Notes: a model not told the origin generated them from the sequence alone. Numbered from the stretch's first letter, positions 1 to 64,000 are shown. The stretch: DNA of 64,000 nucleotides from Planctomycetota bacterium (GCA_030616775.1 JAUWWQ010000006.1:1-64000), one strand, 5' to 3'. Numbers and translations: made by a program.

Positions 1-176
1 CGCCGAAAACCTAAGGTTTCCTGGGGAAGGTAAATCCGCCCAGGGTTAGGCGGGCCCTAAGACGAGGCTGAAAGGCGTAGTCGATGGACAGCAGGTTAAT
101 ATTCCTGCCCTTCGTTGCGAGATCAATCCGTAGTGCGTTTCCTTTAGCTGCAGCCCACGATAAGACGTGAGGGTTG

Positions 177-247
177 CCCCGCACCAATTTCGGGCTCTGG
201 GGTTCTTCCCCCCGGAGGCACTTGCAGAACCCGAAATTGGTGCGGGG
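177..247 (+). repeat. Intervening-sequence-like hairpin insertion in 23S (IVS-a), bounded by CCCCGCACCAATT...AATTGGTGCGGGG
   Basis: Arms 'ccccgcaccaatttcgggctctgg' and 'cagaacccgaaattggtgcgggg' are reverse complements. The flanking sequence is conserved 23S. The same inverted-repeat core recurs in two other insertions. Confidence 0.6.
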
Positions 248-381
248 TCGAGGCCGATTTGTTGCCGAAGTGTGGCAAGAGGGAACCGAGAAAAGCTGCG
301 GTGGCGAGCAGCGGATCCGTACTAAAACTGACACAGGTAGGTGAGGCGCGAAGCCTAAGGCGCTCGAGAGAACCGTCCTTA

Positions 382-423
<42 letters not shown>

Positions 424-428
424 CCCGT

Positions 429-499
429 CCCCGCACCAATTATGGCTTTGAGCGATCTGCACTCGTTGCAGTGGCCTCCGAGCCCTAATTGGTGCGGGG
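429..499 (+). repeat. IVS-like hairpin insertion in 23S (IVS-b), region equivalent to helix 63, same CCCCGCACCAATT/AATTGGTGCGGGG ends
   Basis: 'ccccgcaccaattatggctttgag...ctccgagccctaattggtgcgggg'. It sits between the conserved 'ccccgtaacttcgggataagg' and 'actgtttatcaaaaacacag' blocks. Confidence 0.6.
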
Positions 500-681
500 C
501 GGGCGCAGAGAATCGGCAGCGGCGACTGTTTATCAAAAACACAGGTCTCTGCAAACACGTAAAGTGGACGTATAGAGACTGACGCCTGCTCGGTGCGGGA
601 ATGTTAAGGAAGTCGGTTATTTGCCTTCGGGTGGAGAAGCTGGCGACCGAAGCACCCGTAAACGGCGGCCCTAACTATGAG

Positions 682-722
<41 letters not shown>

Positions 723-1179
723 GCGCATGAATGGCGTAACGACTGCTGCACTGTCTCAAGGACGGACTCGGTGAAATTGGACTTGTGGTGAAGATACCAC
801 ATACCCGCGGCAAGACGGAAAGACCCCGTGAACCTTTACTGTAGCCTGATATTGGTCACAGACACCACATGCGTAGGATAGGTGGGAGGCGATGATCCGG
901 CGGCTCCGGCCGTCGGGGAGCCATCCTTGAAATACCACCCTTGTGCTGTTTGTTACCTCACTCCGACCCGTGAATCCGGGCGGAGGACAGTGTTAGGTGG
1001 GCAGTTTGACTGGGGCGGTCTCCTCCTAAAGAGTAACGGAGGAGTGCAAAGGTCGGCTCAGCGCGGTTGGCAATCGCGTTTCGAGTGTAAAGGCACAAGC
1101 CGGCTTAACTGCGAGACGTACCTGTCAAGCAGATACGAAAGTAGGCCTTAGTGATCCGGTAGTCCCGTGTGGAAGGGCT

Positions 1180-1223
<44 letters not shown>

Positions 1224-1241
1224 TCCCCCGAGCGTTCATAG

Positions 1242-1272
<31 letters not shown>

Positions 1273-1295
1273 CCATCACATCCTGGGGCTGAAGG

Positions 1296-1354
<59 letters not shown>

Positions 1355-1553
1355 GCGCGAGCCAGGTCGGTCCCTATCTGCCGTGGGCGTACGAGACTTG
1401 AGAGGAGATCTCCTTAGTACGAGAGGATTAGGAGGTACGTGCCGCTGGTGTACCAGCTGTCCCGCTCGGGGCACCGCTGGGTAGCTAAGCACGGAAAGGA
1501 TAACCGCTGAATGCATCTAAGCGGGAAGCCCCCCTCGAGACAAGGTCTCGATT

Positions 1554-1620
1554 CCCGCACCAATTCTGCTCATTGGGGTCGTGCTAAGTCACGATTGTCA
1601 GTGGGTAGAATTGGTGCGGG
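1554..1620 (+). repeat. IVS-like hairpin insertion in 23S (IVS-c), near the 3' end (helix 98 region), same CCCGCACCAATT/AATTGGTGCGGG ends
   Basis: 'cccgcaccaattctgctcattgggg...gtgggtagaattggtgcggg' lies between the conserved 'ggataaccgctgaatgcatctaagcgggaagcc' and 'gtgtaagcacagagatgtgttgagctgacccgtactaatgg'. Confidence 0.6.
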
Positions 1621-2103
1621 ATGAAGGCCCCTGGAAGACTACCAGGTCGATAGGCGGGAGGTGTAAGCACAGAGATGTGTTGAGCTGACCCGTACTAATG
1701 GCCAAACGCTTGGCCGCACTCATGAGCGGCTGTCGGGCATCCTTCCAGCCGTGGTTATCGTCCTTAAGCGCCTGTGCGTCCGTTTCTTCAATTGCCAAAG
1801 AACGTGTATGCAACCCGGGTTGCCTGCTTGCGACCCGGGTTTTCTGTAGGTCCACATCGATATGACAGTGGCACAACTGCGGCTGGCCTGCCCCCATTTT
1901 ATGTACCAGCCGTTATGAGAGTCGAAGCCTGTTCCTTTCGCATAGTAGTCAGCCCACGTCGTAATCGAAGTCATGGTGGCAACTGGATATGCGAGCCGCG
2001 CAGTGAGCACGGATAGACTCGCTGGCAGCCTTGAGATTGACACTACCGACAGCGCCCACGCCGCAGTGGGAGTGGCCATGGCTATCGTTACTATTCGTAT
2101 GAA

Positions 2104-2310
2104 GTGCCAGGCTCCGGTCAGTTTCGTTTCCGTGAACACCCTGAGAAGATGCGGGCGGAAACACTCCATGAAGGCAAGTACATCCTCAAGACCAATAGCA
2201 AAGACCTCGACGCGAGCGAGGCCGTGGGCGTCTACAAGGAACTGGACACGGTGGAGTCCGGCTTTCGAGACCTCAAAGACGTCATCAAGATGCGCCCGGT
2301 CTATCACAAG
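2104..2310 (+). pseudogene. Truncated C-terminal remnant of an IS1634/IS4-family (DDE_Tnp_1) transposase
   Basis: The translation 'GKYILKTNSKDLDASEAVGVYKELDTVESGFRDLKDVIKMRPVYHKTD' matches the characteristic C-terminal Y(K/R)xxWxIExxFRxLKxxLxxRP(V/I)xH motif of IS4/IS1634 transposases. There is no upstream catalytic region, and the fragment overlaps the 3' end of the sigma-factor gene on the opposite strand. Confidence 0.55.
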
Positions 2311-2344
2311 ACGGATGGGCCCAACAGGTGGTGGGACGCAAACG

Positions 2345-3127
2345 CTATGCGACGAACTCTTCAGACAGTGTCTCGCCGAAGCGGTGCCGGAGGCGTTGGA
2401 GGATCTCTTTGTGAATCTGACTGACGCGGGATTCCGAGAGATTGAGCACGCTGCCGATCTCTGCCATTGTCATGTCCTCGAAATAATAGAGTATCAGGAC
2501 GAGCCGCTCCTCCCGGGCAAGCCCCCTCCCGAGATGGTCGGTCAATAGCTCGCGCGTGACCTTGACAGCCGGATCCTCGCTATGCGGATCACGAATGTCC
2601 CAGTTGTGTGAAGACCCCTGCGACCGGCGGTCACCGGAGGGCTCCATCGCGCTGAAGTGTACTTCCTTGCCCAGTTGCGAGAGGCGGGACAGATAGTCGT
2701 ACCGGTCCACGCTCATTTCCAGCCGTCTGGCCAGCTCGCGCTGCGACGGACAGAACTCCAGGTCTGTCCCCAGGGCCTCTTTGGCCATCATACGCTTCTT
2801 TTCAAAGGTGCGGACCGTACGGCTTTGTGGATCGAGGCTCCGCAACCAGTCCATCACCGCCCCGGAAATTCGCTGCTGGCAGAACGTCTCGAACTTGGCC
2901 TTGCGCTTGGGGTCGTAGGCCTCCGCGGCTTCAATGAGCCCGTCGAAGGCGGCGCTGCAGATCTCATCATAAGAGACCTGCGCCGGTAGCCTCCGTGATA
3001 ACCGCGCAGCGTGGGCGTGGACTAGAGGACTGTAGTACACAACGATCTTGTTGCGTAACTCGGTAGACCGTTTTTCAAGGTAGCGCTTCCACAACTCATC
3101 GATCGACAGCTTCTTATCAACCATCAA
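2345..3127 (-). CDS. fliA: RNA polymerase sigma factor, FliA/WhiG (sigma-28) subfamily
   Basis: 260 aa. Sigma-70 region 2 ('YDPKRKAKFETFCQQRISGAV') and region 4 ('RLVLILYYFEDMTMAEIGSVLNLSESRVSQIHKEIL') are present. A GGAGA Shine-Dalgarno sits 6 nt upstream of the ATG. Confidence 0.8.
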   Translation of the reverse strand: MMVDKKLSIDELWKRYLEKRSTELRNKIVVYYSPLVHAHAARLSRRLPAQVSYDEICSAAFDGLIEAAEAYDPKRKAKFETFCQQRISGAVMDWLRSLDPQSRTVRTFEKKRMMAKEALGTDLEFCPSQRELARRLEMSVDRYDYLSRLSQLGKEVHFSAMEPSGDRRSQGSSHNWDIRDPHSEDPAVKVTRELLTDHLGRGLAREERLVLILYYFEDMTMAEIGSVLNLSESRVSQIHKEILQRLRHRFGETLSEEFVA

Positions 3128-3575
3128 AGGTCTCCGAATAGCGGGTCCAATCCAAGCGGCGTTACTCCCAAGACGCCGACCGGCTTACTCTTTGCGAGAC
3201 ATCTAACATTGGGTTATTTAGGCATACTGGTTAGGATGTGGGAATAGGATAAAATCGACTTTGCTGGCCACGTGACTTTAGGGTAAATAACTCGATTCCC
3301 TCGGCATTCAGCCACTGTTCGGCTGCCCCACCACCACGAGTTAAACTGAGACCTGAGATTGTCCCGCTGTGGTTGCCAGGTGCTGCATTTGGGCTCCCCT
3401 CTCCGCTGTTCGCACGTCGTTTGCGGACCTTACAGGTGACAGCCAGGACCTTGGCCCAGGACCGTCCCTCAGCCAGTGATATAGCCCGGTAAACGCCACC
3501 GGCCACTTTGACCACTTGTCACTGACTGACCTGTCGTGTGGGGGCCTGGAAGTGCGCCGTTTTGCCGTTGCGCGA

Positions 3576-4337
3576 TCAGGGGCGCTGGAGGTGGGCGTCG
3601 TCGACGATTTGGCCGTCGCTAAGCGTGATCATGCGGTCGCAGTGCCGGGCCACGTTCTGGTCGTGCGTGACCACGACGACGGTCTTGCCCTCGTCGTGCA
3701 GCCGGTCGAAGATGCCCAGGAGCATTTCGCCGGTGGCGGAGTCCAGATTACCGGTCGGCTCATCGGCCAGAATCAGCAGCGGATCGTTAATCAGCGCCCG
3801 GGCGAGGGCCGCACGTTGTTGCTGCCCGCCGGAAAGCTCATTTGGACGATGATGTCCGCGATCGGCGAGGTCAACCATTTCCGCGACGTGTTGGGCCCGT
3901 TCGCGGCGGGTCCGCGCCGGACATCCTTGGTAAAAGAGGGGCACCTCCAAGTTTTCGAGGACGGTCAATTGAGGGATCAGGTTGAAGGTCTGGAACACAA
4001 ACCCGATCATTTTCCCTCGGATTTCAGAGAGCTGGTCGTCGTCCAGCCGGGACACGTCAAGCCCGCCCAGAACGTAACGGCCCGAAGTGGCACGATCGAG
4101 GCACCCGAGAAGGTTCATCAAGGTGCTCTTTCCCGAGCCGCTCTGACCGCAAATGGCAAGGGATTGGCCTTCGACGAATTCAATATCGATGTCCCGTAGG
4201 GCGAGTACCTGCACGTCGCTTCCGGGCTCGCCGTAGACCTTCGTAAGCTGTTGGATTTCTGCGATGATCACGAGTAGTACGCTATGGTGTTGAGGTGGAT
4301 TTGGGTGGCGTTCTCGTGCGAGCGTGGCTGTAGCCAT
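3576..4337 (-). CDS. ABC transporter ATP-binding protein (MacB/LolD/FtsE-like ATPase-only subunit)
   Basis: Walker A 'GQSGSGKST', Q-loop, signature '[15 protein letters not shown]', Walker B '[11 protein letters not shown]' and an H-loop. The start was chosen at an internal ATG (the ORF extends to 4454); the true start is uncertain and may be a non-ATG codon near 4270. Confidence 0.8.
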
Positions 4338-6048
4338 CTGCGCCTCTGGAATGCGGGCTGCTCGGCCGGGGTGTATCGGGCTTGTCACTGGGTGATTTGG
4401 CACGCATCGCGTCTGCTGCCGGCCGTCCTTGGACACGTTGGGACATCCCGGCACGGTAAGGGCGGGGCGGGCCAGGTGGGGCGTCGGGAATCAAACGCTT
4501 GTGCTGGTCTGTAAAGGCCAAGAGAATCTGCTCTCCGCCCGTGAGTCCGTCGGTAATCTCGGCCCATTCGGTGCCCACAGCTCCAATCGTAACCGCAACA
4601 GGCTTGACTTCCCGAGCGGCTTCCCGAAACACATAGCGCTGGCCGCTTTTGGCATAGACGGCCTGAACCGGAACCGCCAACTTGTCGTCAACATTCTCGA
4701 CCAGGATCTGGCAATAGGCAGTGACGCCGGGCTTGAGCGGGGCATCAGTGGGGTCAAGTGTGATCTCGGTCTCGTATTCCTTCAGGTCGGGGTTGAGCCA
4801 GCGATTCTGGCTGTCGGCCAGGACGGCGATCTTGCTGACCTTCCCGGCAAACTGCTGACCGGGCATGCCTTCTACCTTGACGACTACAGGTTGGCCGATA
4901 TGGAGCTTGTCCGTCTTGGCCTCATGCACCCGAACGGTAGCCATCATCTCCGAGGTATCCGGTAGCGACAGGAGGGTTTGCCGCTCGTGAACGGTGGCGC
5001 CCTCCTTGATCTGATCGCCGGACATGAAGAAACGCCGTCCGCCCCGCCCGGCATAGTAGACCACGAAGCCTTGCGTCGGAGCGTAGATCCGACACTTTTC
5101 CTTCTGAGTGCGGAGCTTGGCCAACTGATCCTGAATCAGATCGAGTTCCTTCTTCTTCCCTTCAAGTGAACGGACCTTCTTCAGCTCTTCGGCGTCGGCG
5201 TTCTTGACGATCCGCTCGCGCTCTTTGATCGCTTCCTCGAGGTCCGACTCTCGCTGTCTAGAATCAGCGACGTGTGTATAGGTTTCGAGGACCTCCAGAG
5301 CTTTGTTGGCCTTCTCGAGTTCCCACTCGGACCTTTTGAAGTTGAAATAGCTCTCGTCGTATTCAGTTTTCGTGATAAAGTTCTTGGCGCGGAGTTCTTT
5401 GTCGGCCTGGAACTCTTCGGTCCGACGTTTGAGATTGATGGTGGCCTGTTGGATGTCGATCTGGGCATCCTTGAGCGCCTGCTCCCAGTCCCCCTTCTCA
5501 TATTTCTCCAGGGCCAGCCGGTTCAGCTCTATTTTGAGGTCCGCCTTGCGGATGTCGCTGGCGTTTTTGTCTCGTTGAATCTCCAGCTCTGTTTGAGCAG
5601 CTTCATAGGCCGTGATGGAGTTGGTCTCTTTGAGTTCGTCCTGGCGGATTCGATCCTCGATCTGATCGCTGGCCAGCTCAACAAGGAGGTCGCCTTCTTT
5701 CACCGCCGTTCCTTCGGGGATCAGATAGATGATCGTGGATCGCCCCTCAACCTCGCAGATGATGTCGGTGGAGTTGGATGCCTTGAGCTCGCCCTTTTCC
5801 TCCAGCGACACCATAAACGTGCGCGGCACTACAGTGAACACGTCAATGTTGGCGAGTTGTTGGGCTGCCCGGCTCCAGCGGACCGCCGCCCAGGCGAGCC
5901 CGCCCGCCAGGGAGACCGTTACCACGATGACCGCCACCCACAGTTTGACACGTCCAGTCCTGGCCCGCGGCTGGAACGTATCCGTAAGTGCAATGGCACT
6001 CGCGCGCCTCGAAGACTCACCTGGGGAAGAGCTCAGGGTCGTGGCCAT
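4282..6048 (-). CDS. HlyD/MacA-family periplasmic adaptor (membrane fusion protein) with a long coiled coil and a Pro-rich C-terminal tail
   Basis: 588 aa. It has an N-terminal TM helix, an extended coiled-coil region and a beta-barrel/lipoyl-like C-terminal portion typical of membrane fusion proteins. It is located between the TolC-like and ABC ATPase genes. Confidence 0.8.
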   Translation of the reverse strand: MATTLSSSPGESSRRASAIALTDTFQPRARTGRVKLWVAVIVVTVSLAGGLAWAAVRWSRAAQQLANIDVFTVVPRTFMVSLEEKGELKASNSTDIICEVEGRSTIIYLIPEGTAVKEGDLLVELASDQIEDRIRQDELKETNSITAYEAAQTELEIQRDKNASDIRKADLKIELNRLALEKYEKGDWEQALKDAQIDIQQATINLKRRTEEFQADKELRAKNFITKTEYDESYFNFKRSEWELEKANKALEVLETYTHVADSRQRESDLEEAIKERERIVKNADAEELKKVRSLEGKKKELDLIQDQLAKLRTQKEKCRIYAPTQGFVVYYAGRGGRRFFMSGDQIKEGATVHERQTLLSLPDTSEMMATVRVHEAKTDKLHIGQPVVVKVEGMPGQQFAGKVSKIAVLADSQNRWLNPDLKEYETEITLDPTDAPLKPGVTAYCQILVENVDDKLAVPVQAVYAKSGQRYVFREAAREVKPVAVTIGAVGTEWAEITDGLTGGEQILLAFTDQHKRLIPDAPPGPPRPYRAGMSQRVQGRPAADAMRAKSPSDKPDTPRPSSPHSRGADGYSHARTRTPPKSTSTP

Positions 6049-6335
6049 AACGCCCCTCTTACATCAGTAGGTGCTATTGCCATTTTGGTCTGCCGGCTGA
6101 CACATCCTAGAAGATGTGCCATATACGCAGCTTACCAGTTTCGACGGTCGGACACAAACTCCGTATCCGTCAGAAGTTGTGACCACCTATTGGTCGTTAC
6201 AGAACGGTTACTGCCCTGGGACCAGTGGCTATGATGTTGTTGCGCGTATCGACCGCCGACCGGTCAACGGCAGCGACGTCCAGCCCGCGAAGTTCGCCGA
6301 ATGTCTGGGATGATTGACGCCAGCAAAGGCTAATG

Positions 6336-8156
6336 CTAACCGCCCGATCTGTGCCCGGGTCCTCCTGCATCGTCAAGTACATCGGGCGTTTCCCAGCGGC
6401 CCTGGTCTGTTACACGGAGCGTTCCGGTATCGCGACGGAACTCGAGAATCGCCACGCGATAGTCGGCTACGGCCGCGGCAAACTGGTTGCGGGCACTCAG
6501 AAGGTCGTTTTCGGCATCAACTACATCCTGGTTCGTCGTCTTTCCGAGCCTGAATTGGGCACGGGCAGCCTCTGCACGGAATTCGTTTTCCTGAACGTTG
6601 AGTTCCTGGATCTTCCGCAGGTCCTCCTGCTGGGCAATCTGGCGGAGGGCTTCGCGCACATCCGCCCGGACCGTATCCACTAACAACTCGTGGTTTCGCT
6701 CCGCGTGGCGAAGCGAGACCAACGCCGATCGGTAGGCGTTACGTTCGCTCTTTCGATCATCGATGCGCAACTGGATTCCCCCCTGCCAAGTCGTCCGTTC
6801 TTTGCGGTAGGTCAAGGGGCGAAGTTGGCTGGGATCTGAATCAAGAGTGGCGCTGCCGGTGAGATCCAGATCGGGCAGAATGCGATTCTTGGCGATCACC
6901 ACACCACGCCGTGTATCATCTACCTGGTCTGCGCTATTGAGTAGAACAAGGCGGTACTGCACGGCTACCTGCACTGCCGTTTCCCGATCGATCTCCGGAA
7001 GTAATGCATCGAGGGCTTTGCTCTCCTCGTCCTTGTCCTGCTCGACGACGTCGAGCAACGCGTCAACCGGCATTCCAATTAGAATCTTGAACCGGTCGAG
7101 GGCCAACTGGTACCGCCCCTTAGCCCTCACCAGGTCCGCTTCGGCCTGGCGCAAGTTGGATTTGGCACGGGGAGCATCGAAGATCGTCTTGCTGCGACCC
7201 ACGCGGTCGGTGAATTCCGCCCTCTCCCAGTCCTGTTTTCGATTCTGATAGCTCTTGAAAGTATTGGCGATGGCCGCTCTGGCTCCCTGGAGGCTGAAAT
7301 AGTCCGTAGCCACCTCGACCATAAACGACCGCCGGAACCGCTCGTACCACCGGACTGCGTATATCAATTCGCGCTCCGCCTGGTAACGTGACTCGTAGGC
7401 AACACGTCCGGCACCGCGAAGCAGAGGTATCTGGGCCGCAAGGATCATCTGCCCATTTTCTCCCTTGCTGACATGGTCACTTATCTCCCGCATCAGTGTG
7501 TGTATGATCCTCGCGCTGAGCTGCCCGCCTAAGGGGAGGCGCTGGGTTACGGCCGCCTCGCTGACGGTCGACATTGCCCGATCAAGATTGGTCGTCTCTC
7601 CAAAGTCCTGGTAGTCAGCTTGCACGCCGGCGGTGAACTGCGGCGTCCAGAGATGTCTTTCCAGCGACAAGTCCAGTGCGGCTAGATACAGGTCTTCCTT
7701 GGCATCCTGCAAATCGCGGGCATGCTGCATGGCGTAGGCCAGAGCGTCGGACAGGCTGAAGATTAGGACCCTGTCGAGTTCATCCTCGTTGAAGATGCCC
7801 GGTGACATTCCCACCTCGGCGGACGGTTCCCCATCGTCGGCCGCAGGTTCCCCGTCGTCCGCCGACGCCTCGGACATATCCTCGCCGGGAAGTTCGATGT
7901 TCTGACGTGGCTGCCGAAATGCCTCCGGAATCCCGGGATCGACGGGACGTGGGTTGAAACCGTAAATCCGGTCGTCCCGGCCCAGCCTGCCTGTTTCGGA
8001 ACCGATATGAGCATCGGTTGTGCTGCCCAGCGCATCCCGTTGCCGGTTGTCAATCAGTCTGTAGATGTCGCGGTCGGTCCGATCAATCAGCCAGGTTCGG
8101 CAGCCGGTGATCAGGAGCGCAGCGAAGACGAACAAAGGCAATACGGTTCTTCTCAT
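6336..8156 (-). CDS. TolC-family outer-membrane efflux protein
   Basis: 606 aa with a signal peptide and lipobox-like 'LITGC'. Two repeated alpha-helical/beta segments typical of outer-membrane efflux proteins. It is the first gene of the efflux operon. Confidence 0.75.
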   Translation of the reverse strand: MRRTVLPLFVFAALLITGCRTWLIDRTDRDIYRLIDNRQRDALGSTTDAHIGSETGRLGRDDRIYGFNPRPVDPGIPEAFRQPRQNIELPGEDMSEASADDGEPAADDGEPSAEVGMSPGIFNEDELDRVLIFSLSDALAYAMQHARDLQDAKEDLYLAALDLSLERHLWTPQFTAGVQADYQDFGETTNLDRAMSTVSEAAVTQRLPLGGQLSARIIHTLMREISDHVSKGENGQMILAAQIPLLRGAGRVAYESRYQAERELIYAVRWYERFRRSFMVEVATDYFSLQGARAAIANTFKSYQNRKQDWERAEFTDRVGRSKTIFDAPRAKSNLRQAEADLVRAKGRYQLALDRFKILIGMPVDALLDVVEQDKDEESKALDALLPEIDRETAVQVAVQYRLVLLNSADQVDDTRRGVVIAKNRILPDLDLTGSATLDSDPSQLRPLTYRKERTTWQGGIQLRIDDRKSERNAYRSALVSLRHAERNHELLVDTVRADVREALRQIAQQEDLRKIQELNVQENEFRAEAARAQFRLGKTTNQDVVDAENDLLSARNQFAAAVADYRVAILEFRRDTGTLRVTDQGRWETPDVLDDAGGPGHRSGG

Positions 8157-8508
8157 AGACTACCTCTCGCCCTATGACGCATCCATGCAGGCAAAGCCTC
8201 ATCGATACCCGGAATACTGGAGTATCGTCAATGCGTTCACACTTCCGGCAGACAGGTTCTGACGAAATCGGTACGTGAACAGCCATGTGCGAGGCCCTGG
8301 GCGTGCCAGGCTGCACGCGACCGTGGTGACCCCGTAGGGTGTACAAGCAGGTTGCTTGCCCTGCAACAGGCTCGCCACACTACCCTGACACAATAGCTCG
8401 CCTTTTGGGTCGGTAGTACAATGGGGTAGGATTAGGTCGCCTCGGGTATCGGCGCCCAGACGGGCCCTGCCGTGGGTTGAACCCGACATCCGTGACACCG
8501 GGAGGGCT

Positions 8509-9867
8509 ATGTCACAGCAGGCAACAACACTCGAATATGAGCAAGCTCACTCCCGGCATGAGGGCGCGGATGTCATCCGTGTACAACGGGGAGGTGCAGA
8601 TTGGCGTGTATCTGAAAGCTGGCAGGAGCCTCTATTGGGCTTGGGTTCGCCTGATTGGTTCGCTCTGGAACGTGAGCAGGGGGCAGTTTTCATAAAGGCG
8701 GGACACGCCCGAACGACCTGGCGGGTGACTCTGGACAGTCGCACGGTGTTCGCGAAGGTGCTCGACAACGCCGGTCTCGTGAATCGTCTGAAACACCGGG
8801 TGATCGGCGATGCGGCGCATCGCGAGTGGCGGATCTCGCGGGAGGCGGAAGCACGCGGTATCCCTGTGGTTCGGTGCCTTGCGGTGGGCGCGAGAGACAG
8901 CCCCTCGCCACGGACGGTCTTAATCTCGGAAGGCTTAACCGGTGCAGTCAGCCTTCTGGAAGCCTGGGGACGGAATGTGGAGCGGGTTAGCCATCCCCAA
9001 CGCCGCGCGGCTGGGGCCGATTTGATCCAGGTAGTGGCCCGGCTTTTTGCCGTGGCCCATGAGCGCGGCTTCGTTCATCGGGACGCTCATCCGAACAACA
9101 TCCTGGTTCATACTGCCCCATCCGGTGAAGTCGAGGCCGTTTTTGTTGATATTCATGCAGCCCGCGTGATGCGCCGGCCCGCGTCCGTGTGGCATGCTGT
9201 GGACTCACTCGCCCAGCTCGATCAGTATTTTCACCGTAGGGCCACACGAACGGAGCGATTGCGGTTCCTGCGGAGCTACCTGACGCGGCGCAGATTGGAC
9301 GATCGGTGTGTTGGCGAACGGGGGCTCGACCGAATGTACGTCGCGATGCTGGCGCGGGCTGGGGTCTCACATGCCGAGCGGCTTGCTCAACAGCGCGATC
9401 GACGGTTGCGCCGAGACGGAAAGTACTTCTCGAAGTTCTCGCTGGACGGGGGATGGACAGCGACGGTCGCATTGCAGTTGGAGCGACGTCATGTGTTCCC
9501 GGAAGCTGACGTGCCCGATCGGACTGTGGCTGACTGGCGCGCGTTCCTCGGCCCCTTGCTGCCGACCATGACCGACCTGCGTGCAACCGGTGCTACCTTC
9601 GATCACAATGGTCTACATCTGGAACTGAGGCGGTTGACACCGTTTGTCAAGCGGGTGTTTGCAGCGCTGCGTGGGACCGCGCACAGGCGGTTCTTTGAGC
9701 GGTGCCACAAACTGCGGCATCGTGACGTACCAGCCGAGTTGATCCTAGGATATGCAGAACACCGTCGGGCCGGGCTGGTCGATGCGACGATGTTGATCCG
9801 GCCGAAGCACAGCGAAACGCGGTCATTCGACATAGCGGCCCCGCCGGGAGGCTGTCGGGATGAGTGA
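8509..9867 (+). CDS. Lipopolysaccharide-kinase (Kdo/WaaP/KdkA) family kinase-fold protein with a C-terminal extension
   Basis: 452 aa. 'RTVFAKVL' glycine-loop equivalent, '[22 protein letters not shown]', and catalytic-loop '[13 protein letters not shown]' followed by 'VFVDIHAAR'. A strong AGGGAGG Shine-Dalgarno precedes the ATG at 8509. Confidence 0.65.
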
Positions 9868-10375
9868 GATCGAGATCGTTCGAGGCGACATAACCGAGCA
9901 ACGGGTGGATGCCATTGTCAACGCAGCCAATGAGACTTTGCTCGGTGGCGGCGGCGTGGACGGGGCAATCCATCGTGCCGCCGGACCGGGGCTGCTGAGA
10001 GAATGTCGTACTCTTGATGGTTGCGTCAGCGGCCAAGCCAAGATCACGCGTGGTTATCGGCTCCCGGCCAAGTATGTTATTCACACGGTGGGCCCTGTCT
10101 GGCGGGGAGGTGACGCGGGTGAAGCCGGGCTGCTTGCGTCTTGTTATCGATCCTCGCTGCAACTCGCACGGGAGCACGACTGTGCAGTGGTTGCCTTTCC
10201 GGCGATCAGTTGTGGGGTTTATGGCTATCCGCTTCGAGAAGCGGCCCACGTCTCGCTCGCTGCGGTCCGCAAGGAGCTCGGACAGCACCGGGAGCCCAGT
10301 CTGATACGCTGGGTGATGTTCGATGAGCCGACTTACCGGGCGTGGGTGAACGTTTACGATTCACTCGGACCTTGA
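9860..10375 (+). CDS. Macro-domain protein (ADP-ribose/O-acetyl-ADP-ribose processing, YmdB-like)
   Basis: 171 aa. '[34 protein letters not shown]...[11 protein letters not shown]...[13 protein letters not shown]' is a canonical macro domain. Its start overlaps the upstream gene by 8 nt. Confidence 0.9.
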
Positions 10376-10685
10376 AGAATTCGCTCTGGGGCGGGCGACA
10401 CCACCGGGGCTCGTGGGATTTTGCTGCTCGGCGGAGTTGTGCTTGACAGGAATCCTGGCAATCCCAAGAATCCAGTAGTACAAAAGGCTTTAAGCAGCGT
10501 CGATCTGGCCGCTCCTGGAGAGCTTGCATTCTGCGGTGTCCAGGTGGTTTATCGCTCTCGCTGACAAAACTCCTCTTCGGCTTGCTGTTGCGGTGGAAAG
10601 CTGCGAGCCTGGACTCCTAAAGTGGGGTGTGTTGGTGACGCGGGCGTCGGCCCGATCGACAAGCGACTTGAAAGGTGGACATCCA

Positions 10686-13547
10686 ATGATGTTAGTGCAC
10701 GCTGTGGCGGGTTATCGGCGGTGGGCGGGCAGCGTTTTGGCTGGCGTGCTCCTGGCAAGTGTGCCGTCCGGTGATGCGATGGCCGAGGAGTGGCATTTCG
10801 TGTTGCGGGACGGGCGGAAGGTACCGCTTGTCAAATCTGATGCCGAGCTTGGGGTCGTCTTCCGTTCCTATGGGGAGGTTGACGCCGGTCGGCAGCGGCT
10901 CGAGGCCGCGGGCTATGGACTTGTCGAAGACATTGAGGACGCCCCGAACGCACGCGTGAAGATTCTGCGCGTGGCGAGCACGGGAGACGTGGCAACCGAC
11001 GACATGCTCACTGATGAAGCCGTCGAGGATGTTCAGCCCGTGTACCGGTTTGCCGGCGTGAACAGCCCGGTCGTTGCCACTGGAAGGATGGTGGTGAAGG
11101 TTCGCAGTGGCCTGTCGGCCAACCAGCGCGAGTCGCTCTGGGAGGACTACGGAATCGGCGAGGTCGAGGTGTTCGAGGGGCTGCACGACGTCTACATCGT
11201 CTGGCCGCACAGCAGTAACGTAGATGAGGTTCTTCTCGCAGAGCAGCTTGCCGATGACGAGCGAACGCTGTGGGCCAACCCGGACTTCCGTTGCGCGGCT
11301 CGTCCCGCTCAGGTAGCCGCCTCGGATCAGTACTTCGAGCTGCAATGGCATCTGCACAACACGGGCCAGACCGGTGGTGTTGACGACGCCGATATCGATG
11401 CGCCCGAGGCCTGGTTGGTAGCCGACGGCAGAGATGTATTGTTCGGCATGTTCGACGATTCCTGTGACGTGGATCATGAAGACCTACGGGGCAATTACAA
11501 AGACATCGGGCAGGACGTGGCTCTGCCATTCTTTGATCCGGGATATAATGATCCGCGTCCCAAACTGTGGTGGGATGCTCACGGAACAGCAGTGATGGGG
11601 CTTGCCGTAGCCGCGGGCAACTCACTAGGTGTCCGAGGCGTTGCTTATCGGGCACAATTCACTGCATCCCGCGGCCTGCTCGACTTCGTCAGCCTTTCAG
11701 ACATTGCCAGCGCATACACCTTCGCGCTCGAGCAGGGTGTGAATGTCCACATAAACAGTTGGGGGTTTCCCGGCTTACCGAACCCTCCGGTCATCGTTGA
11801 GGCCATCGAGACGGCTTTTAAGGAAGGGCGTGACCTGGATGGCGAGGGGGGCGACGATCCACTTGGCATGGTTATTCTGTTCGCCTCGGGCAACGGCAAC
11901 GCTGAGAATGTGACTGGGTTCGAGCTGTCGACACTTCCACAGGTCATCGGGGTGGGAGCGAGTACTGATGAGGACACTCGAGCGTGGTACAGCAATTACG
12001 GAACCGAACTGAATTTCCTGGCTCCCGGCGCCGGCATCGTGAACCTTGGGATTACAACCACGGACACGGAGGACGGTGAGGAGAAAGTGGCACAGGGGTA
12101 TAACGTCGGGGGGTTCCAGGAGGATCCTTATTCTGGGCGTATCTATGGGCCCGATATCGATCCGGCCGGCAGTTATACCGGATACTTCGGCGGGACGTCG
12201 GCGGCATGCCCGATCGCCGCAGGCGTGGCCGGTTTGATCCTGTCAGTCAACCCGAAGCTGACCGCAACGGAGGTCCGGATCATCATGGAGCACTCCTGCG
12301 ATCAGATAAGCCCAGAGGACGCGCAGTATGACAGCATCACAGGCCGAAGCTTCAAATATGGATACGGCAAAATCAACGCCGAGAAAGCCGTAATGGCGGC
12401 CAAGGACACATTGACCAACGGCGGTGTTACCTGGCCGGATATCGCCACAGATGCCCAAGTAGATGGAACGACATTGCGGTGGCGGCCGGGCGTCGGCACG
12501 GATGAGTTCCTGGTCCTCGAGAGCACGCGCGACTTCGGTTTTACTCCTCAGAACGATGCCTGCTACGACAGTTCGCAGCTTGGATGTGGTGCAGCCGCAC
12601 TGGCCTCCGTGCCGGGTGCCGCCAACGTACTGTTCGTAGGGTGTGACGAAGACTGTGACCCGGATACTGAGCAGAGCGTGGAATTCGCGCGACCCAGCAT
12701 CGGTTCCAAGCTCTTTGCCATCTACGCTCGGAGTTCCAGTGGTCGCTACTCGTTTGGCATCAGCACTGAAGCCGCAGCGATACCATCCCCGGCAGTAACG
12801 ATCACAGCCTTACCGCTTGCGGGTCGATCACCGCTTATGGTTAACTTCAATGGCAATGCGCTTAGTGAACTCGGCATCGACAAGAGTCGAACCGAGTGGG
12901 ATTTCGACATTGACGACGACAGCATCATCGATGCGACAACAACCTCCCGGTCATGGATCTACACCGTACCTGCGGGGGAAGTCCGAACGTTCACTGCCCG
13001 TCTTACGGTGTATGACGTCATGGGTAACGCCGGTTCCGCCGAGGTGCAGATTCGGGTCATCGGGGAAGATGTAGACGAGGGCGCGGCCGTGACCCGCACC
13101 GGCGAGATCCGGGTACTTGTCGGCGTGCCCGGTACGGCGGGATCGGACGTATCTCAAGGCATCTCGCCGTTCGGCGTGGAACTGCGAATCGAAGCGGATA
13201 CACCGGTCAATGTCCAATCCGTCGTATGGGATTTGGGTGACGGTAGCCGTAGCACGGGATTGGTCGCCCCGCATGTATACATCAACGAAAGTGACATGCC
13301 GCTTGTGTTGCCGGTCACGGCGACGGTGACGACGGCCACGGCGGGTGGGGCGACCATCACGACGACGGCGACTCGATTGATCACCGTGCTCCCGGGGACA
13401 GAGGAGCCCTACCTGGGTGAGCCTGAGCTGCCCGGCACCCGGCCGTTGGGAGAAGGTGGTGCGGCCACGCCGTGCGGTGCCATCGGTATGGTGCCGCTGC
13501 TTTTCGGCATCGGATCATTGATATTGCTACGTCGCAGGCGTCTCTAG
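10686..13547 (+). CDS. Secreted subtilisin-like serine protease (peptidase S8) with PKD-like domains and a C-terminal sorting-signal-like tail
   Basis: Signal peptide 'MMLVHAVAGYRRWAGSVLAGVLLASVPSGDAMA'. Catalytic Asp region 'FDDSCDVDHEDL', His motif 'HGTAVMGLAVAAGN', Ser motif 'GGTSAACPIAAGVAGLIL'. PKD motifs 'WDFDID', 'WDLGDGS...HVY'. The C-terminus is 'GEGG...MVPLLFGIGSLILLRRRRL'. An AAGGTGGA Shine-Dalgarno precedes the ATG at 10686. Confidence 0.85.
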   Translation: MMLVHAVAGYRRWAGSVLAGVLLASVPSGDAMAEEWHFVLRDGRKVPLVKSDAELGVVFRSYGEVDAGRQRLEAAGYGLVEDIEDAPNARVKILRVASTGDVATDDMLTDEAVEDVQPVYRFAGVNSPVVATGRMVVKVRSGLSANQRESLWEDYGIGEVEVFEGLHDVYIVWPHSSNVDEVLLAEQLADDERTLWANPDFRCAARPAQVAASDQYFELQWHLHNTGQTGGVDDADIDAPEAWLVADGRDVLFGMFDDSCDVDHEDLRGNYKDIGQDVALPFFDPGYNDPRPKLWWDAHGTAVMGLAVAAGNSLGVRGVAYRAQFTASRGLLDFVSLSDIASAYTFALEQGVNVHINSWGFPGLPNPPVIVEAIETAFKEGRDLDGEGGDDPLGMVILFASGNGNAENVTGFELSTLPQVIGVGASTDEDTRAWYSNYGTELNFLAPGAGIVNLGITTTDTEDGEEKVAQGYNVGGFQEDPYSGRIYGPDIDPAGSYTGYFGGTSAACPIAAGVAGLILSVNPKLTATEVRIIMEHSCDQISPEDAQYDSITGRSFKYGYGKINAEKAVMAAKDTLTNGGVTWPDIATDAQVDGTTLRWRPGVGTDEFLVLESTRDFGFTPQNDACYDSSQLGCGAAALASVPGAANVLFVGCDEDCDPDTEQSVEFARPSIGSKLFAIYARSSSGRYSFGISTEAAAIPSPAVTITALPLAGRSPLMVNFNGNALSELGIDKSRTEWDFDIDDDSIIDATTTSRSWIYTVPAGEVRTFTARLTVYDVMGNAGSAEVQIRVIGEDVDEGAAVTRTGEIRVLVGVPGTAGSDVSQGISPFGVELRIEADTPVNVQSVVWDLGDGSRSTGLVAPHVYINESDMPLVLPVTATVTTATAGGATITTTATRLITVLPGTEEPYLGEPELPGTRPLGEGGAATPCGAIGMVPLLFGIGSLILLRRRRL

Positions 13548-13730
13548 CAAGTGCTGCGAGCGACGCCGTTGCCGTCGGATTAGCCGCTTTCGTCCGTCCA
13601 GACCGTCGGTGGCGCCGTTTTAATCGTGCGGCCGGGCTACTGCTGCACGGGCTGGCAAGACTCCTTTTCATGCCCTGGCGGTGGAGCTTTCACCGTGGGA
13701 CAACTCGATCTGTTCGAGTTCTACCGATAC

Positions 13731-13955
13731 ATGCTGGCCGTTCTGGTCACCACGTACGGGACCATAAAACTCCTCACGTTTGTCTGGCGGTGGAGCGGGG
13801 TCTCTGGGCAAGCGCGGGTCGGATCGGCGACTCTGTACCGTTACCTCCTGGTGTTGCTTCTTCGGGCGCGTTTTCGCCGCTTTACGTACGAGCTGACCGT
13901 AATAGGCGGGCTTGTCACGGTGCTCGTTCTTCTGGTGCGCTGGCACTGGCACTAG
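13731..13955 (+). CDS. Small hypothetical membrane protein (two predicted TM helices)
   Basis: 74 aa, hydrophobic ('MLAVLVTTYGTIKLLTFVW...VIGGLVTVLVLLV'). It sits in an otherwise empty gap between genes. There is no family-level recognition. Confidence 0.3.
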   Translation: MLAVLVTTYGTIKLLTFVWRWSGVSGQARVGSATLYRYLLVLLLRARFRRFTYELTVIGGLVTVLVLLVRWHWH

Positions 13956-13970
13956 AATGCCCTCCACGTT

Positions 13971-14801
13971 ATGGAAAACTTCTCGACTAGCTCATCGTCG
14001 TCGTTGGCGGACCTGCCTCTCGACGAGCTCGTTGCGTACGGTCGCGAGCTCGGCTTGTCGATCGATCCCGCTGCGCCACGGGGTGAGTTGCTCAGGCTAA
14101 TTCGGGAACGTCAAGAACTGCTCGTCGAGTTGGATCGCGACGCCATGCTCGACGTGGTCATGTGGGCGCGGATTCCCGTGCGGCGGTCGGCCAGCAAGGA
14201 ACAACTCGCCAAGCAGATGGCTACCATTACCAAGGCGCGGTTCGGGGGTCTGTCCGATCGTGGGTTGCGGGCCCTGGCACGATTCCGTGGGGCACAGGTT
14301 GAAGAGGGCGAGCCCCGCGCCACGCTGGAGCGGCGGCTGAGGCGTCAGGAAGGGGTGTGGGCCCGCGTAAACCGGAAACGCCGAAGGGTCATAGGGTCGT
14401 TGGTCAGTAAGTTTGTCGATGAATCACCGGCTCAGGGCGACTACCAATTCCTCCCCGAAGAGGATGGAGGCTCGTCACTGAAGGAATCGATTGAGGAGGT
14501 TGGGGTAATGGGCGGAATCGCCCACAAGCTTCGCGGGGCGGCCGATCAGTACCTTCGCGAGAAGCTCGACGAAATCGAACGCCGGATTGACCGCAAGCTG
14601 GATGAGATCGACAGCCGGCTGGGCGAGTGGCGCGATCAGGAGATCAGAAACCGCCTGCGAATCGTTAAGATCACACTGATCACGGCGATCATTGTGGCCA
14701 TAGTCAGCCTCGGGTACGATCACTTGAAGACACGGAGTGAGCTACCGGGACAAACAGGGCCGCCCGCTTCCGGCGCTAGTCATGCTGAGCCGCCAGGATA
14801 G
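13971..14801 (+). CDS. Hypothetical protein with a Rho-N-like N-terminal motif, a charged coiled coil and a C-terminal TM helix
   Basis: 276 aa. 'LDELVAYGRELGLSIDPAAPRGELLRLIRERQ' resembles the Rho termination factor N-terminal domain. C-terminal 'ITLITAIIVAIVSLG' is a TM segment. Confidence 0.5.
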   Translation: MENFSTSSSSSLADLPLDELVAYGRELGLSIDPAAPRGELLRLIRERQELLVELDRDAMLDVVMWARIPVRRSASKEQLAKQMATITKARFGGLSDRGLRALARFRGAQVEEGEPRATLERRLRRQEGVWARVNRKRRRVIGSLVSKFVDESPAQGDYQFLPEEDGGSSLKESIEEVGVMGGIAHKLRGAADQYLREKLDEIERRIDRKLDEIDSRLGEWRDQEIRNRLRIVKITLITAIIVAIVSLGYDHLKTRSELPGQTGPPASGASHAEPPG

Positions 14802-14855
14802 GCAGTATAGCGTGACGCCTGCCGTCGCGGCGACGTTTGGGAGGACCGAAGGCGA

Positions 14856-15299
14856 ATGTTACCGAAATCGAGCCGGCGGGTGGCTGAGGTGATAAAGATC
14901 GCCAATCAGATTGGCAGAGAGTACGAGCAGGAGTACGTCGGGACCGAGCACGTCCTGATGGCCATCCAGCGCGAGGGAACGGGCATCGGCGCGGCGGTCC
15001 TGGCGAAACGAGGCGTTACGGCGGACAAGCTCCGCGACGAAGTCGACAAGCTGGTGAAGAAACAGTTGGAGGAGACGTGGGTCTTCGGCCGGCTGCCGGG
15101 TACTCCGCATTTCAAAAACGTGATGGCCATCGCGATTGATCAGTGTCAGAAGATTAACGCCAAGGAGCTCTGCACCGAGCATCTGCTACTGGCCTTGCTG
15201 AAGGAGCGTGGCAGCGTCGCCGGTAAGGCGCTCAAGAACCTTGGGATCTCATACGACGATGCCCGCAGCGATATTCTGGAATTGACGTCGAAGAGTTGA
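14856..15299 (+). CDS. Stand-alone Clp N-terminal (double Clp_N repeat) domain protein
   Basis: 147 aa. Two repeats of the ClpA/B N-domain pattern ('VGTEHVLMAIQREGTGIGAAVLAKRGV...', 'LCTEHLLLALLKERGSVAGKALKNLGI'). Confidence 0.75.
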   Translation: MLPKSSRRVAEVIKIANQIGREYEQEYVGTEHVLMAIQREGTGIGAAVLAKRGVTADKLRDEVDKLVKKQLEETWVFGRLPGTPHFKNVMAIAIDQCQKINAKELCTEHLLLALLKERGSVAGKALKNLGISYDDARSDILELTSKS

Positions 15300-15402
15300 G
15301 CCGGTGACATTTCGGCGATCGCGCACCTTCAAACGTCCGCGGCACCATGCTACCGATCAATCTGCAACCCATAATTCGTAATTCACAATTTGCAATTAGT
15401 AG

Positions 15403-15585
15403 TTACTCACTGGGCGCGCCCGGGCTGGACTCGTCGTCGACCTTTCGCCGCCGCTTGCGAAGCGCTTCGCGAAGGATGTACTCAATCTGAGCATTGACGC
15501 TGCGCAGGTCATCCTTGGCCCACCGATTGAGTTCCTCCATCAGTTCCGGTGGGAGGCGAAGCAGGAATGACTTTCGCTCAGCCAT
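15403..15585 (-). CDS. Ribbon-helix-helix (Arc/CopG-type) DNA-binding protein
   Basis: 60 aa. '[37 protein letters not shown]' fits the RHH fold (beta strand followed by two helices). Confidence 0.5.
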
Positions 15586-15868
15586 ACAACGGTTCGATCC
15601 CCAACGCTCTTAAAAACCCTCCCGCCCGAGGTCCCGCGGGCCTTAGAGGCGTCTAACAGAACCTGTGGGACCGACTTTCCAGTCGGTCACCGGGCAATCT
15701 GGGAACCCCATCCCGCGTTGGCTTCGAGTCCGAAGATCCGCGCGGGCTAGAGCAAATCCCGTTTTCGTGGACCGCACGTCAGGAACGGCGAGCGCTCTCT
15801 CGCTATGCGATTCCGCGCGGGCTAAAGCCCGCGGCTCGGGCATCTTTGCTCGATGTCGGCTAAGCATT

Positions 15869-16762
15869 TTAGGTGTAGAGCGTGCCGGTGTTTACAATCG
15901 GTTGGGCCTCGACCCGGCTGCACAGCACAACGAGCAGGTTCGAAACCATCGCGGCTTTACGCTCCTCGTCGAGGCTCACCGTCTTGTGCTCCTCGAGCTT
16001 GTCCAATGCCATCTCCACCATGCTGACCGCACCTTCGACGATGCGAACCCGCGCGGCGACGATAGCTTCAGCCTGCTGACGTTGGAGCATGGCCCCGGCG
16101 ATCTCCGGGGCGTAGGCCAGGTGGCTGATGCGGGCTTCTTCAACATCTACGCCGGCTCGGGTGATACGCTCCTGGACCTCCTTCTGCAACGTACAGGACA
16201 CCTCGTCGACGCTGCCACGGAGGGAGAGCGTATCCCCCTCGAACGTGTCATACGGGTATGCCATTGCCAGATGCCGCAGGGCGGCTTCGCTCTGCACGCG
16301 TACGTAATCCTCGTACTCCTCGACGTCGAATATCGCCCTGGCCGTGTCGATCACGCGCCACACCACGACCAGCGAAATCTCAATGGGATTTCCCCGCAGG
16401 TCGTTCACCTTGAGCGTGTCGCCGGCCAGGTTGTGGGCCCGCAGGGAGACCTTCTCCTTGGTCAGCAGTGGGTTGGCCCAGTGGAATCCGCTATCCTGGA
16501 CGGAACCCTTGTACTTGCCGAACAGGATCAGCACTGCCGCCATGTTGGGCTGGAGCGTAAAGAACCCGAGCAGCAACACGACCCATATGGCAGTGACCAC
16601 GCCACAGGCCACGATGGATACCACGTGGCGTACGGCGTGGAATGCAACCTCGCTGCGAATCGCACTGCATGCCCACCACCCGAGGGCCAGTCCGGCGAGG
16701 AACAGCACGCCGAGCATGGCCCATCCGTTGAACGTGCTTGTCCGTATTTCGCGCGTTTCCAT
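15869..16762 (-). CDS. SPFH/Band-7 (stomatin/prohibitin-like) membrane protein
   Basis: N-terminal TM helices followed by an SPFH-like core ('[43 protein letters not shown]'). The start was set at the ATG with an AAGGAGAG Shine-Dalgarno (minus-strand codon at 16762..16760). Confidence 0.7.
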
Positions 16763-16944
16763 GATCGTCTCTCCTTTTATGGCTGTTGACATCATAAATA
16801 TATCATATTGATAGCCTCTGTCAAGTGTTGGAGCCATTATTTCGGTGTGTTTTACAAAAAGCGACAGGGTGAGCTGGCCGCCCGCCTCTGGAACGGAGTG
16901 AATAGGCTGGACGCCAGTTCCCAGCGCCGCGTCTCGGGACGGCG

Positions 16945-17397
16945 CTAACTGGCAGGTTTGACGAGCTTGAGTTGGATTTGGGCGCGTTGGATGGCGTCGG
17001 CCCGTGTGGTGAAGGAGGCGTCGTCGGTGATCTTCATGGCCCGGGCTTCGATGAGGGCCTGTCCGGCCGCGGTCGCCTCGAGGTCATCGGCCTTGCGGGC
17101 CTGCTGCGTCAGGATGGTGAGCCGGTTGTCGACTACCTGGGCGAAGCCGCCGTCGACGAAGAGCACGTGCTTCACCGTCTCTCCCGCTCCCTTATCCCGA
17201 CGTACGTCGGGACGGCTCGGATCGGGTATTTCAACGCGCAAGACGCCGATGCCGAGCTTGCAGACGATGGGGGCCCGGCGATTCAACACGCCCATCTCGC
17301 CGTCGTGGGCGGGGAAGGCCACGAAGTTGGCATCGCACTCCAGGACCTTACGCTCGGGTGTGATGACGCTGCATTGGAAGGTGTCGGGAGTAGCCAT
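16945..17397 (-). CDS. atpC: F1Fo ATP synthase subunit epsilon
   Basis: 150 aa. N-terminal beta-sandwich '[30 protein letters not shown]' plus a C-terminal helical hairpin. It is the last gene of the atp operon. Confidence 0.85.
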
Positions 17398-17403
17398 GAC
17401 TAG

Positions 17404-17511
17404 TTATCAGTTGTCAGTTGTCAGTTATCAGCCTTCAGCCAGGAGCAGTAGGCAAGTTACGGCACCGAGATCCGTCTTTCCGCATTTCGACGTTTAGACG
17501 TTTCGACGTTT
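17404..17511. repeat. Short tandem repeats in the atpD-atpC intergenic spacer: (CAGTTGT/CAGTTAT)x4 and (CGACGTTT/AGACGTTT)x3
   Basis: 'cagttgtcagttgtcagttatcag' at 17404-17431 and 'cgacgtttagacgtttcgacgttt' at 17488-17511, directly visible in the sequence. Confidence 0.8.
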
Positions 17512-18963
<1,452 letters not shown>

Positions 18964-18981
18964 TCAACCTTCCATTGCACA

Positions 18982-18999
18982 GAATGCGGAATGGTGAAT
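18982..18999. repeat. Left arm of a perfect 18-bp inverted repeat (GAATGCGGAATGGTGAAT) flanking the four-helix-bundle gene
   Basis: It is the exact reverse complement of 19422-19439. It is followed by further 'gcggaatgcgg' repetition. Confidence 0.85.
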
Positions 19000-19031
19000 G
19001 CGGAATGCGGAAAACAGACCCCCAAAGCGCA

Positions 19032-19388
19032 CTACCGACCGCGGGAACGCTTCGCTATTGTCGTAATGATGCGCACCAACTCGTCGGCCTCTCGCAATAG
19101 GTCTGCCACGCGGCTTTTCGGAACCAGTCCACACTCCGCCACAATACGCAACCAGTATAGGACTTCGCGAGCCTCGGATTGCGCGATCTCCATCCGGCGC
19201 GCGAACTCCTTCTTCGAGGAGGCCGCCTGCGCCTCCTCCACGTTGGCTCCGACGCTGGTCCCGGCCCGCATTACCTGCCTGGCGATAACGCCGCCCGCAA
19301 CCGTGCGAGGCAGAGAATTCACCAACCGGACGATTCGGGTGGCAAACTGGAACGAGCGCTCGGTTATGTCGCGAACGCGAGCGGACAT
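19032..19388 (-). CDS. Four-helix-bundle protein of the '23S rRNA intervening sequence protein' family (TIGR02436-like), inserted between atpG and atpD
   Basis: 118 aa. 'ERSFQFATRIVRLVNSLPRT...ARQVMRAGTSVGANVEEAQAASSKKEFARRMEIAQSEAREVLYWLRIV' matches the conserved pattern of this family (QxxRAxxSIxxNIAEG...KEF...A.GS..E). Confidence 0.75.
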   Translation of the reverse strand: MSARVRDITERSFQFATRIVRLVNSLPRTVAGGVIARQVMRAGTSVGANVEEAQAASSKKEFARRMEIAQSEAREVLYWLRIVAECGLVPKSRVADLLREADELVRIITTIAKRSRGR

Positions 19389-19399
19389 TCATCATTCAC

Positions 19400-19439
19400 C
19401 ATTCACAATTCACCATTCACAATTCACCATTCCGCATTC
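19400..19439. repeat. Right arm of the 18-bp inverted repeat (ATTCACCATTCCGCATTC at 19422-19439), preceded by tandem 'attcaccattcaca' repeats
   Basis: 'caccattcacaattcaccattcacaattcaccattccgcattcg'. The right arm is the reverse complement of 18982-18999. Confidence 0.85.
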
Positions 19440-19440
19440 G

Positions 19441-20322
19441 CTACGCCAGCGCGTTTACTCCTCCAATAATGTCCAGCAGCTCCATTGTAATCTGCGTCTG
19501 TCGGGCACGGTTGTATTGTCGGGTCAACGTCGTGATCATGTCCGAAGCTGCGTCTGTGGCCGCCTTCATCGCCACCATCCGCGCGGTCTGCTCGCTGACC
19601 GCAGCGTCTATAAAGCACTGAAACAGTCGCACTCTGGTCGCAGCAGGGAGCAGCTCATCGAGCAGTGCCATCGGCTGAGGCGAAAACTCGAACTCCACAT
19701 GCCTCCGGGGGGGCGCTTCCTCGTCCTCACCCAGAGTATCCTGGGTCAGCGGAAGCAGCGGCATCACCACCGGGCGTTGCTTCCCTACGGAAAGAAACTT
19801 CATATAGGCAACGTATGCGGAGGCGATCTCACCCTTTACGAACCGGTCCATCAGGCCATTGGCGATCGGCTCTACATCATCGAACCGTGGGCGGTCGCCG
19901 ATGTGCGTGCTCTGCTCGACCATGGGACGACGGAGGAACCGGAAGTAGGAGATCCCCTTTTTGCCCACCATCTGCACGTCGCTTTCGACGCCGCGGGAGC
20001 TTAGTTCATCGAGATGAGGCACCGCGCTGCGGAGGACATTGGCGTTGTACCCGCCGCACAGGCCCCGGTTGCTGGTGATAACCACCAGCGCCGACCGTTT
20101 GACATCTTCGTGGGTTTGCATCAGTGGATGATCAATGCTCTCGGTAGCGCCTGAAAGGTCGGCCACCAGCTCAGCCAGCTTCTCGGTATAGGGTTTGCTG
20201 GCCGTCGCGCGGTTGAGCGCTGCCTGGAAGCGTGCGGTAGCAATCAGTCGCATGGTCCGCGTTATTTTGCGGATGTTGCGAACCGACTTGCGGCGTTTGA
20301 CGATGATCCGTCTGTTGGCCAT
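19441..20322 (-). CDS. atpG: F1Fo ATP synthase subunit gamma
   Basis: 293 aa. The N-terminus 'IKRRKSVRNIRKITRTMRLIATARF' and C-terminus 'ITMELLDIIGGVNAL' are typical of the gamma subunit. Confidence 0.9.
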   Translation of the reverse strand: MANRRIIVKRRKSVRNIRKITRTMRLIATARFQAALNRATASKPYTEKLAELVADLSGATESIDHPLMQTHEDVKRSALVVITSNRGLCGGYNANVLRSAVPHLDELSSRGVESDVQMVGKKGISYFRFLRRPMVEQSTHIGDRPRFDDVEPIANGLMDRFVKGEIASAYVAYMKFLSVGKQRPVVMPLLPLTQDTLGEDEEAPPRRHVEFEFSPQPMALLDELLPAATRVRLFQCFIDAAVSEQTARMVAMKAATDAASDMITTLTRQYNRARQTQITMELLDIIGGVNALA

Positions 20323-20375
20323 GTCGCTATCCGGTGCTATTCAACCCTTTAAGCCCGCCCCGCGCAGGACCCCGG

Positions 20376-22100
20376 TCACTTGTTCTTCTCCCTAAACTGG
20401 ACCTTGAAGTCGGTGATGATCTTGGTGAGCCGCTTCGCCGACTCGTCGGACAGCTCGCCCGTTTCGACGAGTTCCTTCAGGACTTCGGGAAACTCGTCAT
20501 GCACGTGTCGGAGCAAGGCCTTTTCGAACGGGAGCACTTGATTGATCGCCAGATCGTCCAGGTGACCCTGCGTCCCGGCGAAGATGCTGACCACTTGGTC
20601 TTCAAAGGCGTAAGGAGCGTACTGCGGCTGTTTGAGCAGTTCGACCATTCGCTGACCACGATGGAGCTGTCGCTGGGTGGCGGTGTCAAGCTCGGTACCG
20701 AGCTGGGCAAACGCTTCCAGCTCACGGTACGCAGCCAGGTCGAGACGCAATGACCCGGAGATCTTCTTCATCGCCTTTCGCTGTGCGTTGCCGCCGACGC
20801 GTGAGACGCTGATGCCCACGTTGACCGCCGGGCGGACGCCGGCGAAGAACAAATCGGGCTCCAGGTAAATCTGCCCGTCGGTGATGGAGATCACGTTGGT
20901 TGGAATGTAGGCGGCCACCTCACCTTCCAACGTCTCGATGATCGGCAAAGCGGTGAGTGATCCGCCGCTGTCGGGAAAGCGGTGGACGCGGTAGTTATCC
21001 TTATCCGGCAGCGATTCGAACCATGCATTGGCCCGCTTCAGCCCGGCTGGTCGGTGGTACAGACTGTGGATGTCGTCCGGCCTGTGTTCCTGAGCAGCCT
21101 TTAGTCCCTCAGGGTGTTTGACCACAACAGCACGATCCCGGCAGTCCTCCGGCGTGTCCTTGGGCACAATGGCGTACTCGTCGTGAAGCTTGCAGCTTCG
21201 CTCGAGGAGTCTGGAATGCAGATAGAACACGTCACCGGGATAGGCCTCCCGACCCGGCGGACGGCGAAGCAACAACGACAACTGGCGATAGGCATGGGCC
21301 TGCTTGGTCAGGTCGTCATAGATGCACAACGTGTGCCGCCCGTGGTTGTACATGAAATACTCCGCCATAGCGGCACCTGCGTAGGGGGCGATGTACTGGA
21401 GCGGCGCAGGGTCGGCAGCCGACGCGTTTACCACGATGGTGTAATCCATGGCCCCCTGCTCGCGCAGCTTCTCGATGACGCCGACGACGGTTGACTCCTT
21501 TTGGCCGACAGCCACATAGACGCAGATTACGTCACCGCCTTTCTGATTGATGATTGTATCGATGGCGATGGCGGTCTTGCCGGTCTTGCGGTCGCCGATG
21601 ATGAGTTCGCGCTGGCCGCGACCGATCGGGATCATGCTGTCAATGGCTTTGATCCCGGTCTGAAGCGGCTCGTTGACCGGCTGTCGCAGGACGATGCCCG
21701 GGGCTTTGAACTCCAGCGGACGGCGCTGGGGTGTTTCCACGATGCCCATGCCATCAAGCGGTCGGCCCAGCGGGTCGACCACGCGCCCCACTAGATTGTC
21801 TCCGCAGGGTATGCTGAGGAGCTGACCGGTGCGCCGAACCTCATCGCCTTCTTTGATGCCCAGGTAATCGCCGAGAATGACGACGCCGACGGAGTTTTCT
21901 TCAAGGTTGAACACCTGCCCCATGGCGCCGTTTTGGAACTCGACCTGTTCGTCGGCCATGGCGTTGGTCAGACCGTAGACCCGGGCGATTCCATCACCGA
22001 CCTCCAGGACGTTCCCGACCTCGGCGACATCCGCCTTACCCCGATACTGCTGAATCTCCTCGGATATGACCGAAGAGATTTCGTCGACTTTGAATTTCAT
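20376..22100 (-). CDS. atpA: F1Fo ATP synthase subunit alpha (with a ~55-aa internal insertion)
   Basis: 574 aa. Walker A '[18 protein letters not shown]', '[19 protein letters not shown]', 'LTALPIIET...ITDGQIYLE'. An extra segment sits between 'LLERSCKL' and 'GGSLTALP'. Confidence 0.95.
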
Positions 22101-22118
22101 GATTTCAACTTCCGGCCT

Positions 22119-22721
22119 CTACGTTTTCCGCTCCACAAACACCCTGTCGCCGCGGATCTCGCGCGAGGCCCGCTCGAGCAACGTGCCGGCGAGCGCCGTA
22201 AGCTTCGTGGCGACGCTGGCGTCGAATTTCTGATCGCCGATTTGAACGACAAGACCGCCGATCAACGATTCGTCGACTGCCTCAACCAAAACCGCTTCCT
22301 TGCCGGTGTGTTCATCAACAACATCCTTGAGCTTCGCACGAAGTTCATCCGTCAGCGGTGCGGCGGTGGTCACATGAACTTCGACGCGTCCATGCAACGC
22401 CTCATGCGCCAGCCGGTACGCCTCGGCCACCGTCCGAACGAGACCGAGGCGATCCTTCCGATTCAACACCTGAAGCGAGTCGACGAAGAGATCACTGTAC
22501 TTGCCTCGAAACAGTTTTTCGAGAGTCTTTCGTCGGGTCTCCACGTCAACCATCGGGGTCGACAGGAACGTCTCAAAATCTGCCTCCTTCTCGACCCAGG
22601 CTGCAAAGTCGAGCAGTTCACTCAGCAACAAGTCGACCTGGTCGCGGGATTGCGCCAGGTCCAGCATCGCGGTTGCATATACCCGTGCGACGGCCGATTC
22701 CTGATCGGAGGTGCCCGGCAT
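22119..22721 (-). CDS. atpH: F1Fo ATP synthase subunit delta (OSCP)
   Basis: 200 aa. OSCP-like helical N-domain ('ARVYATAMLDLAQ'). It lies between atpF and atpA. Confidence 0.8.
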   Translation of the reverse strand: MPGTSDQESAVARVYATAMLDLAQSRDQVDLLLSELLDFAAWVEKEADFETFLSTPMVDVETRRKTLEKLFRGKYSDLFVDSLQVLNRKDRLGLVRTVAEAYRLAHEALHGRVEVHVTTAAPLTDELRAKLKDVVDEHTGKEAVLVEAVDESLIGGLVVQIGDQKFDASVATKLTALAGTLLERASREIRGDRVFVERKT

Positions 22722-22723
22722 GG

Positions 22724-23368
22724 TCAGTTCTTATCCCGTCCGTTATGACTCAGCATTTGCAGTTCTTCGATCGACTCGGCGATCAGGCGCTGGTGTTCTT
22801 TGGGGTCCAGCTCCTTGCGGATGATGCGTGAGGCCACGTCGGTCGACAGTCTGGCGGTAACCGAATACAGCTCCTTTATGGCCGTGTCGGTAGCCACGCC
22901 GATTTCGCGTTTGGCCCGCTCGACCATGGCGGCTCCCTCGGCCCGGGCATCTTCCTCGATCTTTCGCTTGACCTCCTCGGCGCCGCGACGGGCTTCCTGC
23001 ACGATGGCTGTCCCTTCGGCCCGGGCGGCGTCGAGCTTCTCAGTATATTCCCCCAGGCGTGCCTGGGCGTCCTGGCGATCCTTTTTAGCCTGGTCAAGTG
23101 AGTTCCGGATGAAGTCCTCACGTTTTTGCAGGGCGCGCAGGATTGGTCCCCAGGCAAATTTGCCCAAGACCGCCAGGACGACGACGAAGGTCAGCAAGCT
23201 CCAGATGATGTTACCCAGGTCCCCCGTAAAGAGCGTGGGGTGTTCGCCGTTCTCGGCTGCGGAAGCCTGGGACACTGTCAGCAGCAATATACCCAATGCC
23301 GCACCAAGAAGTCTTCTTGTTCGGTCTAGTCTCATCGTTCCGTCTGTCCCCGAGGCATAAACGGCCAC
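22724..23368 (-). CDS. atpF: F1Fo ATP synthase subunit b
   Basis: 214 aa. N-terminal TM helix plus a long charged helix ('AQARLGEYTEKLDAARAEGTAIVQEARRGAEEVKRKIEEDARAE'). Confidence 0.8.
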   Translation of the reverse strand: MAVYASGTDGTMRLDRTRRLLGAALGILLLTVSQASAAENGEHPTLFTGDLGNIIWSLLTFVVVLAVLGKFAWGPILRALQKREDFIRNSLDQAKKDRQDAQARLGEYTEKLDAARAEGTAIVQEARRGAEEVKRKIEEDARAEGAAMVERAKREIGVATDTAIKELYSVTARLSTDVASRIIRKELDPKEHQRLIAESIEELQMLSHNGRDKN

Positions 23369-23423
23369 TGACGATGCCTAGTCACATTTCCACCAAAACG
23401 TCGCGGTCGGCAGGTGCGCTTCC

Positions 23424-23780
23424 TTACTTGACAGACGCTATGAAGCAGCCCAGAACGGCAAACAGCGTCGCTCCCTCGATCATCGCGGCGGTGATGATCA
23501 TGGCTATGTTGATACTGCCGGATGCCTCGGGCTGACGGGCCATCGACTCGACGGCGCTGCCGCCGATCCGCCCGATTCCCGCGGCACCTCCCATCACAAC
23601 CAAACCGGCGCCGATAGCGCCACCAAGATTGGCGGCCGTCTTCCCTGGAAAAAAGCTGCCTTTGGCAGCCACCGACGCCTCGCCTTCTTCTTGTTCTTGA
23701 GCCAGCGCGGGAGCGGCTATAACCAGTGCGCTGCCAACAAGCATCAAAACCAATGCTACCTTTGCGAGTTTCTTACTCAT
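23424..23780 (-). CDS. atpE: F1Fo ATP synthase subunit c, with a ~45-aa N-terminal signal-peptide-like extension
   Basis: Hairpin 'LGGAIGAGLVVMGGAAGIGRIGGSAVESMARQPEASGSINIAMIITAAMIEGATLFAVLGCFI' with the conserved ARQPE loop and a carboxylate E in helix 2. The start was set at 'MSKKLAKVALVLMLVGSALVIAAPALA'. Confidence 0.85.
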   Translation of the reverse strand: MSKKLAKVALVLMLVGSALVIAAPALAQEQEEGEASVAAKGSFFPGKTAANLGGAIGAGLVVMGGAAGIGRIGGSAVESMARQPEASGSINIAMIITAAMIEGATLFAVLGCFIASVK

Positions 23781-23976
23781 CGTCGACAATCCCTTTCGCT
23801 GTGGCCGCTTTGTGGGAGAGAGCGGCTGGTTGCAATCGCCATCGCAGTCACGCCTCACGACCCGAGTGTCCCACCACTGTCCGGGCATGGCGACGTATGA
23901 TCTTCCACAAAGTCCTTCCACCGAAGTCGCCAAACATCGGAAGGCTTTTCGTCGTTCCCTCGCAACGGTACGGCAC

Positions 23977-24906
23977 CTACTGCGGAACGGCCGCGGGTCC
24001 CTCAGATCCCCGCTCAGGGGCTTCGTCGTGGTCGTGGTGGATCACCACGGCTTGGGCGATGAACAGGGTCGTCAGGAACGCGAAGATAAACGCCTGCAGG
24101 AACGCAACAAATATCTCCAGCATGTTAAAGGCAACGCTGGCCAGCACCACAATGATCCCGACGCCGGTCGCGGCGACGGCACCAAAGCCCACATAGCACA
24201 AACTGATGAAGCTCATGAGCACGGCCAGAAGTACGTGCCCCGCCACCATGTTGGCAAACAAACGGACGGTTAGGGCGAAGCACTTAGCTACGAGTCCGAC
24301 GATTTCCAAAAGAGCGATCAGCGGGGCAATGAAAATGGGCCCCTGGAAAAAGTGCTTCACATAGGCGAATCCGTTATAGCGGAAGCCGTTGAAGATGATC
24401 ATACAGAGCGTGCAGGCTGCAAGGGTGCCGGTGACCCAGATATTGCCCGTCGCCGCACCCCCGACACCGTGGTGGGCGTCGGGATATACGCTCCTGACAA
24501 GTCCGCGCGTGACGGGTTCGAGCGGCAGCAACCCCAGAAGGTTGACGAACAGGATGTAGAAAAATGCCGTCCAAATATAAGGGATGAACCGATCCGTGTG
24601 CTCATTCAGGACCGGGCGGGCCACGTGCTCGCGAAAGTACGCGCAAATCGACTCGATAAAGTTCCCAAAACCACGGGGGGTCAGGTCCCTCACCGTGTCA
24701 CCGGTGAGGCGCATCCGGGCAAAGCTCGGTATCAGCAGCACCAACAGAAGCACCGCGATGATCTGCATGACGATGTGATTGGACACCAGAGTGATCTGCC
24801 CGCCCGGCGTAAAGACGCTATCTCCAGCACCGATGCCAATCCTCTGGTACGTCCACTGGTACACGTGGTCCAGTGGACTTGTGGCAGCTAATAACATACC
24901 TTCCAT
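23977..24906 (-). CDS. atpB: F1Fo ATP synthase subunit a
   Basis: 309 aa polytopic. Conserved Arg-containing helix 'LTVRLFANMVAGHVLLAVL' and C-terminal 'LQAFIFAFLTTLFIAQAV'. Confidence 0.9.
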   Translation of the reverse strand: MEGMLLAATSPLDHVYQWTYQRIGIGAGDSVFTPGGQITLVSNHIVMQIIAVLLLVLLIPSFARMRLTGDTVRDLTPRGFGNFIESICAYFREHVARPVLNEHTDRFIPYIWTAFFYILFVNLLGLLPLEPVTRGLVRSVYPDAHHGVGGAATGNIWVTGTLAACTLCMIIFNGFRYNGFAYVKHFFQGPIFIAPLIALLEIVGLVAKCFALTVRLFANMVAGHVLLAVLMSFISLCYVGFGAVAATGVGIIVVLASVAFNMLEIFVAFLQAFIFAFLTTLFIAQAVVIHHDHDEAPERGSEGPAAVPQ

Positions 24907-25326
24907 CTACGAGTCATTCTCGATGAGACGCTTAATACCATGGACCGCAAACGCGGTATCTACCATGAGTAATACCATGTAACTAACGGCTACCCACAAC
25001 ACCAGTACAGTGCGATCCACCCACCCGCTCAGCGCCAGCGGCGCGACCAACAACAGAACCGTAACGAACCTGAGCGCTGTGGAGGCCAGGATTACCGAGA
25101 CCGTCAGTGCCGACCGCTCCGACAGCGCCCGTGCCAACGGAATCGCCCCGATGCAACTGGCCAGCCAACTGACACCGCACCCGACCAGCATCGACCCTAC
25201 GGTGTCCTCACCTGCAAACCGGACGGTCGGCCAATAACCAAGGCAGGCAACGCCGGCGGCCGATGCCGAGGCTACTCCTACGAGCGCAGCGTATGAACGC
25301 AACAGCCGCCCGCTAATGATCATCAT
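24907..25326 (-). CDS. atpI: ATP synthase protein I (AtpI-like small membrane protein)
   Basis: 139 aa, four predicted TM helices. It sits immediately upstream of atpB. Confidence 0.55.
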   Translation of the reverse strand: MMIISGRLLRSYAALVGVASASAAGVACLGYWPTVRFAGEDTVGSMLVGCGVSWLASCIGAIPLARALSERSALTVSVILASTALRFVTVLLLVAPLALSGWVDRTVLVLWVAVSYMVLLMVDTAFAVHGIKRLIENDS

Positions 25327-25586
25327 GGCTCGTGCCGTTGACCCTTGTCCTCGCGCCGATCCGGTGGTTCCCGCGGTTGGAAAGCCGTCAACGACTCCCG
25401 AACCAGGTTATACGTTCCGCCGATCAGCCCCAGAGCCGCGCCGATCACAAGGCCCCACGGTCCGCATCCGTAGTGCAGGTCGATCCAATAGCCAACGGCT
25501 GCGAACCCGCCTATGACCAATGCAAACTCGACCCCCACACCGGAAAACCGAATCCAGGACGGTCGATCCCGCTTTTTGCCTGCCAT
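25323..25586 (-). CDS. atpZ: AtpZ/AtpR-like putative F0F1-ATPase accessory subunit
   Basis: 'FSGVGVEFALVIGGFAAVGYWIDLHYGCGPWGLVIGAALGLIGGTYNL' gives two TM helices typical of AtpZ. It is the first gene of the operon and overlaps atpI by 4 nt. Confidence 0.55.
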   Translation of the reverse strand: MAGKKRDRPSWIRFSGVGVEFALVIGGFAAVGYWIDLHYGCGPWGLVIGAALGLIGGTYNLVRESLTAFQPREPPDRREDKGQRHEP

Positions 25587-25882
25587 CGGGAGTTCCAAGG
25601 GACCATCGGGACTCTGCAGCGAAAACGCCGCCAAGTCTCCGGTGAGAATAGGCACGTTCAACGCTCCGCGCCGTGGCTCCTGCTCGCGTCGAGAGAGAGG
25701 AGTCTAGCAACGTCAATGAACCGATTCAAGTGGCTTTTCGCAGGCTGGCGAACAGTCGCGCCCAGGAAGCTAGGCAAAGCCGACCTGCCGGATGGAGTCC
25801 GACAATTGACGGGCTATTGCGGCTGCATTACGTTTCTGCTCGTTAGCAAGGTGGGAGTAGTACGAAACGGCTTTTCAGATCT

Positions 25883-26890
25883 ATGGCACGACATTTGGCC
25901 ATCGTAGGTGCCACAGGGGCGGTCGGACGAGAGATCTGTGCGCTCATTCCAGAGCGTAAGCTGCTGCAGGTTGGCAAGCTGTCGCTTTTCGCCTCAAGAC
26001 GCGGCGTGGGGAAGCAGATCGCCGTCGGACACAGCACCGTCGAGGTCCAAGAGCTTACCGACAGCAGCTTTGACGGCGTCGATTTCGCGTTCTTCTGCGC
26101 CGGCAACGAGCGCAGCAGGGAATGGGCCCCGTTCGCTGTCGGCGTCGGGGCCGTCGTCATCGATAATTCCGCTGCCTTCCGCTTGGACCCGGATGTGCCC
26201 CTGGTCATTCCGGAGATAAACCCGGGCGATATTACGGACCACAATGGGATAATCGCCAGTCCCAATTGCTCGACCGTCATCTTGAACCTGCCCATCTGGC
26301 CGCTGCACCGCGCAAACCCGGTCAAGCGGGTAGTGGTCAGCACTTATCAAGCGGCCAGCGGTGCGGGCACGGCTGCGATGGAGGAGCTGCGAACACAGGC
26401 AGCGGATTACCTTGCCGGTCGGGATGTGGTGCCCCGCGTGTTCCCACATCCAATCGCCTTCAATCTGTTCTCACATGAGACGCCGACAGGCTCGGACGGG
26501 TACAACGCTGAAGAGCGTCAGATGATCGCCGAGACGCGGAAGATCTTCCACGAACCATCCCTGGCGATCACGGCTACGTGCGTCCGGGTGCCCGTTCTAC
26601 GGGCCCATAGCCAGTCGATCAATTTGACATTCGAGCGGCCAATCACGCCCGATGAGGTCCGCGAGATTCTCTCAAGCGCCCCGGGCATAGAAGTGGTCGA
26701 CGACGTCGAAGCCGGCCGGTTCCCCATGCCGGTCGACGCCACCGGCCGCGACAACGTTCTCATCGGCCGCATCCGCCAGGACGTCAGCCAACCCGATGGC
26801 CGCGGCATCGAACTCTTCGCCTCCGGCGACCACCTCCGCAAAGGCGCAGCGTTGAATACAGTGCAGATCCTGGAGTTACTCAGATCATGA
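25883..26890 (+). CDS. asd: Aspartate-semialdehyde dehydrogenase
   Basis: 335 aa. 'LAIVGATGAVGRE' NAD(P)-binding, active-site 'IASPNCSTVILNLPIWPLH', 'VSTYQAASGAG'. Confidence 0.95.
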   Translation: MARHLAIVGATGAVGREICALIPERKLLQVGKLSLFASRRGVGKQIAVGHSTVEVQELTDSSFDGVDFAFFCAGNERSREWAPFAVGVGAVVIDNSAAFRLDPDVPLVIPEINPGDITDHNGIIASPNCSTVILNLPIWPLHRANPVKRVVVSTYQAASGAGTAAMEELRTQAADYLAGRDVVPRVFPHPIAFNLFSHETPTGSDGYNAEERQMIAETRKIFHEPSLAITATCVRVPVLRAHSQSINLTFERPITPDEVREILSSAPGIEVVDDVEAGRFPMPVDATGRDNVLIGRIRQDVSQPDGRGIELFASGDHLRKGAALNTVQILELLRS

Positions 26891-27183
26891 AAGCCCGCGC
26901 GGCTATTGGGTGTCGAGCTGCTTGGCCAGATCTTGGGCGTTCGTCATCGCAAGCTTACAGCGGTGACCCCGCGAACACTCCGGCTCCTGCACCTTTCTCC
27001 GACCGGTTCGCCATATAATTCGGGGCTAACAGAGTCCATTATGAGCGGGCTCAAGTGGCCCCGGGACCACGCCAGAAGCGCCACTGGACGTACGGCCAGA
27101 GATGCCGGAGGTCGGCAACATCGATTGCATCTGATCATTTGCATTGAATGGCCCATGCGGGTAACCTTGTCACAGACAAAGGC

Positions 27184-27259
27184 CGGGGCGTAGCTCAGCC
27201 TGGTTTAGAGCGCAGCGTTCGGGACGCTGAGGTCGCTGGTTCGAATCCAGTCGCCCCGA
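27184..27259 (+). tRNA. tRNA-Pro (anticodon CGG)
   Basis: Hand-folded cloverleaf. Acceptor CGGGGCG/CGCCCCG, U8, D-stem GCTC/GAGC, anticodon stem CAGCG/CGCTG, loop TTCGGGA (anticodon CGG, G37), T-stem GCTGG/CCAGT, T-loop TTCGAAT, discriminator A. No CCA is encoded. Confidence 0.85.
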
Positions 27260-27569
27260 AGTTACGTAAACCACGCCGAACGCGAAGGTTAGCGTACCTG
27301 TCCGGAATTATGCACTTAACAAACTAGGCCCCAACATGTAGAACATAGGGATAGCGGAGCTGAGCGGGCTACTTCTTGGTCTTCTTGGCTTTCCTCGCCT
27401 TCGCCTTCCGTCGCTCTCAGACTGGATATTGTGCTGTACCCATTGGTGACCACCTCGGAATCCCCGACCGATTGCGCGGTATGGCTTGAGGTCGTCGGTC
27501 ATCAAGCGGGAGCGATCCTTGTCCACCATCTCTGCGACGCCGGCTCAATCATGCTAAGATCAAGAAACC

Positions 27570-28478
27570 ATGCTTGGCAGTGAACTAGAGTTAGTTGAAT
27601 GGCTGCGGGCACAACAGGGCGAGCATCCTGCAGTGCGGCTCGGTATTGGGGACGATATGGCTGTTATGGAGTCGCCCCCGGGACGCCTGCTGATCTCGTC
27701 GGACATGCTCCTTGATGGCATCCACTTTGACACCAACCGACATGCCTTCCGGCAGATCGGACGTAAGGCAATAGCATGCGCTCTTAGCGATTGTGCTGCG
27801 ATGGCAGTGCAGCCTTTGGTGGCAACGGTGTCCGTGGCGCTGTCGGGAGAGCGTGGGATGGCTGATGCCCAGGAGTTGTATGGCGGGATGCTCGCCATGG
27901 CGGAGGAGTATCAGGTCGCGATTGTCGGTGGTGATACGACCCGTTGGGATCATCCCCTGGCGATCGATGTGGCTATCGCGGCTACCCCGTACGACGGAAT
28001 CGAACCGGTTACCCGATCAGGTGCCAAGGCAGGTGATACCCTCTATGTGACCGGGCCACTAGGCGGCAGCTTGCTGGGCCGCCATCTTGCCTTCACGCCG
28101 CGCGTCCACGAAGCGCGAGGGTTGGCGGATCAACTTGGAGATCGGTTGCATGCGATGATTGACATCAGTGACGGCCTGGGGCTTGATCTGTGGCGGATGT
28201 GCGAGGCGTCACACGTGGGCGCTACTTTAGATGAACATCAACTCGAAGCCGTGATCAGCGACGATGCTAGAAAAGCCGCCGCGGAGGATGGCAGACCACC
28301 GCTCGAACACGCGCTGGGTGATGGTGAGGATTTCGAGTTGCTGGCGGCGGTAGCCGGGGACCTGGGGCAGCCGGGCGTTAGATTATGTGCGATCGGCCAG
28401 GTGACTGAGGCCGGTCTAATAATCAGACGAACGGACGGGCGGGTCGAGCCGCTTGAACCCAAAGGTTGGGTGCATTGA
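27570..28478 (+). CDS. thiL: Thiamine-monophosphate kinase
   Basis: 302 aa. AIR-synthase-related fold with 'LGIGDDMAVME...LISSDMLLDGIHF' and 'AIVGGDTT'. Confidence 0.9.
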   Translation: MLGSELELVEWLRAQQGEHPAVRLGIGDDMAVMESPPGRLLISSDMLLDGIHFDTNRHAFRQIGRKAIACALSDCAAMAVQPLVATVSVALSGERGMADAQELYGGMLAMAEEYQVAIVGGDTTRWDHPLAIDVAIAATPYDGIEPVTRSGAKAGDTLYVTGPLGGSLLGRHLAFTPRVHEARGLADQLGDRLHAMIDISDGLGLDLWRMCEASHVGATLDEHQLEAVISDDARKAAAEDGRPPLEHALGDGEDFELLAAVAGDLGQPGVRLCAIGQVTEAGLIIRRTDGRVEPLEPKGWVH

Positions 28479-28993
28479 CGCAGGCCCGAGAGCGGAAGAC
28501 TTGGGAGACGACATCGGCGCAAGCGACGTTTGCGCTTGGGGAGGCACTGGGGCGTTCGCTGGTAGGTGGGCTGGTGGTGGGGCTTGTCGGCTCGCTCGGC
28601 GCAGGCAAAACACAGTTGGTCAAGGGGATAGCGGCCGGCAACGCGGTTGATGACGTTCGCAAAGTCACCAGCCCGACTTTTACATTAGTTCATGAGTATC
28701 CCGGCAGGTTTTGCCTCTATCACGTGGATGTCTACCGTCTGGCAGGTGCTGCGGAACTGATTGCCCTGGGGTTTGACGAGCTGCTGCAACCTGACACCGT
28801 CGTTGTCGTCGAATGGGCGGATCGTGTACATTCAGCGATCCCAAGCGAAGCGCTGTGGGTTGAGCTGATTCCCAAGGGCGAGACAAGTCGGACCGTTACG
28901 CTGGATGCAACCGGAGAGGCAGCGATCCGCTGTCTGGATGACCTCCGGGCAGGACAATTGCATCTAAATTGCTTGGCTGAGGATCCTGAGTAG
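28466..28993 (+). CDS. tsaE: tRNA threonylcarbamoyladenosine biosynthesis protein TsaE (YjeE)
   Basis: 175 aa. P-loop 'GLVGSLGAGKTQLVKGIA', 'VTSPTFTLVHEYPG...YHVDVYRL'. It overlaps thiL by 13 nt. Its stop codon abuts the IS left inverted repeat. Confidence 0.85.
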   Translation: MGALTQARERKTWETTSAQATFALGEALGRSLVGGLVVGLVGSLGAGKTQLVKGIAAGNAVDDVRKVTSPTFTLVHEYPGRFCLYHVDVYRLAGAAELIALGFDELLQPDTVVVVEWADRVHSAIPSEALWVELIPKGETSRTVTLDATGEAAIRCLDDLRAGQLHLNCLAEDPE

Positions 28994-30592
28994 GTGTGCT
29001 GTGCCACCGATATTTGCGCCGGCGCCTTCGAGGCATTTCTTTGCGCCTCCGGCGGCGAATCACTATAGATCGAGGCTTGAATTACCTTCAAGAAGAGGAT
29101 CGGCCGGAAATCCCGAATCGAACTCGTCGACAAGCCAAACGTGAACGCCGGCCGCCTACGCCGCGCGTTTCAGCGAGACGATCGGGAGATGACGCTTGCC
29201 GTTCTGAAAGTCGATCTGAAGTGTAAATCGATCGCCCGGCTGTCCGGCAATGAGCGTTTGAGGTGCTGCACACGGCGCGCTTCGAGGCCATCGTTTGCGT
29301 GGTTCAATGCGCGGTCGGTGATTAGCCGGTCGCAAGCGGAAGTAGACCTCATTCGGCGTCTCGCCCTCAAGCGTCGCGTGAGGGCGATGTTCGTTGTACC
29401 ACACGAAGAAGGAATCGATCTGCGCGCGAAAACGTGCTCGGCGCTGTAGAATCCGAATCCTGCGCGTGGCTTCGTCCTTCATGGTCCGAATGAAGCGTTC
29501 AACCACGGCGATGCTCCCGTGTTTCCCAACCGCGCCGTACCGCGGACGGATTCCCTTGCGTTGGCACCAACGTTCAAAGGCTTCGCACCAGAAAATACTG
29601 TCCTTGTCGCAGATCAGATACTTCGGAATCGTGTTGAGCCGAGCCATCGTCATGCCAAGAAAGGTGCGCACCCCGAGCGAATTCGGTCGCTTTGGAAAAA
29701 CTGCGAAGGCAATCGCGCGTCGCGAGCAGTGATCAATTACCACGGCCAACCACCAACAGAACGGCCAGCACTGCGGTAGCGCAAATGGCAACCAAGATGC
29801 CCAGAAGCCACCTGCCGTGGGCACAGTGGTCAAATCAATGTGCCAGACGTGGTTCGGCCGTTTCGCAGTAACCACGCGGTCGCTCGCTACGGCTGCTACG
29901 GATGGCTTGGGATGCGGCGGTTCTTTTAGAATCCGCCTAACGGTCGTAGCACCGAGATGCAGGCCTGCCCGACACAGCATATCGGCGATCTTGACCTTGC
30001 CCAGTGTTGGGCAAAGCGTCTTAAGCCGCTGGACAGCGTAACGCACAAACCCTGGAAGCTTGTTGACAGGCTCACGGATCTGCACGAGGGCATTGAGTCC
30101 TTGGTCGTCAACGCGTTTGATCCAAGATGCGATCGTGGCCGCCGTAACCTGAAACGCCTGGGCCGTCTGTCGCACGGACCAAGCCCGCGCAGCTCGCAGC
30201 TCAAGTATGGACAGCCGCTCAGTCGGCGCGTAATGTGGCCGCTTGTGCGGATCGATTCGATTCATTCGAGCATCCTTGATGCGGATCTCTTCCTTGAGAA
30301 GCGCAAGATCTTGCTTCAGCTGATCATTCTCAGTCTTCAGCCGCAAACGAGCGACCGGGCTGTTGACCGCCCAACCGCGGGTGTAAGCCATGCTGAATTG
30401 GGCCAAAGAGATTACGCGCAGCATGGCCGATTTCACAGATTGCGGCCAACCTCGGGGTAGACGGATTCTGACCGGATCTGCTTGCTTGGCCATATTGCCT
30501 CCAGGGATTGCCGAAGGCTATCATAACCGCTTACGCAGCAAGGCATTATGTCCGATCTTGAACGGCGCAAAAATCGCTGGACCAGGACACAC
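28994..30592 (-). mobile_element. IS481-family insertion sequence (~1.6 kb) with ~30-bp imperfect terminal inverted repeats
   Basis: The left end 'gtgtgctgtgccaccgatatttgcgccgg' (28994-29022) matches the reverse complement of the right end 'acggcgcaaaaatcgctggaccaggacacac' (30562-30592) at roughly 24 of 30 positions. The pair encloses the single transposase ORF. Confidence 0.7.
29156..30493 (-). CDS. IS481-family DDE transposase (integrase catalytic core, rve domain)
   Basis: 445 aa. N-terminal HTH, then 'HIDLT...VIDHCSRRAIAF...DKDSIFWCEAFERWCQRKGIRPRYGAVGKHGSIAVVERFIRTMKDE...YNEHRPHATL' (DDE rve core). Confidence 0.85.
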   Translation of the reverse strand: MAKQADPVRIRLPRGWPQSVKSAMLRVISLAQFSMAYTRGWAVNSPVARLRLKTENDQLKQDLALLKEEIRIKDARMNRIDPHKRPHYAPTERLSILELRAARAWSVRQTAQAFQVTAATIASWIKRVDDQGLNALVQIREPVNKLPGFVRYAVQRLKTLCPTLGKVKIADMLCRAGLHLGATTVRRILKEPPHPKPSVAAVASDRVVTAKRPNHVWHIDLTTVPTAGGFWASWLPFALPQCWPFCWWLAVVIDHCSRRAIAFAVFPKRPNSLGVRTFLGMTMARLNTIPKYLICDKDSIFWCEAFERWCQRKGIRPRYGAVGKHGSIAVVERFIRTMKDEATRRIRILQRRARFRAQIDSFFVWYNEHRPHATLEGETPNEVYFRLRPANHRPRIEPRKRWPRSAPCAAPQTLIAGQPGDRFTLQIDFQNGKRHLPIVSLKRAA

Positions 30593-30735
30593 TCCAAAGC
30601 CAGAAACGTGGGCCGAAGACCCATTACCGGCGAACGGCGGAAGTCATCCGCCAGGTGATCCGATACCGCTTCCTCGACCCAGAGGCTTCGACGCTCCTCG
30701 ACCGAACGTGCCGCTACCAGCAGCTCTCCCGCAGC

Positions 30736-32517
30736 CTACTGCTTTTTACCACACGCGGGGCAAAACTGTCCGCCCGGTTCCAGTGCTGTGTCACAGTGGT
30801 TGCAGGACTTGCCCGCCTGACTCGACTGCGGGTTGACCACTATGGGAGCGCCGACACCGGCCGGGGTCATTATGGTCTGCCTCGACTCAACCGGTCTTGC
30901 CCGTGCGGACGCGACTCCGCCCATCTGCTCCAGGGCCGTCTGCATTACACGTTCCATGCGATCGGCATGCTCCCGGGAAATCCCGCGCTGCTCGGCCATT
31001 TGGCTCTCGACTTGGGCACGCATCTTCTCGGAGAGCTGACCTTCCGCTTCATATCTCTTGGCCAGGGCGCGAGCCGCCTCGGGAGACGTTTCGGCGGTGA
31101 GCGCAAGAATCTGCTCCGGCGTCATGTTTTCTTGCCGACGGAGCTTCTCCAACTGCACGATGTGCTGCGCAGCAGGACCGTCTACAATCGAGATCAGCGC
31201 TTCGGCGGTCGCCTTGCTCCGCTGCTCGAGCGCCTGCGCCTCGAGCTCGACCTTGCGCCGGTCCTCCTCGTGCTCGATATCCTTCGTTTGCCTGAGTAGA
31301 TCGAGCCCGTTTCTCGCTTGACGCATCTCTTCGTCTTGAGTTGTCTTTTGGCGTTCGAGTGCGCGCCGATGACGCTCCTCACGTTCGCGCTCCTCGGCAA
31401 TCAGCTGCTTCCACGCCTCGTCGCGCACGTGGTCATTCTGGATACCTTCAACCTCGATCCGCCGCAGGACGCCCTCGCGGTCCCGCTCGAAATGGAAGCG
31501 TTCTTTGAGGCGCTGCATCTCGTCACCGCGAATGACTTCCTTCAGGCCTATTTCGTGCTCCGTCTGACGGATAAACTCCTCGAGGTCTTTCTCGTTCTTG
31601 AATGCGTCCATCTTGTCCTGAGTGAGTGTTGCCCGCAGACGCTGATTGAGTGCTGCCCGCTGAGTAGTCAGATCGGCTTTCCTCTCGCCGACTTGCAGAT
31701 CGCCTTGCTGCTGGCGGAGCGCTTCGTACTTTTCTCCCGAGAAATCGATGAAGCGCAGCTGGGCCAGACCGATCCCGACTCGTGCGAACGTCTTGCCCAG
31801 GTGCTCTCGAAGCTGCGTCTCGATCTCATTGCGAGCCTCGGCGGCTGGGAATAGCCGGTCGCCGCTGTACTTCGAGACGATGGCTTCGAGCAACATCTGG
31901 ACCTCGTCGGCAAACATGCATTCGAGATCATCCAGTGACACGCGTCCGCGCCCTTTGATCAGATTCACGAACATCGCGTCTGGATCCTGCACGCGAACGA
32001 CCAGGCGCGATGACGCACCGACGTCGAAGCGATCAGCCGTCCAGAGCCCGCCGTTTTCCAGGTCGAGCGTCACGTCGCCCGCATCCAGCAATACGATGCT
32101 GGCCGGCTGATCAGCGAGAAAACCGGTCAGTTGTCGCATGAAGCCCCCGAGATCATATCGCCCGTCTTCCACCTCTCCGACGAACCGACCCGCCTGAAAG
32201 ACGAGCGCCTTGGTTCCATGTTCGACGACAAGCGGCTTCAAGAGCCAACCCTTGATGTCATCAACGTCGACACGGATGGCGAAGTCCCCGGGTTGCCGCG
32301 CCCAGCGATCGTGATCGAACCTCGGCTTGGCGGCCACAGCGAGTTCCGCACCACAGTTCCAGCAGAACTTGGAGTTCGCGCGCACGTCCTTCCCACAGCT
32401 CCCACAGACAATCGTGCCCTTGGACGCACCCGTCCCGCACTTCGGACAGAACTTGGCACCCTTGCGGACACGGTGACCGCAATCCGGGTTTATGCATTTG
32501 ACGGTGAACATACCCAT
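30736..32517 (-). CDS. Double zinc-ribbon / SPFH-like (COG4260-type) / coiled-coil protein with a C-terminal zinc ribbon
   Basis: 593 aa. N-terminal 'CINPDCGHRVRKGAKFCPKCG...CGSCGKDVRANSKFCWNCG'. Central SPFH-like beta-rich domain. About 250 aa of charged coiled coil. C-terminal 'CNHCDTALEPGGQFCPACG'. Confidence 0.6.
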   Translation of the reverse strand: MGMFTVKCINPDCGHRVRKGAKFCPKCGTGASKGTIVCGSCGKDVRANSKFCWNCGAELAVAAKPRFDHDRWARQPGDFAIRVDVDDIKGWLLKPLVVEHGTKALVFQAGRFVGEVEDGRYDLGGFMRQLTGFLADQPASIVLLDAGDVTLDLENGGLWTADRFDVGASSRLVVRVQDPDAMFVNLIKGRGRVSLDDLECMFADEVQMLLEAIVSKYSGDRLFPAAEARNEIETQLREHLGKTFARVGIGLAQLRFIDFSGEKYEALRQQQGDLQVGERKADLTTQRAALNQRLRATLTQDKMDAFKNEKDLEEFIRQTEHEIGLKEVIRGDEMQRLKERFHFERDREGVLRRIEVEGIQNDHVRDEAWKQLIAEEREREERHRRALERQKTTQDEEMRQARNGLDLLRQTKDIEHEEDRRKVELEAQALEQRSKATAEALISIVDGPAAQHIVQLEKLRRQENMTPEQILALTAETSPEAARALAKRYEAEGQLSEKMRAQVESQMAEQRGISREHADRMERVMQTALEQMGGVASARARPVESRQTIMTPAGVGAPIVVNPQSSQAGKSCNHCDTALEPGGQFCPACGKKQ

Positions 32518-32529
32518 GGCATCCTCTCC

Positions 32530-33201
32530 TTAGTCAGCCCGAACTGACGGAAGCGGCCGATACGCTTTCCTGAGTCTTCGCACAACCAGTGCCAGGATCA
32601 TCAACATGAGGAGTACCGCAAGAAGCAGCAGTGGATATCGCCAGAAATGGACGGCCGCATCGCTCCAGTGCATGTATGCGAAACCCTCGACGGGACCACT
32701 GCTCCAGACGATCTGCCCCGTTTCAACTTCCGCCAGATGCACGGACATCTTGACACGCCCCAGAATACTCCAGAGATTCACGCCACGATCCCAGATTCGC
32801 CCGTAGAGAATGGCATCAACGCCCTCAATTCTCCCGAATTTCTGGACTGTCTCCGGATTCATAGTGTCTTCGCGATGGACGCCCCACTCAATCTCCCTGA
32901 GTAACTCATTCCACGTAGCTTCGCTCCGGGTGAACAGTGCGAGCTTCGTTCGCGTCACGGTGCTCTGGAGTACGTCCGTAGCGTAACCGTCCACGTCACC
33001 TCGTAGCGGAATCACCGCGACGTGCTTGATCGAGTCGGACGAAACGCTGCCCAGGTTTTCGCCAATCGCCTCGATCACCTGGTCCGTCGCGCGCCGAAGC
33101 GTCTCTTCTTCGCTCGCATCTGCGCCGCGGGCGACGGTGGCCAGTGCAACGACCGTAGCGATGCATGCCAACCGTCGCCTAGTTGAGTGTTTCCATTTCA
33201 T
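32530..33201 (-). CDS. Secreted CsgG/LpoB-fold protein with a C-terminal TM anchor
   Basis: Signal peptide, 'VAVIPLRGDVDGYATDVLQSTVTRT...VDAILYGRIWDRGVN...VKMSVHLAEVETGQIVWS' (CsgG/LpoB/FlgO-like pattern), C-terminal TM 'LLLLAVLLMLMILALVV'. An AAGGGA Shine-Dalgarno precedes the ATG at 33201. Confidence 0.5.
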   Translation of the reverse strand: MKWKHSTRRRLACIATVVALATVARGADASEEETLRRATDQVIEAIGENLGSVSSDSIKHVAVIPLRGDVDGYATDVLQSTVTRTKLALFTRSEATWNELLREIEWGVHREDTMNPETVQKFGRIEGVDAILYGRIWDRGVNLWSILGRVKMSVHLAEVETGQIVWSSGPVEGFAYMHWSDAAVHFWRYPLLLLAVLLMLMILALVVRRLRKAYRPLPSVRAD

Positions 33202-33248
33202 CGCGGTTCCCTTCATTGAGCCAGAGGCCGCTCGGCCGTTGGACTGCC

Positions 33249-34253
33249 CTAATCGATCACATCCTGGTCGGCCCTGATTACTTGGCCGTGCTGCTCGACG
33301 CGTTCAACCCGTATCCTGCCTATCCGGAGCTCGTCGACGTAGGCCATCAGGTACTCTCGCACATCGAACCGGCTCAGCACTTCAAACACCGCTGTCTCCG
33401 TCTGGTCATCCCAGTTCTCAAGCGAGACGTAGTATATGCCCGCCTGACGCTGGAGGCCGACGCGGACGTCGTCGACGCGCGATGCGTGGTCGAGGTCCGT
33501 AATCACCAATCGGGTCCGCACCAGACTCGTCACCTCCCACTTCCGGGCCACCTCGTCGGTCAGATATGTGGCCACATCGGCCGCCGCCAGCGCCAGGGCG
33601 TCACGAGCTGCCTCGCGCTCGTCCAGCGCCCGCCGCCCTTTCCGGCGGATCGTCTTCGAGGCGATCTCCTGGTGCGTGGTCAGGTTCAGAACCTTACCCT
33701 TGACCTCACCGCGGTAAATATGGAAGCTGCCGAAACGGTCCGCTTCCTTGGCCGAGCCCTTCAAAAGGAACGCAAGATTGCACTCGTTCGCTTTGCGGAA
33801 CTGATCCAACTGCTCCCCGGACGGTGTGTAAGGCAGGTCTCCAGCAGCCGCTAGCACGTTGAAGCCAAGCTCCTCGAGCCTCGTGCTGAGGCGATCCTTC
33901 ACAACGTCCGAGCCTTGATCTCCGCTCGGCAGCACCATGTGCTCATCGCTGTTCACCACTGCACGCTGTAGGTCCAAGAGTGCGGTCCGAATGACATCGT
34001 GCTTCTCCTCGACGCTCAGTCGTGGTCGCAACGGCACGTTCGCAGGCTTGACGACGCGAGGGTCCGTGTTCGCGTGCTCAATCCCGCGAGGCGGCGGGGC
34101 AGGCTCGACCTCTGGTCCCGGTTTGACCGGTCCGGTGCGGGGCAAGGGATGATCAGCCCGCTCGTATCGCCGATCGGGGGATCGGCAGCCCACGAGACAC
34201 ACCGCCCAGCCCAGCGAGATCGCAATCGACAGGACACATGTCTTGTTGTTCAT
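33249..34253 (-). CDS. Lipoprotein (lipobox LVGC), second CsgG/LpoB-like-fold protein
   Basis: 'MNNKTCVLSIAISLGWAVCLVGC' signal/lipobox, Pro-rich linker, 'NLAFLLKGSAKEADRFGSFHIYRGEVKGKVLNLTTHQEIAS'. A GAAGGAG Shine-Dalgarno precedes the ATG at 34253. Confidence 0.5.
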   Translation of the reverse strand: MNNKTCVLSIAISLGWAVCLVGCRSPDRRYERADHPLPRTGPVKPGPEVEPAPPPRGIEHANTDPRVVKPANVPLRPRLSVEEKHDVIRTALLDLQRAVVNSDEHMVLPSGDQGSDVVKDRLSTRLEELGFNVLAAAGDLPYTPSGEQLDQFRKANECNLAFLLKGSAKEADRFGSFHIYRGEVKGKVLNLTTHQEIASKTIRRKGRRALDEREAARDALALAAADVATYLTDEVARKWEVTSLVRTRLVITDLDHASRVDDVRVGLQRQAGIYYVSLENWDDQTETAVFEVLSRFDVREYLMAYVDELRIGRIRVERVEQHGQVIRADQDVID

Positions 34254-34350
34254 CTTCTGCGCTCCTTCGTTCTCTCTACCCATCTACAGTGGGGCGGGGT
34301 ACCTTGGCGCGGCGAGCGGTCCGGCGTTCACGGCAAGACGAATCGCAACA

Positions 34351-35946
34351 TCACCACCCTGGAGTCCCTGGGCCGGTCTCGTCATCACCGGCCAGCTGCA
34401 CTAGCCCACACTGCTTGAAGTCCTCAATGGCCCCTTCGAGTTCGCCACACCGGCAGAGCAGCCCGCGCAACATCGGGAACGCACTGCCGGACCCGACCGG
34501 AATGCCGTTCACGGCGAGGCGGTCCTGCTCGACCAGACTCTCCACCCAGAGGTGTCCGCCGAGTCGCAGGATCCGCAGGTGCGAGCGTTCCAACCCCCCG
34601 TAGGGCAACCGCACCTCGCTGTCCGGGCCGGAGCCGCAGGTCGCCCAGCGGAATACTACCACGTAACTTTCTTCACGCGATAGGTTATCGACGCGCTCAA
34701 CAAGAACGGAGCGCACACCCAGGTGTTCGGCAGTCTCCCACAGCTCATCGGATGGACCCAGTCGTTGGCATCCTCCGGCGTTGATGGCCTTGTGGCCACA
34801 GACATCGTGAAAGGGTGTTACTCTCAGCTGCAGCGCCCCAGCAACATCCACGTCCGATGGTCCGGCCAACGGCAGCTTCAACTCACCCCTCACAGTACGT
34901 CCGCCCGCGCGCGTGCCGTTAGCTGTCCCGAAGTCGATGAGGTACAGCCCGTCTCGACGCAGCGCAATGGCCAAGTGCGTCCGATTGATCTGCCGAGTCT
35001 TCTGGTCGTTCTCTTCGGACCGCGGGAACCGCCGCAGGACGATGTCGTTCTGCTGGCGTTGGCGGCCCATGCGGACGGTGGGTACCCCGAGCAACAACAC
35101 CCTGCATTCGCCGGCCGTGTCGCTGTGGAACACGAGCGACGCCTTCGTCATTCGCGGTCCGCGATCGGCGAGCTCCGCGATTACGCTGAGGCGCTGCTCT
35201 GGAAGTACGTCTCCCGGTGTCAACGGCACGCGGCGCCAGGCCTCCGGATACACCTGCTTGAGCAAGTCATTCGCGCTGTTGATCAGGCCCTTCGCAAAAC
35301 CCTCGCGCAACTCGTTGCGGTTGCTGAGTCCATAGCCAATATTGCCGCCCGCATGCTGGCTGAAGTCGAAGACGACGCTCGTCGGGTCTTCGTTTTTCGC
35401 GAGCACTTTGAGCAACGGCTGCGCCGTCCACACCTGTTTCTCGCTCCCCACGACAAGACACAGCGTGATATCGACAACGAGTTCACCCGCCAGGTCAGGG
35501 ACAAACTGCACGAGCGTTCGAGCGATGCCGTCGGAGGAAAGTGTGAGGCGGCGATCCTTGATGTGCCCCAGGTACGGTCCGGCGACGGAAAGCTCGACGG
35601 TGCCGTTCACGGTTCCCCTCAGGCTCGATAGCCGGAATTCCAGCGCGCAAGCGTACTCCTCCATGTAGAAATGATTATCGTTGATCTCCAACATGACCGG
35701 CTGGGCCGTCAGACTATGTGCCTCGGACGGCGTGTCACCACCGCTGAGTCCACGCTCGACGTGCGACGCCGGCACCGCGCTCCTACTCTTCGGTACGTCG
35801 GTTCGGTCGCCGGCTTGAGCTTGAGAGGAGCCCAGTGCCTCGCCACACTCGGTGCAGAAGCGGGCGTGGTCGCTTTCCGCTGGCGTTCCACAACCCGAAC
35901 ACGTCAACACGGCAAGTCTCCTCGTCGACTCAAGAACCGCGTCCAC
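34351..35946 (-). CDS. FHA-domain protein with an N-terminal zinc ribbon (two FHA-like modules)
   Basis: 'CSGCGTPAESDHARFCTECG' ribbon. FHA-like 'RTHLAIALRRDGLYLIDFGTANGTRAGGRTV' and 'SHLRILRLGGHLWVESLVEQDRLAVNGIPV'. The N-terminal extent is uncertain. Confidence 0.55.
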   Translation of the reverse strand: MDAVLESTRRLAVLTCSGCGTPAESDHARFCTECGEALGSSQAQAGDRTDVPKSRSAVPASHVERGLSGGDTPSEAHSLTAQPVMLEINDNHFYMEEYACALEFRLSSLRGTVNGTVELSVAGPYLGHIKDRRLTLSSDGIARTLVQFVPDLAGELVVDITLCLVVGSEKQVWTAQPLLKVLAKNEDPTSVVFDFSQHAGGNIGYGLSNRNELREGFAKGLINSANDLLKQVYPEAWRRVPLTPGDVLPEQRLSVIAELADRGPRMTKASLVFHSDTAGECRVLLLGVPTVRMGRQRQQNDIVLRRFPRSEENDQKTRQINRTHLAIALRRDGLYLIDFGTANGTRAGGRTVRGELKLPLAGPSDVDVAGALQLRVTPFHDVCGHKAINAGGCQRLGPSDELWETAEHLGVRSVLVERVDNLSREESYVVVFRWATCGSGPDSEVRLPYGGLERSHLRILRLGGHLWVESLVEQDRLAVNGIPVGSGSAFPMLRGLLCRCGELEGAIEDFKQCGLVQLAGDDETGPGTPGW

Positions 35947-36557
35947 CTCTTCCGACTACGGTGACCAAGGCAGCCGCCGAACGCGTCGGCCTGTCCCACA
36001 GCTTCGGTCCCGTCCCCACAGTAGCGTAGCCTTGTCAGACGCCGATCTTTCCAACACCATTTTGCACTGTTTAGGCGGCGCCTTTCAACGACATGTGCGA
36101 ACACGGGACGCCTGAAATAGGCTCCCCGGTGCCAACTGGCAGGGAGTCCCGAGATCACCCACCGCGACGGCGTCGGCGCCCACGTGGATCGTGCTCACAC
36201 TCATCCGACATTGTATGGGCTTGCGCCTGGTGCGCGAAGCAGCTCGGCTCAGGACCGCTCGGCGCCGTCTTCTACAGCTTCACTTTAAGCTCGTGGGGAG
36301 AGCTTGTAGTAGCAATTGACCATCACGGGCGCGCTCCGACGAAGTGGAGGTCCAGCCCCCAAGCGGCTTGCCATGCGGTCACTCCAAGAGAAGCCAGTCC
36401 CGAAGTCCCGACCGCGTTCGGGGATGTAACTTGCCACCGATTAAGTTACGGCCCGGAGCGTGAACAGGCCTCGGCCCGTCACCTTGCGGGAACGTGTCGG
36501 GGGTGGCATGATTCGATCGGCCCCTCAACGGCGTCATGCGGTCGAGGATCAGTGAAT

Positions 36558-38516
<1,959 letters not shown>

Positions 38517-38579
38517 CACGGTCGTGCGCAGCACATCGGTCACTTGGCATATCCGCCAAGCTAAACCGCGTCATCTTGG

Positions 38580-41546
38580 CTAGCCACCATGTTCTAACGT
38601 ACGTCGCGAGGCTTCATACAACGCTGCGAAGAACTCGCGCCCGTCTTCTGTGTCGAGGACACGGGATGGCAGGAACGCGACCCTCCCGCCACGATGGCGA
38701 CACTTCCAGAAGACGCATACATACCATCTTTTCCCGAAATCATCTTCTATCATGAATATCGGTTCGCTTGGTGGATGCTTGCGTGTCAGAGTTCTGTCGT
38801 CCTCCGAAATGAGTACCTTATACTCGTTATCGAACCCAATCTGATCGACTAGTGCGTAAAAGGGAGACTCGCTTATACGGGTTGCCACACCGCTCTTCCA
38901 TCGACCTGGCGGACTGCGCGGCTCAGGAGGCTGGTTCTCATCGCCAAACCACAAAATCAGATCTGAACTCAGCCACACAACTGCTTCGCCCCTTTCAACA
39001 AGGTCGACAAGCTGGTAGAACTCCCGCTTAAACTGCTCATCTCCGTCGTTACGGCCCAAGAGGACCCAAGGAATGGTCCTCTTATCACCATTCAGCCAAG
39101 CTGTGAGCTTCTCAGGTTGCTCGATCAGGCTGATCTCGTCGACCCAGCCTAGTCCGACAGGCGGAGGCATGATTTCAGGCGGCGGATTGTCGAAGGGTTC
39201 GAGGCACGTGACAACCGCCTTATCCTCGCGCGCACGGATGAAGGCGTTATCCGCCAACGTTCGTGTTTTCGCGTACAACTCTCCACAGCGAGCCAACCGG
39301 GCCAGGTCAGCGTACCGTCCCTCTTTGTCGATTTGCGGCTGCTGTGTCCAAACCTCCTCAAAGCGGTCACCTGCTTCATGGAAGTTGCCGGCTTTCAAGT
39401 GGGTCATGGCCAGCCAGTACTTAGCCTCTATGGTGCGCGGGGACATCCCGTGAGCCTTCAGGTATGTATCCATGTCCTGGCGCAACAAGCTCGGTGCATA
39501 ATTCGGATCGTGCTGTTTTAGGATGATCTTGTCGAAGTCTACATCCTCTTCGTCCAGGTCGGGCTGCACGAACGACTCCGCCCATTCGTAGACGTTCAGC
39601 AGGCCCGGTACGTAATCCCATGTCGGCCTCACATGCCCTTCGCGGTCGACCAAACGGACCTGCTTTACGCGAAACTCGTTCCGAACAGCTACAGGCAACA
39701 CCCTGGCCCCGCGATCCTTGAGGTCCTCATTGAACCGATCACGGTTAGGTGTGGTGGGAACCACAATCAGAACGACGGCGTCTCGATACTGGCCTTGTTG
39801 ATCGAGCTGTTCGGCCAGTCCGATACTGGCATCGCGCACGCCCCTGTCAATGTCTTGAGAAAGAGCGGGCAACTCACCTGGCAAGCTCCGAACAGCGTTA
39901 CGGAGCTGCTTGTGAGTCGATGCCGCCTCGGCCACCTTGCCCTCCCGTAGTTGCTCATCCATCTGGGGTATTCGGTCCCGGGTCTCGGGATCAACCTTGC
40001 CATTGATCAACGCGATACGCGTGCTGGGGAAGCGTCGCTCATCCCCCAAACACTCCTGAATGCGCGGGTCTTCCCGATCGATTTCGCCCAGTCTCGCCAT
40101 TTCGTTCAACGCCTCCGCGTATGCGCGGCAGGCCTCAACTGCATCCTCGGCGGTGCGCAAAGGCTCGGAACACTTGCGAATGTGCTCTCGCGGATTTGTT
40201 GTCCCCGGCCGCCATTTTGGATCAAGATCATCAAGCGCCTCTTTTGCCCGGTTTGTGCCCTTCTCGCATTCATCCTTGAGAGAAAGGATACGCGCATCGT
40301 CCGGGTGCAGCACACCATCCACGAGCAATGTCTCGCCCAATATGGTCCGCGCACCATCCATGAGGCCGAGCGTCCACCTCCCGGTCTGTGTGTCGGGTCG
40401 CCAGCAAACCGGCCTCCAAGCTGGCTCAAAACGGATCTTCCCGGCAATCGACGTGCGCGGGCGACGCACGACTCCTTTGAAATCGACCCTCTTCATCGGT
40501 CCCGGATCGGCTTGGCGGCCCAGGCTTAAAGTGAGGACGTGCGCCGGAGGTGGGAGTCGTCCCCATAATCCGGGCAGAGAACCTGGGATAGCCGTTACGG
40601 CAAAGCACTCCGGCGGCACCACCGCGAAGGTTGGCCCGGACGGGTTGGTGATCGTGAAAGTCGCCTCGGTCACCGGGTTCCCGATCGATGGCGGACCGGT
40701 GATCTCCCACGCCAACGTAGGATTCGGCCGTGAGGGACGAAGCCAGTTGTTCATGTGCAAAAACCCGAATGTCCCGACTGCAAGACTTGGCGCGATGACC
40801 ACCACCGCTCCACCTGCGGACCGGCACGTGTTGAAGGCAGCGCCTGCCAACACAAGCGCGATGGCCGCGGCCATGATCCAAGGCATCAGGCTGGGCGTCG
40901 CCATCATCGGCGGCGGTGGAGGGCACGCCGAAACGTACCACCCCAGCTGCAAGCGCACGCACTCCGTCAGAAGCCATCGCACAACCACGAACCAGGTGAT
41001 CGCAGCGGCCAGCGCTACCCCGAGCAGAGCAACTCCACGCCATCGTTGCCATGGTAAGAACATGCTCAACAGGGCGAGAGGCAGACACACCAGGGGAAAT
41101 ATCGCGATCCGTTGGGTCGTCAGGGTCTGAAAGAGTGCGCCGATCTTCGCGGGCTGACCGAACTCGGGGGCTCTGAGCTCCAGCCACGGCAAGAACGCGC
41201 CAAAGGCAAACCCGATCGACGCGAGAATGACCAGCATGAGACCGATGATGAAGGTCATGCTCGTGTGTTCGCCGCGAGACGGCAGAGTCCTGAGCTCAAG
41301 CGGTCGGTCGTTCTCGGAGCCGGATGAGGCGGCGGGCTCGGCTGCCATCCTCGCGCTCCGGACGATCGTAGCGAAGGGTTCTACCTCCACCAGGGGCCGC
41401 CAGTCGACCATGCCTTGGCGCCAGCAAAGCGCGTCGGGTGCCAAGCCACCGCCCTCTAAGGCCTCAATGATCCGTGACGCGGTGAACGGTCCCGTGGGAC
41501 GAGCGCGGGCATCGGATATGAACCACCCACCTTCAGTGTCGGGCAT
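38580..41546 (-). CDS. Large polytopic membrane protein with an N-terminal GYF-like/DUF4339 domain and a ~600-aa soluble C-terminal region
   Basis: 988 aa. N-terminus 'WFISDARARPTGPFTASRIIEALEGGGLAPDALCWRQGMVDWRPL' (DUF4339/GYF-like), about six TM helices, then a large uncharacterised domain. It may be a fusion; there is no internal stop. Confidence 0.55.
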   Translation of the reverse strand: MPDTEGGWFISDARARPTGPFTASRIIEALEGGGLAPDALCWRQGMVDWRPLVEVEPFATIVRSARMAAEPAASSGSENDRPLELRTLPSRGEHTSMTFIIGLMLVILASIGFAFGAFLPWLELRAPEFGQPAKIGALFQTLTTQRIAIFPLVCLPLALLSMFLPWQRWRGVALLGVALAAAITWFVVVRWLLTECVRLQLGWYVSACPPPPPMMATPSLMPWIMAAAIALVLAGAAFNTCRSAGGAVVVIAPSLAVGTFGFLHMNNWLRPSRPNPTLAWEITGPPSIGNPVTEATFTITNPSGPTFAVVPPECFAVTAIPGSLPGLWGRLPPPAHVLTLSLGRQADPGPMKRVDFKGVVRRPRTSIAGKIRFEPAWRPVCWRPDTQTGRWTLGLMDGARTILGETLLVDGVLHPDDARILSLKDECEKGTNRAKEALDDLDPKWRPGTTNPREHIRKCSEPLRTAEDAVEACRAYAEALNEMARLGEIDREDPRIQECLGDERRFPSTRIALINGKVDPETRDRIPQMDEQLREGKVAEAASTHKQLRNAVRSLPGELPALSQDIDRGVRDASIGLAEQLDQQGQYRDAVVLIVVPTTPNRDRFNEDLKDRGARVLPVAVRNEFRVKQVRLVDREGHVRPTWDYVPGLLNVYEWAESFVQPDLDEEDVDFDKIILKQHDPNYAPSLLRQDMDTYLKAHGMSPRTIEAKYWLAMTHLKAGNFHEAGDRFEEVWTQQPQIDKEGRYADLARLARCGELYAKTRTLADNAFIRAREDKAVVTCLEPFDNPPPEIMPPPVGLGWVDEISLIEQPEKLTAWLNGDKRTIPWVLLGRNDGDEQFKREFYQLVDLVERGEAVVWLSSDLILWFGDENQPPEPRSPPGRWKSGVATRISESPFYALVDQIGFDNEYKVLISEDDRTLTRKHPPSEPIFMIEDDFGKRWYVCVFWKCRHRGGRVAFLPSRVLDTEDGREFFAALYEASRRTLEHGG

Positions 41547-42897
41547 CTCTGCTATTCCCCATCATCACCCAGCTCGAGCACTCGCTCCCGTCGCTGGAGG
41601 TGGCGGACGACCTAGAAGAAAGGGACTGAGGGGCGACCGGGCGGGGCCCGGCAACCGCGTCTTGGCACCGCAACGCGCCTGCCCCTAGCGCGCGGTGCGT
41701 TGCGGAGGAACAGCGTCCTCGCTCCAACGCGTCCCACCGAACCACACCGCGCCGGGGACAATCCCCGGCCGATGCAGGATCGTGGTGCAAGACTCGGCGC
41801 ACACCTTTGACCTCCGGCCGGGCGTACCGGGTCGCCGGTAGTGTGTAGCGATAAGTCGTGCAGAGTGCGCCGCTGCAAGCGATCTTCAGGCATCGCGCGG
41901 CGATAACCGTCGGGTCAGGCTTGTCCACGCCGCCGCGGACATACGAGAGTAAGAGCGTTTTCGTCATCCCGTGATCCAACAGGGAACGTAGGACCCTTTG
42001 CAAAGCCTCGCCTGCAGCGATGTCGACTTGCACGGTCGAAACCAGCCTGATCGAGTTCGGTGACGGTTTGGGTACGTTCGTCTATATCCTGGATCGCCTC
42101 GAATCTTACAGGGCCGTCTGTCCCGGTCAAGAATCAGCGTGTAGCCGTCCTTGCGTTTGTCGTTCACGTGCTGCTGCCATGACGCCGAGCCGCTGCTGGG
42201 AGGCTCGGGTGCAGGCCCGAGCTTCGGGTAAGCGACGGCATCTACAGCATCATGCGACCCGGGCGTCCGCCTCGCTCGTGCCGTCGACCCTATCATTCGG
42301 GAGCATTCAGATAAGGGGTACCGACGGCCCGGTCCCGGGCTGCCTGGCTCGCCGCGATCCCATGACTCTATGGAGGCCCTCGCACGGCGTCCCGTAGGTA
42401 GCTCCGCGCAGCCCAGCGGTCACCAAGCCTCACGACAGTCCCCAAGACCTGGAAACCGCGGTATCTCGAGAGGGGGTGTACGCAAGTTGGCCACCACCCA
42501 CAGGCATAGGGAACTGCGACGATCACGCCACTGACCACGATTTTGTAAGAGGTCGCACGCACGCGGCTATCACACTGTAGAGCAGTCAAGGCGTCGCGGA
42601 TCAGCAAATAAGGCACTTGGCAGCGACGAACACCGGAGCTTCCCGGACGTGTTGTTGCCGTAGCGTTTGCCCTGCGGCCGGGGAGCACGGACGCGATAGG
42701 GACACTTGGAGGCACTGGAATGCCGAGCAGAATGGAACACAACGCCGTGGCGAGTATCGCGGGGGCATCTGCCATCGTACTCGATGGCGCCACGGAAAGC
42801 CCGTAGACCCTCATATGCTATGGTAGAGCTCGATGGGGCAACGCCGTATGTCGCCCGTCCAAGTATCGGGATGCTAGTTTACATGAGAGGAGGCAAA

Positions 42898-43779
42898 ATG
42901 ATGTCTGCGAGACTAAGAGGAACAGTTGCGATTGTGGCGATCGTACAAAGCTCGGTGATCGCCGGCCTGCCGGCTGACGGCGGCTACGCCGCCGAGGAGC
43001 GGGTTTTGCTGGAGTGGGCGACCCGTTTTCGAGCACGTTCCGGGGCGATCTGTGAGCGAGTCTCGGTGCCTTCCCGCTACGAGGCTGAGGAGCGGATCCG
43101 GCAGGCCATCGATACGCTCGAGGGCAAGCAGAGGGCATTTATGAACAAGAGCTTGGAATCACTCGGCGAGATTCCCGGTCGCATCCAGCCGGGCCGTGTG
43201 GGCGTGGCCTGGGGCCCCTCGCTGGAGTTGGAGGTCAGCCGTCGGCAGACGCAGCTCTTGAAGGCGTGGGACCGTTGTCGGAAAGACTGCTCGCTAGACC
43301 GCGTGATCAAGCAGGCCCGGAAATACGGCAATACCGTCGAGGGTGACGCTACGGAGTGGCGAACACGAGTGCTCAAGAACGAGGCCCGTCTCGCGCAAAT
43401 GGAGCGGGCGAGTCGGGAAAGAATCCTCTCGCCCCGGGTACGACGATATGCCCTTAATTGGCTTCTGGGCGGGCACCCCGAGGCTTTTGTTCCACCAGAG
43501 TGGACCCGAGTGGCCAAACGCTCGCGACCGACGAGTGCGGGTGGCCAGGCGATCCTGACCGGTGCAGTGTCCGTGACTGACGAGTTTCATGATATGCGAA
43601 CCTGCCTCAGGCACCTGGAGGGCGTCTTGGTTGCTGTTGGCTTGGGCGACTTCGGCCCTGAGTACCTGATCCAGATAGAGCGGGGAACGAAAGAACGGCG
43701 GCGCGGGGCGCACCGGGTCCTAGTTGCGCTGACCGGCGAGCATCTCTCTGGGAGTCACGTCCAGCTGGCCAAGCGATGA
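42898..43779 (+). CDS. Hypothetical secreted protein
   Basis: 293 aa. A GAGGAGG Shine-Dalgarno precedes the ATG, and there is a signal-peptide-like N-terminus 'MMSARLRGTVAIVAIVQSSVIAGLPA'. No recognised family. Confidence 0.5.
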   Translation: MMSARLRGTVAIVAIVQSSVIAGLPADGGYAAEERVLLEWATRFRARSGAICERVSVPSRYEAEERIRQAIDTLEGKQRAFMNKSLESLGEIPGRIQPGRVGVAWGPSLELEVSRRQTQLLKAWDRCRKDCSLDRVIKQARKYGNTVEGDATEWRTRVLKNEARLAQMERASRERILSPRVRRYALNWLLGGHPEAFVPPEWTRVAKRSRPTSAGGQAILTGAVSVTDEFHDMRTCLRHLEGVLVAVGLGDFGPEYLIQIERGTKERRRGAHRVLVALTGEHLSGSHVQLAKR

Positions 43780-43918
43780 TTGGACGGGCACCAGTCAATA
43801 GGCTCGTACAGAGTCTCGCGGAGACGACGGTGATAAGCCGTCGTCTTTGCGCTCCGAGATACGCACTCCCAAGGCACGAGGCCCGAACCGATCACGGGCA
43901 TGTTAACTCGGTGAGCAT

Positions 43919-45400
43919 TCAATCCACCATGCGGTGCCCGCAAACACCGCAATACCGACCGCCGCGGGTCTGTATGGCGTTACACTGCGGACAACGTCGG
44001 GCTACCGAGGCCCCCTGTGAGGCGGTCTGACTCCGGCCGGCATGTTCCCGGCAGGTCCGGATCCCGTGGGCACTCCAGCAGTCAAAGCATATCCCTCTGT
44101 CGCAATGTTCACAGGAACCGCCCATACTCAGTGCCGAGGCAAGTGATACCCGGCAGTAAGAACAGCTGTAAATGGGCAGTGCCGCAGGCCGCTCAACCCG
44201 ATTTGGCGAGGAAGGTAGACCAGTGGTCTCTTCAGGACCCGACGCCGCGCGGTCGAGAAACCCGTGCAGGCGCTGTGCGAATTCATGCGCCGTGAGAAAC
44301 CGGCGTGATGGCTCCTTCTCCAACGCCCGGTAAACGACCTCCGCAAGCTCTGTCGGTACCGAAGGCCTCAGTTCCCGTGGATCCGGTGTGGGGACCTCAC
44401 GAATCGCCTGCATGACGGCCCAAACGCTCTTACCCTGGAACGGCAACGCTCCGGTCAATAGCTCAAATAGCACAACGCCGACCGAAAACAGATCCGTACG
44501 GATACCCAAGTCTTTCTCACCGGCCACCTGTTCGGGCGACATGTAGGAGGGCGTACCTGATATGACGCCCTCTTGTGTACGTAACGCGTCCGCACTCACG
44601 ATGCGCGCCAGACCGAAATCCGCGAGCTTCGCGGGGCGTCCACGATCGGGAAACAGCACGTTCGCCGGCTTGACATCTCGGTGGATGATGCCGTTCTCGT
44701 GCGCGTGAGCTAGTGCCACGAGAATGTCATGGCAAATCTCGGCCGCCTGGAGGGGCTCGAGGGGAGCCTCATCGTCAACGAGGTCGGCCAACGAGCCGCC
44801 CTTCAGGAACTCCATGGCGATAAACGGCATGCGTTGCTCTTCGCCGACCGCATGGATTGTCACGATGTTCGGGTGGGTTAGTCTTGCTACCGCCCGGGCC
44901 TCGAACAGAAAACGTCTCCGGGCGTCGGAGTCACCTCGTTGCTGGGGACGCATCAGCTTCAGCGCCACGCGCCGCTCCAGGGCGAGCTCGTGCGCCAGGA
45001 GCACAACGCCCGTGGCACCCGCGCCGAGCACTCTCATGATGTCGTAGGGGCCATAACGGGCGAGATAGGTCGGATCGCGCGGGGGCTCCGGCTTCAGACC
45101 CAGCTCGACGAGGGCCTGCCTGTCGTCGACAAGGACGGAGGGAAAGGAGGCGGTCAGGCGCGCAGAAAGCGTGTCGTCGTCAGTGCGGTGCTGGAGAGCG
45201 TTCCGCCCCGCGTCGACTATTCCCCGTAGATCATACAGCGACTCGAGCATGTGATCAAACTGCGCGCGGCACTCTCGACAAAGGTCGAGATGTTCGACAA
45301 CCTCCGCAAGTTCCTGCGGTTCGGCCGCGTCCTCAGCCACGCGCTGCATCACGTCACTCGTTGGGCAGATGCGCTTTCGGTCCATTCGTCCCAAACTCAT
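43919..45400 (-). CDS. Ser/Thr protein kinase with an N-terminal anti-sigma-type zinc finger (zf-HC2) and C-terminal zinc ribbons
   Basis: 'HLDLCRECRAQFDH' zf-HC2-like. Kinase 'LGAGATGVVLLA...ALKLMR', 'IIHRDVKPANVLF', 'DFGLARIV', 'GTPSYMSPEQ'. C-terminal 'CSYC...CEHCDRGICFDC...CPQCN...CGVCG'. The start is 45400 or 45385; it overlaps the ECF gene's 3' end. Confidence 0.85.
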   Translation of the reverse strand: MSLGRMDRKRICPTSDVMQRVAEDAAEPQELAEVVEHLDLCRECRAQFDHMLESLYDLRGIVDAGRNALQHRTDDDTLSARLTASFPSVLVDDRQALVELGLKPEPPRDPTYLARYGPYDIMRVLGAGATGVVLLAHELALERRVALKLMRPQQRGDSDARRRFLFEARAVARLTHPNIVTIHAVGEEQRMPFIAMEFLKGGSLADLVDDEAPLEPLQAAEICHDILVALAHAHENGIIHRDVKPANVLFPDRGRPAKLADFGLARIVSADALRTQEGVISGTPSYMSPEQVAGEKDLGIRTDLFSVGVVLFELLTGALPFQGKSVWAVMQAIREVPTPDPRELRPSVPTELAEVVYRALEKEPSRRFLTAHEFAQRLHGFLDRAASGPEETTGLPSSPNRVERPAALPIYSCSYCRVSLASALSMGGSCEHCDRGICFDCWSAHGIRTCREHAGRSQTASQGASVARRCPQCNAIQTRGGRYCGVCGHRMVD

Positions 45401-45989
45401 CAGTATCCTCCACCACTTGGCGTAGACGCTTTAAAACACGGCACTTATTGACATATACCTGTCCCACACTCATGCCTAACCCCTCAGCCACCTGCTGGGC
45501 CGGAGAGCCGTGGAGGACCGTCATCTGGAATGTCCGCCATATCGGCTGCGAAACTTGCCTGCGCACCTGATCCATGGCGGCCTCGAGCACTCGTTGACGC
45601 CACTCTTGCTCCCACATCTCCTCCAGTTGATCATGAGGATCCGGCTGCTGCAGGAACACTTCGAGGACTGCGGTGCCACCAGGTGACAGGGGAGTGCGTC
45701 TCTGTTGCGCGAAGAAACGCAGAGCGCGGCGGATCGTAACGGTCTTCAGCCACCCACGGAATCTCCCTTTGGCCGGGTCGTACTTGAAGGAAGGGAGACG
45801 CCGGACCACAATTGCGAAAACCTCTTGTGTCAGATCCGCGGTGTCGGCCTCGACGACGCCGAGTTTTCTCAGGAATCGGGAGATCAGTGGCCCATAGAGG
45901 TCCACGAACTCCTTCCAGCTCTCCTGACTCCGCAGGTCTTTCACACGCGCGAGCAGGGAGACCCGCGTAGTACCCACCCGGTCGCTCAT
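45354..45989 (-). CDS. ECF-type RNA polymerase sigma factor (sigma-70 regions 2 and 4)
   Basis: 'DLTQEVFAIVVRRLPSFKYDPAKGRFRGWLKTVTIRRAL' (region 2) and 'PAQQVAEGLGMSVGQVYVNKCRVLKRLRQ' (region 4). It is directly upstream of the zf-HC2 kinase. Confidence 0.85.
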   Translation of the reverse strand: MSDRVGTTRVSLLARVKDLRSQESWKEFVDLYGPLISRFLRKLGVVEADTADLTQEVFAIVVRRLPSFKYDPAKGRFRGWLKTVTIRRALRFFAQQRRTPLSPGGTAVLEVFLQQPDPHDQLEEMWEQEWRQRVLEAAMDQVRRQVSQPIWRTFQMTVLHGSPAQQVAEGLGMSVGQVYVNKCRVLKRLRQVVEDTDEFGTNGPKAHLPNE

Positions 45990-46437
45990 AGCCGCACTCG
46001 GTCTGCAACGGACCATACACGTACCGCCGGCGCGTCTTGCAGCGAGCCTGACCTCCCTCGACCTGCTTGGGTCTCGGGGTGGTGGCCCCTGCGGCTGGCT
46101 AGCCCGCCAACCGCCGCCGGATCGATAGGCTCAAGTCATAACCACAGATGCCTCAGGTTCTCAACGCCCATGCTAAGACAACCAGAAGCCTATCCTTCAC
46201 GGGCATTCGTGGCAAAGTCACTCTTTATTGTAGCGTTCTAATGCGTGCTCGTATGCACGTTCTCTCGTCGCGAAGGCTCGCCGGTGCGTATTCCTCCGGG
46301 CTGGGTCTTGTGGCGTGCCTCGCTCGCGGCAGCCAACTGTTGGGATAGCCGTCCCGTCTGGGGCCGCCCCGGCCGGCGGGGCGGGCGGTTCGTCGATTCC
46401 TCGTTTGCACCAACCTGATGGTTGGCGCGCTGGCGTC

Positions 46438-47673
46438 TCAGCGGCGGGCGGGCAGCGAAGCCGATTGCGGCACGAAGTCGTGTGCCGGGGCGGTCTGCCG
46501 AGCCATGAACCTCTCGAGTTCCACGATGCGTTGCGTCAGGCGGGGGTGGTACGCGTACATCTGGTTCAAAAAGCCGAGGATCTCGGGAATGTCCTCCTCC
46601 TGAGCGACCAGGGCCTGCAGATTGAGCTTTCCCACAAGCATGCGGCTGCCACTGGCCAGAGCCGCCAGGGCCCGTTGGGCAGCGTCGAGCTTGCCGGTTA
46701 CTGCGAGGGCGAGTCGATCAGCCGTCAACTCTTTAGCACGGCCGTAAGCGCTGCCGAAGAAGGGGAGCAACATGGCAGGTTTTAGAAACAGGTTCTTGAT
46801 GATGGCCACGTGGCCGGCGGCGTGGTGCGCCAGCTCGTGCGCCAAGACGACGTCGAGTTCGTCCCGTCGACCGGTGCTGAGCATGAGGTCTATCAGATCA
46901 GAGCTGAGGAATATGAACCGCCCACCGAGCAGCCGCAACGCCAAGGCGTTGATCTGCCCATTGCTGCTGACGACGAAGATCTCGGGAAGACGCTGCATCC
47001 CCAGCGCGCTGGCAATATCGCGCGCGGCAGTGTAGATCTCCGGATGCTGCTCGGAGCTGACCCTAACAGAGCTGCCCATGACGCTGGCCCGGTAGAACTG
47101 GGTCATCGCCCAACCTATAAGCAGCACGCCGAGTACGATTGGTATCAACCACAGCGCGGTCAGCAGGAGGACGGGAGTCACGGCCAGCCAGGCCAGACCA
47201 CTCACGACGGTCGCCAGTAGGAAACGGAACTTCTCCTTCTGGTGGCGATAGTGCCAAATCGATATTGGAGCGCCAGGATCCCGTGGCGCGGCATCTGCGC
47301 GAGGGCCTGGGAGAGGATCGAGGTCCGCCCTGGGCTGGGTGTCGGCCAGCGGGGGCGTTCGCATCATCGGAGTATGCGTTGGCCCGCCGCCGACGGCGGC
47401 CACGCCCCGTCCGCCGGGTGGGCTGGCGAGCGGCCCCATGCCGGCCGTCCGCGTTGGCTGTCGTACGGGCAGCGGCGGCGGCGTGCCGTAAGAAGATGCC
47501 GGATCAGTCGAGTGGCTGTCGTCGGGCTTGGCGGCCGCCGGCGCGTTGGTTGCTTCGGTCGTCCGTGTCGATATCTTGAACGACCTATGACATGCCGGAC
47601 ATTCACCCTGCTGCCCGGCCATACGTTCGTCGATCTTCAGGTTCTTCTTACAGTAGGGACAAGGCGTGATCAT
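46438..47673 (-). CDS. M48-family zinc metalloprotease (HtpX-like) with an N-terminal cytoplasmic zinc ribbon and a Pro-rich linker
   Basis: 'CPYCKKNLKIDERMAGQQGECPACH' ribbon, TM helices, 'HELAHHAAGH' HExxH motif and a downstream 'ELTADRLA' Glu. Confidence 0.75.
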   Translation of the reverse strand: MITPCPYCKKNLKIDERMAGQQGECPACHRSFKISTRTTEATNAPAAAKPDDSHSTDPASSYGTPPPLPVRQPTRTAGMGPLASPPGGRGVAAVGGGPTHTPMMRTPPLADTQPRADLDPLPGPRADAAPRDPGAPISIWHYRHQKEKFRFLLATVVSGLAWLAVTPVLLLTALWLIPIVLGVLLIGWAMTQFYRASVMGSSVRVSSEQHPEIYTAARDIASALGMQRLPEIFVVSSNGQINALALRLLGGRFIFLSSDLIDLMLSTGRRDELDVVLAHELAHHAAGHVAIIKNLFLKPAMLLPFFGSAYGRAKELTADRLALAVTGKLDAAQRALAALASGSRMLVGKLNLQALVAQEEDIPEILGFLNQMYAYHPRLTQRIVELERFMARQTAPAHDFVPQSASLPARR

Positions 47674-48148
47674 CGTCAATCTCCCGATTGTCTCGCCACT
47701 GGTCGCGTCACAGCGCGCAGTGCCCAGTGCCACCGGTACCTTCACACGAAACGAACGACTCGATCACAAGTCGGGCGCAATAGGTGCGATAGCACGCACG
47801 TTTGCCCCAACCCGTGAGCCGTCCGCCCTTCAAGAAGTCCCGCAAGAGCAGGATCTCAGTATTGGCAACTTACACGTGCACCTCTCGTGCTTCGGAGCAT
47901 TTTCGCCTAGCGGTCGCTCGGCCGGGCACAGCGCCATTCGCAACATCTGAACACTCCATTGTCTGATATGCTGCCCCAGCCGACATCTTACACGATTGTG
48001 AGCAGACCGACAAGGCTCAGCGCGTGTGTCCCGCGAGAGATACTGTCGCTCTCGAGAACCCGGGAGCACCTGTTGCAGTGCGGTGTTGTCTTGCCTCGCA
48101 ATTCAATGGAATCTCCCGACAGCAGAATGTGAGAGGCTCCGTGGCCCA

Positions 48149-48541
48149 CTACGCTGCGGGCCGTTCTCGTAGTGCGTCCAGTTTGGCCTTGGCCTCACGG
48201 GCCCAGGCCTGCCAACGCGGCAGCTCAGGCCGCACCTTCCCTTCGTAGACCTCCTGCGGTGTCACCGGGTCACCGCCGCCCTCCGGAACCAACGCCCAGT
48301 GCGGGCGCCGCTCGTTGTATCTCGTCTCGAACTCGGCCAGACACGCGCGGGCATCAGCCGGGCTCTCGTAGATCCGCCAGTACACCTCTTCCTCTCTGAG
48401 CGTCCGATGGAACCGCTCCAACAACCCAAGCTGGGTCGGCGTCCGGTACGCAATCCGCACCTGTTGATAGCGATCGCGGGTGAACCGCACGAACCGCTTG
48501 GCGATGAACGTCGAACCGTTGTCCGTCACCAGGAATGGCAT
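48149..48541 (-). pseudogene. Truncated C-terminal fragment of an IS3/IS481-type integrase-core (rve) transposase
   Basis: 'FLVTDNGSTFIAKRF...RIAYRTPTQLGLLERFHRTLREEEVYW...RYNERRPHWAL' covers only the distal part of the DDE core (third catalytic E region). No upstream N-terminal portion is present. Confidence 0.65.
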
Positions 48542-48759
48542 CCGCTTGAGCGGTCCGCCGATTCGCTCCGCCTCCCGACGGGCGACTGACTTGCCCCCTT
48601 GACGCTGGGCAGCGGCGGGATACGGTGAGAGTGTTGTACGGGGTACCGGTGAACCTGACGCGAAAACTCATCGACCCGGCCTCCAGCGGTACAGACCCGT
48701 AACCGGTGCTCGGTGCGACAGCCGTTGGGGGCGGGGCCTTTTCTGGGAGGACCAAACCC

Positions 48760-49848
48760 ATGATTGAGACAGCGGTTCACATTACGAAACGCCGGAACCC
48801 GTCCGGCAAGATGTGCTACACCGTCCGGTGGTTCCAGGACGGTCACTACCGCGGGCACGCCTGCGGTCTGCACAAGGAAACGGCGTACGAGTATCGACGC
48901 CAGAAGCGGTGGGAGCTGAAGCAGGGTATCAGCGACGATATCTGCGCGGTCTCCTGGGAACGGTTCGTGGCCGAGCATGTCGCGAACATACCCGGCAAGA
49001 ACCGCGGTGACCTCGTGCGGCAGACCTTGCATCAGTTTGGCGAGATGTTCCACCCGTCAGGACCGCACGCAGTTAGTTTCGGCATGGTCGAGGAATTCCA
49101 GCGGCGTCTGCGGATACTAAAGGAAGGTAATGGTGGAAAGCTACTTTCACCGCACACGATCAACAGCAAGTTGAGGCGGTTGAAGCACGCGTTGAACATG
49201 GCTGTGGAACGCCGGTACATCCGACGCAACCCCATGGGCAAGCGTCTTCGGTTCGAGCCTGTCGAGGAAATGGACCCCGTCCAGGTGCCGGATGAGTGGA
49301 AGCAGGCGGTGTTGGATGCATGCCCGACGCTGACATGGAAGGCGTTTCTTTACCTGCTCACCACGACCGGGTGCCGCCGAGGTGAGATCCTCGGGCTGGA
49401 GTGGGAGCGGGTTCACCTGGATGGTGCGTTCATCCGCTTGACGAAGACAAAGACGAAACGCGTGCGACTTCAGCCGCTGGTGCCGTCAGCGCTAGACTTG
49501 CTCGGGCGGCTGTATGCTGACGCCCCGAAGATGGTTGACGGTGGCCGAGAGGTTCCGAAAGAACCGTTGGTGTTTCGCGCACTAAAGTTCAACGTCCACC
49601 GCGAGTTCAACCGGATCAGGGACCGGGCGACGCTGGGCGACGGCTCACCGCTGCCGTTCTTTCGGATGAAAGACCTGCGTTCGACGGCTGGGACCGACGC
49701 GGCTGATGAGCAGTTTTCAGAGTTCAACGTCGCCAGCTTCCTGGGGCATTCCGACTCGAAGGTAACGGCCAAGCACTACATCAAGCGGAAGCTGGACGCC
49801 AAGCGTCAGATAGCTGAAGCACTTGCATCCAAGTTGAACATCGCATGA
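48760..49848 (+). CDS. Tyrosine site-specific recombinase (phage-integrase family)
   Basis: C-terminal catalytic domain 'TGCRRGEILGLEWERVHLD...LRSTAGT...FLGHSDSKVTAKHYIK' (R...HxxR...Y). A GGGAGG Shine-Dalgarno sits 9 nt upstream of the ATG at 48760. Confidence 0.85.
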   Translation: MIETAVHITKRRNPSGKMCYTVRWFQDGHYRGHACGLHKETAYEYRRQKRWELKQGISDDICAVSWERFVAEHVANIPGKNRGDLVRQTLHQFGEMFHPSGPHAVSFGMVEEFQRRLRILKEGNGGKLLSPHTINSKLRRLKHALNMAVERRYIRRNPMGKRLRFEPVEEMDPVQVPDEWKQAVLDACPTLTWKAFLYLLTTTGCRRGEILGLEWERVHLDGAFIRLTKTKTKRVRLQPLVPSALDLLGRLYADAPKMVDGGREVPKEPLVFRALKFNVHREFNRIRDRATLGDGSPLPFFRMKDLRSTAGTDAADEQFSEFNVASFLGHSDSKVTAKHYIKRKLDAKRQIAEALASKLNIA

Positions 49849-50138
49849 CCGCCCGGCGCAGCACACGCGCAACACATCCACAGCCTAAACGCCAAGAACC
49901 GGCGTTTTTGATCCCACAGAGGCGGTTCCTGGCCGCCGACTAACGTCTCACGCAGCTGGTCGTCGTGGCGCCCGAATGGCGCCAGGAGACGGTGGTCGAG
50001 GTCACGCCGTCGACGAAGAGGAGCGATGTCGGATCTGTCATGCAACGTCCTTGAAACACGGGCACCGGGAAGCGCAAATCGAGTATTGAGCCACGGCAAC
50101 TGGGCCTACTCGGTAAGACCGCCTCGCCTCCGTTCATT

Positions 50139-53100
50139 TCACGGCGCTAAAGTGTGTGCCGCCTGGCCGAGCGAATGCAGCTGGAGGACACCGTCATCCA
50201 ACGCCTCCTCCGCCAGCGTCACCAGTCGAGCGTGGTGGGTGAAGCAGATGACCTGGGTCCGGCGCGAGAGCTCCGCTAGTGCCTGGAGGGCGATCTTTGC
50301 CCGGGAGTCGTCAAAGTTGATCAAAACGTCGTCCACGATGAACGGAATCGGCTCGACCTCTTCCAGGTTGCGTTCCAGGCTTGCCAAGCGGAGGCAAAGG
50401 TAAAGCTGGTCGCGCGTTCCCTCACTCATGCCCTCAACAAAGACAAGCTCGCCGGACGGCCGGACTCCCACCAAGACGGGCTCGTCCCGGTCATCAAAGT
50501 CGGTCTGCAAGCTAGCGAACGACCCGAGCGTCAGTCGACCGAAAAGTTCGCTGGCACGCCTGAGGATCGGATCCTGGTTCTGCTCTCGATGGTGCTCGAT
50601 CTGCTGGTGAAGAATTGTGGCGGCGAGCCGAAGGCGCACGAAACGCTCGGCGCCATCCTGGATCTCAGTCAGGAGAGACTGCGCCCTCTCCTCCGCTTCG
50701 GCAGCCTTTGAATTGCCGTCCATGCCTTCCAGTACCGTTTCCTCGCGTCCGATGGCTTGATCGAGCCGGGAACGCCGACGTTCAAGCTCTGCGACAGTGT
50801 TCTCGACCTCCAGTAGCCGGGTGGACAGCTCGTCTTGATCGACGTCATTTGCCTCCTGGATGATCTGATCGACGGTAAGACCTTCTCCCAGGCCCAGTAG
50901 TCGCTCCTCCAACTCCCGAAGATCGGCTTGCAGGTTGCGTTTTCGCACGGATTGCCCTTCCATCTCTTCTAGTTCATCCATTCCGCAGGACGCCTCCTGA
51001 CAGAGGTCGTCGAGTTGAGCATTCATCTCCTTGATGGTGGCTTGTGCTTCCTCCAAGTCTGCTTGTTTTTCTCTCTCCTGTGCCCCCAGCTTGTCGATGG
51101 CCACCTTGTCTTCCCGAGCCTGATTCAACCTGGTCACGAGCTGCGAAGTTGCCTGGTCGGCGGGGAGTTCAACCAGTTCCGGGGCCACCTGCTTCACCAC
51201 TGCTGCAACGTCCGCCTTGAACTGATCGTCATCCCGCCGGATACCTTCGATCCGTATCCGTAGGTCCTCAGCATCCTCAAGCTTGTCGAAGAGCTCCTGG
51301 AGCCTGTCCAAAACCGCGTTCGCTTGATTGGGCGTGTCCCCAGGAGTCAGGCCGAGCTCTGTCACCGCCGGTTCCCATTGCCCACGCCACTCTTCGAGGG
51401 CTGCACGTGCCTCGACTCGTTTCTGAAGCGCCTTATCGCGGCTGACCTGCAAGTCCGCGATTGCCTTCTCAAGATCCTGCCGTCTCCGTCGGGTTTCGTT
51501 TAGATCGCCGATGACCGAATCGCAGCAGTCCAGCAGGTCTTCAAGGCTTGTGGCTGATTCCGGCATTGAGATCCCGGCGCGTCCGAGACAATCGGCCACT
51601 TGGGACCGGCGTTCTTCCATCAGCTTCTCGATGCGGTCGATCTCGTGACGGGCGACGCGTATTCGTTGGGCCTGCCCGGCCAATCGGCTCTGCGCCTGGA
51701 CCCACGATCGCATTTCCTTCGGGGGCCTCGGCGCATCTTCCAGCAAGCGCCATTCGTGACGCCATTCCGTATTGAGTTCTGCATGCCGCGTTTCGAGGGC
51801 CTTCCGTTGCTGCGTCCGTTGGCGGATGTCCTTTTCCGCTTCGTTCTGGCGCAGCAGCAGGTTCTCATACCGGGCCACACGGTCCGCGTCTTGCCGGATG
51901 CGGTCAACCACATCGTCAGCCTGGACCACGCTGCGTTCGTAGGCTTCGGCGAGTCCGTGGTCGGGGTCAAACGCGCGCTCTAGATCGGGGTCACGCTGGC
52001 CTTCCAGCCAAGCCCGTCGAACCATTGACCACCCTTGGGTTCGCCGTTGGCGGGCGTGCTCGAGATCCGCGTCCGTCGGCACCGGCCCCGATTGTTGCAG
52101 GGTGTCTATCTGACGGCTTACCTCATTGATTCGCTCCTCGGCCCGCTGGATCTGATCCGACACATTCCTTCGCTTGTTCTCCAGGTCAGCGTATTCGGAG
52201 TCGTAGCGATCGATGGTTTCAAATGGAGGAATAGGAAGAACCTCGAGTTGCTCAAGAGTGCCAGACCAAAGCTCTAGCTTGCTCAGGTCAATCGCGCTTT
52301 GTTCCTTCTCGCGTCTGAGCTCGGACTGGGCGCGGGCCAGTTGGTCATCCAGGTCGCCGGCCCTTCGAGCTTGTCTCACGGCCCGTTCGAGATCCGCAGT
52401 ATCCTTGGCATCTTCGAGCCCCGCCAACTCTGATGTCGACCGGTCCAGGCTCGCCTCGATGTTCTTGACGTCCTCTTCGTTGCGCTGGAGCATGGAGACA
52501 AGCGCTTCATGTTTGTTCCCGAGTTCGCGAATGCGAATCTTCCTCGTAGCGGGCAGGCGGAGTGATTCGGCTTCCTCCAGGACCAGGCCGGGCTTGAGCT
52601 CCTGCAGGATGGCCTCGGCCTGAGAGTCCAACTGCGCTCTTCGACTCTGCAGCCCCGTCAGATCTTCGGCCGCTTTGTGGTAGCTGCCGAGCCGCTGGTG
52701 GAGTTCGGCAATTGATTCGCCCTGGTGGAGGAGTTCGTCCTGAGCCGTGAGGCCCTGGATCTCCCCCCGTATTCTTTCAAGTGACGTCCGGCACTTTGCC
52801 TCAGTTCTTTGGGCATCTTTCAACGTGCGGAGCGCCTCGCGACGTTCTTCGGCGAACCCGTCCCGCAGCACCAACGCGTCAGCAAGCTCGGCCAGTTTAT
52901 CCAGTGTCATTTGTCGACCGGCACTCAGCGGATGGGACTTCTGGATTCGTTCCAACCTGGCCTTTTCGCGGCGAAGCTTGCCGAGTTCCTTAATAACAAC
53001 GTTCTTTTCTATCTTCGCGGTCTTAAGGGCGTCATCGTGTTCCGCCCACTCCCGGATGGGAAGGGAAAGTGCCTTGCGCTGCGCTCGGGCCTCCTTGAAC

Positions 53101-53660
53101 TGCTCGACGAGCAAATCGATGCGCTGCTTGCCCCTGGATTTGAAAAGGTCTCCGGCATCCGCATCGAGGGATTCCCTCACCCTTCGCAAGCTGATGCCGC
53201 CCATGCTGGCGTCGAACAGACTCTCGCCTACCACACCCTTGGCGGCAAGAATGTCCCGCCCACCATGCACCAGCTCCCGATGACTGATCCCGTAGAGCGT
53301 GGAAAACAAATCCTCGTCCACACCGGACAAGTAGCTGACCAGCGCCGTGTCAGCGAGAGCCTTGCCCCCAGGGGCTACTAGCGAGTTCTTCCTTGCCTTG
53401 CGTCGAACGAACTCCAACTCCGAACCATCCGAATGCCGGATGATGGCGCCGATACGCAGATCCTTGCTTTGGTGGCGGAAGTTGTCCGTGGACCGCATAG
53501 GGATGCCGAACAACAGGCCTTTCAATGCCCGCAGCGCACAACTCTTGCCCGTCTCGTTGTCACCGTAGATCAGATGAAATCCTTCATTGCCACCCGACAG
53601 GTCCAACACCAGATCGGTGAACGGTCCGAAAGCCTCGAGGTTCAGTCTCAAGATCTTCAT
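50139..53660 (-). CDS. SbcC/Rad50-family ABC ATPase, YhaN-like (COG4717), no CxxC zinc hook
   Basis: 1173 aa. Walker A 'GDNETGKS' at the N-terminus, about 800 aa of coiled coil, C-terminal signature-like 'SEGTRDQLYLCLRLA' and Walker B/D-loop 'PFIVDDVLINFDD'. It overlaps the upstream SbcD-like gene by 4 nt. Confidence 0.8.
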   Translation of the reverse strand: MKILRLNLEAFGPFTDLVLDLSGGNEGFHLIYGDNETGKSCALRALKGLLFGIPMRSTDNFRHQSKDLRIGAIIRHSDGSELEFVRRKARKNSLVAPGGKALADTALVSYLSGVDEDLFSTLYGISHRELVHGGRDILAAKGVVGESLFDASMGGISLRRVRESLDADAGDLFKSRGKQRIDLLVEQFKEARAQRKALSLPIREWAEHDDALKTAKIEKNVVIKELGKLRREKARLERIQKSHPLSAGRQMTLDKLAELADALVLRDGFAEERREALRTLKDAQRTEAKCRTSLERIRGEIQGLTAQDELLHQGESIAELHQRLGSYHKAAEDLTGLQSRRAQLDSQAEAILQELKPGLVLEEAESLRLPATRKIRIRELGNKHEALVSMLQRNEEDVKNIEASLDRSTSELAGLEDAKDTADLERAVRQARRAGDLDDQLARAQSELRREKEQSAIDLSKLELWSGTLEQLEVLPIPPFETIDRYDSEYADLENKRRNVSDQIQRAEERINEVSRQIDTLQQSGPVPTDADLEHARQRRTQGWSMVRRAWLEGQRDPDLERAFDPDHGLAEAYERSVVQADDVVDRIRQDADRVARYENLLLRQNEAEKDIRQRTQQRKALETRHAELNTEWRHEWRLLEDAPRPPKEMRSWVQAQSRLAGQAQRIRVARHEIDRIEKLMEERRSQVADCLGRAGISMPESATSLEDLLDCCDSVIGDLNETRRRRQDLEKAIADLQVSRDKALQKRVEARAALEEWRGQWEPAVTELGLTPGDTPNQANAVLDRLQELFDKLEDAEDLRIRIEGIRRDDDQFKADVAAVVKQVAPELVELPADQATSQLVTRLNQAREDKVAIDKLGAQEREKQADLEEAQATIKEMNAQLDDLCQEASCGMDELEEMEGQSVRKRNLQADLRELEERLLGLGEGLTVDQIIQEANDVDQDELSTRLLEVENTVAELERRRSRLDQAIGREETVLEGMDGNSKAAEAEERAQSLLTEIQDGAERFVRLRLAATILHQQIEHHREQNQDPILRRASELFGRLTLGSFASLQTDFDDRDEPVLVGVRPSGELVFVEGMSEGTRDQLYLCLRLASLERNLEEVEPIPFIVDDVLINFDDSRAKIALQALAELSRRTQVICFTHHARLVTLAEEALDDGVLQLHSLGQAAHTLAP

Positions 53661-54922
53661 GAAACATCCTCTCCTGCCAGGAGTCGGGGGATCAGGATCT
53701 GTTGGACTTCGGCCAGCAATTCCTCCCGCCTTGCCGGGCTGTCGAGGTCCAGAACCTCGTTACCGCTCTGGAGCTCGGCAGGCAATTTCCTTCTGAGGCT
53801 GGCAAACTCGCTGTTCAGAGCCTCCATCGCCTCCTGGATCGAATCCAAGCTCGCAATAGACTTCAACAGACTGCTGACGGCGTCCTCTCGCGCTCGGATG
53901 TTCTCTAGATCCGTTTTGGCCCTGGTCTGGATCCTGACCTTCTCGATCCACGCCTCCCCGTTGCTGACGTCCGTTGCCACAGCCCTGATCTGGTTGATCC
54001 AGTGGTCTGTCTTGGCCTGAAGTTCAGCATGAGCGCCGCAACGACCGGAAACAGTCACGCGGGCGGCGTGGAGCACGGCGTTGTCCTTTTCGATCTTCTG
54101 CTGAATGGCTTGACCGACCCTCTCGACGATCTCGTCGCCATCGTCCGCATCGGTGGCATCCACTTGAACATGGTGCCAACGAACCACGTCCACCGCCCGA
54201 TGCTCAACGCTCCTGACAGCGCCGTCCTCGACCGTGACTAGGCTGCAGCCTTTGGCCCCCTGCTCCCGAATGTAGCGGCCCTGAATGTTGCCGGGAAACA
54301 CAATCCAGGGATCTTCACTAAGCACCTCCCGCTTATGGACGTGCCCGAGAGCCCAATAGTCGTACCCTTTCGCCGCGAGGCCGGCGACTGTGCATGGCGC
54401 GTATGGCTCATGCCCTTCCCGGCCGTTGGCGCTCGTGTGTAACATTCCGATGTTGAGGCAGCCCGCCCTTGCCCCAGGATAGGACGCCGAGATGTCTTCC
54501 GTCACGGCTCGTCTGGCGAAACCTCTGCCATGGATGGCCACCCCTAGCTCTTCAAGCAAGATCGTTTCCGGCGCGCGGGTGGACAGCGCTCGAACATTCT
54601 CGGGGAGACGAATAGTCTTGGTGATCTGGCTCTGGGCGTCGTGGTTGCCGGATATTAGGAAGACCCTGATTCCGGCGATACTAAGCTTGCTCATCTGGCT
54701 TGCAAAGAACAGGCCTGTGTTGTAGTCCTTCCAGTCGCCGTCGTAGATATCGCCGGCCAGTAGGACGAAAGCCACTTCCTCCTCTGTAGCGAGTCGTATC
54801 AACCGCTCCAGCGCCTGGCGCGTGGCGGCGCGAAGTTCGTCGACCGGCGCACCCTCGTAGCGAAACAAGCCCCGGAGCGGGCTATCGAGATGAACGTCCG
54901 CCGCATGGATGAACTTGAACAC
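53657..54922 (-). CDS. SbcD/Mre11-family calcineurin-like metallophosphoesterase (YhaO-like)
   Basis: 421 aa. 'FIHAADVHLD', 'AGDIYD', 'ISGNHD', 'GHVH' phosphoesterase motifs. GTG start. Confidence 0.8.
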   Translation of the reverse strand: MFKFIHAADVHLDSPLRGLFRYEGAPVDELRAATRQALERLIRLATEEEVAFVLLAGDIYDGDWKDYNTGLFFASQMSKLSIAGIRVFLISGNHDAQSQITKTIRLPENVRALSTRAPETILLEELGVAIHGRGFARRAVTEDISASYPGARAGCLNIGMLHTSANGREGHEPYAPCTVAGLAAKGYDYWALGHVHKREVLSEDPWIVFPGNIQGRYIREQGAKGCSLVTVEDGAVRSVEHRAVDVVRWHHVQVDATDADDGDEIVERVGQAIQQKIEKDNAVLHAARVTVSGRCGAHAELQAKTDHWINQIRAVATDVSNGEAWIEKVRIQTRAKTDLENIRAREDAVSSLLKSIASLDSIQEAMEALNSEFASLRRKLPAELQSGNEVLDLDSPARREELLAEVQQILIPRLLAGEDVS

Positions 54923-55438
54923 CGTTGTTGCCCTCTTCTCACCGTATGGAATGTCAACGGGTATTCCAGAAGATCTCTAGCTTGGCGACGCTTCCAAGCG
55001 TCAGCGGCCCTCATTCTATCAGGTTGCGAGCGCGACGGAATGGTGCTGCGGGGGGTGGAGTATCTTCGATGTTGTCCGCTACTCCTCCCACATCCGCGCC
55101 CCCTGGGCAGGCACCAGCTTGGAGGGATAAACTGACCGCCGCCACCGGGCCAGGGGCCCAGGTGCCCGGGACCCCTCCGAGTGATGGGGAAATCGACGAC
55201 TGCCAGCTTGCACGGCGCGCTGCGCGGCCCCCTTCGATGGGCACGTGCTCGGTCGGACGGACGGGCGTCCTTCGGCCAGCCGTTGTCGGTGACAAAACCT
55301 CTGATGGTTTGCGGGAGTTGTCGCCGTCCACCCCACATGACGGCAGCAGCAATTCGATGGAAGCTTCACGTGGCTTTGGCGCATGGTAGGCAAAGTGCCG
55401 CGTTGTCGCTCGCATGCAGCGGAAGCGACAAGGCCCTG

Positions 55439-55747
55439 TCATCGCCCGCGACGCAGGCGTCTTCCGTCTCCGGCAGCACCAAACAGATCCTGCTCCCGGA
55501 TCTCAAACAACCGAATTGTCTCCCGGTTCAGGTAGAACCTGCCCTCCTCTGTCAGCATTCGTCGAATCTCAAGGAAAAGATGCACGTTCCGGAGGACTTC
55601 CTCCAGCCCCATGCTCGTGTTGTCCAGCGCGCGGATCTCCGTATAGTCCTCCAAGGCCTTCATGGCCAGCGGCGTGATCCGCTTGCTAAGCTTTTCGGTT
55701 TTCTTCAGAGTTGTCCAAGCGTCCCTCACAGATGAGATGATCACCAT
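55439..55747 (-). CDS. Small hypothetical helical protein (102 aa) within the nuclease/ATPase operon
   Basis: An ORF with a plausible amino-acid composition ('AMKALEDYTEIRALDNTSMGLEEVLRNVHLFLEIRRMLTEEGRF'). It lies between the Mrr-like and SbcD-like genes on the same strand. No family recognised. Confidence 0.4.
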   Translation of the reverse strand: MVIISSVRDAWTTLKKTEKLSKRITPLAMKALEDYTEIRALDNTSMGLEEVLRNVHLFLEIRRMLTEEGRFYLNRETIRLFEIREQDLFGAAGDGRRLRRGR

Positions 55748-55862
55748 GACAGTATTTTGTCACACAGGCTTAAAAAGTGAGCGCACTGGCAGGACATTTC
55801 ACGAGCAAATCTTCGTCATGGGTACAAATAGTCCAAAGGTTTTGAGCTCCGGGGGCCCAATC

Positions 55863-55905
55863 TTGTCCCACAACGGCGACCTTGTCCTTCAGGGTTGTGG
55901 GACAA
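55863..55905. promoter_or_regulatory. Perfect 12-bp inverted repeat (TTGTCCCACAAC ... GTTGTGGGACAA) with a 19-nt spacer, in the Mrr-like/small-ORF intergenic region
   Basis: Directly visible palindrome. It lies in a locally low-GC stretch just downstream of the Mrr-like gene's stop. No U-tract follows on the coding strand. Confidence 0.5.
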
Positions 55906-55964
55906 ATCCGTTTGGTTGAGGTTGCGTTTTCAATCAAGCCAGGGGGAAAAGGGTAATAGGTGAC

Positions 55965-56798
55965 CTACTCAGGCACCTCCCATCCATTCCATTCTTCGTT
56001 GGAATACGAGATCAACATCATTGGCGCATCCTTAAAGGGGGCACGGATGACGTCGTCGTCTGAATACGCGCGCCGTTGCGTGATCCTCAACGCTGCATAG
56101 AAGCGGGATGCATCCATAAGGACAATCGGTAAGCCGCATTCAGCAGCCAACTTACTCGTCTTCTCGGCTCCGGGCTGATAAGAAGATGTTGTCACGAAGA
56201 TGCCCGCGGTAAGCTTGTTGACCAATAGTGCACCCGTGAAGGCTCTTATCTGCTCGGCACGTATTCTGTCTTTCCACCTCTTCACTTGAACACCAATCGT
56301 AGTATCGCTAGGGCCGTCCAAGATAACATCAATGCCTCCATCATTGGAGTACGCTGTTACACGTGACCTGAACCCAAGATCCGAGAATACGGCGGCCACA
56401 GTCTCTTCGAGAAGGCGAGGATGGATTCTATCTATGGCAGAGGATTTCGCCATTAGATAGGATCTGATTTCTCGAAGTGGAGTGTCAATGTCAGCAAGGT
56501 CCAGCTGTCGCAAGCTTCCGGCACTTCCATGCATGCGCCTGCTGAAACCCCCCCTCGAATACTGATCGTCATAATTCCCAAAGACTACGTTGTTCACGGT
56601 CCACCACCCACAAACGTTGCAGACATGCACGTGTCGCGCCATTTCCTGTGTGACTGCGTCAGCTGCGAGGTATTCCCGCTGCGTTATAAGGAGGTATTCA
56701 AGCTCGCTCTCGCAGTAGATACAGCGCCTGACCTTAACGAGCTCGCCCATGGCCCTCGAGGAGTAGGCAGCGTAGTCCCTGTAAGTCCATATAGACAT
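55965..56798 (-). CDS. Zinc-ribbon plus Mrr-cat (PD-(D/E)xK restriction-endonuclease-like) domain protein
   Basis: 'CIYCESELE...HVCNVCGWW' ribbon. 'SNDGGIDVILDG...IGVQVKRW...AGIFVTTSSY' matches the Mrr catalytic-domain (PF04471) pattern. A GGAGG Shine-Dalgarno sits 8 nt upstream. The gene GC content is lower than the surroundings. Confidence 0.65.
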   Translation of the reverse strand: MSIWTYRDYAAYSSRAMGELVKVRRCIYCESELEYLLITQREYLAADAVTQEMARHVHVCNVCGWWTVNNVVFGNYDDQYSRGGFSRRMHGSAGSLRQLDLADIDTPLREIRSYLMAKSSAIDRIHPRLLEETVAAVFSDLGFRSRVTAYSNDGGIDVILDGPSDTTIGVQVKRWKDRIRAEQIRAFTGALLVNKLTAGIFVTTSSYQPGAEKTSKLAAECGLPIVLMDASRFYAALRITQRRAYSDDDVIRAPFKDAPMMLISYSNEEWNGWEVPE

Positions 56799-57794
56799 CG
56801 GTCAACCTCCATCTCTTGCGTGAGGCGAACAAGAGTGACTCGATATTCGTTACGCGGCAAACGTAGCGTGTGATGCTCTATCGACGATGGTCTGACGCCA
56901 CCGCGTACCGCTGGCTCGAGACCTGCAATCGGCTGCCTGCCCCGTCGCCCCAACCGTCAGCGCCCGAGCGAGCAGACGTCGCCTGTTGTGCAAGCCTCCC
57001 TGGTCACCGATTCCCAGCAGCCGAACGCGACAGGGCAAGAACCGCCTCGCGCGGGCCATCGCGCCGATCTGCCACACCGCGGGCAGCCAGTAACGGCACC
57101 GTCCACGACGCAGGGACCTTGTCTGCCTCTGTCGCCCCGGTAAACCGGGGTATCCGGTTTGCCGCCTCTATCACCGCGATCATACCATGGTCGGCCATTC
57201 AAGGGCTACGTTGCAACGCGGATCCGGCGCCGGGACTTTCCTTCTGAAGTGCAGATTGTGTCAATTGAGCCAGCAGGATCCTGAAGGGACGTTTCCGTCG
57301 GACTTCTTCTGCGTCCGCGATTGCCCCAAAGCCTAGTCCAACAGACGCTGCCGGCCACCGGCAATCCTTGATTCATCAGCCTCAGATTTCGAGGCATTGC
57401 TCGGGCCGCCTGCCGGGCAAATCTGCCCTCGACTCTGAATCAGACCCCTGGCCGAGGTGGCGGTACCGCGCGAGTTGTTCGCCGCGATCCTCGATCGCAT
57501 CCAGCGATTCGGTATGCCTCCGCCGCTGGTGCAGCGTGGCTGATACCGCAACCGATGGACAGGTCGGTGATTCGTACAGGGGCAAGGGGCAACGCCGCGC
57601 GGAAATGGGCCGGAATTGTTGTCCGGGAGGCGGCGAGGGCAGAATTGGCATCCCGCCCGCCGGGAGAGCGGTGAGACGGGCACGAATCACGGCGAGAAAG
57701 GCCGTTCTCGTTTGAATCGAGCAGGCCATCCGGGTACGATCACGGGTTCAGGTCTGATAAATGCGAAATCCGGGTTTGTGTGGAAGGAGTAGCT

Positions 57795-58508
57795 ATGGAT
57801 CGAGACGAGAGACTGAAATTGAGTTACGAGGAGACTACGAAGTACTTCCATGCCTTGGCGGACGCCCGATTCAAGCTTCTGGCTCTCGTCCCCATAGCTA
57901 CAGGAACCGCCATTGGGTTACTCCGAGACACGCCCCCGGACTGCGTAATAGCCGTCAGCCTACTCGGCTTGATCGTAACGGTTGGCTTGGTGTGCTACGA
58001 TCAGCGCAACACGCAGATTTACGACGCCATGATGATTCGCGCAAAAGTCCTTGAGGCTCTTCTTGGCTTCGATCCGGTGCACCCCGCACAGAAGAACCGC
58101 GGTGGCGCCTTCCTGGACCGTCCGGAGCGCAGTCGGCGACTCTTTGAGGGCGTGTTCGGGTGGCGTGGTCTGTTGCTATGGCATGATCGGGGGCTCGCGT
58201 TGATCTACGGTGCGGCACTAGGCGGATGGACATATTTGCTGGCGAATTCAGTCTCAACTCTGCTAGAGGTAGAGGGACTACCGCAAAGGCTGGCGATCAA
58301 CCTCTTATTACCAGTTATCGTGACAACCATGTTTGTCTTGGGGCTTCAGGAGTTGGACGAAGAGACGGATCCGTTGGATCAGTTACCGCCACATATACGG
58401 GAACTGACGAAGGCTTCCGAGGAATCAGCCGCGGGATGGGTCCGCATCATGCATGAGCGAGGAGGACAGCCAGATGAATCGGGGCAAAAGACATCTGTTG
58501 TTCGTTGA
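57795..58508 (+). CDS. Hypothetical polytopic membrane protein
   Basis: A GAAGGAG Shine-Dalgarno precedes the ATG at 57795. Four hydrophobic helices ('LALVPIATGTAIGLL', 'AVSLLGLIVTVGLVCY', 'LIYGAALGGWTYLLA', 'LLLPVIVTTMFVLGL'). Confidence 0.5.
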   Translation: MDRDERLKLSYEETTKYFHALADARFKLLALVPIATGTAIGLLRDTPPDCVIAVSLLGLIVTVGLVCYDQRNTQIYDAMMIRAKVLEALLGFDPVHPAQKNRGGAFLDRPERSRRLFEGVFGWRGLLLWHDRGLALIYGAALGGWTYLLANSVSTLLEVEGLPQRLAINLLLPVIVTTMFVLGLQELDEETDPLDQLPPHIRELTKASEESAAGWVRIMHERGGQPDESGQKTSVVR

Positions 58509-59148
58509 TGACGACGAACATGAGGTAACGACGTTTGCACGATTGTTTCACGGTGAGCGCTTTGAGGTCACGGGTGTCCACGTTGAAAGGCCGAGTGAAG
58601 GACCAAGTGCTGTGGAATTAGCGCTTGCTGGGAGAACCCCCGACCTGTTTGTGTTAGACCTCTTCTTCTGCGGCAGAGATGACGCTCCCCGGACGGTTGG
58701 AGGTAATAAGATCCAGGAGGCACGGCGCGCGATACAAAGCACGATCGAAGCCGCTGAAGCGCTCAGAGAATTGGCGGTGCGTGAGCCGAACGATGGAAAG
58801 AGGCTTCTTCGGGAGGCTCACGGGCTCGTCCAAGAGACGCGGAGACTCTTGGATGATTGGTGCGAGCATTTGGGTCAGACACACAAGGGTGGGATCGCCC
58901 TCCTAGAGACGCTGCATCGCACCTATCCGAACATACCGAAAGTATTCTATTCGCGCAAGGCCACCCTGCAGCACGCGAAGGATGCTCTACACGCCGGCGC
59001 CCTCGACGTGCTATCAAAACCGGAACCAAGGCTGGAGCTTCAAACTGCTGAGGACCTTGGCGAGAGGTTTCTCGAATACTGCGAGTGGCGGCCACCGAGT
59101 TTCCTCGCCGGGTGGCATGAGAAGCTCTCCCCATTTGTAACATGGTGA
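58474..59148 (+). CDS. Stand-alone receiver (CheY-like REC) domain protein with an internal insertion
   Basis: A GAGGAGGA Shine-Dalgarno. 'HLLFVDDDE' acidic pocket, 'DLFVLDLFF' phospho-acceptor Asp context, 'VFYSRK' Lys, 'AGALDVLSKP'. Confidence 0.55.
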   Translation: MNRGKRHLLFVDDDEHEVTTFARLFHGERFEVTGVHVERPSEGPSAVELALAGRTPDLFVLDLFFCGRDDAPRTVGGNKIQEARRAIQSTIEAAEALRELAVREPNDGKRLLREAHGLVQETRRLLDDWCEHLGQTHKGGIALLETLHRTYPNIPKVFYSRKATLQHAKDALHAGALDVLSKPEPRLELQTAEDLGERFLEYCEWRPPSFLAGWHEKLSPFVTW

Positions 59149-59257
59149 CCATGGGAGGAATATTCTCGCGGCCCGTCGATGGTACACTAAACGATGGACG
59201 CTGCCGCCCAGCGGCAATCTGCCCCGCTCCGAAGCGCCACACATCGGCGTCCGAGGG

Positions 59258-59470
59258 TCAAAGGACGCGCCCTTTCTTCGTCAACACGCCTTTTCGGACC
59301 GCCTCGTCAAAGACTTCCTCAGGCCACTCGTCGGACAGGAAGTTCCGGTCGGGCAAGAATGTTCCGCGATAGCCACAGTTGGGACACACGTAGAAAACTC
59401 GGCCTCCATCGTTGTCGTCGCGGAACTTCCTCATTCGTTTCTTACATTGGCGGCAATAGGTATACGTCAT
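59258..59470 (-). CDS. Small zinc-ribbon protein (CxxC...CxxC)
   Basis: 'CRQCKKRMRKFRDDNDGGRVFYVCPNCG'. An AAAGGAA Shine-Dalgarno sits 7 nt upstream of the internal ATG. Confidence 0.45.
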   Translation of the reverse strand: MTYTYCRQCKKRMRKFRDDNDGGRVFYVCPNCGYRGTFLPDRNFLSDEWPEEVFDEAVRKGVLTKKGRVL

Positions 59471-59980
59471 CTGGGCGTTCCTTTCGAACGGGCGGAACAC
59501 GACTCAGTTTCAACTGCCAACGGGCGCAATTATGCCAGGTTCGCCCTTCCGGTCAAAGCGGCGGGTTCTCGCAGCCAAGGCGGCCCGAAGCGGCTCCGTC
59601 GAAGCTCGTTGGTCCATCTCCTAGACCAGCTCTGTGGTTTCTTTCGCTACGTCAGTCGCGGTAACACACGTTACGTACCACGGCCCGCATGAAGGCCACA
59701 AGAACGCCTCCAAAGCAAGGCCGCTCTCCATGCACGCCGAGCGTTCTGAAGGTAGCGGCCAAGGATTGTCTCCCGACACCAACCCGGCGGTGGGTCCACG
59801 GCTCCCGGTTACGGGACACCCGCAAGGGGATGCCCCGGTTCTTATAAACGCGAGGTGCCTAAAACGTAGAAGACCGCCTTCTTGGATCGAGCCATGCAAT
59901 CAGGCTGGCTTTCTCCGTTTCCCCCGCCAGCGGCGGGGCCGGCACCTCGCTCGGGTTATGAGTTGGCGGCGATTGGCCTG

Positions 59981-60143
59981 ACCCCCGAGAACGGATCCAG
60001 GCCGTATGTTAGAATCATGCGGTTTCTGGATCTGAAAGGGAGTTCAGGTTATGGCGAAGAGACGGCACACGGCGGGACAGATCATATCGAAGCTTCGGGA
60101 GGCGGAGGTCCTCCTGGCCAAGGGCCAAGACAGTCAACGGTGA
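59981..60143 (+). pseudogene. Remnant of the left end of an IS3-family element: IRL-like 'TGACCCCCGAG...' plus the first 30 codons of an OrfA (HTH transposase) ending in a premature stop
   Basis: ATG at 60051 with an upstream AAGGGAG. The translation 'MAKRRHTAGQIISKLREAEVLLAKGQDSQR*' matches the canonical IS3-family OrfA N-terminus (RFTxEQIIxxLKExExGxxxxxVCR). The reading frame collapses after that. Confidence 0.5.
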
Positions 60144-60633
60144 AGCGTAACGAAACGCACACGCCAAGAGAAACGAACAACAACGGGCGGATCCTGCGAT
60201 CCGTTGCTCTCAAAGCAGCTGTGGCCCTACACGCTGGAGTAGGTACGACATCGATCGCGGCGGTTCTGGAGGCCGCCTACCAGATGCAGCAATGGTTGGA
60301 GAATTCGGCACAAGGCAGACAGTTAACGAAGAGCGGGGCTTAACCGCTCCGCTCCCGCTCGACGGCGGGCGTCGTCGAGCGTTTCGCTTTGTTCTCTCGG
60401 ACACCAGCCAGTCAAGAGCGAAGCGTAACTGACCAGCTTCAACCGACGCCTCAACGAGCTCCTGAAGGATCTCTTCGGTGGATAGCCTGAAGAAAGCTGC
60501 GCTCCGCACCGCCGCCCAAGACAGTCACCGCCGGTCGATTTGACGCGACACTTATGACTTGGCCCGGCGCAGACGGCGAGCGTCATTCCAATGCGACACC
60601 ACTGGACGCGGTGCTCGCGAGCGACAGAGACAC

Positions 60634-61827
60634 TCAATCGTCTCTGTAGACGGTCAGACGGTCTTGAACTCGCGATTGAACAACCGGGTCGTCGGGCCGG
60701 AGTACCTGATCCCTTTTTAGATCTGTCGTCGTCACAACCACCATGATCTCAAATGCGTCACCCAGATCTTGAGGTGCACCGAAGAATGCATCGACACACC
60801 ACACGCCATCCTTCTTGCTGTCGCTGTCGTATTCAAGATGGAGTTCTGCATCACTGTCTAAAGTATGTGGTTGAACATACCATCTGTGAGTGATCTTGTC
60901 AAACAGCCTCATAACCTTTTTCTTGGGCATAACAAGAACTCGCAGATGAAGTTGACCATTGCCTTCGGGTAGGTTATGGAATTCGCCGTACACCCTGTGA
61001 AATGGTGTGAGTATATTCTTCCCGTGCCTATCTACCGCCACGGCAAGATCATCATTGCAGACAGGCCCAGTGGACTCTCCGGCTCTTCCGTGTCCGGATC
61101 TCAGATCAGTTATTCTAACCTCGGGTACTTCCCCAAGCTGATATTTCAAGGTCGGCCACATTGATAAGGGGAGAGACCAGAATATGGAGTGGGGGCCACA
61201 AAAGGAAAATCGGAGGCTAAAAGGGAAGGCGCTGGGGGGCGGCTCTTGCCATATGACAACGTGGTTCTGAGGTGCAGCGTCCTCGGAACCGACACCGCGA
61301 AAGAAGAAATGCGCATACTCAGCCTGGATAGCTGCTGAGTCCCTATCGCAGAATACCACGTTCGGCACCTCTGTTACAGAGAACGAAACAGCCAAAATCA
61401 AAATTGGCACACCTGATGAAAAGACCCGCGCCGATGGGTTATCACTGGTCAATATCCTTCGCACTGATTCGAAGATTCCACCTAATAGAAGCACCTTGAG
61501 CAAAGGATGGCGTCCGAATGAGTGTGTGAGGACGATTGAGTATAGCGCAAAGGCAACTATCAGAAACAGATTCCATTTCTGCTTCTTCCATTTGGTGAGA
61601 GCGCCGAGGAGGTGAAGCAGTGCAGCGATCCGCGAGATAGTATACATGTCACAGTAGTCGCCCACCCAGATGAGAATACTCCCGGTCACGAGCATCACGA
61701 TTAGTGGACGAATCCCATCCGGGACGCGTTCAGCGGAGCGTCGGAGAGATGACAGCGCCGATTGTGCGAACACGCCAATCTTCCTCGGCAGGACGACAAA
61801 ACCGTAGAGGAATAAGGAGTGCCACAT
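60634..61827 (-). CDS. Hypothetical membrane protein encoded in a low-GC (~48-50%) patch
   Basis: The start was set at 'MWHSLFLYGFVVL'. Five or six TM helices followed by a soluble C-terminal domain. The composition shift versus the flanks is obvious by eye. Confidence 0.45.
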   Translation of the reverse strand: MWHSLFLYGFVVLPRKIGVFAQSALSSLRRSAERVPDGIRPLIVMLVTGSILIWVGDYCDMYTISRIAALLHLLGALTKWKKQKWNLFLIVAFALYSIVLTHSFGRHPLLKVLLLGGIFESVRRILTSDNPSARVFSSGVPILILAVSFSVTEVPNVVFCDRDSAAIQAEYAHFFFRGVGSEDAAPQNHVVIWQEPPPSAFPFSLRFSFCGPHSIFWSLPLSMWPTLKYQLGEVPEVRITDLRSGHGRAGESTGPVCNDDLAVAVDRHGKNILTPFHRVYGEFHNLPEGNGQLHLRVLVMPKKKVMRLFDKITHRWYVQPHTLDSDAELHLEYDSDSKKDGVWCVDAFFGAPQDLGDAFEIMVVVTTTDLKRDQVLRPDDPVVQSRVQDRLTVYRDD

Positions 61828-62346
61828 TCTCGCACGCTGCTGCCGCGTTGCCTCCGTTTCTTGGCAGCGCCGGCCGACCAGGAAGGGTCTCGTACGGCAC
61901 CCCAGGCTTGTATTCAGCCTACTGCGCCGGGATTTCGCGTGTGCCGCTTCCGAAGGCGCAATTCTATACGCATGCGACGCTCCCTGGCAAGTCCGAGGGA
62001 AATCCTTGCTGAAACGCTTGATTCGCTGCGCACCACGCCGCAATTGCGACCACGCCTGGTCGCTCACACCCCGCCTCGTCCGTCTCAGTCCTTACTGAGT
62101 AGCCCCGCCTGAGATCCCGGATCGATGGTTACGCTCTTCGTCCGATCGTGGCCTTCGTCCCTCCACGACAACGGGTGTCGGCACACCCAACCGCTTGATC
62201 CGCTCCGAGAGCGCAGCGGAGGATACACGGGCGCGGCTCTCGAAACAGGCCCGTCTCCGACGGCCGTTATCCGAATGCCTTGACTCGGCAGCATAGGAGT
62301 GGCACTAAGGCCTTCGAGTGACTGGCACAACTACCTTCAGCGCGGC

Positions 62347-63951
62347 TCATCTGGCGAACAACTCCTGCAGGATCGGTTTCAGCCACGGCTCGACGTACGC
62401 CACGAAAGCCCACACCGCAAAACCGTATAGCAGCAAAGCAAACGCGAGGCGAGCGAAACCCTCCACGCCGATATCCTCACAGAAGTCTTTTATGTTGGCC
62501 ACGGTTCCTTGCCAACACTCGAGTAACCTGCCACTACGCCCTTTCGACTCGCGCTTGGTTTTGACGCGGCCGAGTGTCTTCGAACCCGGCCTCGTTCCTC
62601 GACGTTCTGTCGCTCGGCGTGGTCTGCGTACTTCGCCATTCGCCTGTCCTAGCACATCAGGTGTTCCCATGAGCCGAGCCACGCGATCCGAAGCAAACGG
62701 GTGCGTATAACCCGGGATCTCGGATCCAAACAGGAAGCGATCACAGATGACCATTCTCCCGGCAACGTTGCGCGCTGCCGATTTCAGTCTCTGTTCGATA
62801 GTCACGCGATCCGGGCCGCGATCACCGACACCGGTAGTGCGTATTGCGAATCGACCGACATGTATCTTCCTAATCGCGCCTGTAATTGCCTCCGTACCTC
62901 CTGTCAATTTGGCAGCAACATCGTCCGCACCGAACTCTTCCGACACAAGGTCGAACAACAACGCGAGTACGTTATTCGGAAACAGCCCCAGTCGGGACAC
63001 AAGGCCTGCCCACGCGAGCTTCCGAACGGTTGTGGAATGAGCCAACTCGTGTATCACCGTTGCGTTGAGCTCGTCCTCATCCAGCGCTGAGAGGGCACCT
63101 CGTGTAACGCACAGCAGCTGCCGGCGGCGGAGTAACGAGCCGCGCAGGCATACGTGGGGGCTTCTCGAAGGCGTAACTCGGACGGACGCGGCGCGTGAGC
63201 CCATCCTGCCCGCCCAGCGGTCGACGATGGCTTGGAGTCGCTTTCTTTCTCGCGCTCCCGAGAGCAGACGCCCCGGAAGCTTGCCGAACGCATGGCCGAT
63301 TCGGACCAATAGACCCACGACGTGCCGAAGCAAGAACAGACAGCTTGGAATCGCGAACAGGAGAGGTGTCAGCCGTCCAATCGAGCCATACGTATGCTCT
63401 GACCCTGCTAAACCAAGTGAACGCTGCAACAGCATCATTGATTCAGGAAACACCGAGTAGGCCGCATAGGCCGGTGACCACAGGAAGGCTCTATCCCAGA
63501 AGACAAAGGCAACCGCCTCGACGGCAAGCAGAGCTGCGGCCCAGTTGGCGAGGGCACCGGCAGCAAACGTCATGAGCACGCACGTCCTCAGGGCAATGGC
63601 CGGTCCGCCGTGCTGGTGCCCGAGGCCGGTGGGAAGGTGCGGCAGCGCAATTGTCGCTTCTTGTGACGACCCCACATGATTCTGCCAATCCCGCACCATC
63701 CTGAGCAGCGTTTGCCAGACGCCCAAGATTCTCACGAGCAATGTGAGCAGCAAGGCCAGGAGCGCTGCCGCGCCCATGGTCGTGGAGATCTTCACCCATG
63801 TTTCCTGGCTGAGCCGGATCTCCGTCCTGCTATCCATCTCGGAGGCCGCGCGACCTGTCGCTTCTTCGTACGCGCGCGAGTCCATCGGTTCGAGGCCTTC
63901 GGCGGCCAGAGCTTCCATGCTCAGGATGCGAGGGAGGGCAGCTACTTGCAT
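62347..63951 (-). CDS. M48/M56-family (HtpX/BlaR1-like) membrane zinc metalloprotease
   Basis: 534 aa. Multiple TM helices, 'VIHELAHS' HExxH motif and a long C-terminal soluble region. The N-terminus lies near the window edge. Confidence 0.6.
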   Translation of the reverse strand: MQVAALPRILSMEALAAEGLEPMDSRAYEEATGRAASEMDSRTEIRLSQETWVKISTTMGAAALLALLLTLLVRILGVWQTLLRMVRDWQNHVGSSQEATIALPHLPTGLGHQHGGPAIALRTCVLMTFAAGALANWAAALLAVEAVAFVFWDRAFLWSPAYAAYSVFPESMMLLQRSLGLAGSEHTYGSIGRLTPLLFAIPSCLFLLRHVVGLLVRIGHAFGKLPGRLLSGARERKRLQAIVDRWAGRMGSRAASVRVTPSRSPHVCLRGSLLRRRQLLCVTRGALSALDEDELNATVIHELAHSTTVRKLAWAGLVSRLGLFPNNVLALLFDLVSEEFGADDVAAKLTGGTEAITGAIRKIHVGRFAIRTTGVGDRGPDRVTIEQRLKSAARNVAGRMVICDRFLFGSEIPGYTHPFASDRVARLMGTPDVLGQANGEVRRPRRATERRGTRPGSKTLGRVKTKRESKGRSGRLLECWQGTVANIKDFCEDIGVEGFARLAFALLLYGFAVWAFVAYVEPWLKPILQELFAR

Positions 63952-64000
63952 GCTTGGGCCGCCCTCAACAGCGGCATTCGCAGCGAGGTAGACGGCGTAC

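What the first reader, a model, noticed from the sequence alone, without database searches (positions are those of the whole stretch)
48149..60143. ~12-kb putative integrative island bounded by degraded IS3-family fragments, carrying a candidate nuclease/ATPase defence operon
The interval begins with a truncated IS3/IS481-type OrfB C-terminal fragment (48149-48541, minus). Adjacent is a tyrosine integrase (48760-49848, plus). It ends with an IS3-family left end: IRL-like 'TGACCCCCGAG', then 'MAKRRHTAGQIISKLREAEVLLAKGQ' followed by a premature stop (59981-60143, plus). Inside is a minus-strand operon: 56798 -> a zinc-ribbon Mrr-cat PD-(D/E)xK nuclease, a 102-aa helical protein, an SbcD/YhaO-like phosphoesterase, a 1173-aa SbcC/YhaN-like Rad50-family ATPase -> 50139. 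There are tight overlaps of 4 nt between the SbcD and SbcC genes. The cargo also includes a membrane protein with a stand-alone REC protein and a small zinc-ribbon protein. GC content dips at the Mrr-like gene. The Rad50-like ATPase has no zinc hook, so it is YhaN-type rather than canonical SbcC. A restriction-type nuclease co-operonic with a YhaO/YhaN pair, within mobile-element scars, fits the logic of anti-phage systems that pair SMC/Rad50-like sensors with nuclease effectors (Lamassu, Gabija, Old-family and similar). It does not match any system I can name. It could alternatively be a mobilised DNA-repair module.
Basis: partly seen in the sequence, partly recalled or inferred. Interest (0 to 1): 0.7.

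Follow-up and report, generated by a model that had tools for sequence, protein, structure and literature searches.

The report
Repair-type nuclease pair beside unrelated restriction gene
The proposed four-gene anti-phage operon is a chance neighbourhood: a widespread, self-contained Mre11/Rad50-like pair (YhaO/YhaN, the SbcF/SbcE type) lies next to an unrelated solitary Mrr-type restriction nuclease, an orphan small gene, an integrase and insertion-sequence debris.

Summary
The described ORFs and domains are all present. They include an rve transposase fragment, a tyrosine integrase, a 1173-aa AAA_27 (YhaN-type) ATPase without a CxxC hook, and a Metallophos (YhaO-type) nuclease that overlaps it by 4 nt. 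A 102-aa ORF, a zinc-ribbon plus Mrr_cat nuclease at low GC, and a membrane/REC pair are also there. The four-gene operon and the single 12-kb island are not supported.

- **The YhaO-YhaN pair:** it has more than 8000 homologues and at least 595 matches in species genomes across many phyla. None of 80 such loci, nor the four closest relatives, has the Mrr-like gene, the 102-aa gene or this integrase nearby.
- **The Mrr family:** none of 80 loci carrying it has YhaO or YhaN.
- **Extent of homology:** the closest relative matches only window 50126-55207, which is the pair plus 285 bp upstream holding a conserved promoter-like motif.
- **Composition:** the pair has native GC, whereas the Mrr gene is about 4 sd lower.
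- **The 102-aa gene:** it is a lineage-restricted orphan found alone elsewhere.
- **The Mrr family's usual setting:** it is a solitary gene, often near integrases and known defence genes.
- **Island boundaries:** there are no att repeats and no nearby tRNA, and the right-hand IS3 scar has only weak support.

Verdict: ordinary members of known kinds, adjacent by accident. Low interest.

The parts
48149..48541 (-). C-terminal remnant (130 aa) of an IS481/IS3-type DDE transposase. The N-terminal part is missing.
   Evidence: It matches rve_3 at 1.3e-12. It matches IS481 at 2.6e-16 and IS3 at 4.2e-13, covering only profile positions 192-275 of 284. Nothing is recognisable in six frames of 48530-48770.
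48760..49848 (+). Tyrosine recombinase (integrase), apparently intact, convergent with YhaN.
   Evidence: It matches Phage_integrase at 5.9e-14 and Phage_int_SAM_5. R206, KxxR 304-307, H330 and Y340 are present. GC is 0.599, like the background. No relative is found in viral contigs. It is absent from all YhaO loci.
50139..53660 (-). YhaN/SbcE-type Rad50-like ATPase (1173 aa) with long coiled coils and no zinc hook.
   Evidence: It matches AAA_27 at 1.4e-65 over positions 1-206 of 206. Walker A is at G33, the signature at S1079, Walker B at 1107 and the H-loop at 1140, and there is no CxxC. A homologue is present in 75 of 80 YhaO loci and lies directly downstream of YhaO, overlapping or within 15 nt, in 46 of the 51 loci where both ORFs were called separately. 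PADLOC gives only partial coiled-coil hits to LmuB.
53657..54922 (-). YhaO/SbcF-type Mre11/SbcD-like metallophosphoesterase nuclease (421 aa). It overlaps YhaN by 4 nt.
   Evidence: It matches Metallophos at 1.1e-10. It scores below the cut-offs of the SbcD and Mre11 equivalogs. Its PDB relatives are SbcD and Mre11. Motifs D9xH11, G57D, G92NHD and G193HxH are present. At least 7998 homologues have E<=1e-10, and one 56%-identical homologue is named 'putative metallophosphoesterase YhaO'.
54923..55207 (-). Upstream region conserved together with the YhaO-YhaN pair. It contains a promoter-like motif, CTGATAGAATGA, at 55011-55022.
   Evidence: The blastn match to L084 (80% identity) runs from 50126 to 55207 and stops there. 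In a three-way alignment with L084 and L085, the run GCTGATA is invariant and the rest of the motif is shared with L084, about 90-100 nt upstream of the start codon. The motif is unique in the window. Promoter function is inferred.
55439..55747 (-). Orphan 102-aa predicted helical protein (p102). It is not part of the YhaO/YhaN unit.
   Evidence: It has no Pfam, NCBIfam or PADLOC hit. Only 10 homologues exist, at 65-90% identity. One cluster was found among 1.84 billion representatives. It sits in unrelated contexts in L002 and L003. The DNA match to those loci covers only 55479-55812. The structure model is unreliable, with pLDDT 49.
55965..56798 (-). Solitary zinc-ribbon plus Mrr_cat PD-(D/E)xK endonuclease (277 aa). 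It is probably a stand-alone Type IV-like restriction enzyme, and its low GC indicates horizontal acquisition.
   Evidence: It matches Mrr_cat at 1e-22. PADLOC hits are PDC-S02 and mREase_IV, on the nuclease domain only. It has 420 homologues of about 270 aa, the best at 45-48% identity. Four Cys, D157 and QVK171-173 are conserved. The model has pLDDT 83, and its best folds are MspJI, AspBHI, EcoT38I and the Avs4 nuclease. GC is 0.524.
57780..59148 (+). Overlapping pair: a 242-aa protein with about 4 hydrophobic helices (57780-58508) and a 231-aa receiver-domain protein (58453-59148). GC is slightly low. There is no evidence of a link to the nuclease genes.
   Evidence: The second protein matches Response_reg at 1.9e-9, and the first has no hits. 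GC is 0.558 and 0.565. Neither is found in any YhaO or Mrr locus.
59258..59500 (-). Small 80-aa ORF with two CxxC pairs, a putative zinc ribbon.
   Evidence: It has only sub-threshold hits, to DUF7577 and Zn_ribbon_recom. It is not found in other loci.
60052..60143 (+). Possible 30-codon scar of an IS3-family OrfA N-terminus, ending in a stop. Support is weak.
   Evidence: It has no Pfam or NCBIfam hit. tblastn against plasmids gives 25 records at E 0.02-0.9; 12 of the 15 listed are annotated as IS3-family transposase, aligned at their N-termini.

Best explanation
The interval is a mosaic of independent pieces, not one system.

(1) **The YhaO-YhaN module (window 50126-55207).** This is a self-contained two-gene module of the YhaO/YhaN type, which is SbcF/SbcE in Bacillus subtilis. 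It pairs an Mre11/SbcD-like Mn-phosphoesterase nuclease with a hook-less Rad50/SbcC-like coiled-coil ATPase. The genes are translationally coupled by an ATGA overlap, and transcription probably starts from the module's own conserved upstream region. By homology, the ATPase dimer binds DNA ends or other abnormal DNA structures. ATP hydrolysis then gates the nuclease, which processes the ends for recombinational repair. That step is inferred from the family, not shown here.

(2) **The Mrr-like gene (55965-56798).** It is an unrelated, horizontally acquired, solitary restriction-type endonuclease. Its N-terminal four-Cys beta domain probably recognises the target, possibly modified DNA. Its C-terminal D...QxK Mrr_cat domain cuts. 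Elsewhere this family is a single-gene passenger of variable regions, often beside integrases and known defence genes.

(3) **p102.** It is a lineage-restricted orphan gene that occurs on its own elsewhere.

(4) **Mobile-element debris.** The integrase, the rve fragment and the possible IS3 scar come from separate events. They do not delimit a demonstrable island.
For: **Independence of the parts**
- 80 of 80 YhaO loci from named genomes lack homologues of the Mrr-like gene, p102, this integrase and the IS fragment. 75 of 80 have YhaN.
- YhaO and YhaN overlap by exactly 4 nt in 28 loci, as they do here.
- 80 of 80 Mrr-family metagenome loci (492 kb) lack YhaO, YhaN and p102. So do four longer contigs.
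- p102 homologues in L002 and L003 have none of the other genes nearby.

**Unit boundaries**
- L084 matches 50126-55207 only, at 80% DNA identity. L085 matches 50155-54921. p102 matches L002 and L003 over 55479-55812 only.
- The upstream motif is conserved in the window, L084 and L085.

**Composition**
- YhaO (0.600), YhaN (0.598) and the integrase (0.599) equal the background of 0.604 +/- 0.019.
- Mrr is 0.524 and p477 is 0.531.

**Family assignments**
- YhaN matches AAA_27 at 1.4e-65 and has no CxxC.
- The SbcE paper describes exactly this combination: a hook-less SMC-like protein encoded directly downstream of the SbcD-like yhaO, with mutants sensitive to double-strand breaks (PMC2811018).
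- All catalytic motifs are intact.

**Context statistics**
- The flanking genes of YhaO/YhaN loci show no recurrent partner. Phage_integrase is not among the 25 most frequent families in 249 neighbours.
- Among 132 nearest neighbours, the PADLOC hits listed (the 25 most frequent families) are mostly kinase-type models (PD-T4-6, C3a189), plus mad6 and MkoA in two members each.
- Neighbours of the Mrr family include Phage_integrase (4), TIR_2 (4), TatD (3) and HicB (2). They also include QatB/C/D (3 each), HamB, LmuB and PDC-M23B.
- An NJ tree of YhaO groups most sequences by phylum, for example 11 of 17 Planctomycetota, all 4 Acidobacteriota and both Bacillota. That fits a long-resident chromosomal function.
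- YhaO relatives are rare in viral contigs: 7 loci among 2.9 million.
Against: - The window and its four closest relatives each have different genes flanking the pair. The homology ends abruptly, so the pair behaves like a cassette in this clade. It is not at a conserved locus.
- In the tree, the window's clade sits next to Delta/Nitrospirae sequences rather than inside the main Planctomycetota clade. The window's taxon is not established.
- One close relative has a PLD/SNF2-type helicase gene next to the pair. Another has HNH and PIN genes within a few kb.
- I could not compare directly with B. subtilis SbcE/SbcF sequences.
- The two Bacillota loci retrieved lack a yhaM neighbour, so strict orthology to the characterised pair is unproven.
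- No function was tested. Co-transcription of the four same-strand genes is not excluded by sequence alone.
Confidence: 0.8

Rival explanations
1. A new four-gene anti-phage system, made of the Mrr-like effector, a 102-aa adaptor, an SbcD-like nuclease and a Rad50-like sensor, is carried on a 12-kb integrative island.
For: All four genes are on the minus strand within 6.7 kb. The integrase and IS remnants are nearby. The Mrr family is found near defence genes elsewhere. YhaN gives weak PADLOC hits to LmuB, at 3.8e-14 over the coiled-coil region only.
Against: - The genes do not co-occur in 80 YhaO loci, 80 Mrr loci, 2 p102 loci or the closest relatives.
- Intergenic gaps are 516 and 217 bp.
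- The GC of the Mrr gene differs from the pair by about 4 sd.
- The homology block of the pair ends before p102, and the pair has its own conserved upstream motif.
- The Mrr-like protein does not match any LmuA model.
- There are no att repeats and no nearby tRNA.
Confidence: 0.04
2. The YhaO/YhaN pair is itself a horizontally moving defence or anti-foreign-DNA cassette, independent of the Mrr-like gene. It would work like a Rad50/Mre11-derived sensor-nuclease, comparable in logic to Lamassu or to SbcCD acting on linear DNA, rather than as a housekeeping repair module.
For: - The homology boundaries are cassette-like, and the flanks differ in every close relative.
- YhaO is 55-60% identical across phyla.
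- The window's clade is placed away from the main Planctomycetota clade.
- Some relatives have PLD/helicase, HNH or PIN genes nearby.
Against: - The neighbours in 60+ genomes are ordinary metabolic and signalling genes, with no integrase or defence enrichment.
- The tree is mostly congruent with phyla.
- The pair's GC is native.
- It is almost absent from viral contigs.
- No PADLOC model covers the ATPase heads or the nuclease.
- The only characterised homologue gives DNA-repair and competence phenotypes (PMC2811018).
Confidence: 0.1
3. A degraded integrative element spanning roughly 47.8-62 kb captured the YhaO/YhaN pair as cargo, making it a mobilised repair module. The integrase would sit at one end and the IS3 scar or the low-GC genes at the other.
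For: The integrase lies 290 bp from the YhaN stop, and an IS remnant lies beside it. Low-GC genes (Mrr, the membrane/REC pair, p477) lie on the other side, out to 62.1 kb. The flanks of the pair are not conserved in relatives.
Against: - No direct repeats bound any such interval.
- There is no tRNA or tmRNA target.
- The pair and the integrase have native GC, and only 55.7-62.1 kb is deviant.
- L084 carries the pair without the integrase.
- This integrase has no homologue at any other YhaO locus.
- I could not find an empty site, because the search for relatives of the flanking M48 gene returned nothing.
Confidence: 0.1

Closest known systems
SbcE (YhaN) / SbcF (YhaO) of Bacillus subtilis (Krishnamurthy et al. 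2010, PMC2811018)
   Same: The SbcD/Mre11-like phosphoesterase gene lies directly upstream of an SMC/Rad50-like ATPase gene. The ATPase lacks the CxxC zinc hook. Its N-terminal head matches Pfam AAA_27, which is the YhaN AAA domain (that equivalence is from my own knowledge). Close homologues of the nuclease carry the name YhaO in public annotation.
   Different: The window's ATPase is 1173 aa. I recall B. subtilis YhaN being shorter, about 960 aa (from memory). No yhaM-like gene is adjacent here or in the two Bacillota loci I retrieved. The host is not a Gram-positive. No direct sequence comparison with the B. subtilis proteins was possible.
Canonical SbcCD / Mre11-Rad50
   Same: It has the same two-component logic, the same phosphoesterase motifs and the same ABC-type ATPase motifs. 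PDB sequence hits are to SbcD and Mre11.
   Different: There is no zinc hook. It scores below the NCBIfam cut-offs for SbcD (52 against 77.65 bits) and for Mre11 and Rad50. YhaN has no PDB sequence match at all.
Mrr / Type IV and modification-dependent restriction endonucleases (E. coli Mrr, MspJI, AspBHI)
   Same: The C-terminal Mrr_cat PD-(D/E)xK domain carries D...QxK. The two-domain layout places a recognition domain before the nuclease. The best fold matches are MspJI, AspBHI and EcoT38I.
   Different: The N-terminal domain is a four-Cys zinc-ribbon/beta domain. It is neither the winged helix of Mrr nor a demonstrated SRA domain. TM-scores to whole structures are low, at 0.31-0.35. The specificity is unknown.
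Lamassu (LmuA effector, LmuB SMC-like ATPase, with or without LmuC)
   Same: The superficial logic is similar: a Rad50/SMC-like ATPase near a nuclease, one Lamassu subtype uses an Mrr effector (from my own knowledge), and there is a small gene in between.
   Different: LmuB models match only the coiled-coil part of YhaN. The Mrr-like protein matches no LmuA model. An Mre11-like nuclease is not part of Lamassu. The genes do not co-occur elsewhere.

Membership tests
YhaO/YhaN (SbcF/SbcE) module | ATPase with a YhaN-type N-terminal head (Pfam AAA_27) | tested here: met
   AAA_27 scores 221 bits (cut-off 22) at E 1.4e-65 over profile positions 1-206 of 206.
YhaO/YhaN (SbcF/SbcE) module | SMC/Rad50-like ATPase lacking the CxxC zinc hook | tested here: met
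   There is no CxxC anywhere in the 1173 aa. The SbcE paper states that SbcE lacks the motif.
YhaO/YhaN (SbcF/SbcE) module | SbcD/Mre11-like phosphoesterase gene immediately upstream, on the same strand | tested here: met
   The overlap is 4 nt. The same arrangement occurs in 28 other loci. Phosphoesterase motifs are intact.
YhaO/YhaN (SbcF/SbcE) module | Direct sequence orthology to B. subtilis SbcE, including its 'unique central domain' | not testable with these tools
   No B. subtilis sequence was available. The Bacillota homologues retrieved (L025, L032) are 28-31% identical over the aligned length (YhaN) and 48-49% identical (YhaO), but lack a yhaM neighbour.
YhaO/YhaN (SbcF/SbcE) module | Role in double-strand-break repair | not testable with these tools
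   This needs genetics. It is inferred from PMC2811018.
Canonical SbcCD | Zinc hook CxxC at the coiled-coil apex, and scores above the SbcD/SbcC family cut-offs | tested here: not met
   There is no CxxC. TIGR00619 scores 52.4 bits against a cut-off of 77.65, and the other equivalogs score far below their cut-offs.
Lamassu | LmuB SMC ATPase matching over its heads, plus an LmuA effector, co-occurring as a conserved operon | tested here: not met
   LmuB hits cover only residues 394-749 and 175-513, which are coiled coil. There is no LmuA hit. No co-occurrence was found in 160 loci.
Gabija / OLD-family systems | OLD-type ATPase-TOPRIM protein (GajA) with a UvrD-like helicase (GajB) | tested here: not met
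   GajA scores E 0.0087 with no significant stretch. There is no helicase in the interval.
Mrr-type (Type IV-like) restriction endonuclease | Mrr_cat domain with a conserved acidic residue and (Q/E)xK | tested here: met
   Mrr_cat scores 80.8 bits (cut-off 21). D157 and Q171-V-K173 are invariant in 30 homologues. The model has a restriction-endonuclease fold.
Mrr-type (Type IV-like) restriction endonuclease | Dependence on modified DNA; the N-terminal winged-helix recognition domain of E. coli Mrr | tested here: inconclusive
   The N-terminus is a four-Cys beta domain instead. The fold resemblance to MspJI and AspBHI is weak, with TM 0.31-0.35. Substrate preference needs experiment.
Integrative genomic island | Integrase at one end | tested here: met
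   Phage_integrase matches with catalytic residues present.
Integrative genomic island | Flanking direct repeats (att), typically at a tRNA or tmRNA gene | tested here: not met
   No flanking repeat exceeds chance-level 14-31 nt imperfect matches. The only tRNA is at 27184. Rfam finds nothing in 44-64 kb.
Integrative genomic island | Absent as a block from related genomes (an empty site) | tested here: inconclusive
   No relative with conserved flanks was found. Relatives carry the pair alone.
Integrative genomic island | Composition deviating from the host over the whole interval | tested here: not met
   Only 55.7-62.1 kb is low in GC. The integrase and the YhaO/YhaN pair match the background.

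The most novel reading that the evidence does not exclude
In this clade the hook-less YhaO/YhaN pair is a horizontally moving cassette. It has sharp boundaries, its own promoter and different flanks in every relative. It would act against foreign linear or structured DNA rather than, or as well as, in chromosomal repair. On this reading it is a free-standing Mre11/Rad50-type relative of the ancestors of Lamassu-like systems, and its position in a variable region beside a restriction gene is not accidental.
Probability: 0.08. Interest if true: 0.55.

Novelty: new member of a known kind. Interest (0 to 1): 0.15.

Why it matters
It matters mainly as a caution. Same-strand neighbours in a region with mobile-element scars looked like a new sensor-plus-effector defence system. 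Comparative data instead show three independently distributed units.

Two points have modest residual value:
- **The YhaO/YhaN (SbcF/SbcE-type) pair.** It has been characterised only in B. subtilis, yet it is present with a fixed 4-nt overlap in at least 595 species genomes across many phyla. Its biochemistry is essentially unknown, and YhaN has no solved relative.
- **The zinc-ribbon-Mrr family.** It is common and uncharacterised. It is often near Qat, Hachiman, TIR and integrase genes, so it is a reasonable candidate single-gene restriction enzyme.

Tried and rejected
- **Island ends.** A repeat search over 47.5-61 kb found only short imperfect matches of the kind expected by chance. Rfam at E<=1 found nothing.
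- **Empty site.** A metagenome scan with the flanking M48 peptidase found no relative. tblastn of all window ORFs against relatives' contigs found no shared flanks.
- **Transcription signals.** The consensus promoter/terminator scan gave counts at or below the shuffled expectation, so I did not use it.
- **p102.**
  - It has no family hit.
  - The AlphaFold model is too poor to search (pLDDT 49).
  - A profile search of 1.84 billion representatives found only its own cluster plus two repeat-like hits.
- **Right-hand IS scar and intergenic stretches.** Six-frame pieces of eight stretches gave no Pfam hit better than E 0.0076, and NCBIfam gave none.
- **Orthology to the B. subtilis yhaONM locus.** The genes downstream of the pair in two Bacillota loci are transporters and SppA, not yhaM.
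- **Literature.** A search for AAA_27/PF13514 returned only noise.
- **Source organism.** The cluster look-up returned no names, so the taxon remains inferred. The features look Planctomycetota-like.
- **Viral association.** The integrase has no match in viral contigs, the full-length Mrr family has one, and YhaO has seven.
- **Two halves of one IS.** I considered that the two IS fragments might be parts of one element split by an insertion. I rejected this because they lie on opposite strands and match different families or parts.

Full report
**1. Check of the observation**

Profile searches confirm the domain assignments:
- 48149-48541(-) matches rve_3 and the last ~85 positions of IS481/IS3 transposase models.
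- 48760-49848(+) is a Phage_integrase-family recombinase with R206, KxxR 304-307, H330 and Y340.
- 50139-53660(-) matches AAA_27 at 1.4e-65 over the whole profile.
- 53657-54922(-) is a calcineurin-like phosphoesterase. Its best NCBIfam and PDB matches are SbcD and Mre11, all below the family cut-offs.
- 55965-56798(-) matches Mrr_cat at 1e-22.
- 58453-59148(+) has a receiver domain.

The 4-nt overlap of the nuclease and ATPase genes, the absence of any CxxC in the ATPase, and the GC dip at the Mrr-like gene are all real.

The right-hand 'IS3 left end' is the weak point. The 30-codon ORF at 60052-60143 has no Pfam or NCBIfam hit. tblastn against plasmids gives individually insignificant matches (E 0.02-0.9). 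Twelve of the 15 listed records are annotated as IS3-family transposase, matched at the N-terminus. It is therefore a plausible scar but not a demonstrated one.

The two IS fragments lie on opposite strands and cannot be halves of one element.

**2. Are the four minus-strand genes one operon or system?**

The genes are separated by 516 bp (YhaO to p102) and 217 bp (p102 to Mrr). Only YhaO and YhaN are coupled. I tested co-occurrence from each side.

*From the YhaO side.*
- The family is very large, with at least 7998 proteins at E<=1e-10.
- In the 80 best loci, each with up to 10 kb of flank, YhaN is present in 75. The Mrr-like gene, p102, this integrase and the IS fragment are present in none.
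- Exactly the same 4-nt overlap occurs in 28 loci.
- The four closest relatives I could retrieve have YhaO identities of 82, 77, 67 and 63%. All keep the pair and have entirely different neighbours.

*From the Mrr side.*
- The protein belongs to a family of about 270-aa proteins with an N-terminal MSIW motif, four conserved Cys and the Mrr_cat domain.
- None of 80 metagenomic loci (492 kb) has YhaO, YhaN or p102. Nor do four longer contigs.

*From the p102 side.*
- Only ten homologues exist, all 65-90% identical.
- A profile search of 1.84 billion representatives finds only that cluster.
- In two contigs the gene sits among unrelated genes.

**3. Unit boundaries and composition**

- blastn of the region against relatives shows that L084 (80% DNA identity) matches window 50126-55207 only. 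That runs from 13 bp past the YhaN stop to 285 bp upstream of the YhaO start. L085 matches 50155-54921.
- Within that upstream stretch, the run GCTGATA of the motif CTGATAGAATGA (window 55011-55022, minus strand) is invariant in the window, L084 and L085, and the full motif is shared with L084. It lies about 90-100 nt before the start codon. I read it as the pair's own promoter region, which is an inference.
- p102 matches L002 and L003 over 55479-55812 only.
- GC content separates the parts:

| Feature | GC |
|---|---|
| 35 upstream background genes | 0.604 +/- 0.019 |
| YhaO | 0.600 |
| YhaN | 0.598 |
| Integrase | 0.599 |
| Mrr-like gene | 0.524 |
| Membrane protein | 0.558 |
| REC protein | 0.565 |
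| 477-aa ORF at 60634-62067 | 0.531 |

- The compositionally foreign stretch is therefore about 55.7-62.1 kb. It excludes the pair and runs past the proposed right end.

**4. What the pieces are**

*The pair.* It fits the YhaO/YhaN type, named SbcF/SbcE in B. subtilis. The SbcE paper describes an SMC-like protein most similar to SbcC that lacks the CxxC motif. It is encoded next to the SbcD-like yhaO, and its loss sensitises cells to double-strand breaks and mildly reduces transformation (PMC2811018).

Here the ATPase has Walker A, signature, Walker B and H-loop motifs. The nuclease has all Mre11-type phosphoesterase motifs. The likely mechanism is ATP-gated processing of DNA ends or aberrant structures by a nuclease-ATPase complex. 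This is inferred from the family.

*The pair's neighbours.*
- Across 60+ genomes they are a mix of signalling and metabolic genes with no recurrent partner. Phage_integrase is not among the 25 most frequent families.
- PADLOC hits among the 132 nearest neighbours are mostly kinase-type models (PD-T4-6, C3a189), with mad6 and MkoA in two members each.
- An NJ tree of YhaO groups most sequences by phylum.
- The family is almost absent from viral contigs.

Together these point to a long-resident chromosomal function rather than a defence-island gene.

*The Mrr-like protein.*
- It models well (pLDDT 83), with an N-terminal beta domain and a C-terminal restriction-endonuclease fold. The best structural matches are MspJI, AspBHI, EcoT38I and the Avs4 nuclease domain, although whole-chain TM-scores are low.
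- Its PADLOC hits (PDC-S02, mREase_IV) cover only the nuclease domain.
- Its family neighbours include integrases, TIR proteins, HicB, QatBCD, Hachiman HamB and an LmuB-like protein.

It is best read as a solitary restriction-type defence nuclease that travels with variable regions.

**5. The island question**

An intact-looking integrase and a transposase remnant lie between the M48 peptidase gene and YhaN, so mobile DNA has certainly been here. Several findings argue against a single island:
- No direct repeats bound the interval.
- No tRNA or RNA gene is nearby.
- The composition is not uniformly foreign.
- The pair exists without the integrase in relatives.

I could not find an empty site. 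A single 12-kb island is therefore not demonstrated. A patchwork of separate events is the simpler reading.

**6. What remains open**

- The pair has different flanks in every close relative and sharp homology ends.
- The window's clade does not sit inside the main Planctomycetota clade of the tree. The pair may therefore move horizontally in this lineage.
- The source taxon is unknown.
- Orthology to the B. subtilis proteins could not be tested directly, and yhaM synteny was not found.

None of this restores the four-gene system, but it leaves a small probability that the pair has a role beyond repair.

**7. Verdict**

The interpretation as a new defence operon on an integrative island is not supported. 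The region holds new members of known kinds: an SbcF/SbcE-type pair, an Mrr-type nuclease, an integrase and IS debris, adjacent by accident. Interest is low.

Noticed in passing
window 60634-62067 (-): A 477-aa ORF with no Pfam hit has low GC (0.531, about 4 sd below background).
   Followed up: partly
window 56799-57779: Almost 1 kb between the Mrr-like gene and the membrane-protein gene has no convincing ORF. There is no Pfam hit in any of six frames and no Rfam hit. GC is 0.625, higher than both neighbouring genes.
   Followed up: partly
window 55479-55812; L002 6014-6323; L003 8631-8965: The p102 gene and about 65 nt upstream are conserved at 78-79% DNA identity in three otherwise unrelated contexts. 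This suggests a small self-contained unit that moves or is retained on its own. Some homologues are annotated with longer N-termini of 124-133 aa.
   Followed up: partly
window 55011-55022 (-): The motif CTGATAGAATGA lies upstream of YhaO. It is conserved in L084 and largely in L085 and is unique in the window. It is a candidate -10-containing promoter element for the pair.
   Followed up: partly
L121, L123, L125, L142 (metagenome loci of the Mrr family): In these soil contigs the zinc-ribbon-Mrr gene lies directly downstream of three genes. Three neighbour proteins each match QatB, QatC and QatD strongly (down to E 3.7e-176). The contigs may come from related organisms, so these are not independent observations.
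   Followed up: no
L084 5942-9349: In the closest relative with usable flanks, the gene after YhaN encodes a 1135-aa PLDc_2 plus SNF2/helicase-C protein. That architecture is seen in some defence systems.
   Followed up: no
window 46438-47745 (-) and 62347-63951 (-): Two M48-peptidase-like membrane proteins flank the region on either side. The left one has an N-terminal CxxC...CxxC zinc-ribbon-like motif. They are not detectably close paralogues of each other in my searches.
   Followed up: no
window 57780-59148 (+): The membrane protein and the REC protein overlap by 56 nt. The REC match covers only the C-terminal half of the Pfam profile (residues 146-198), so this is an atypical receiver domain with a long insertion or a divergent N-terminal half.
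   Followed up: no
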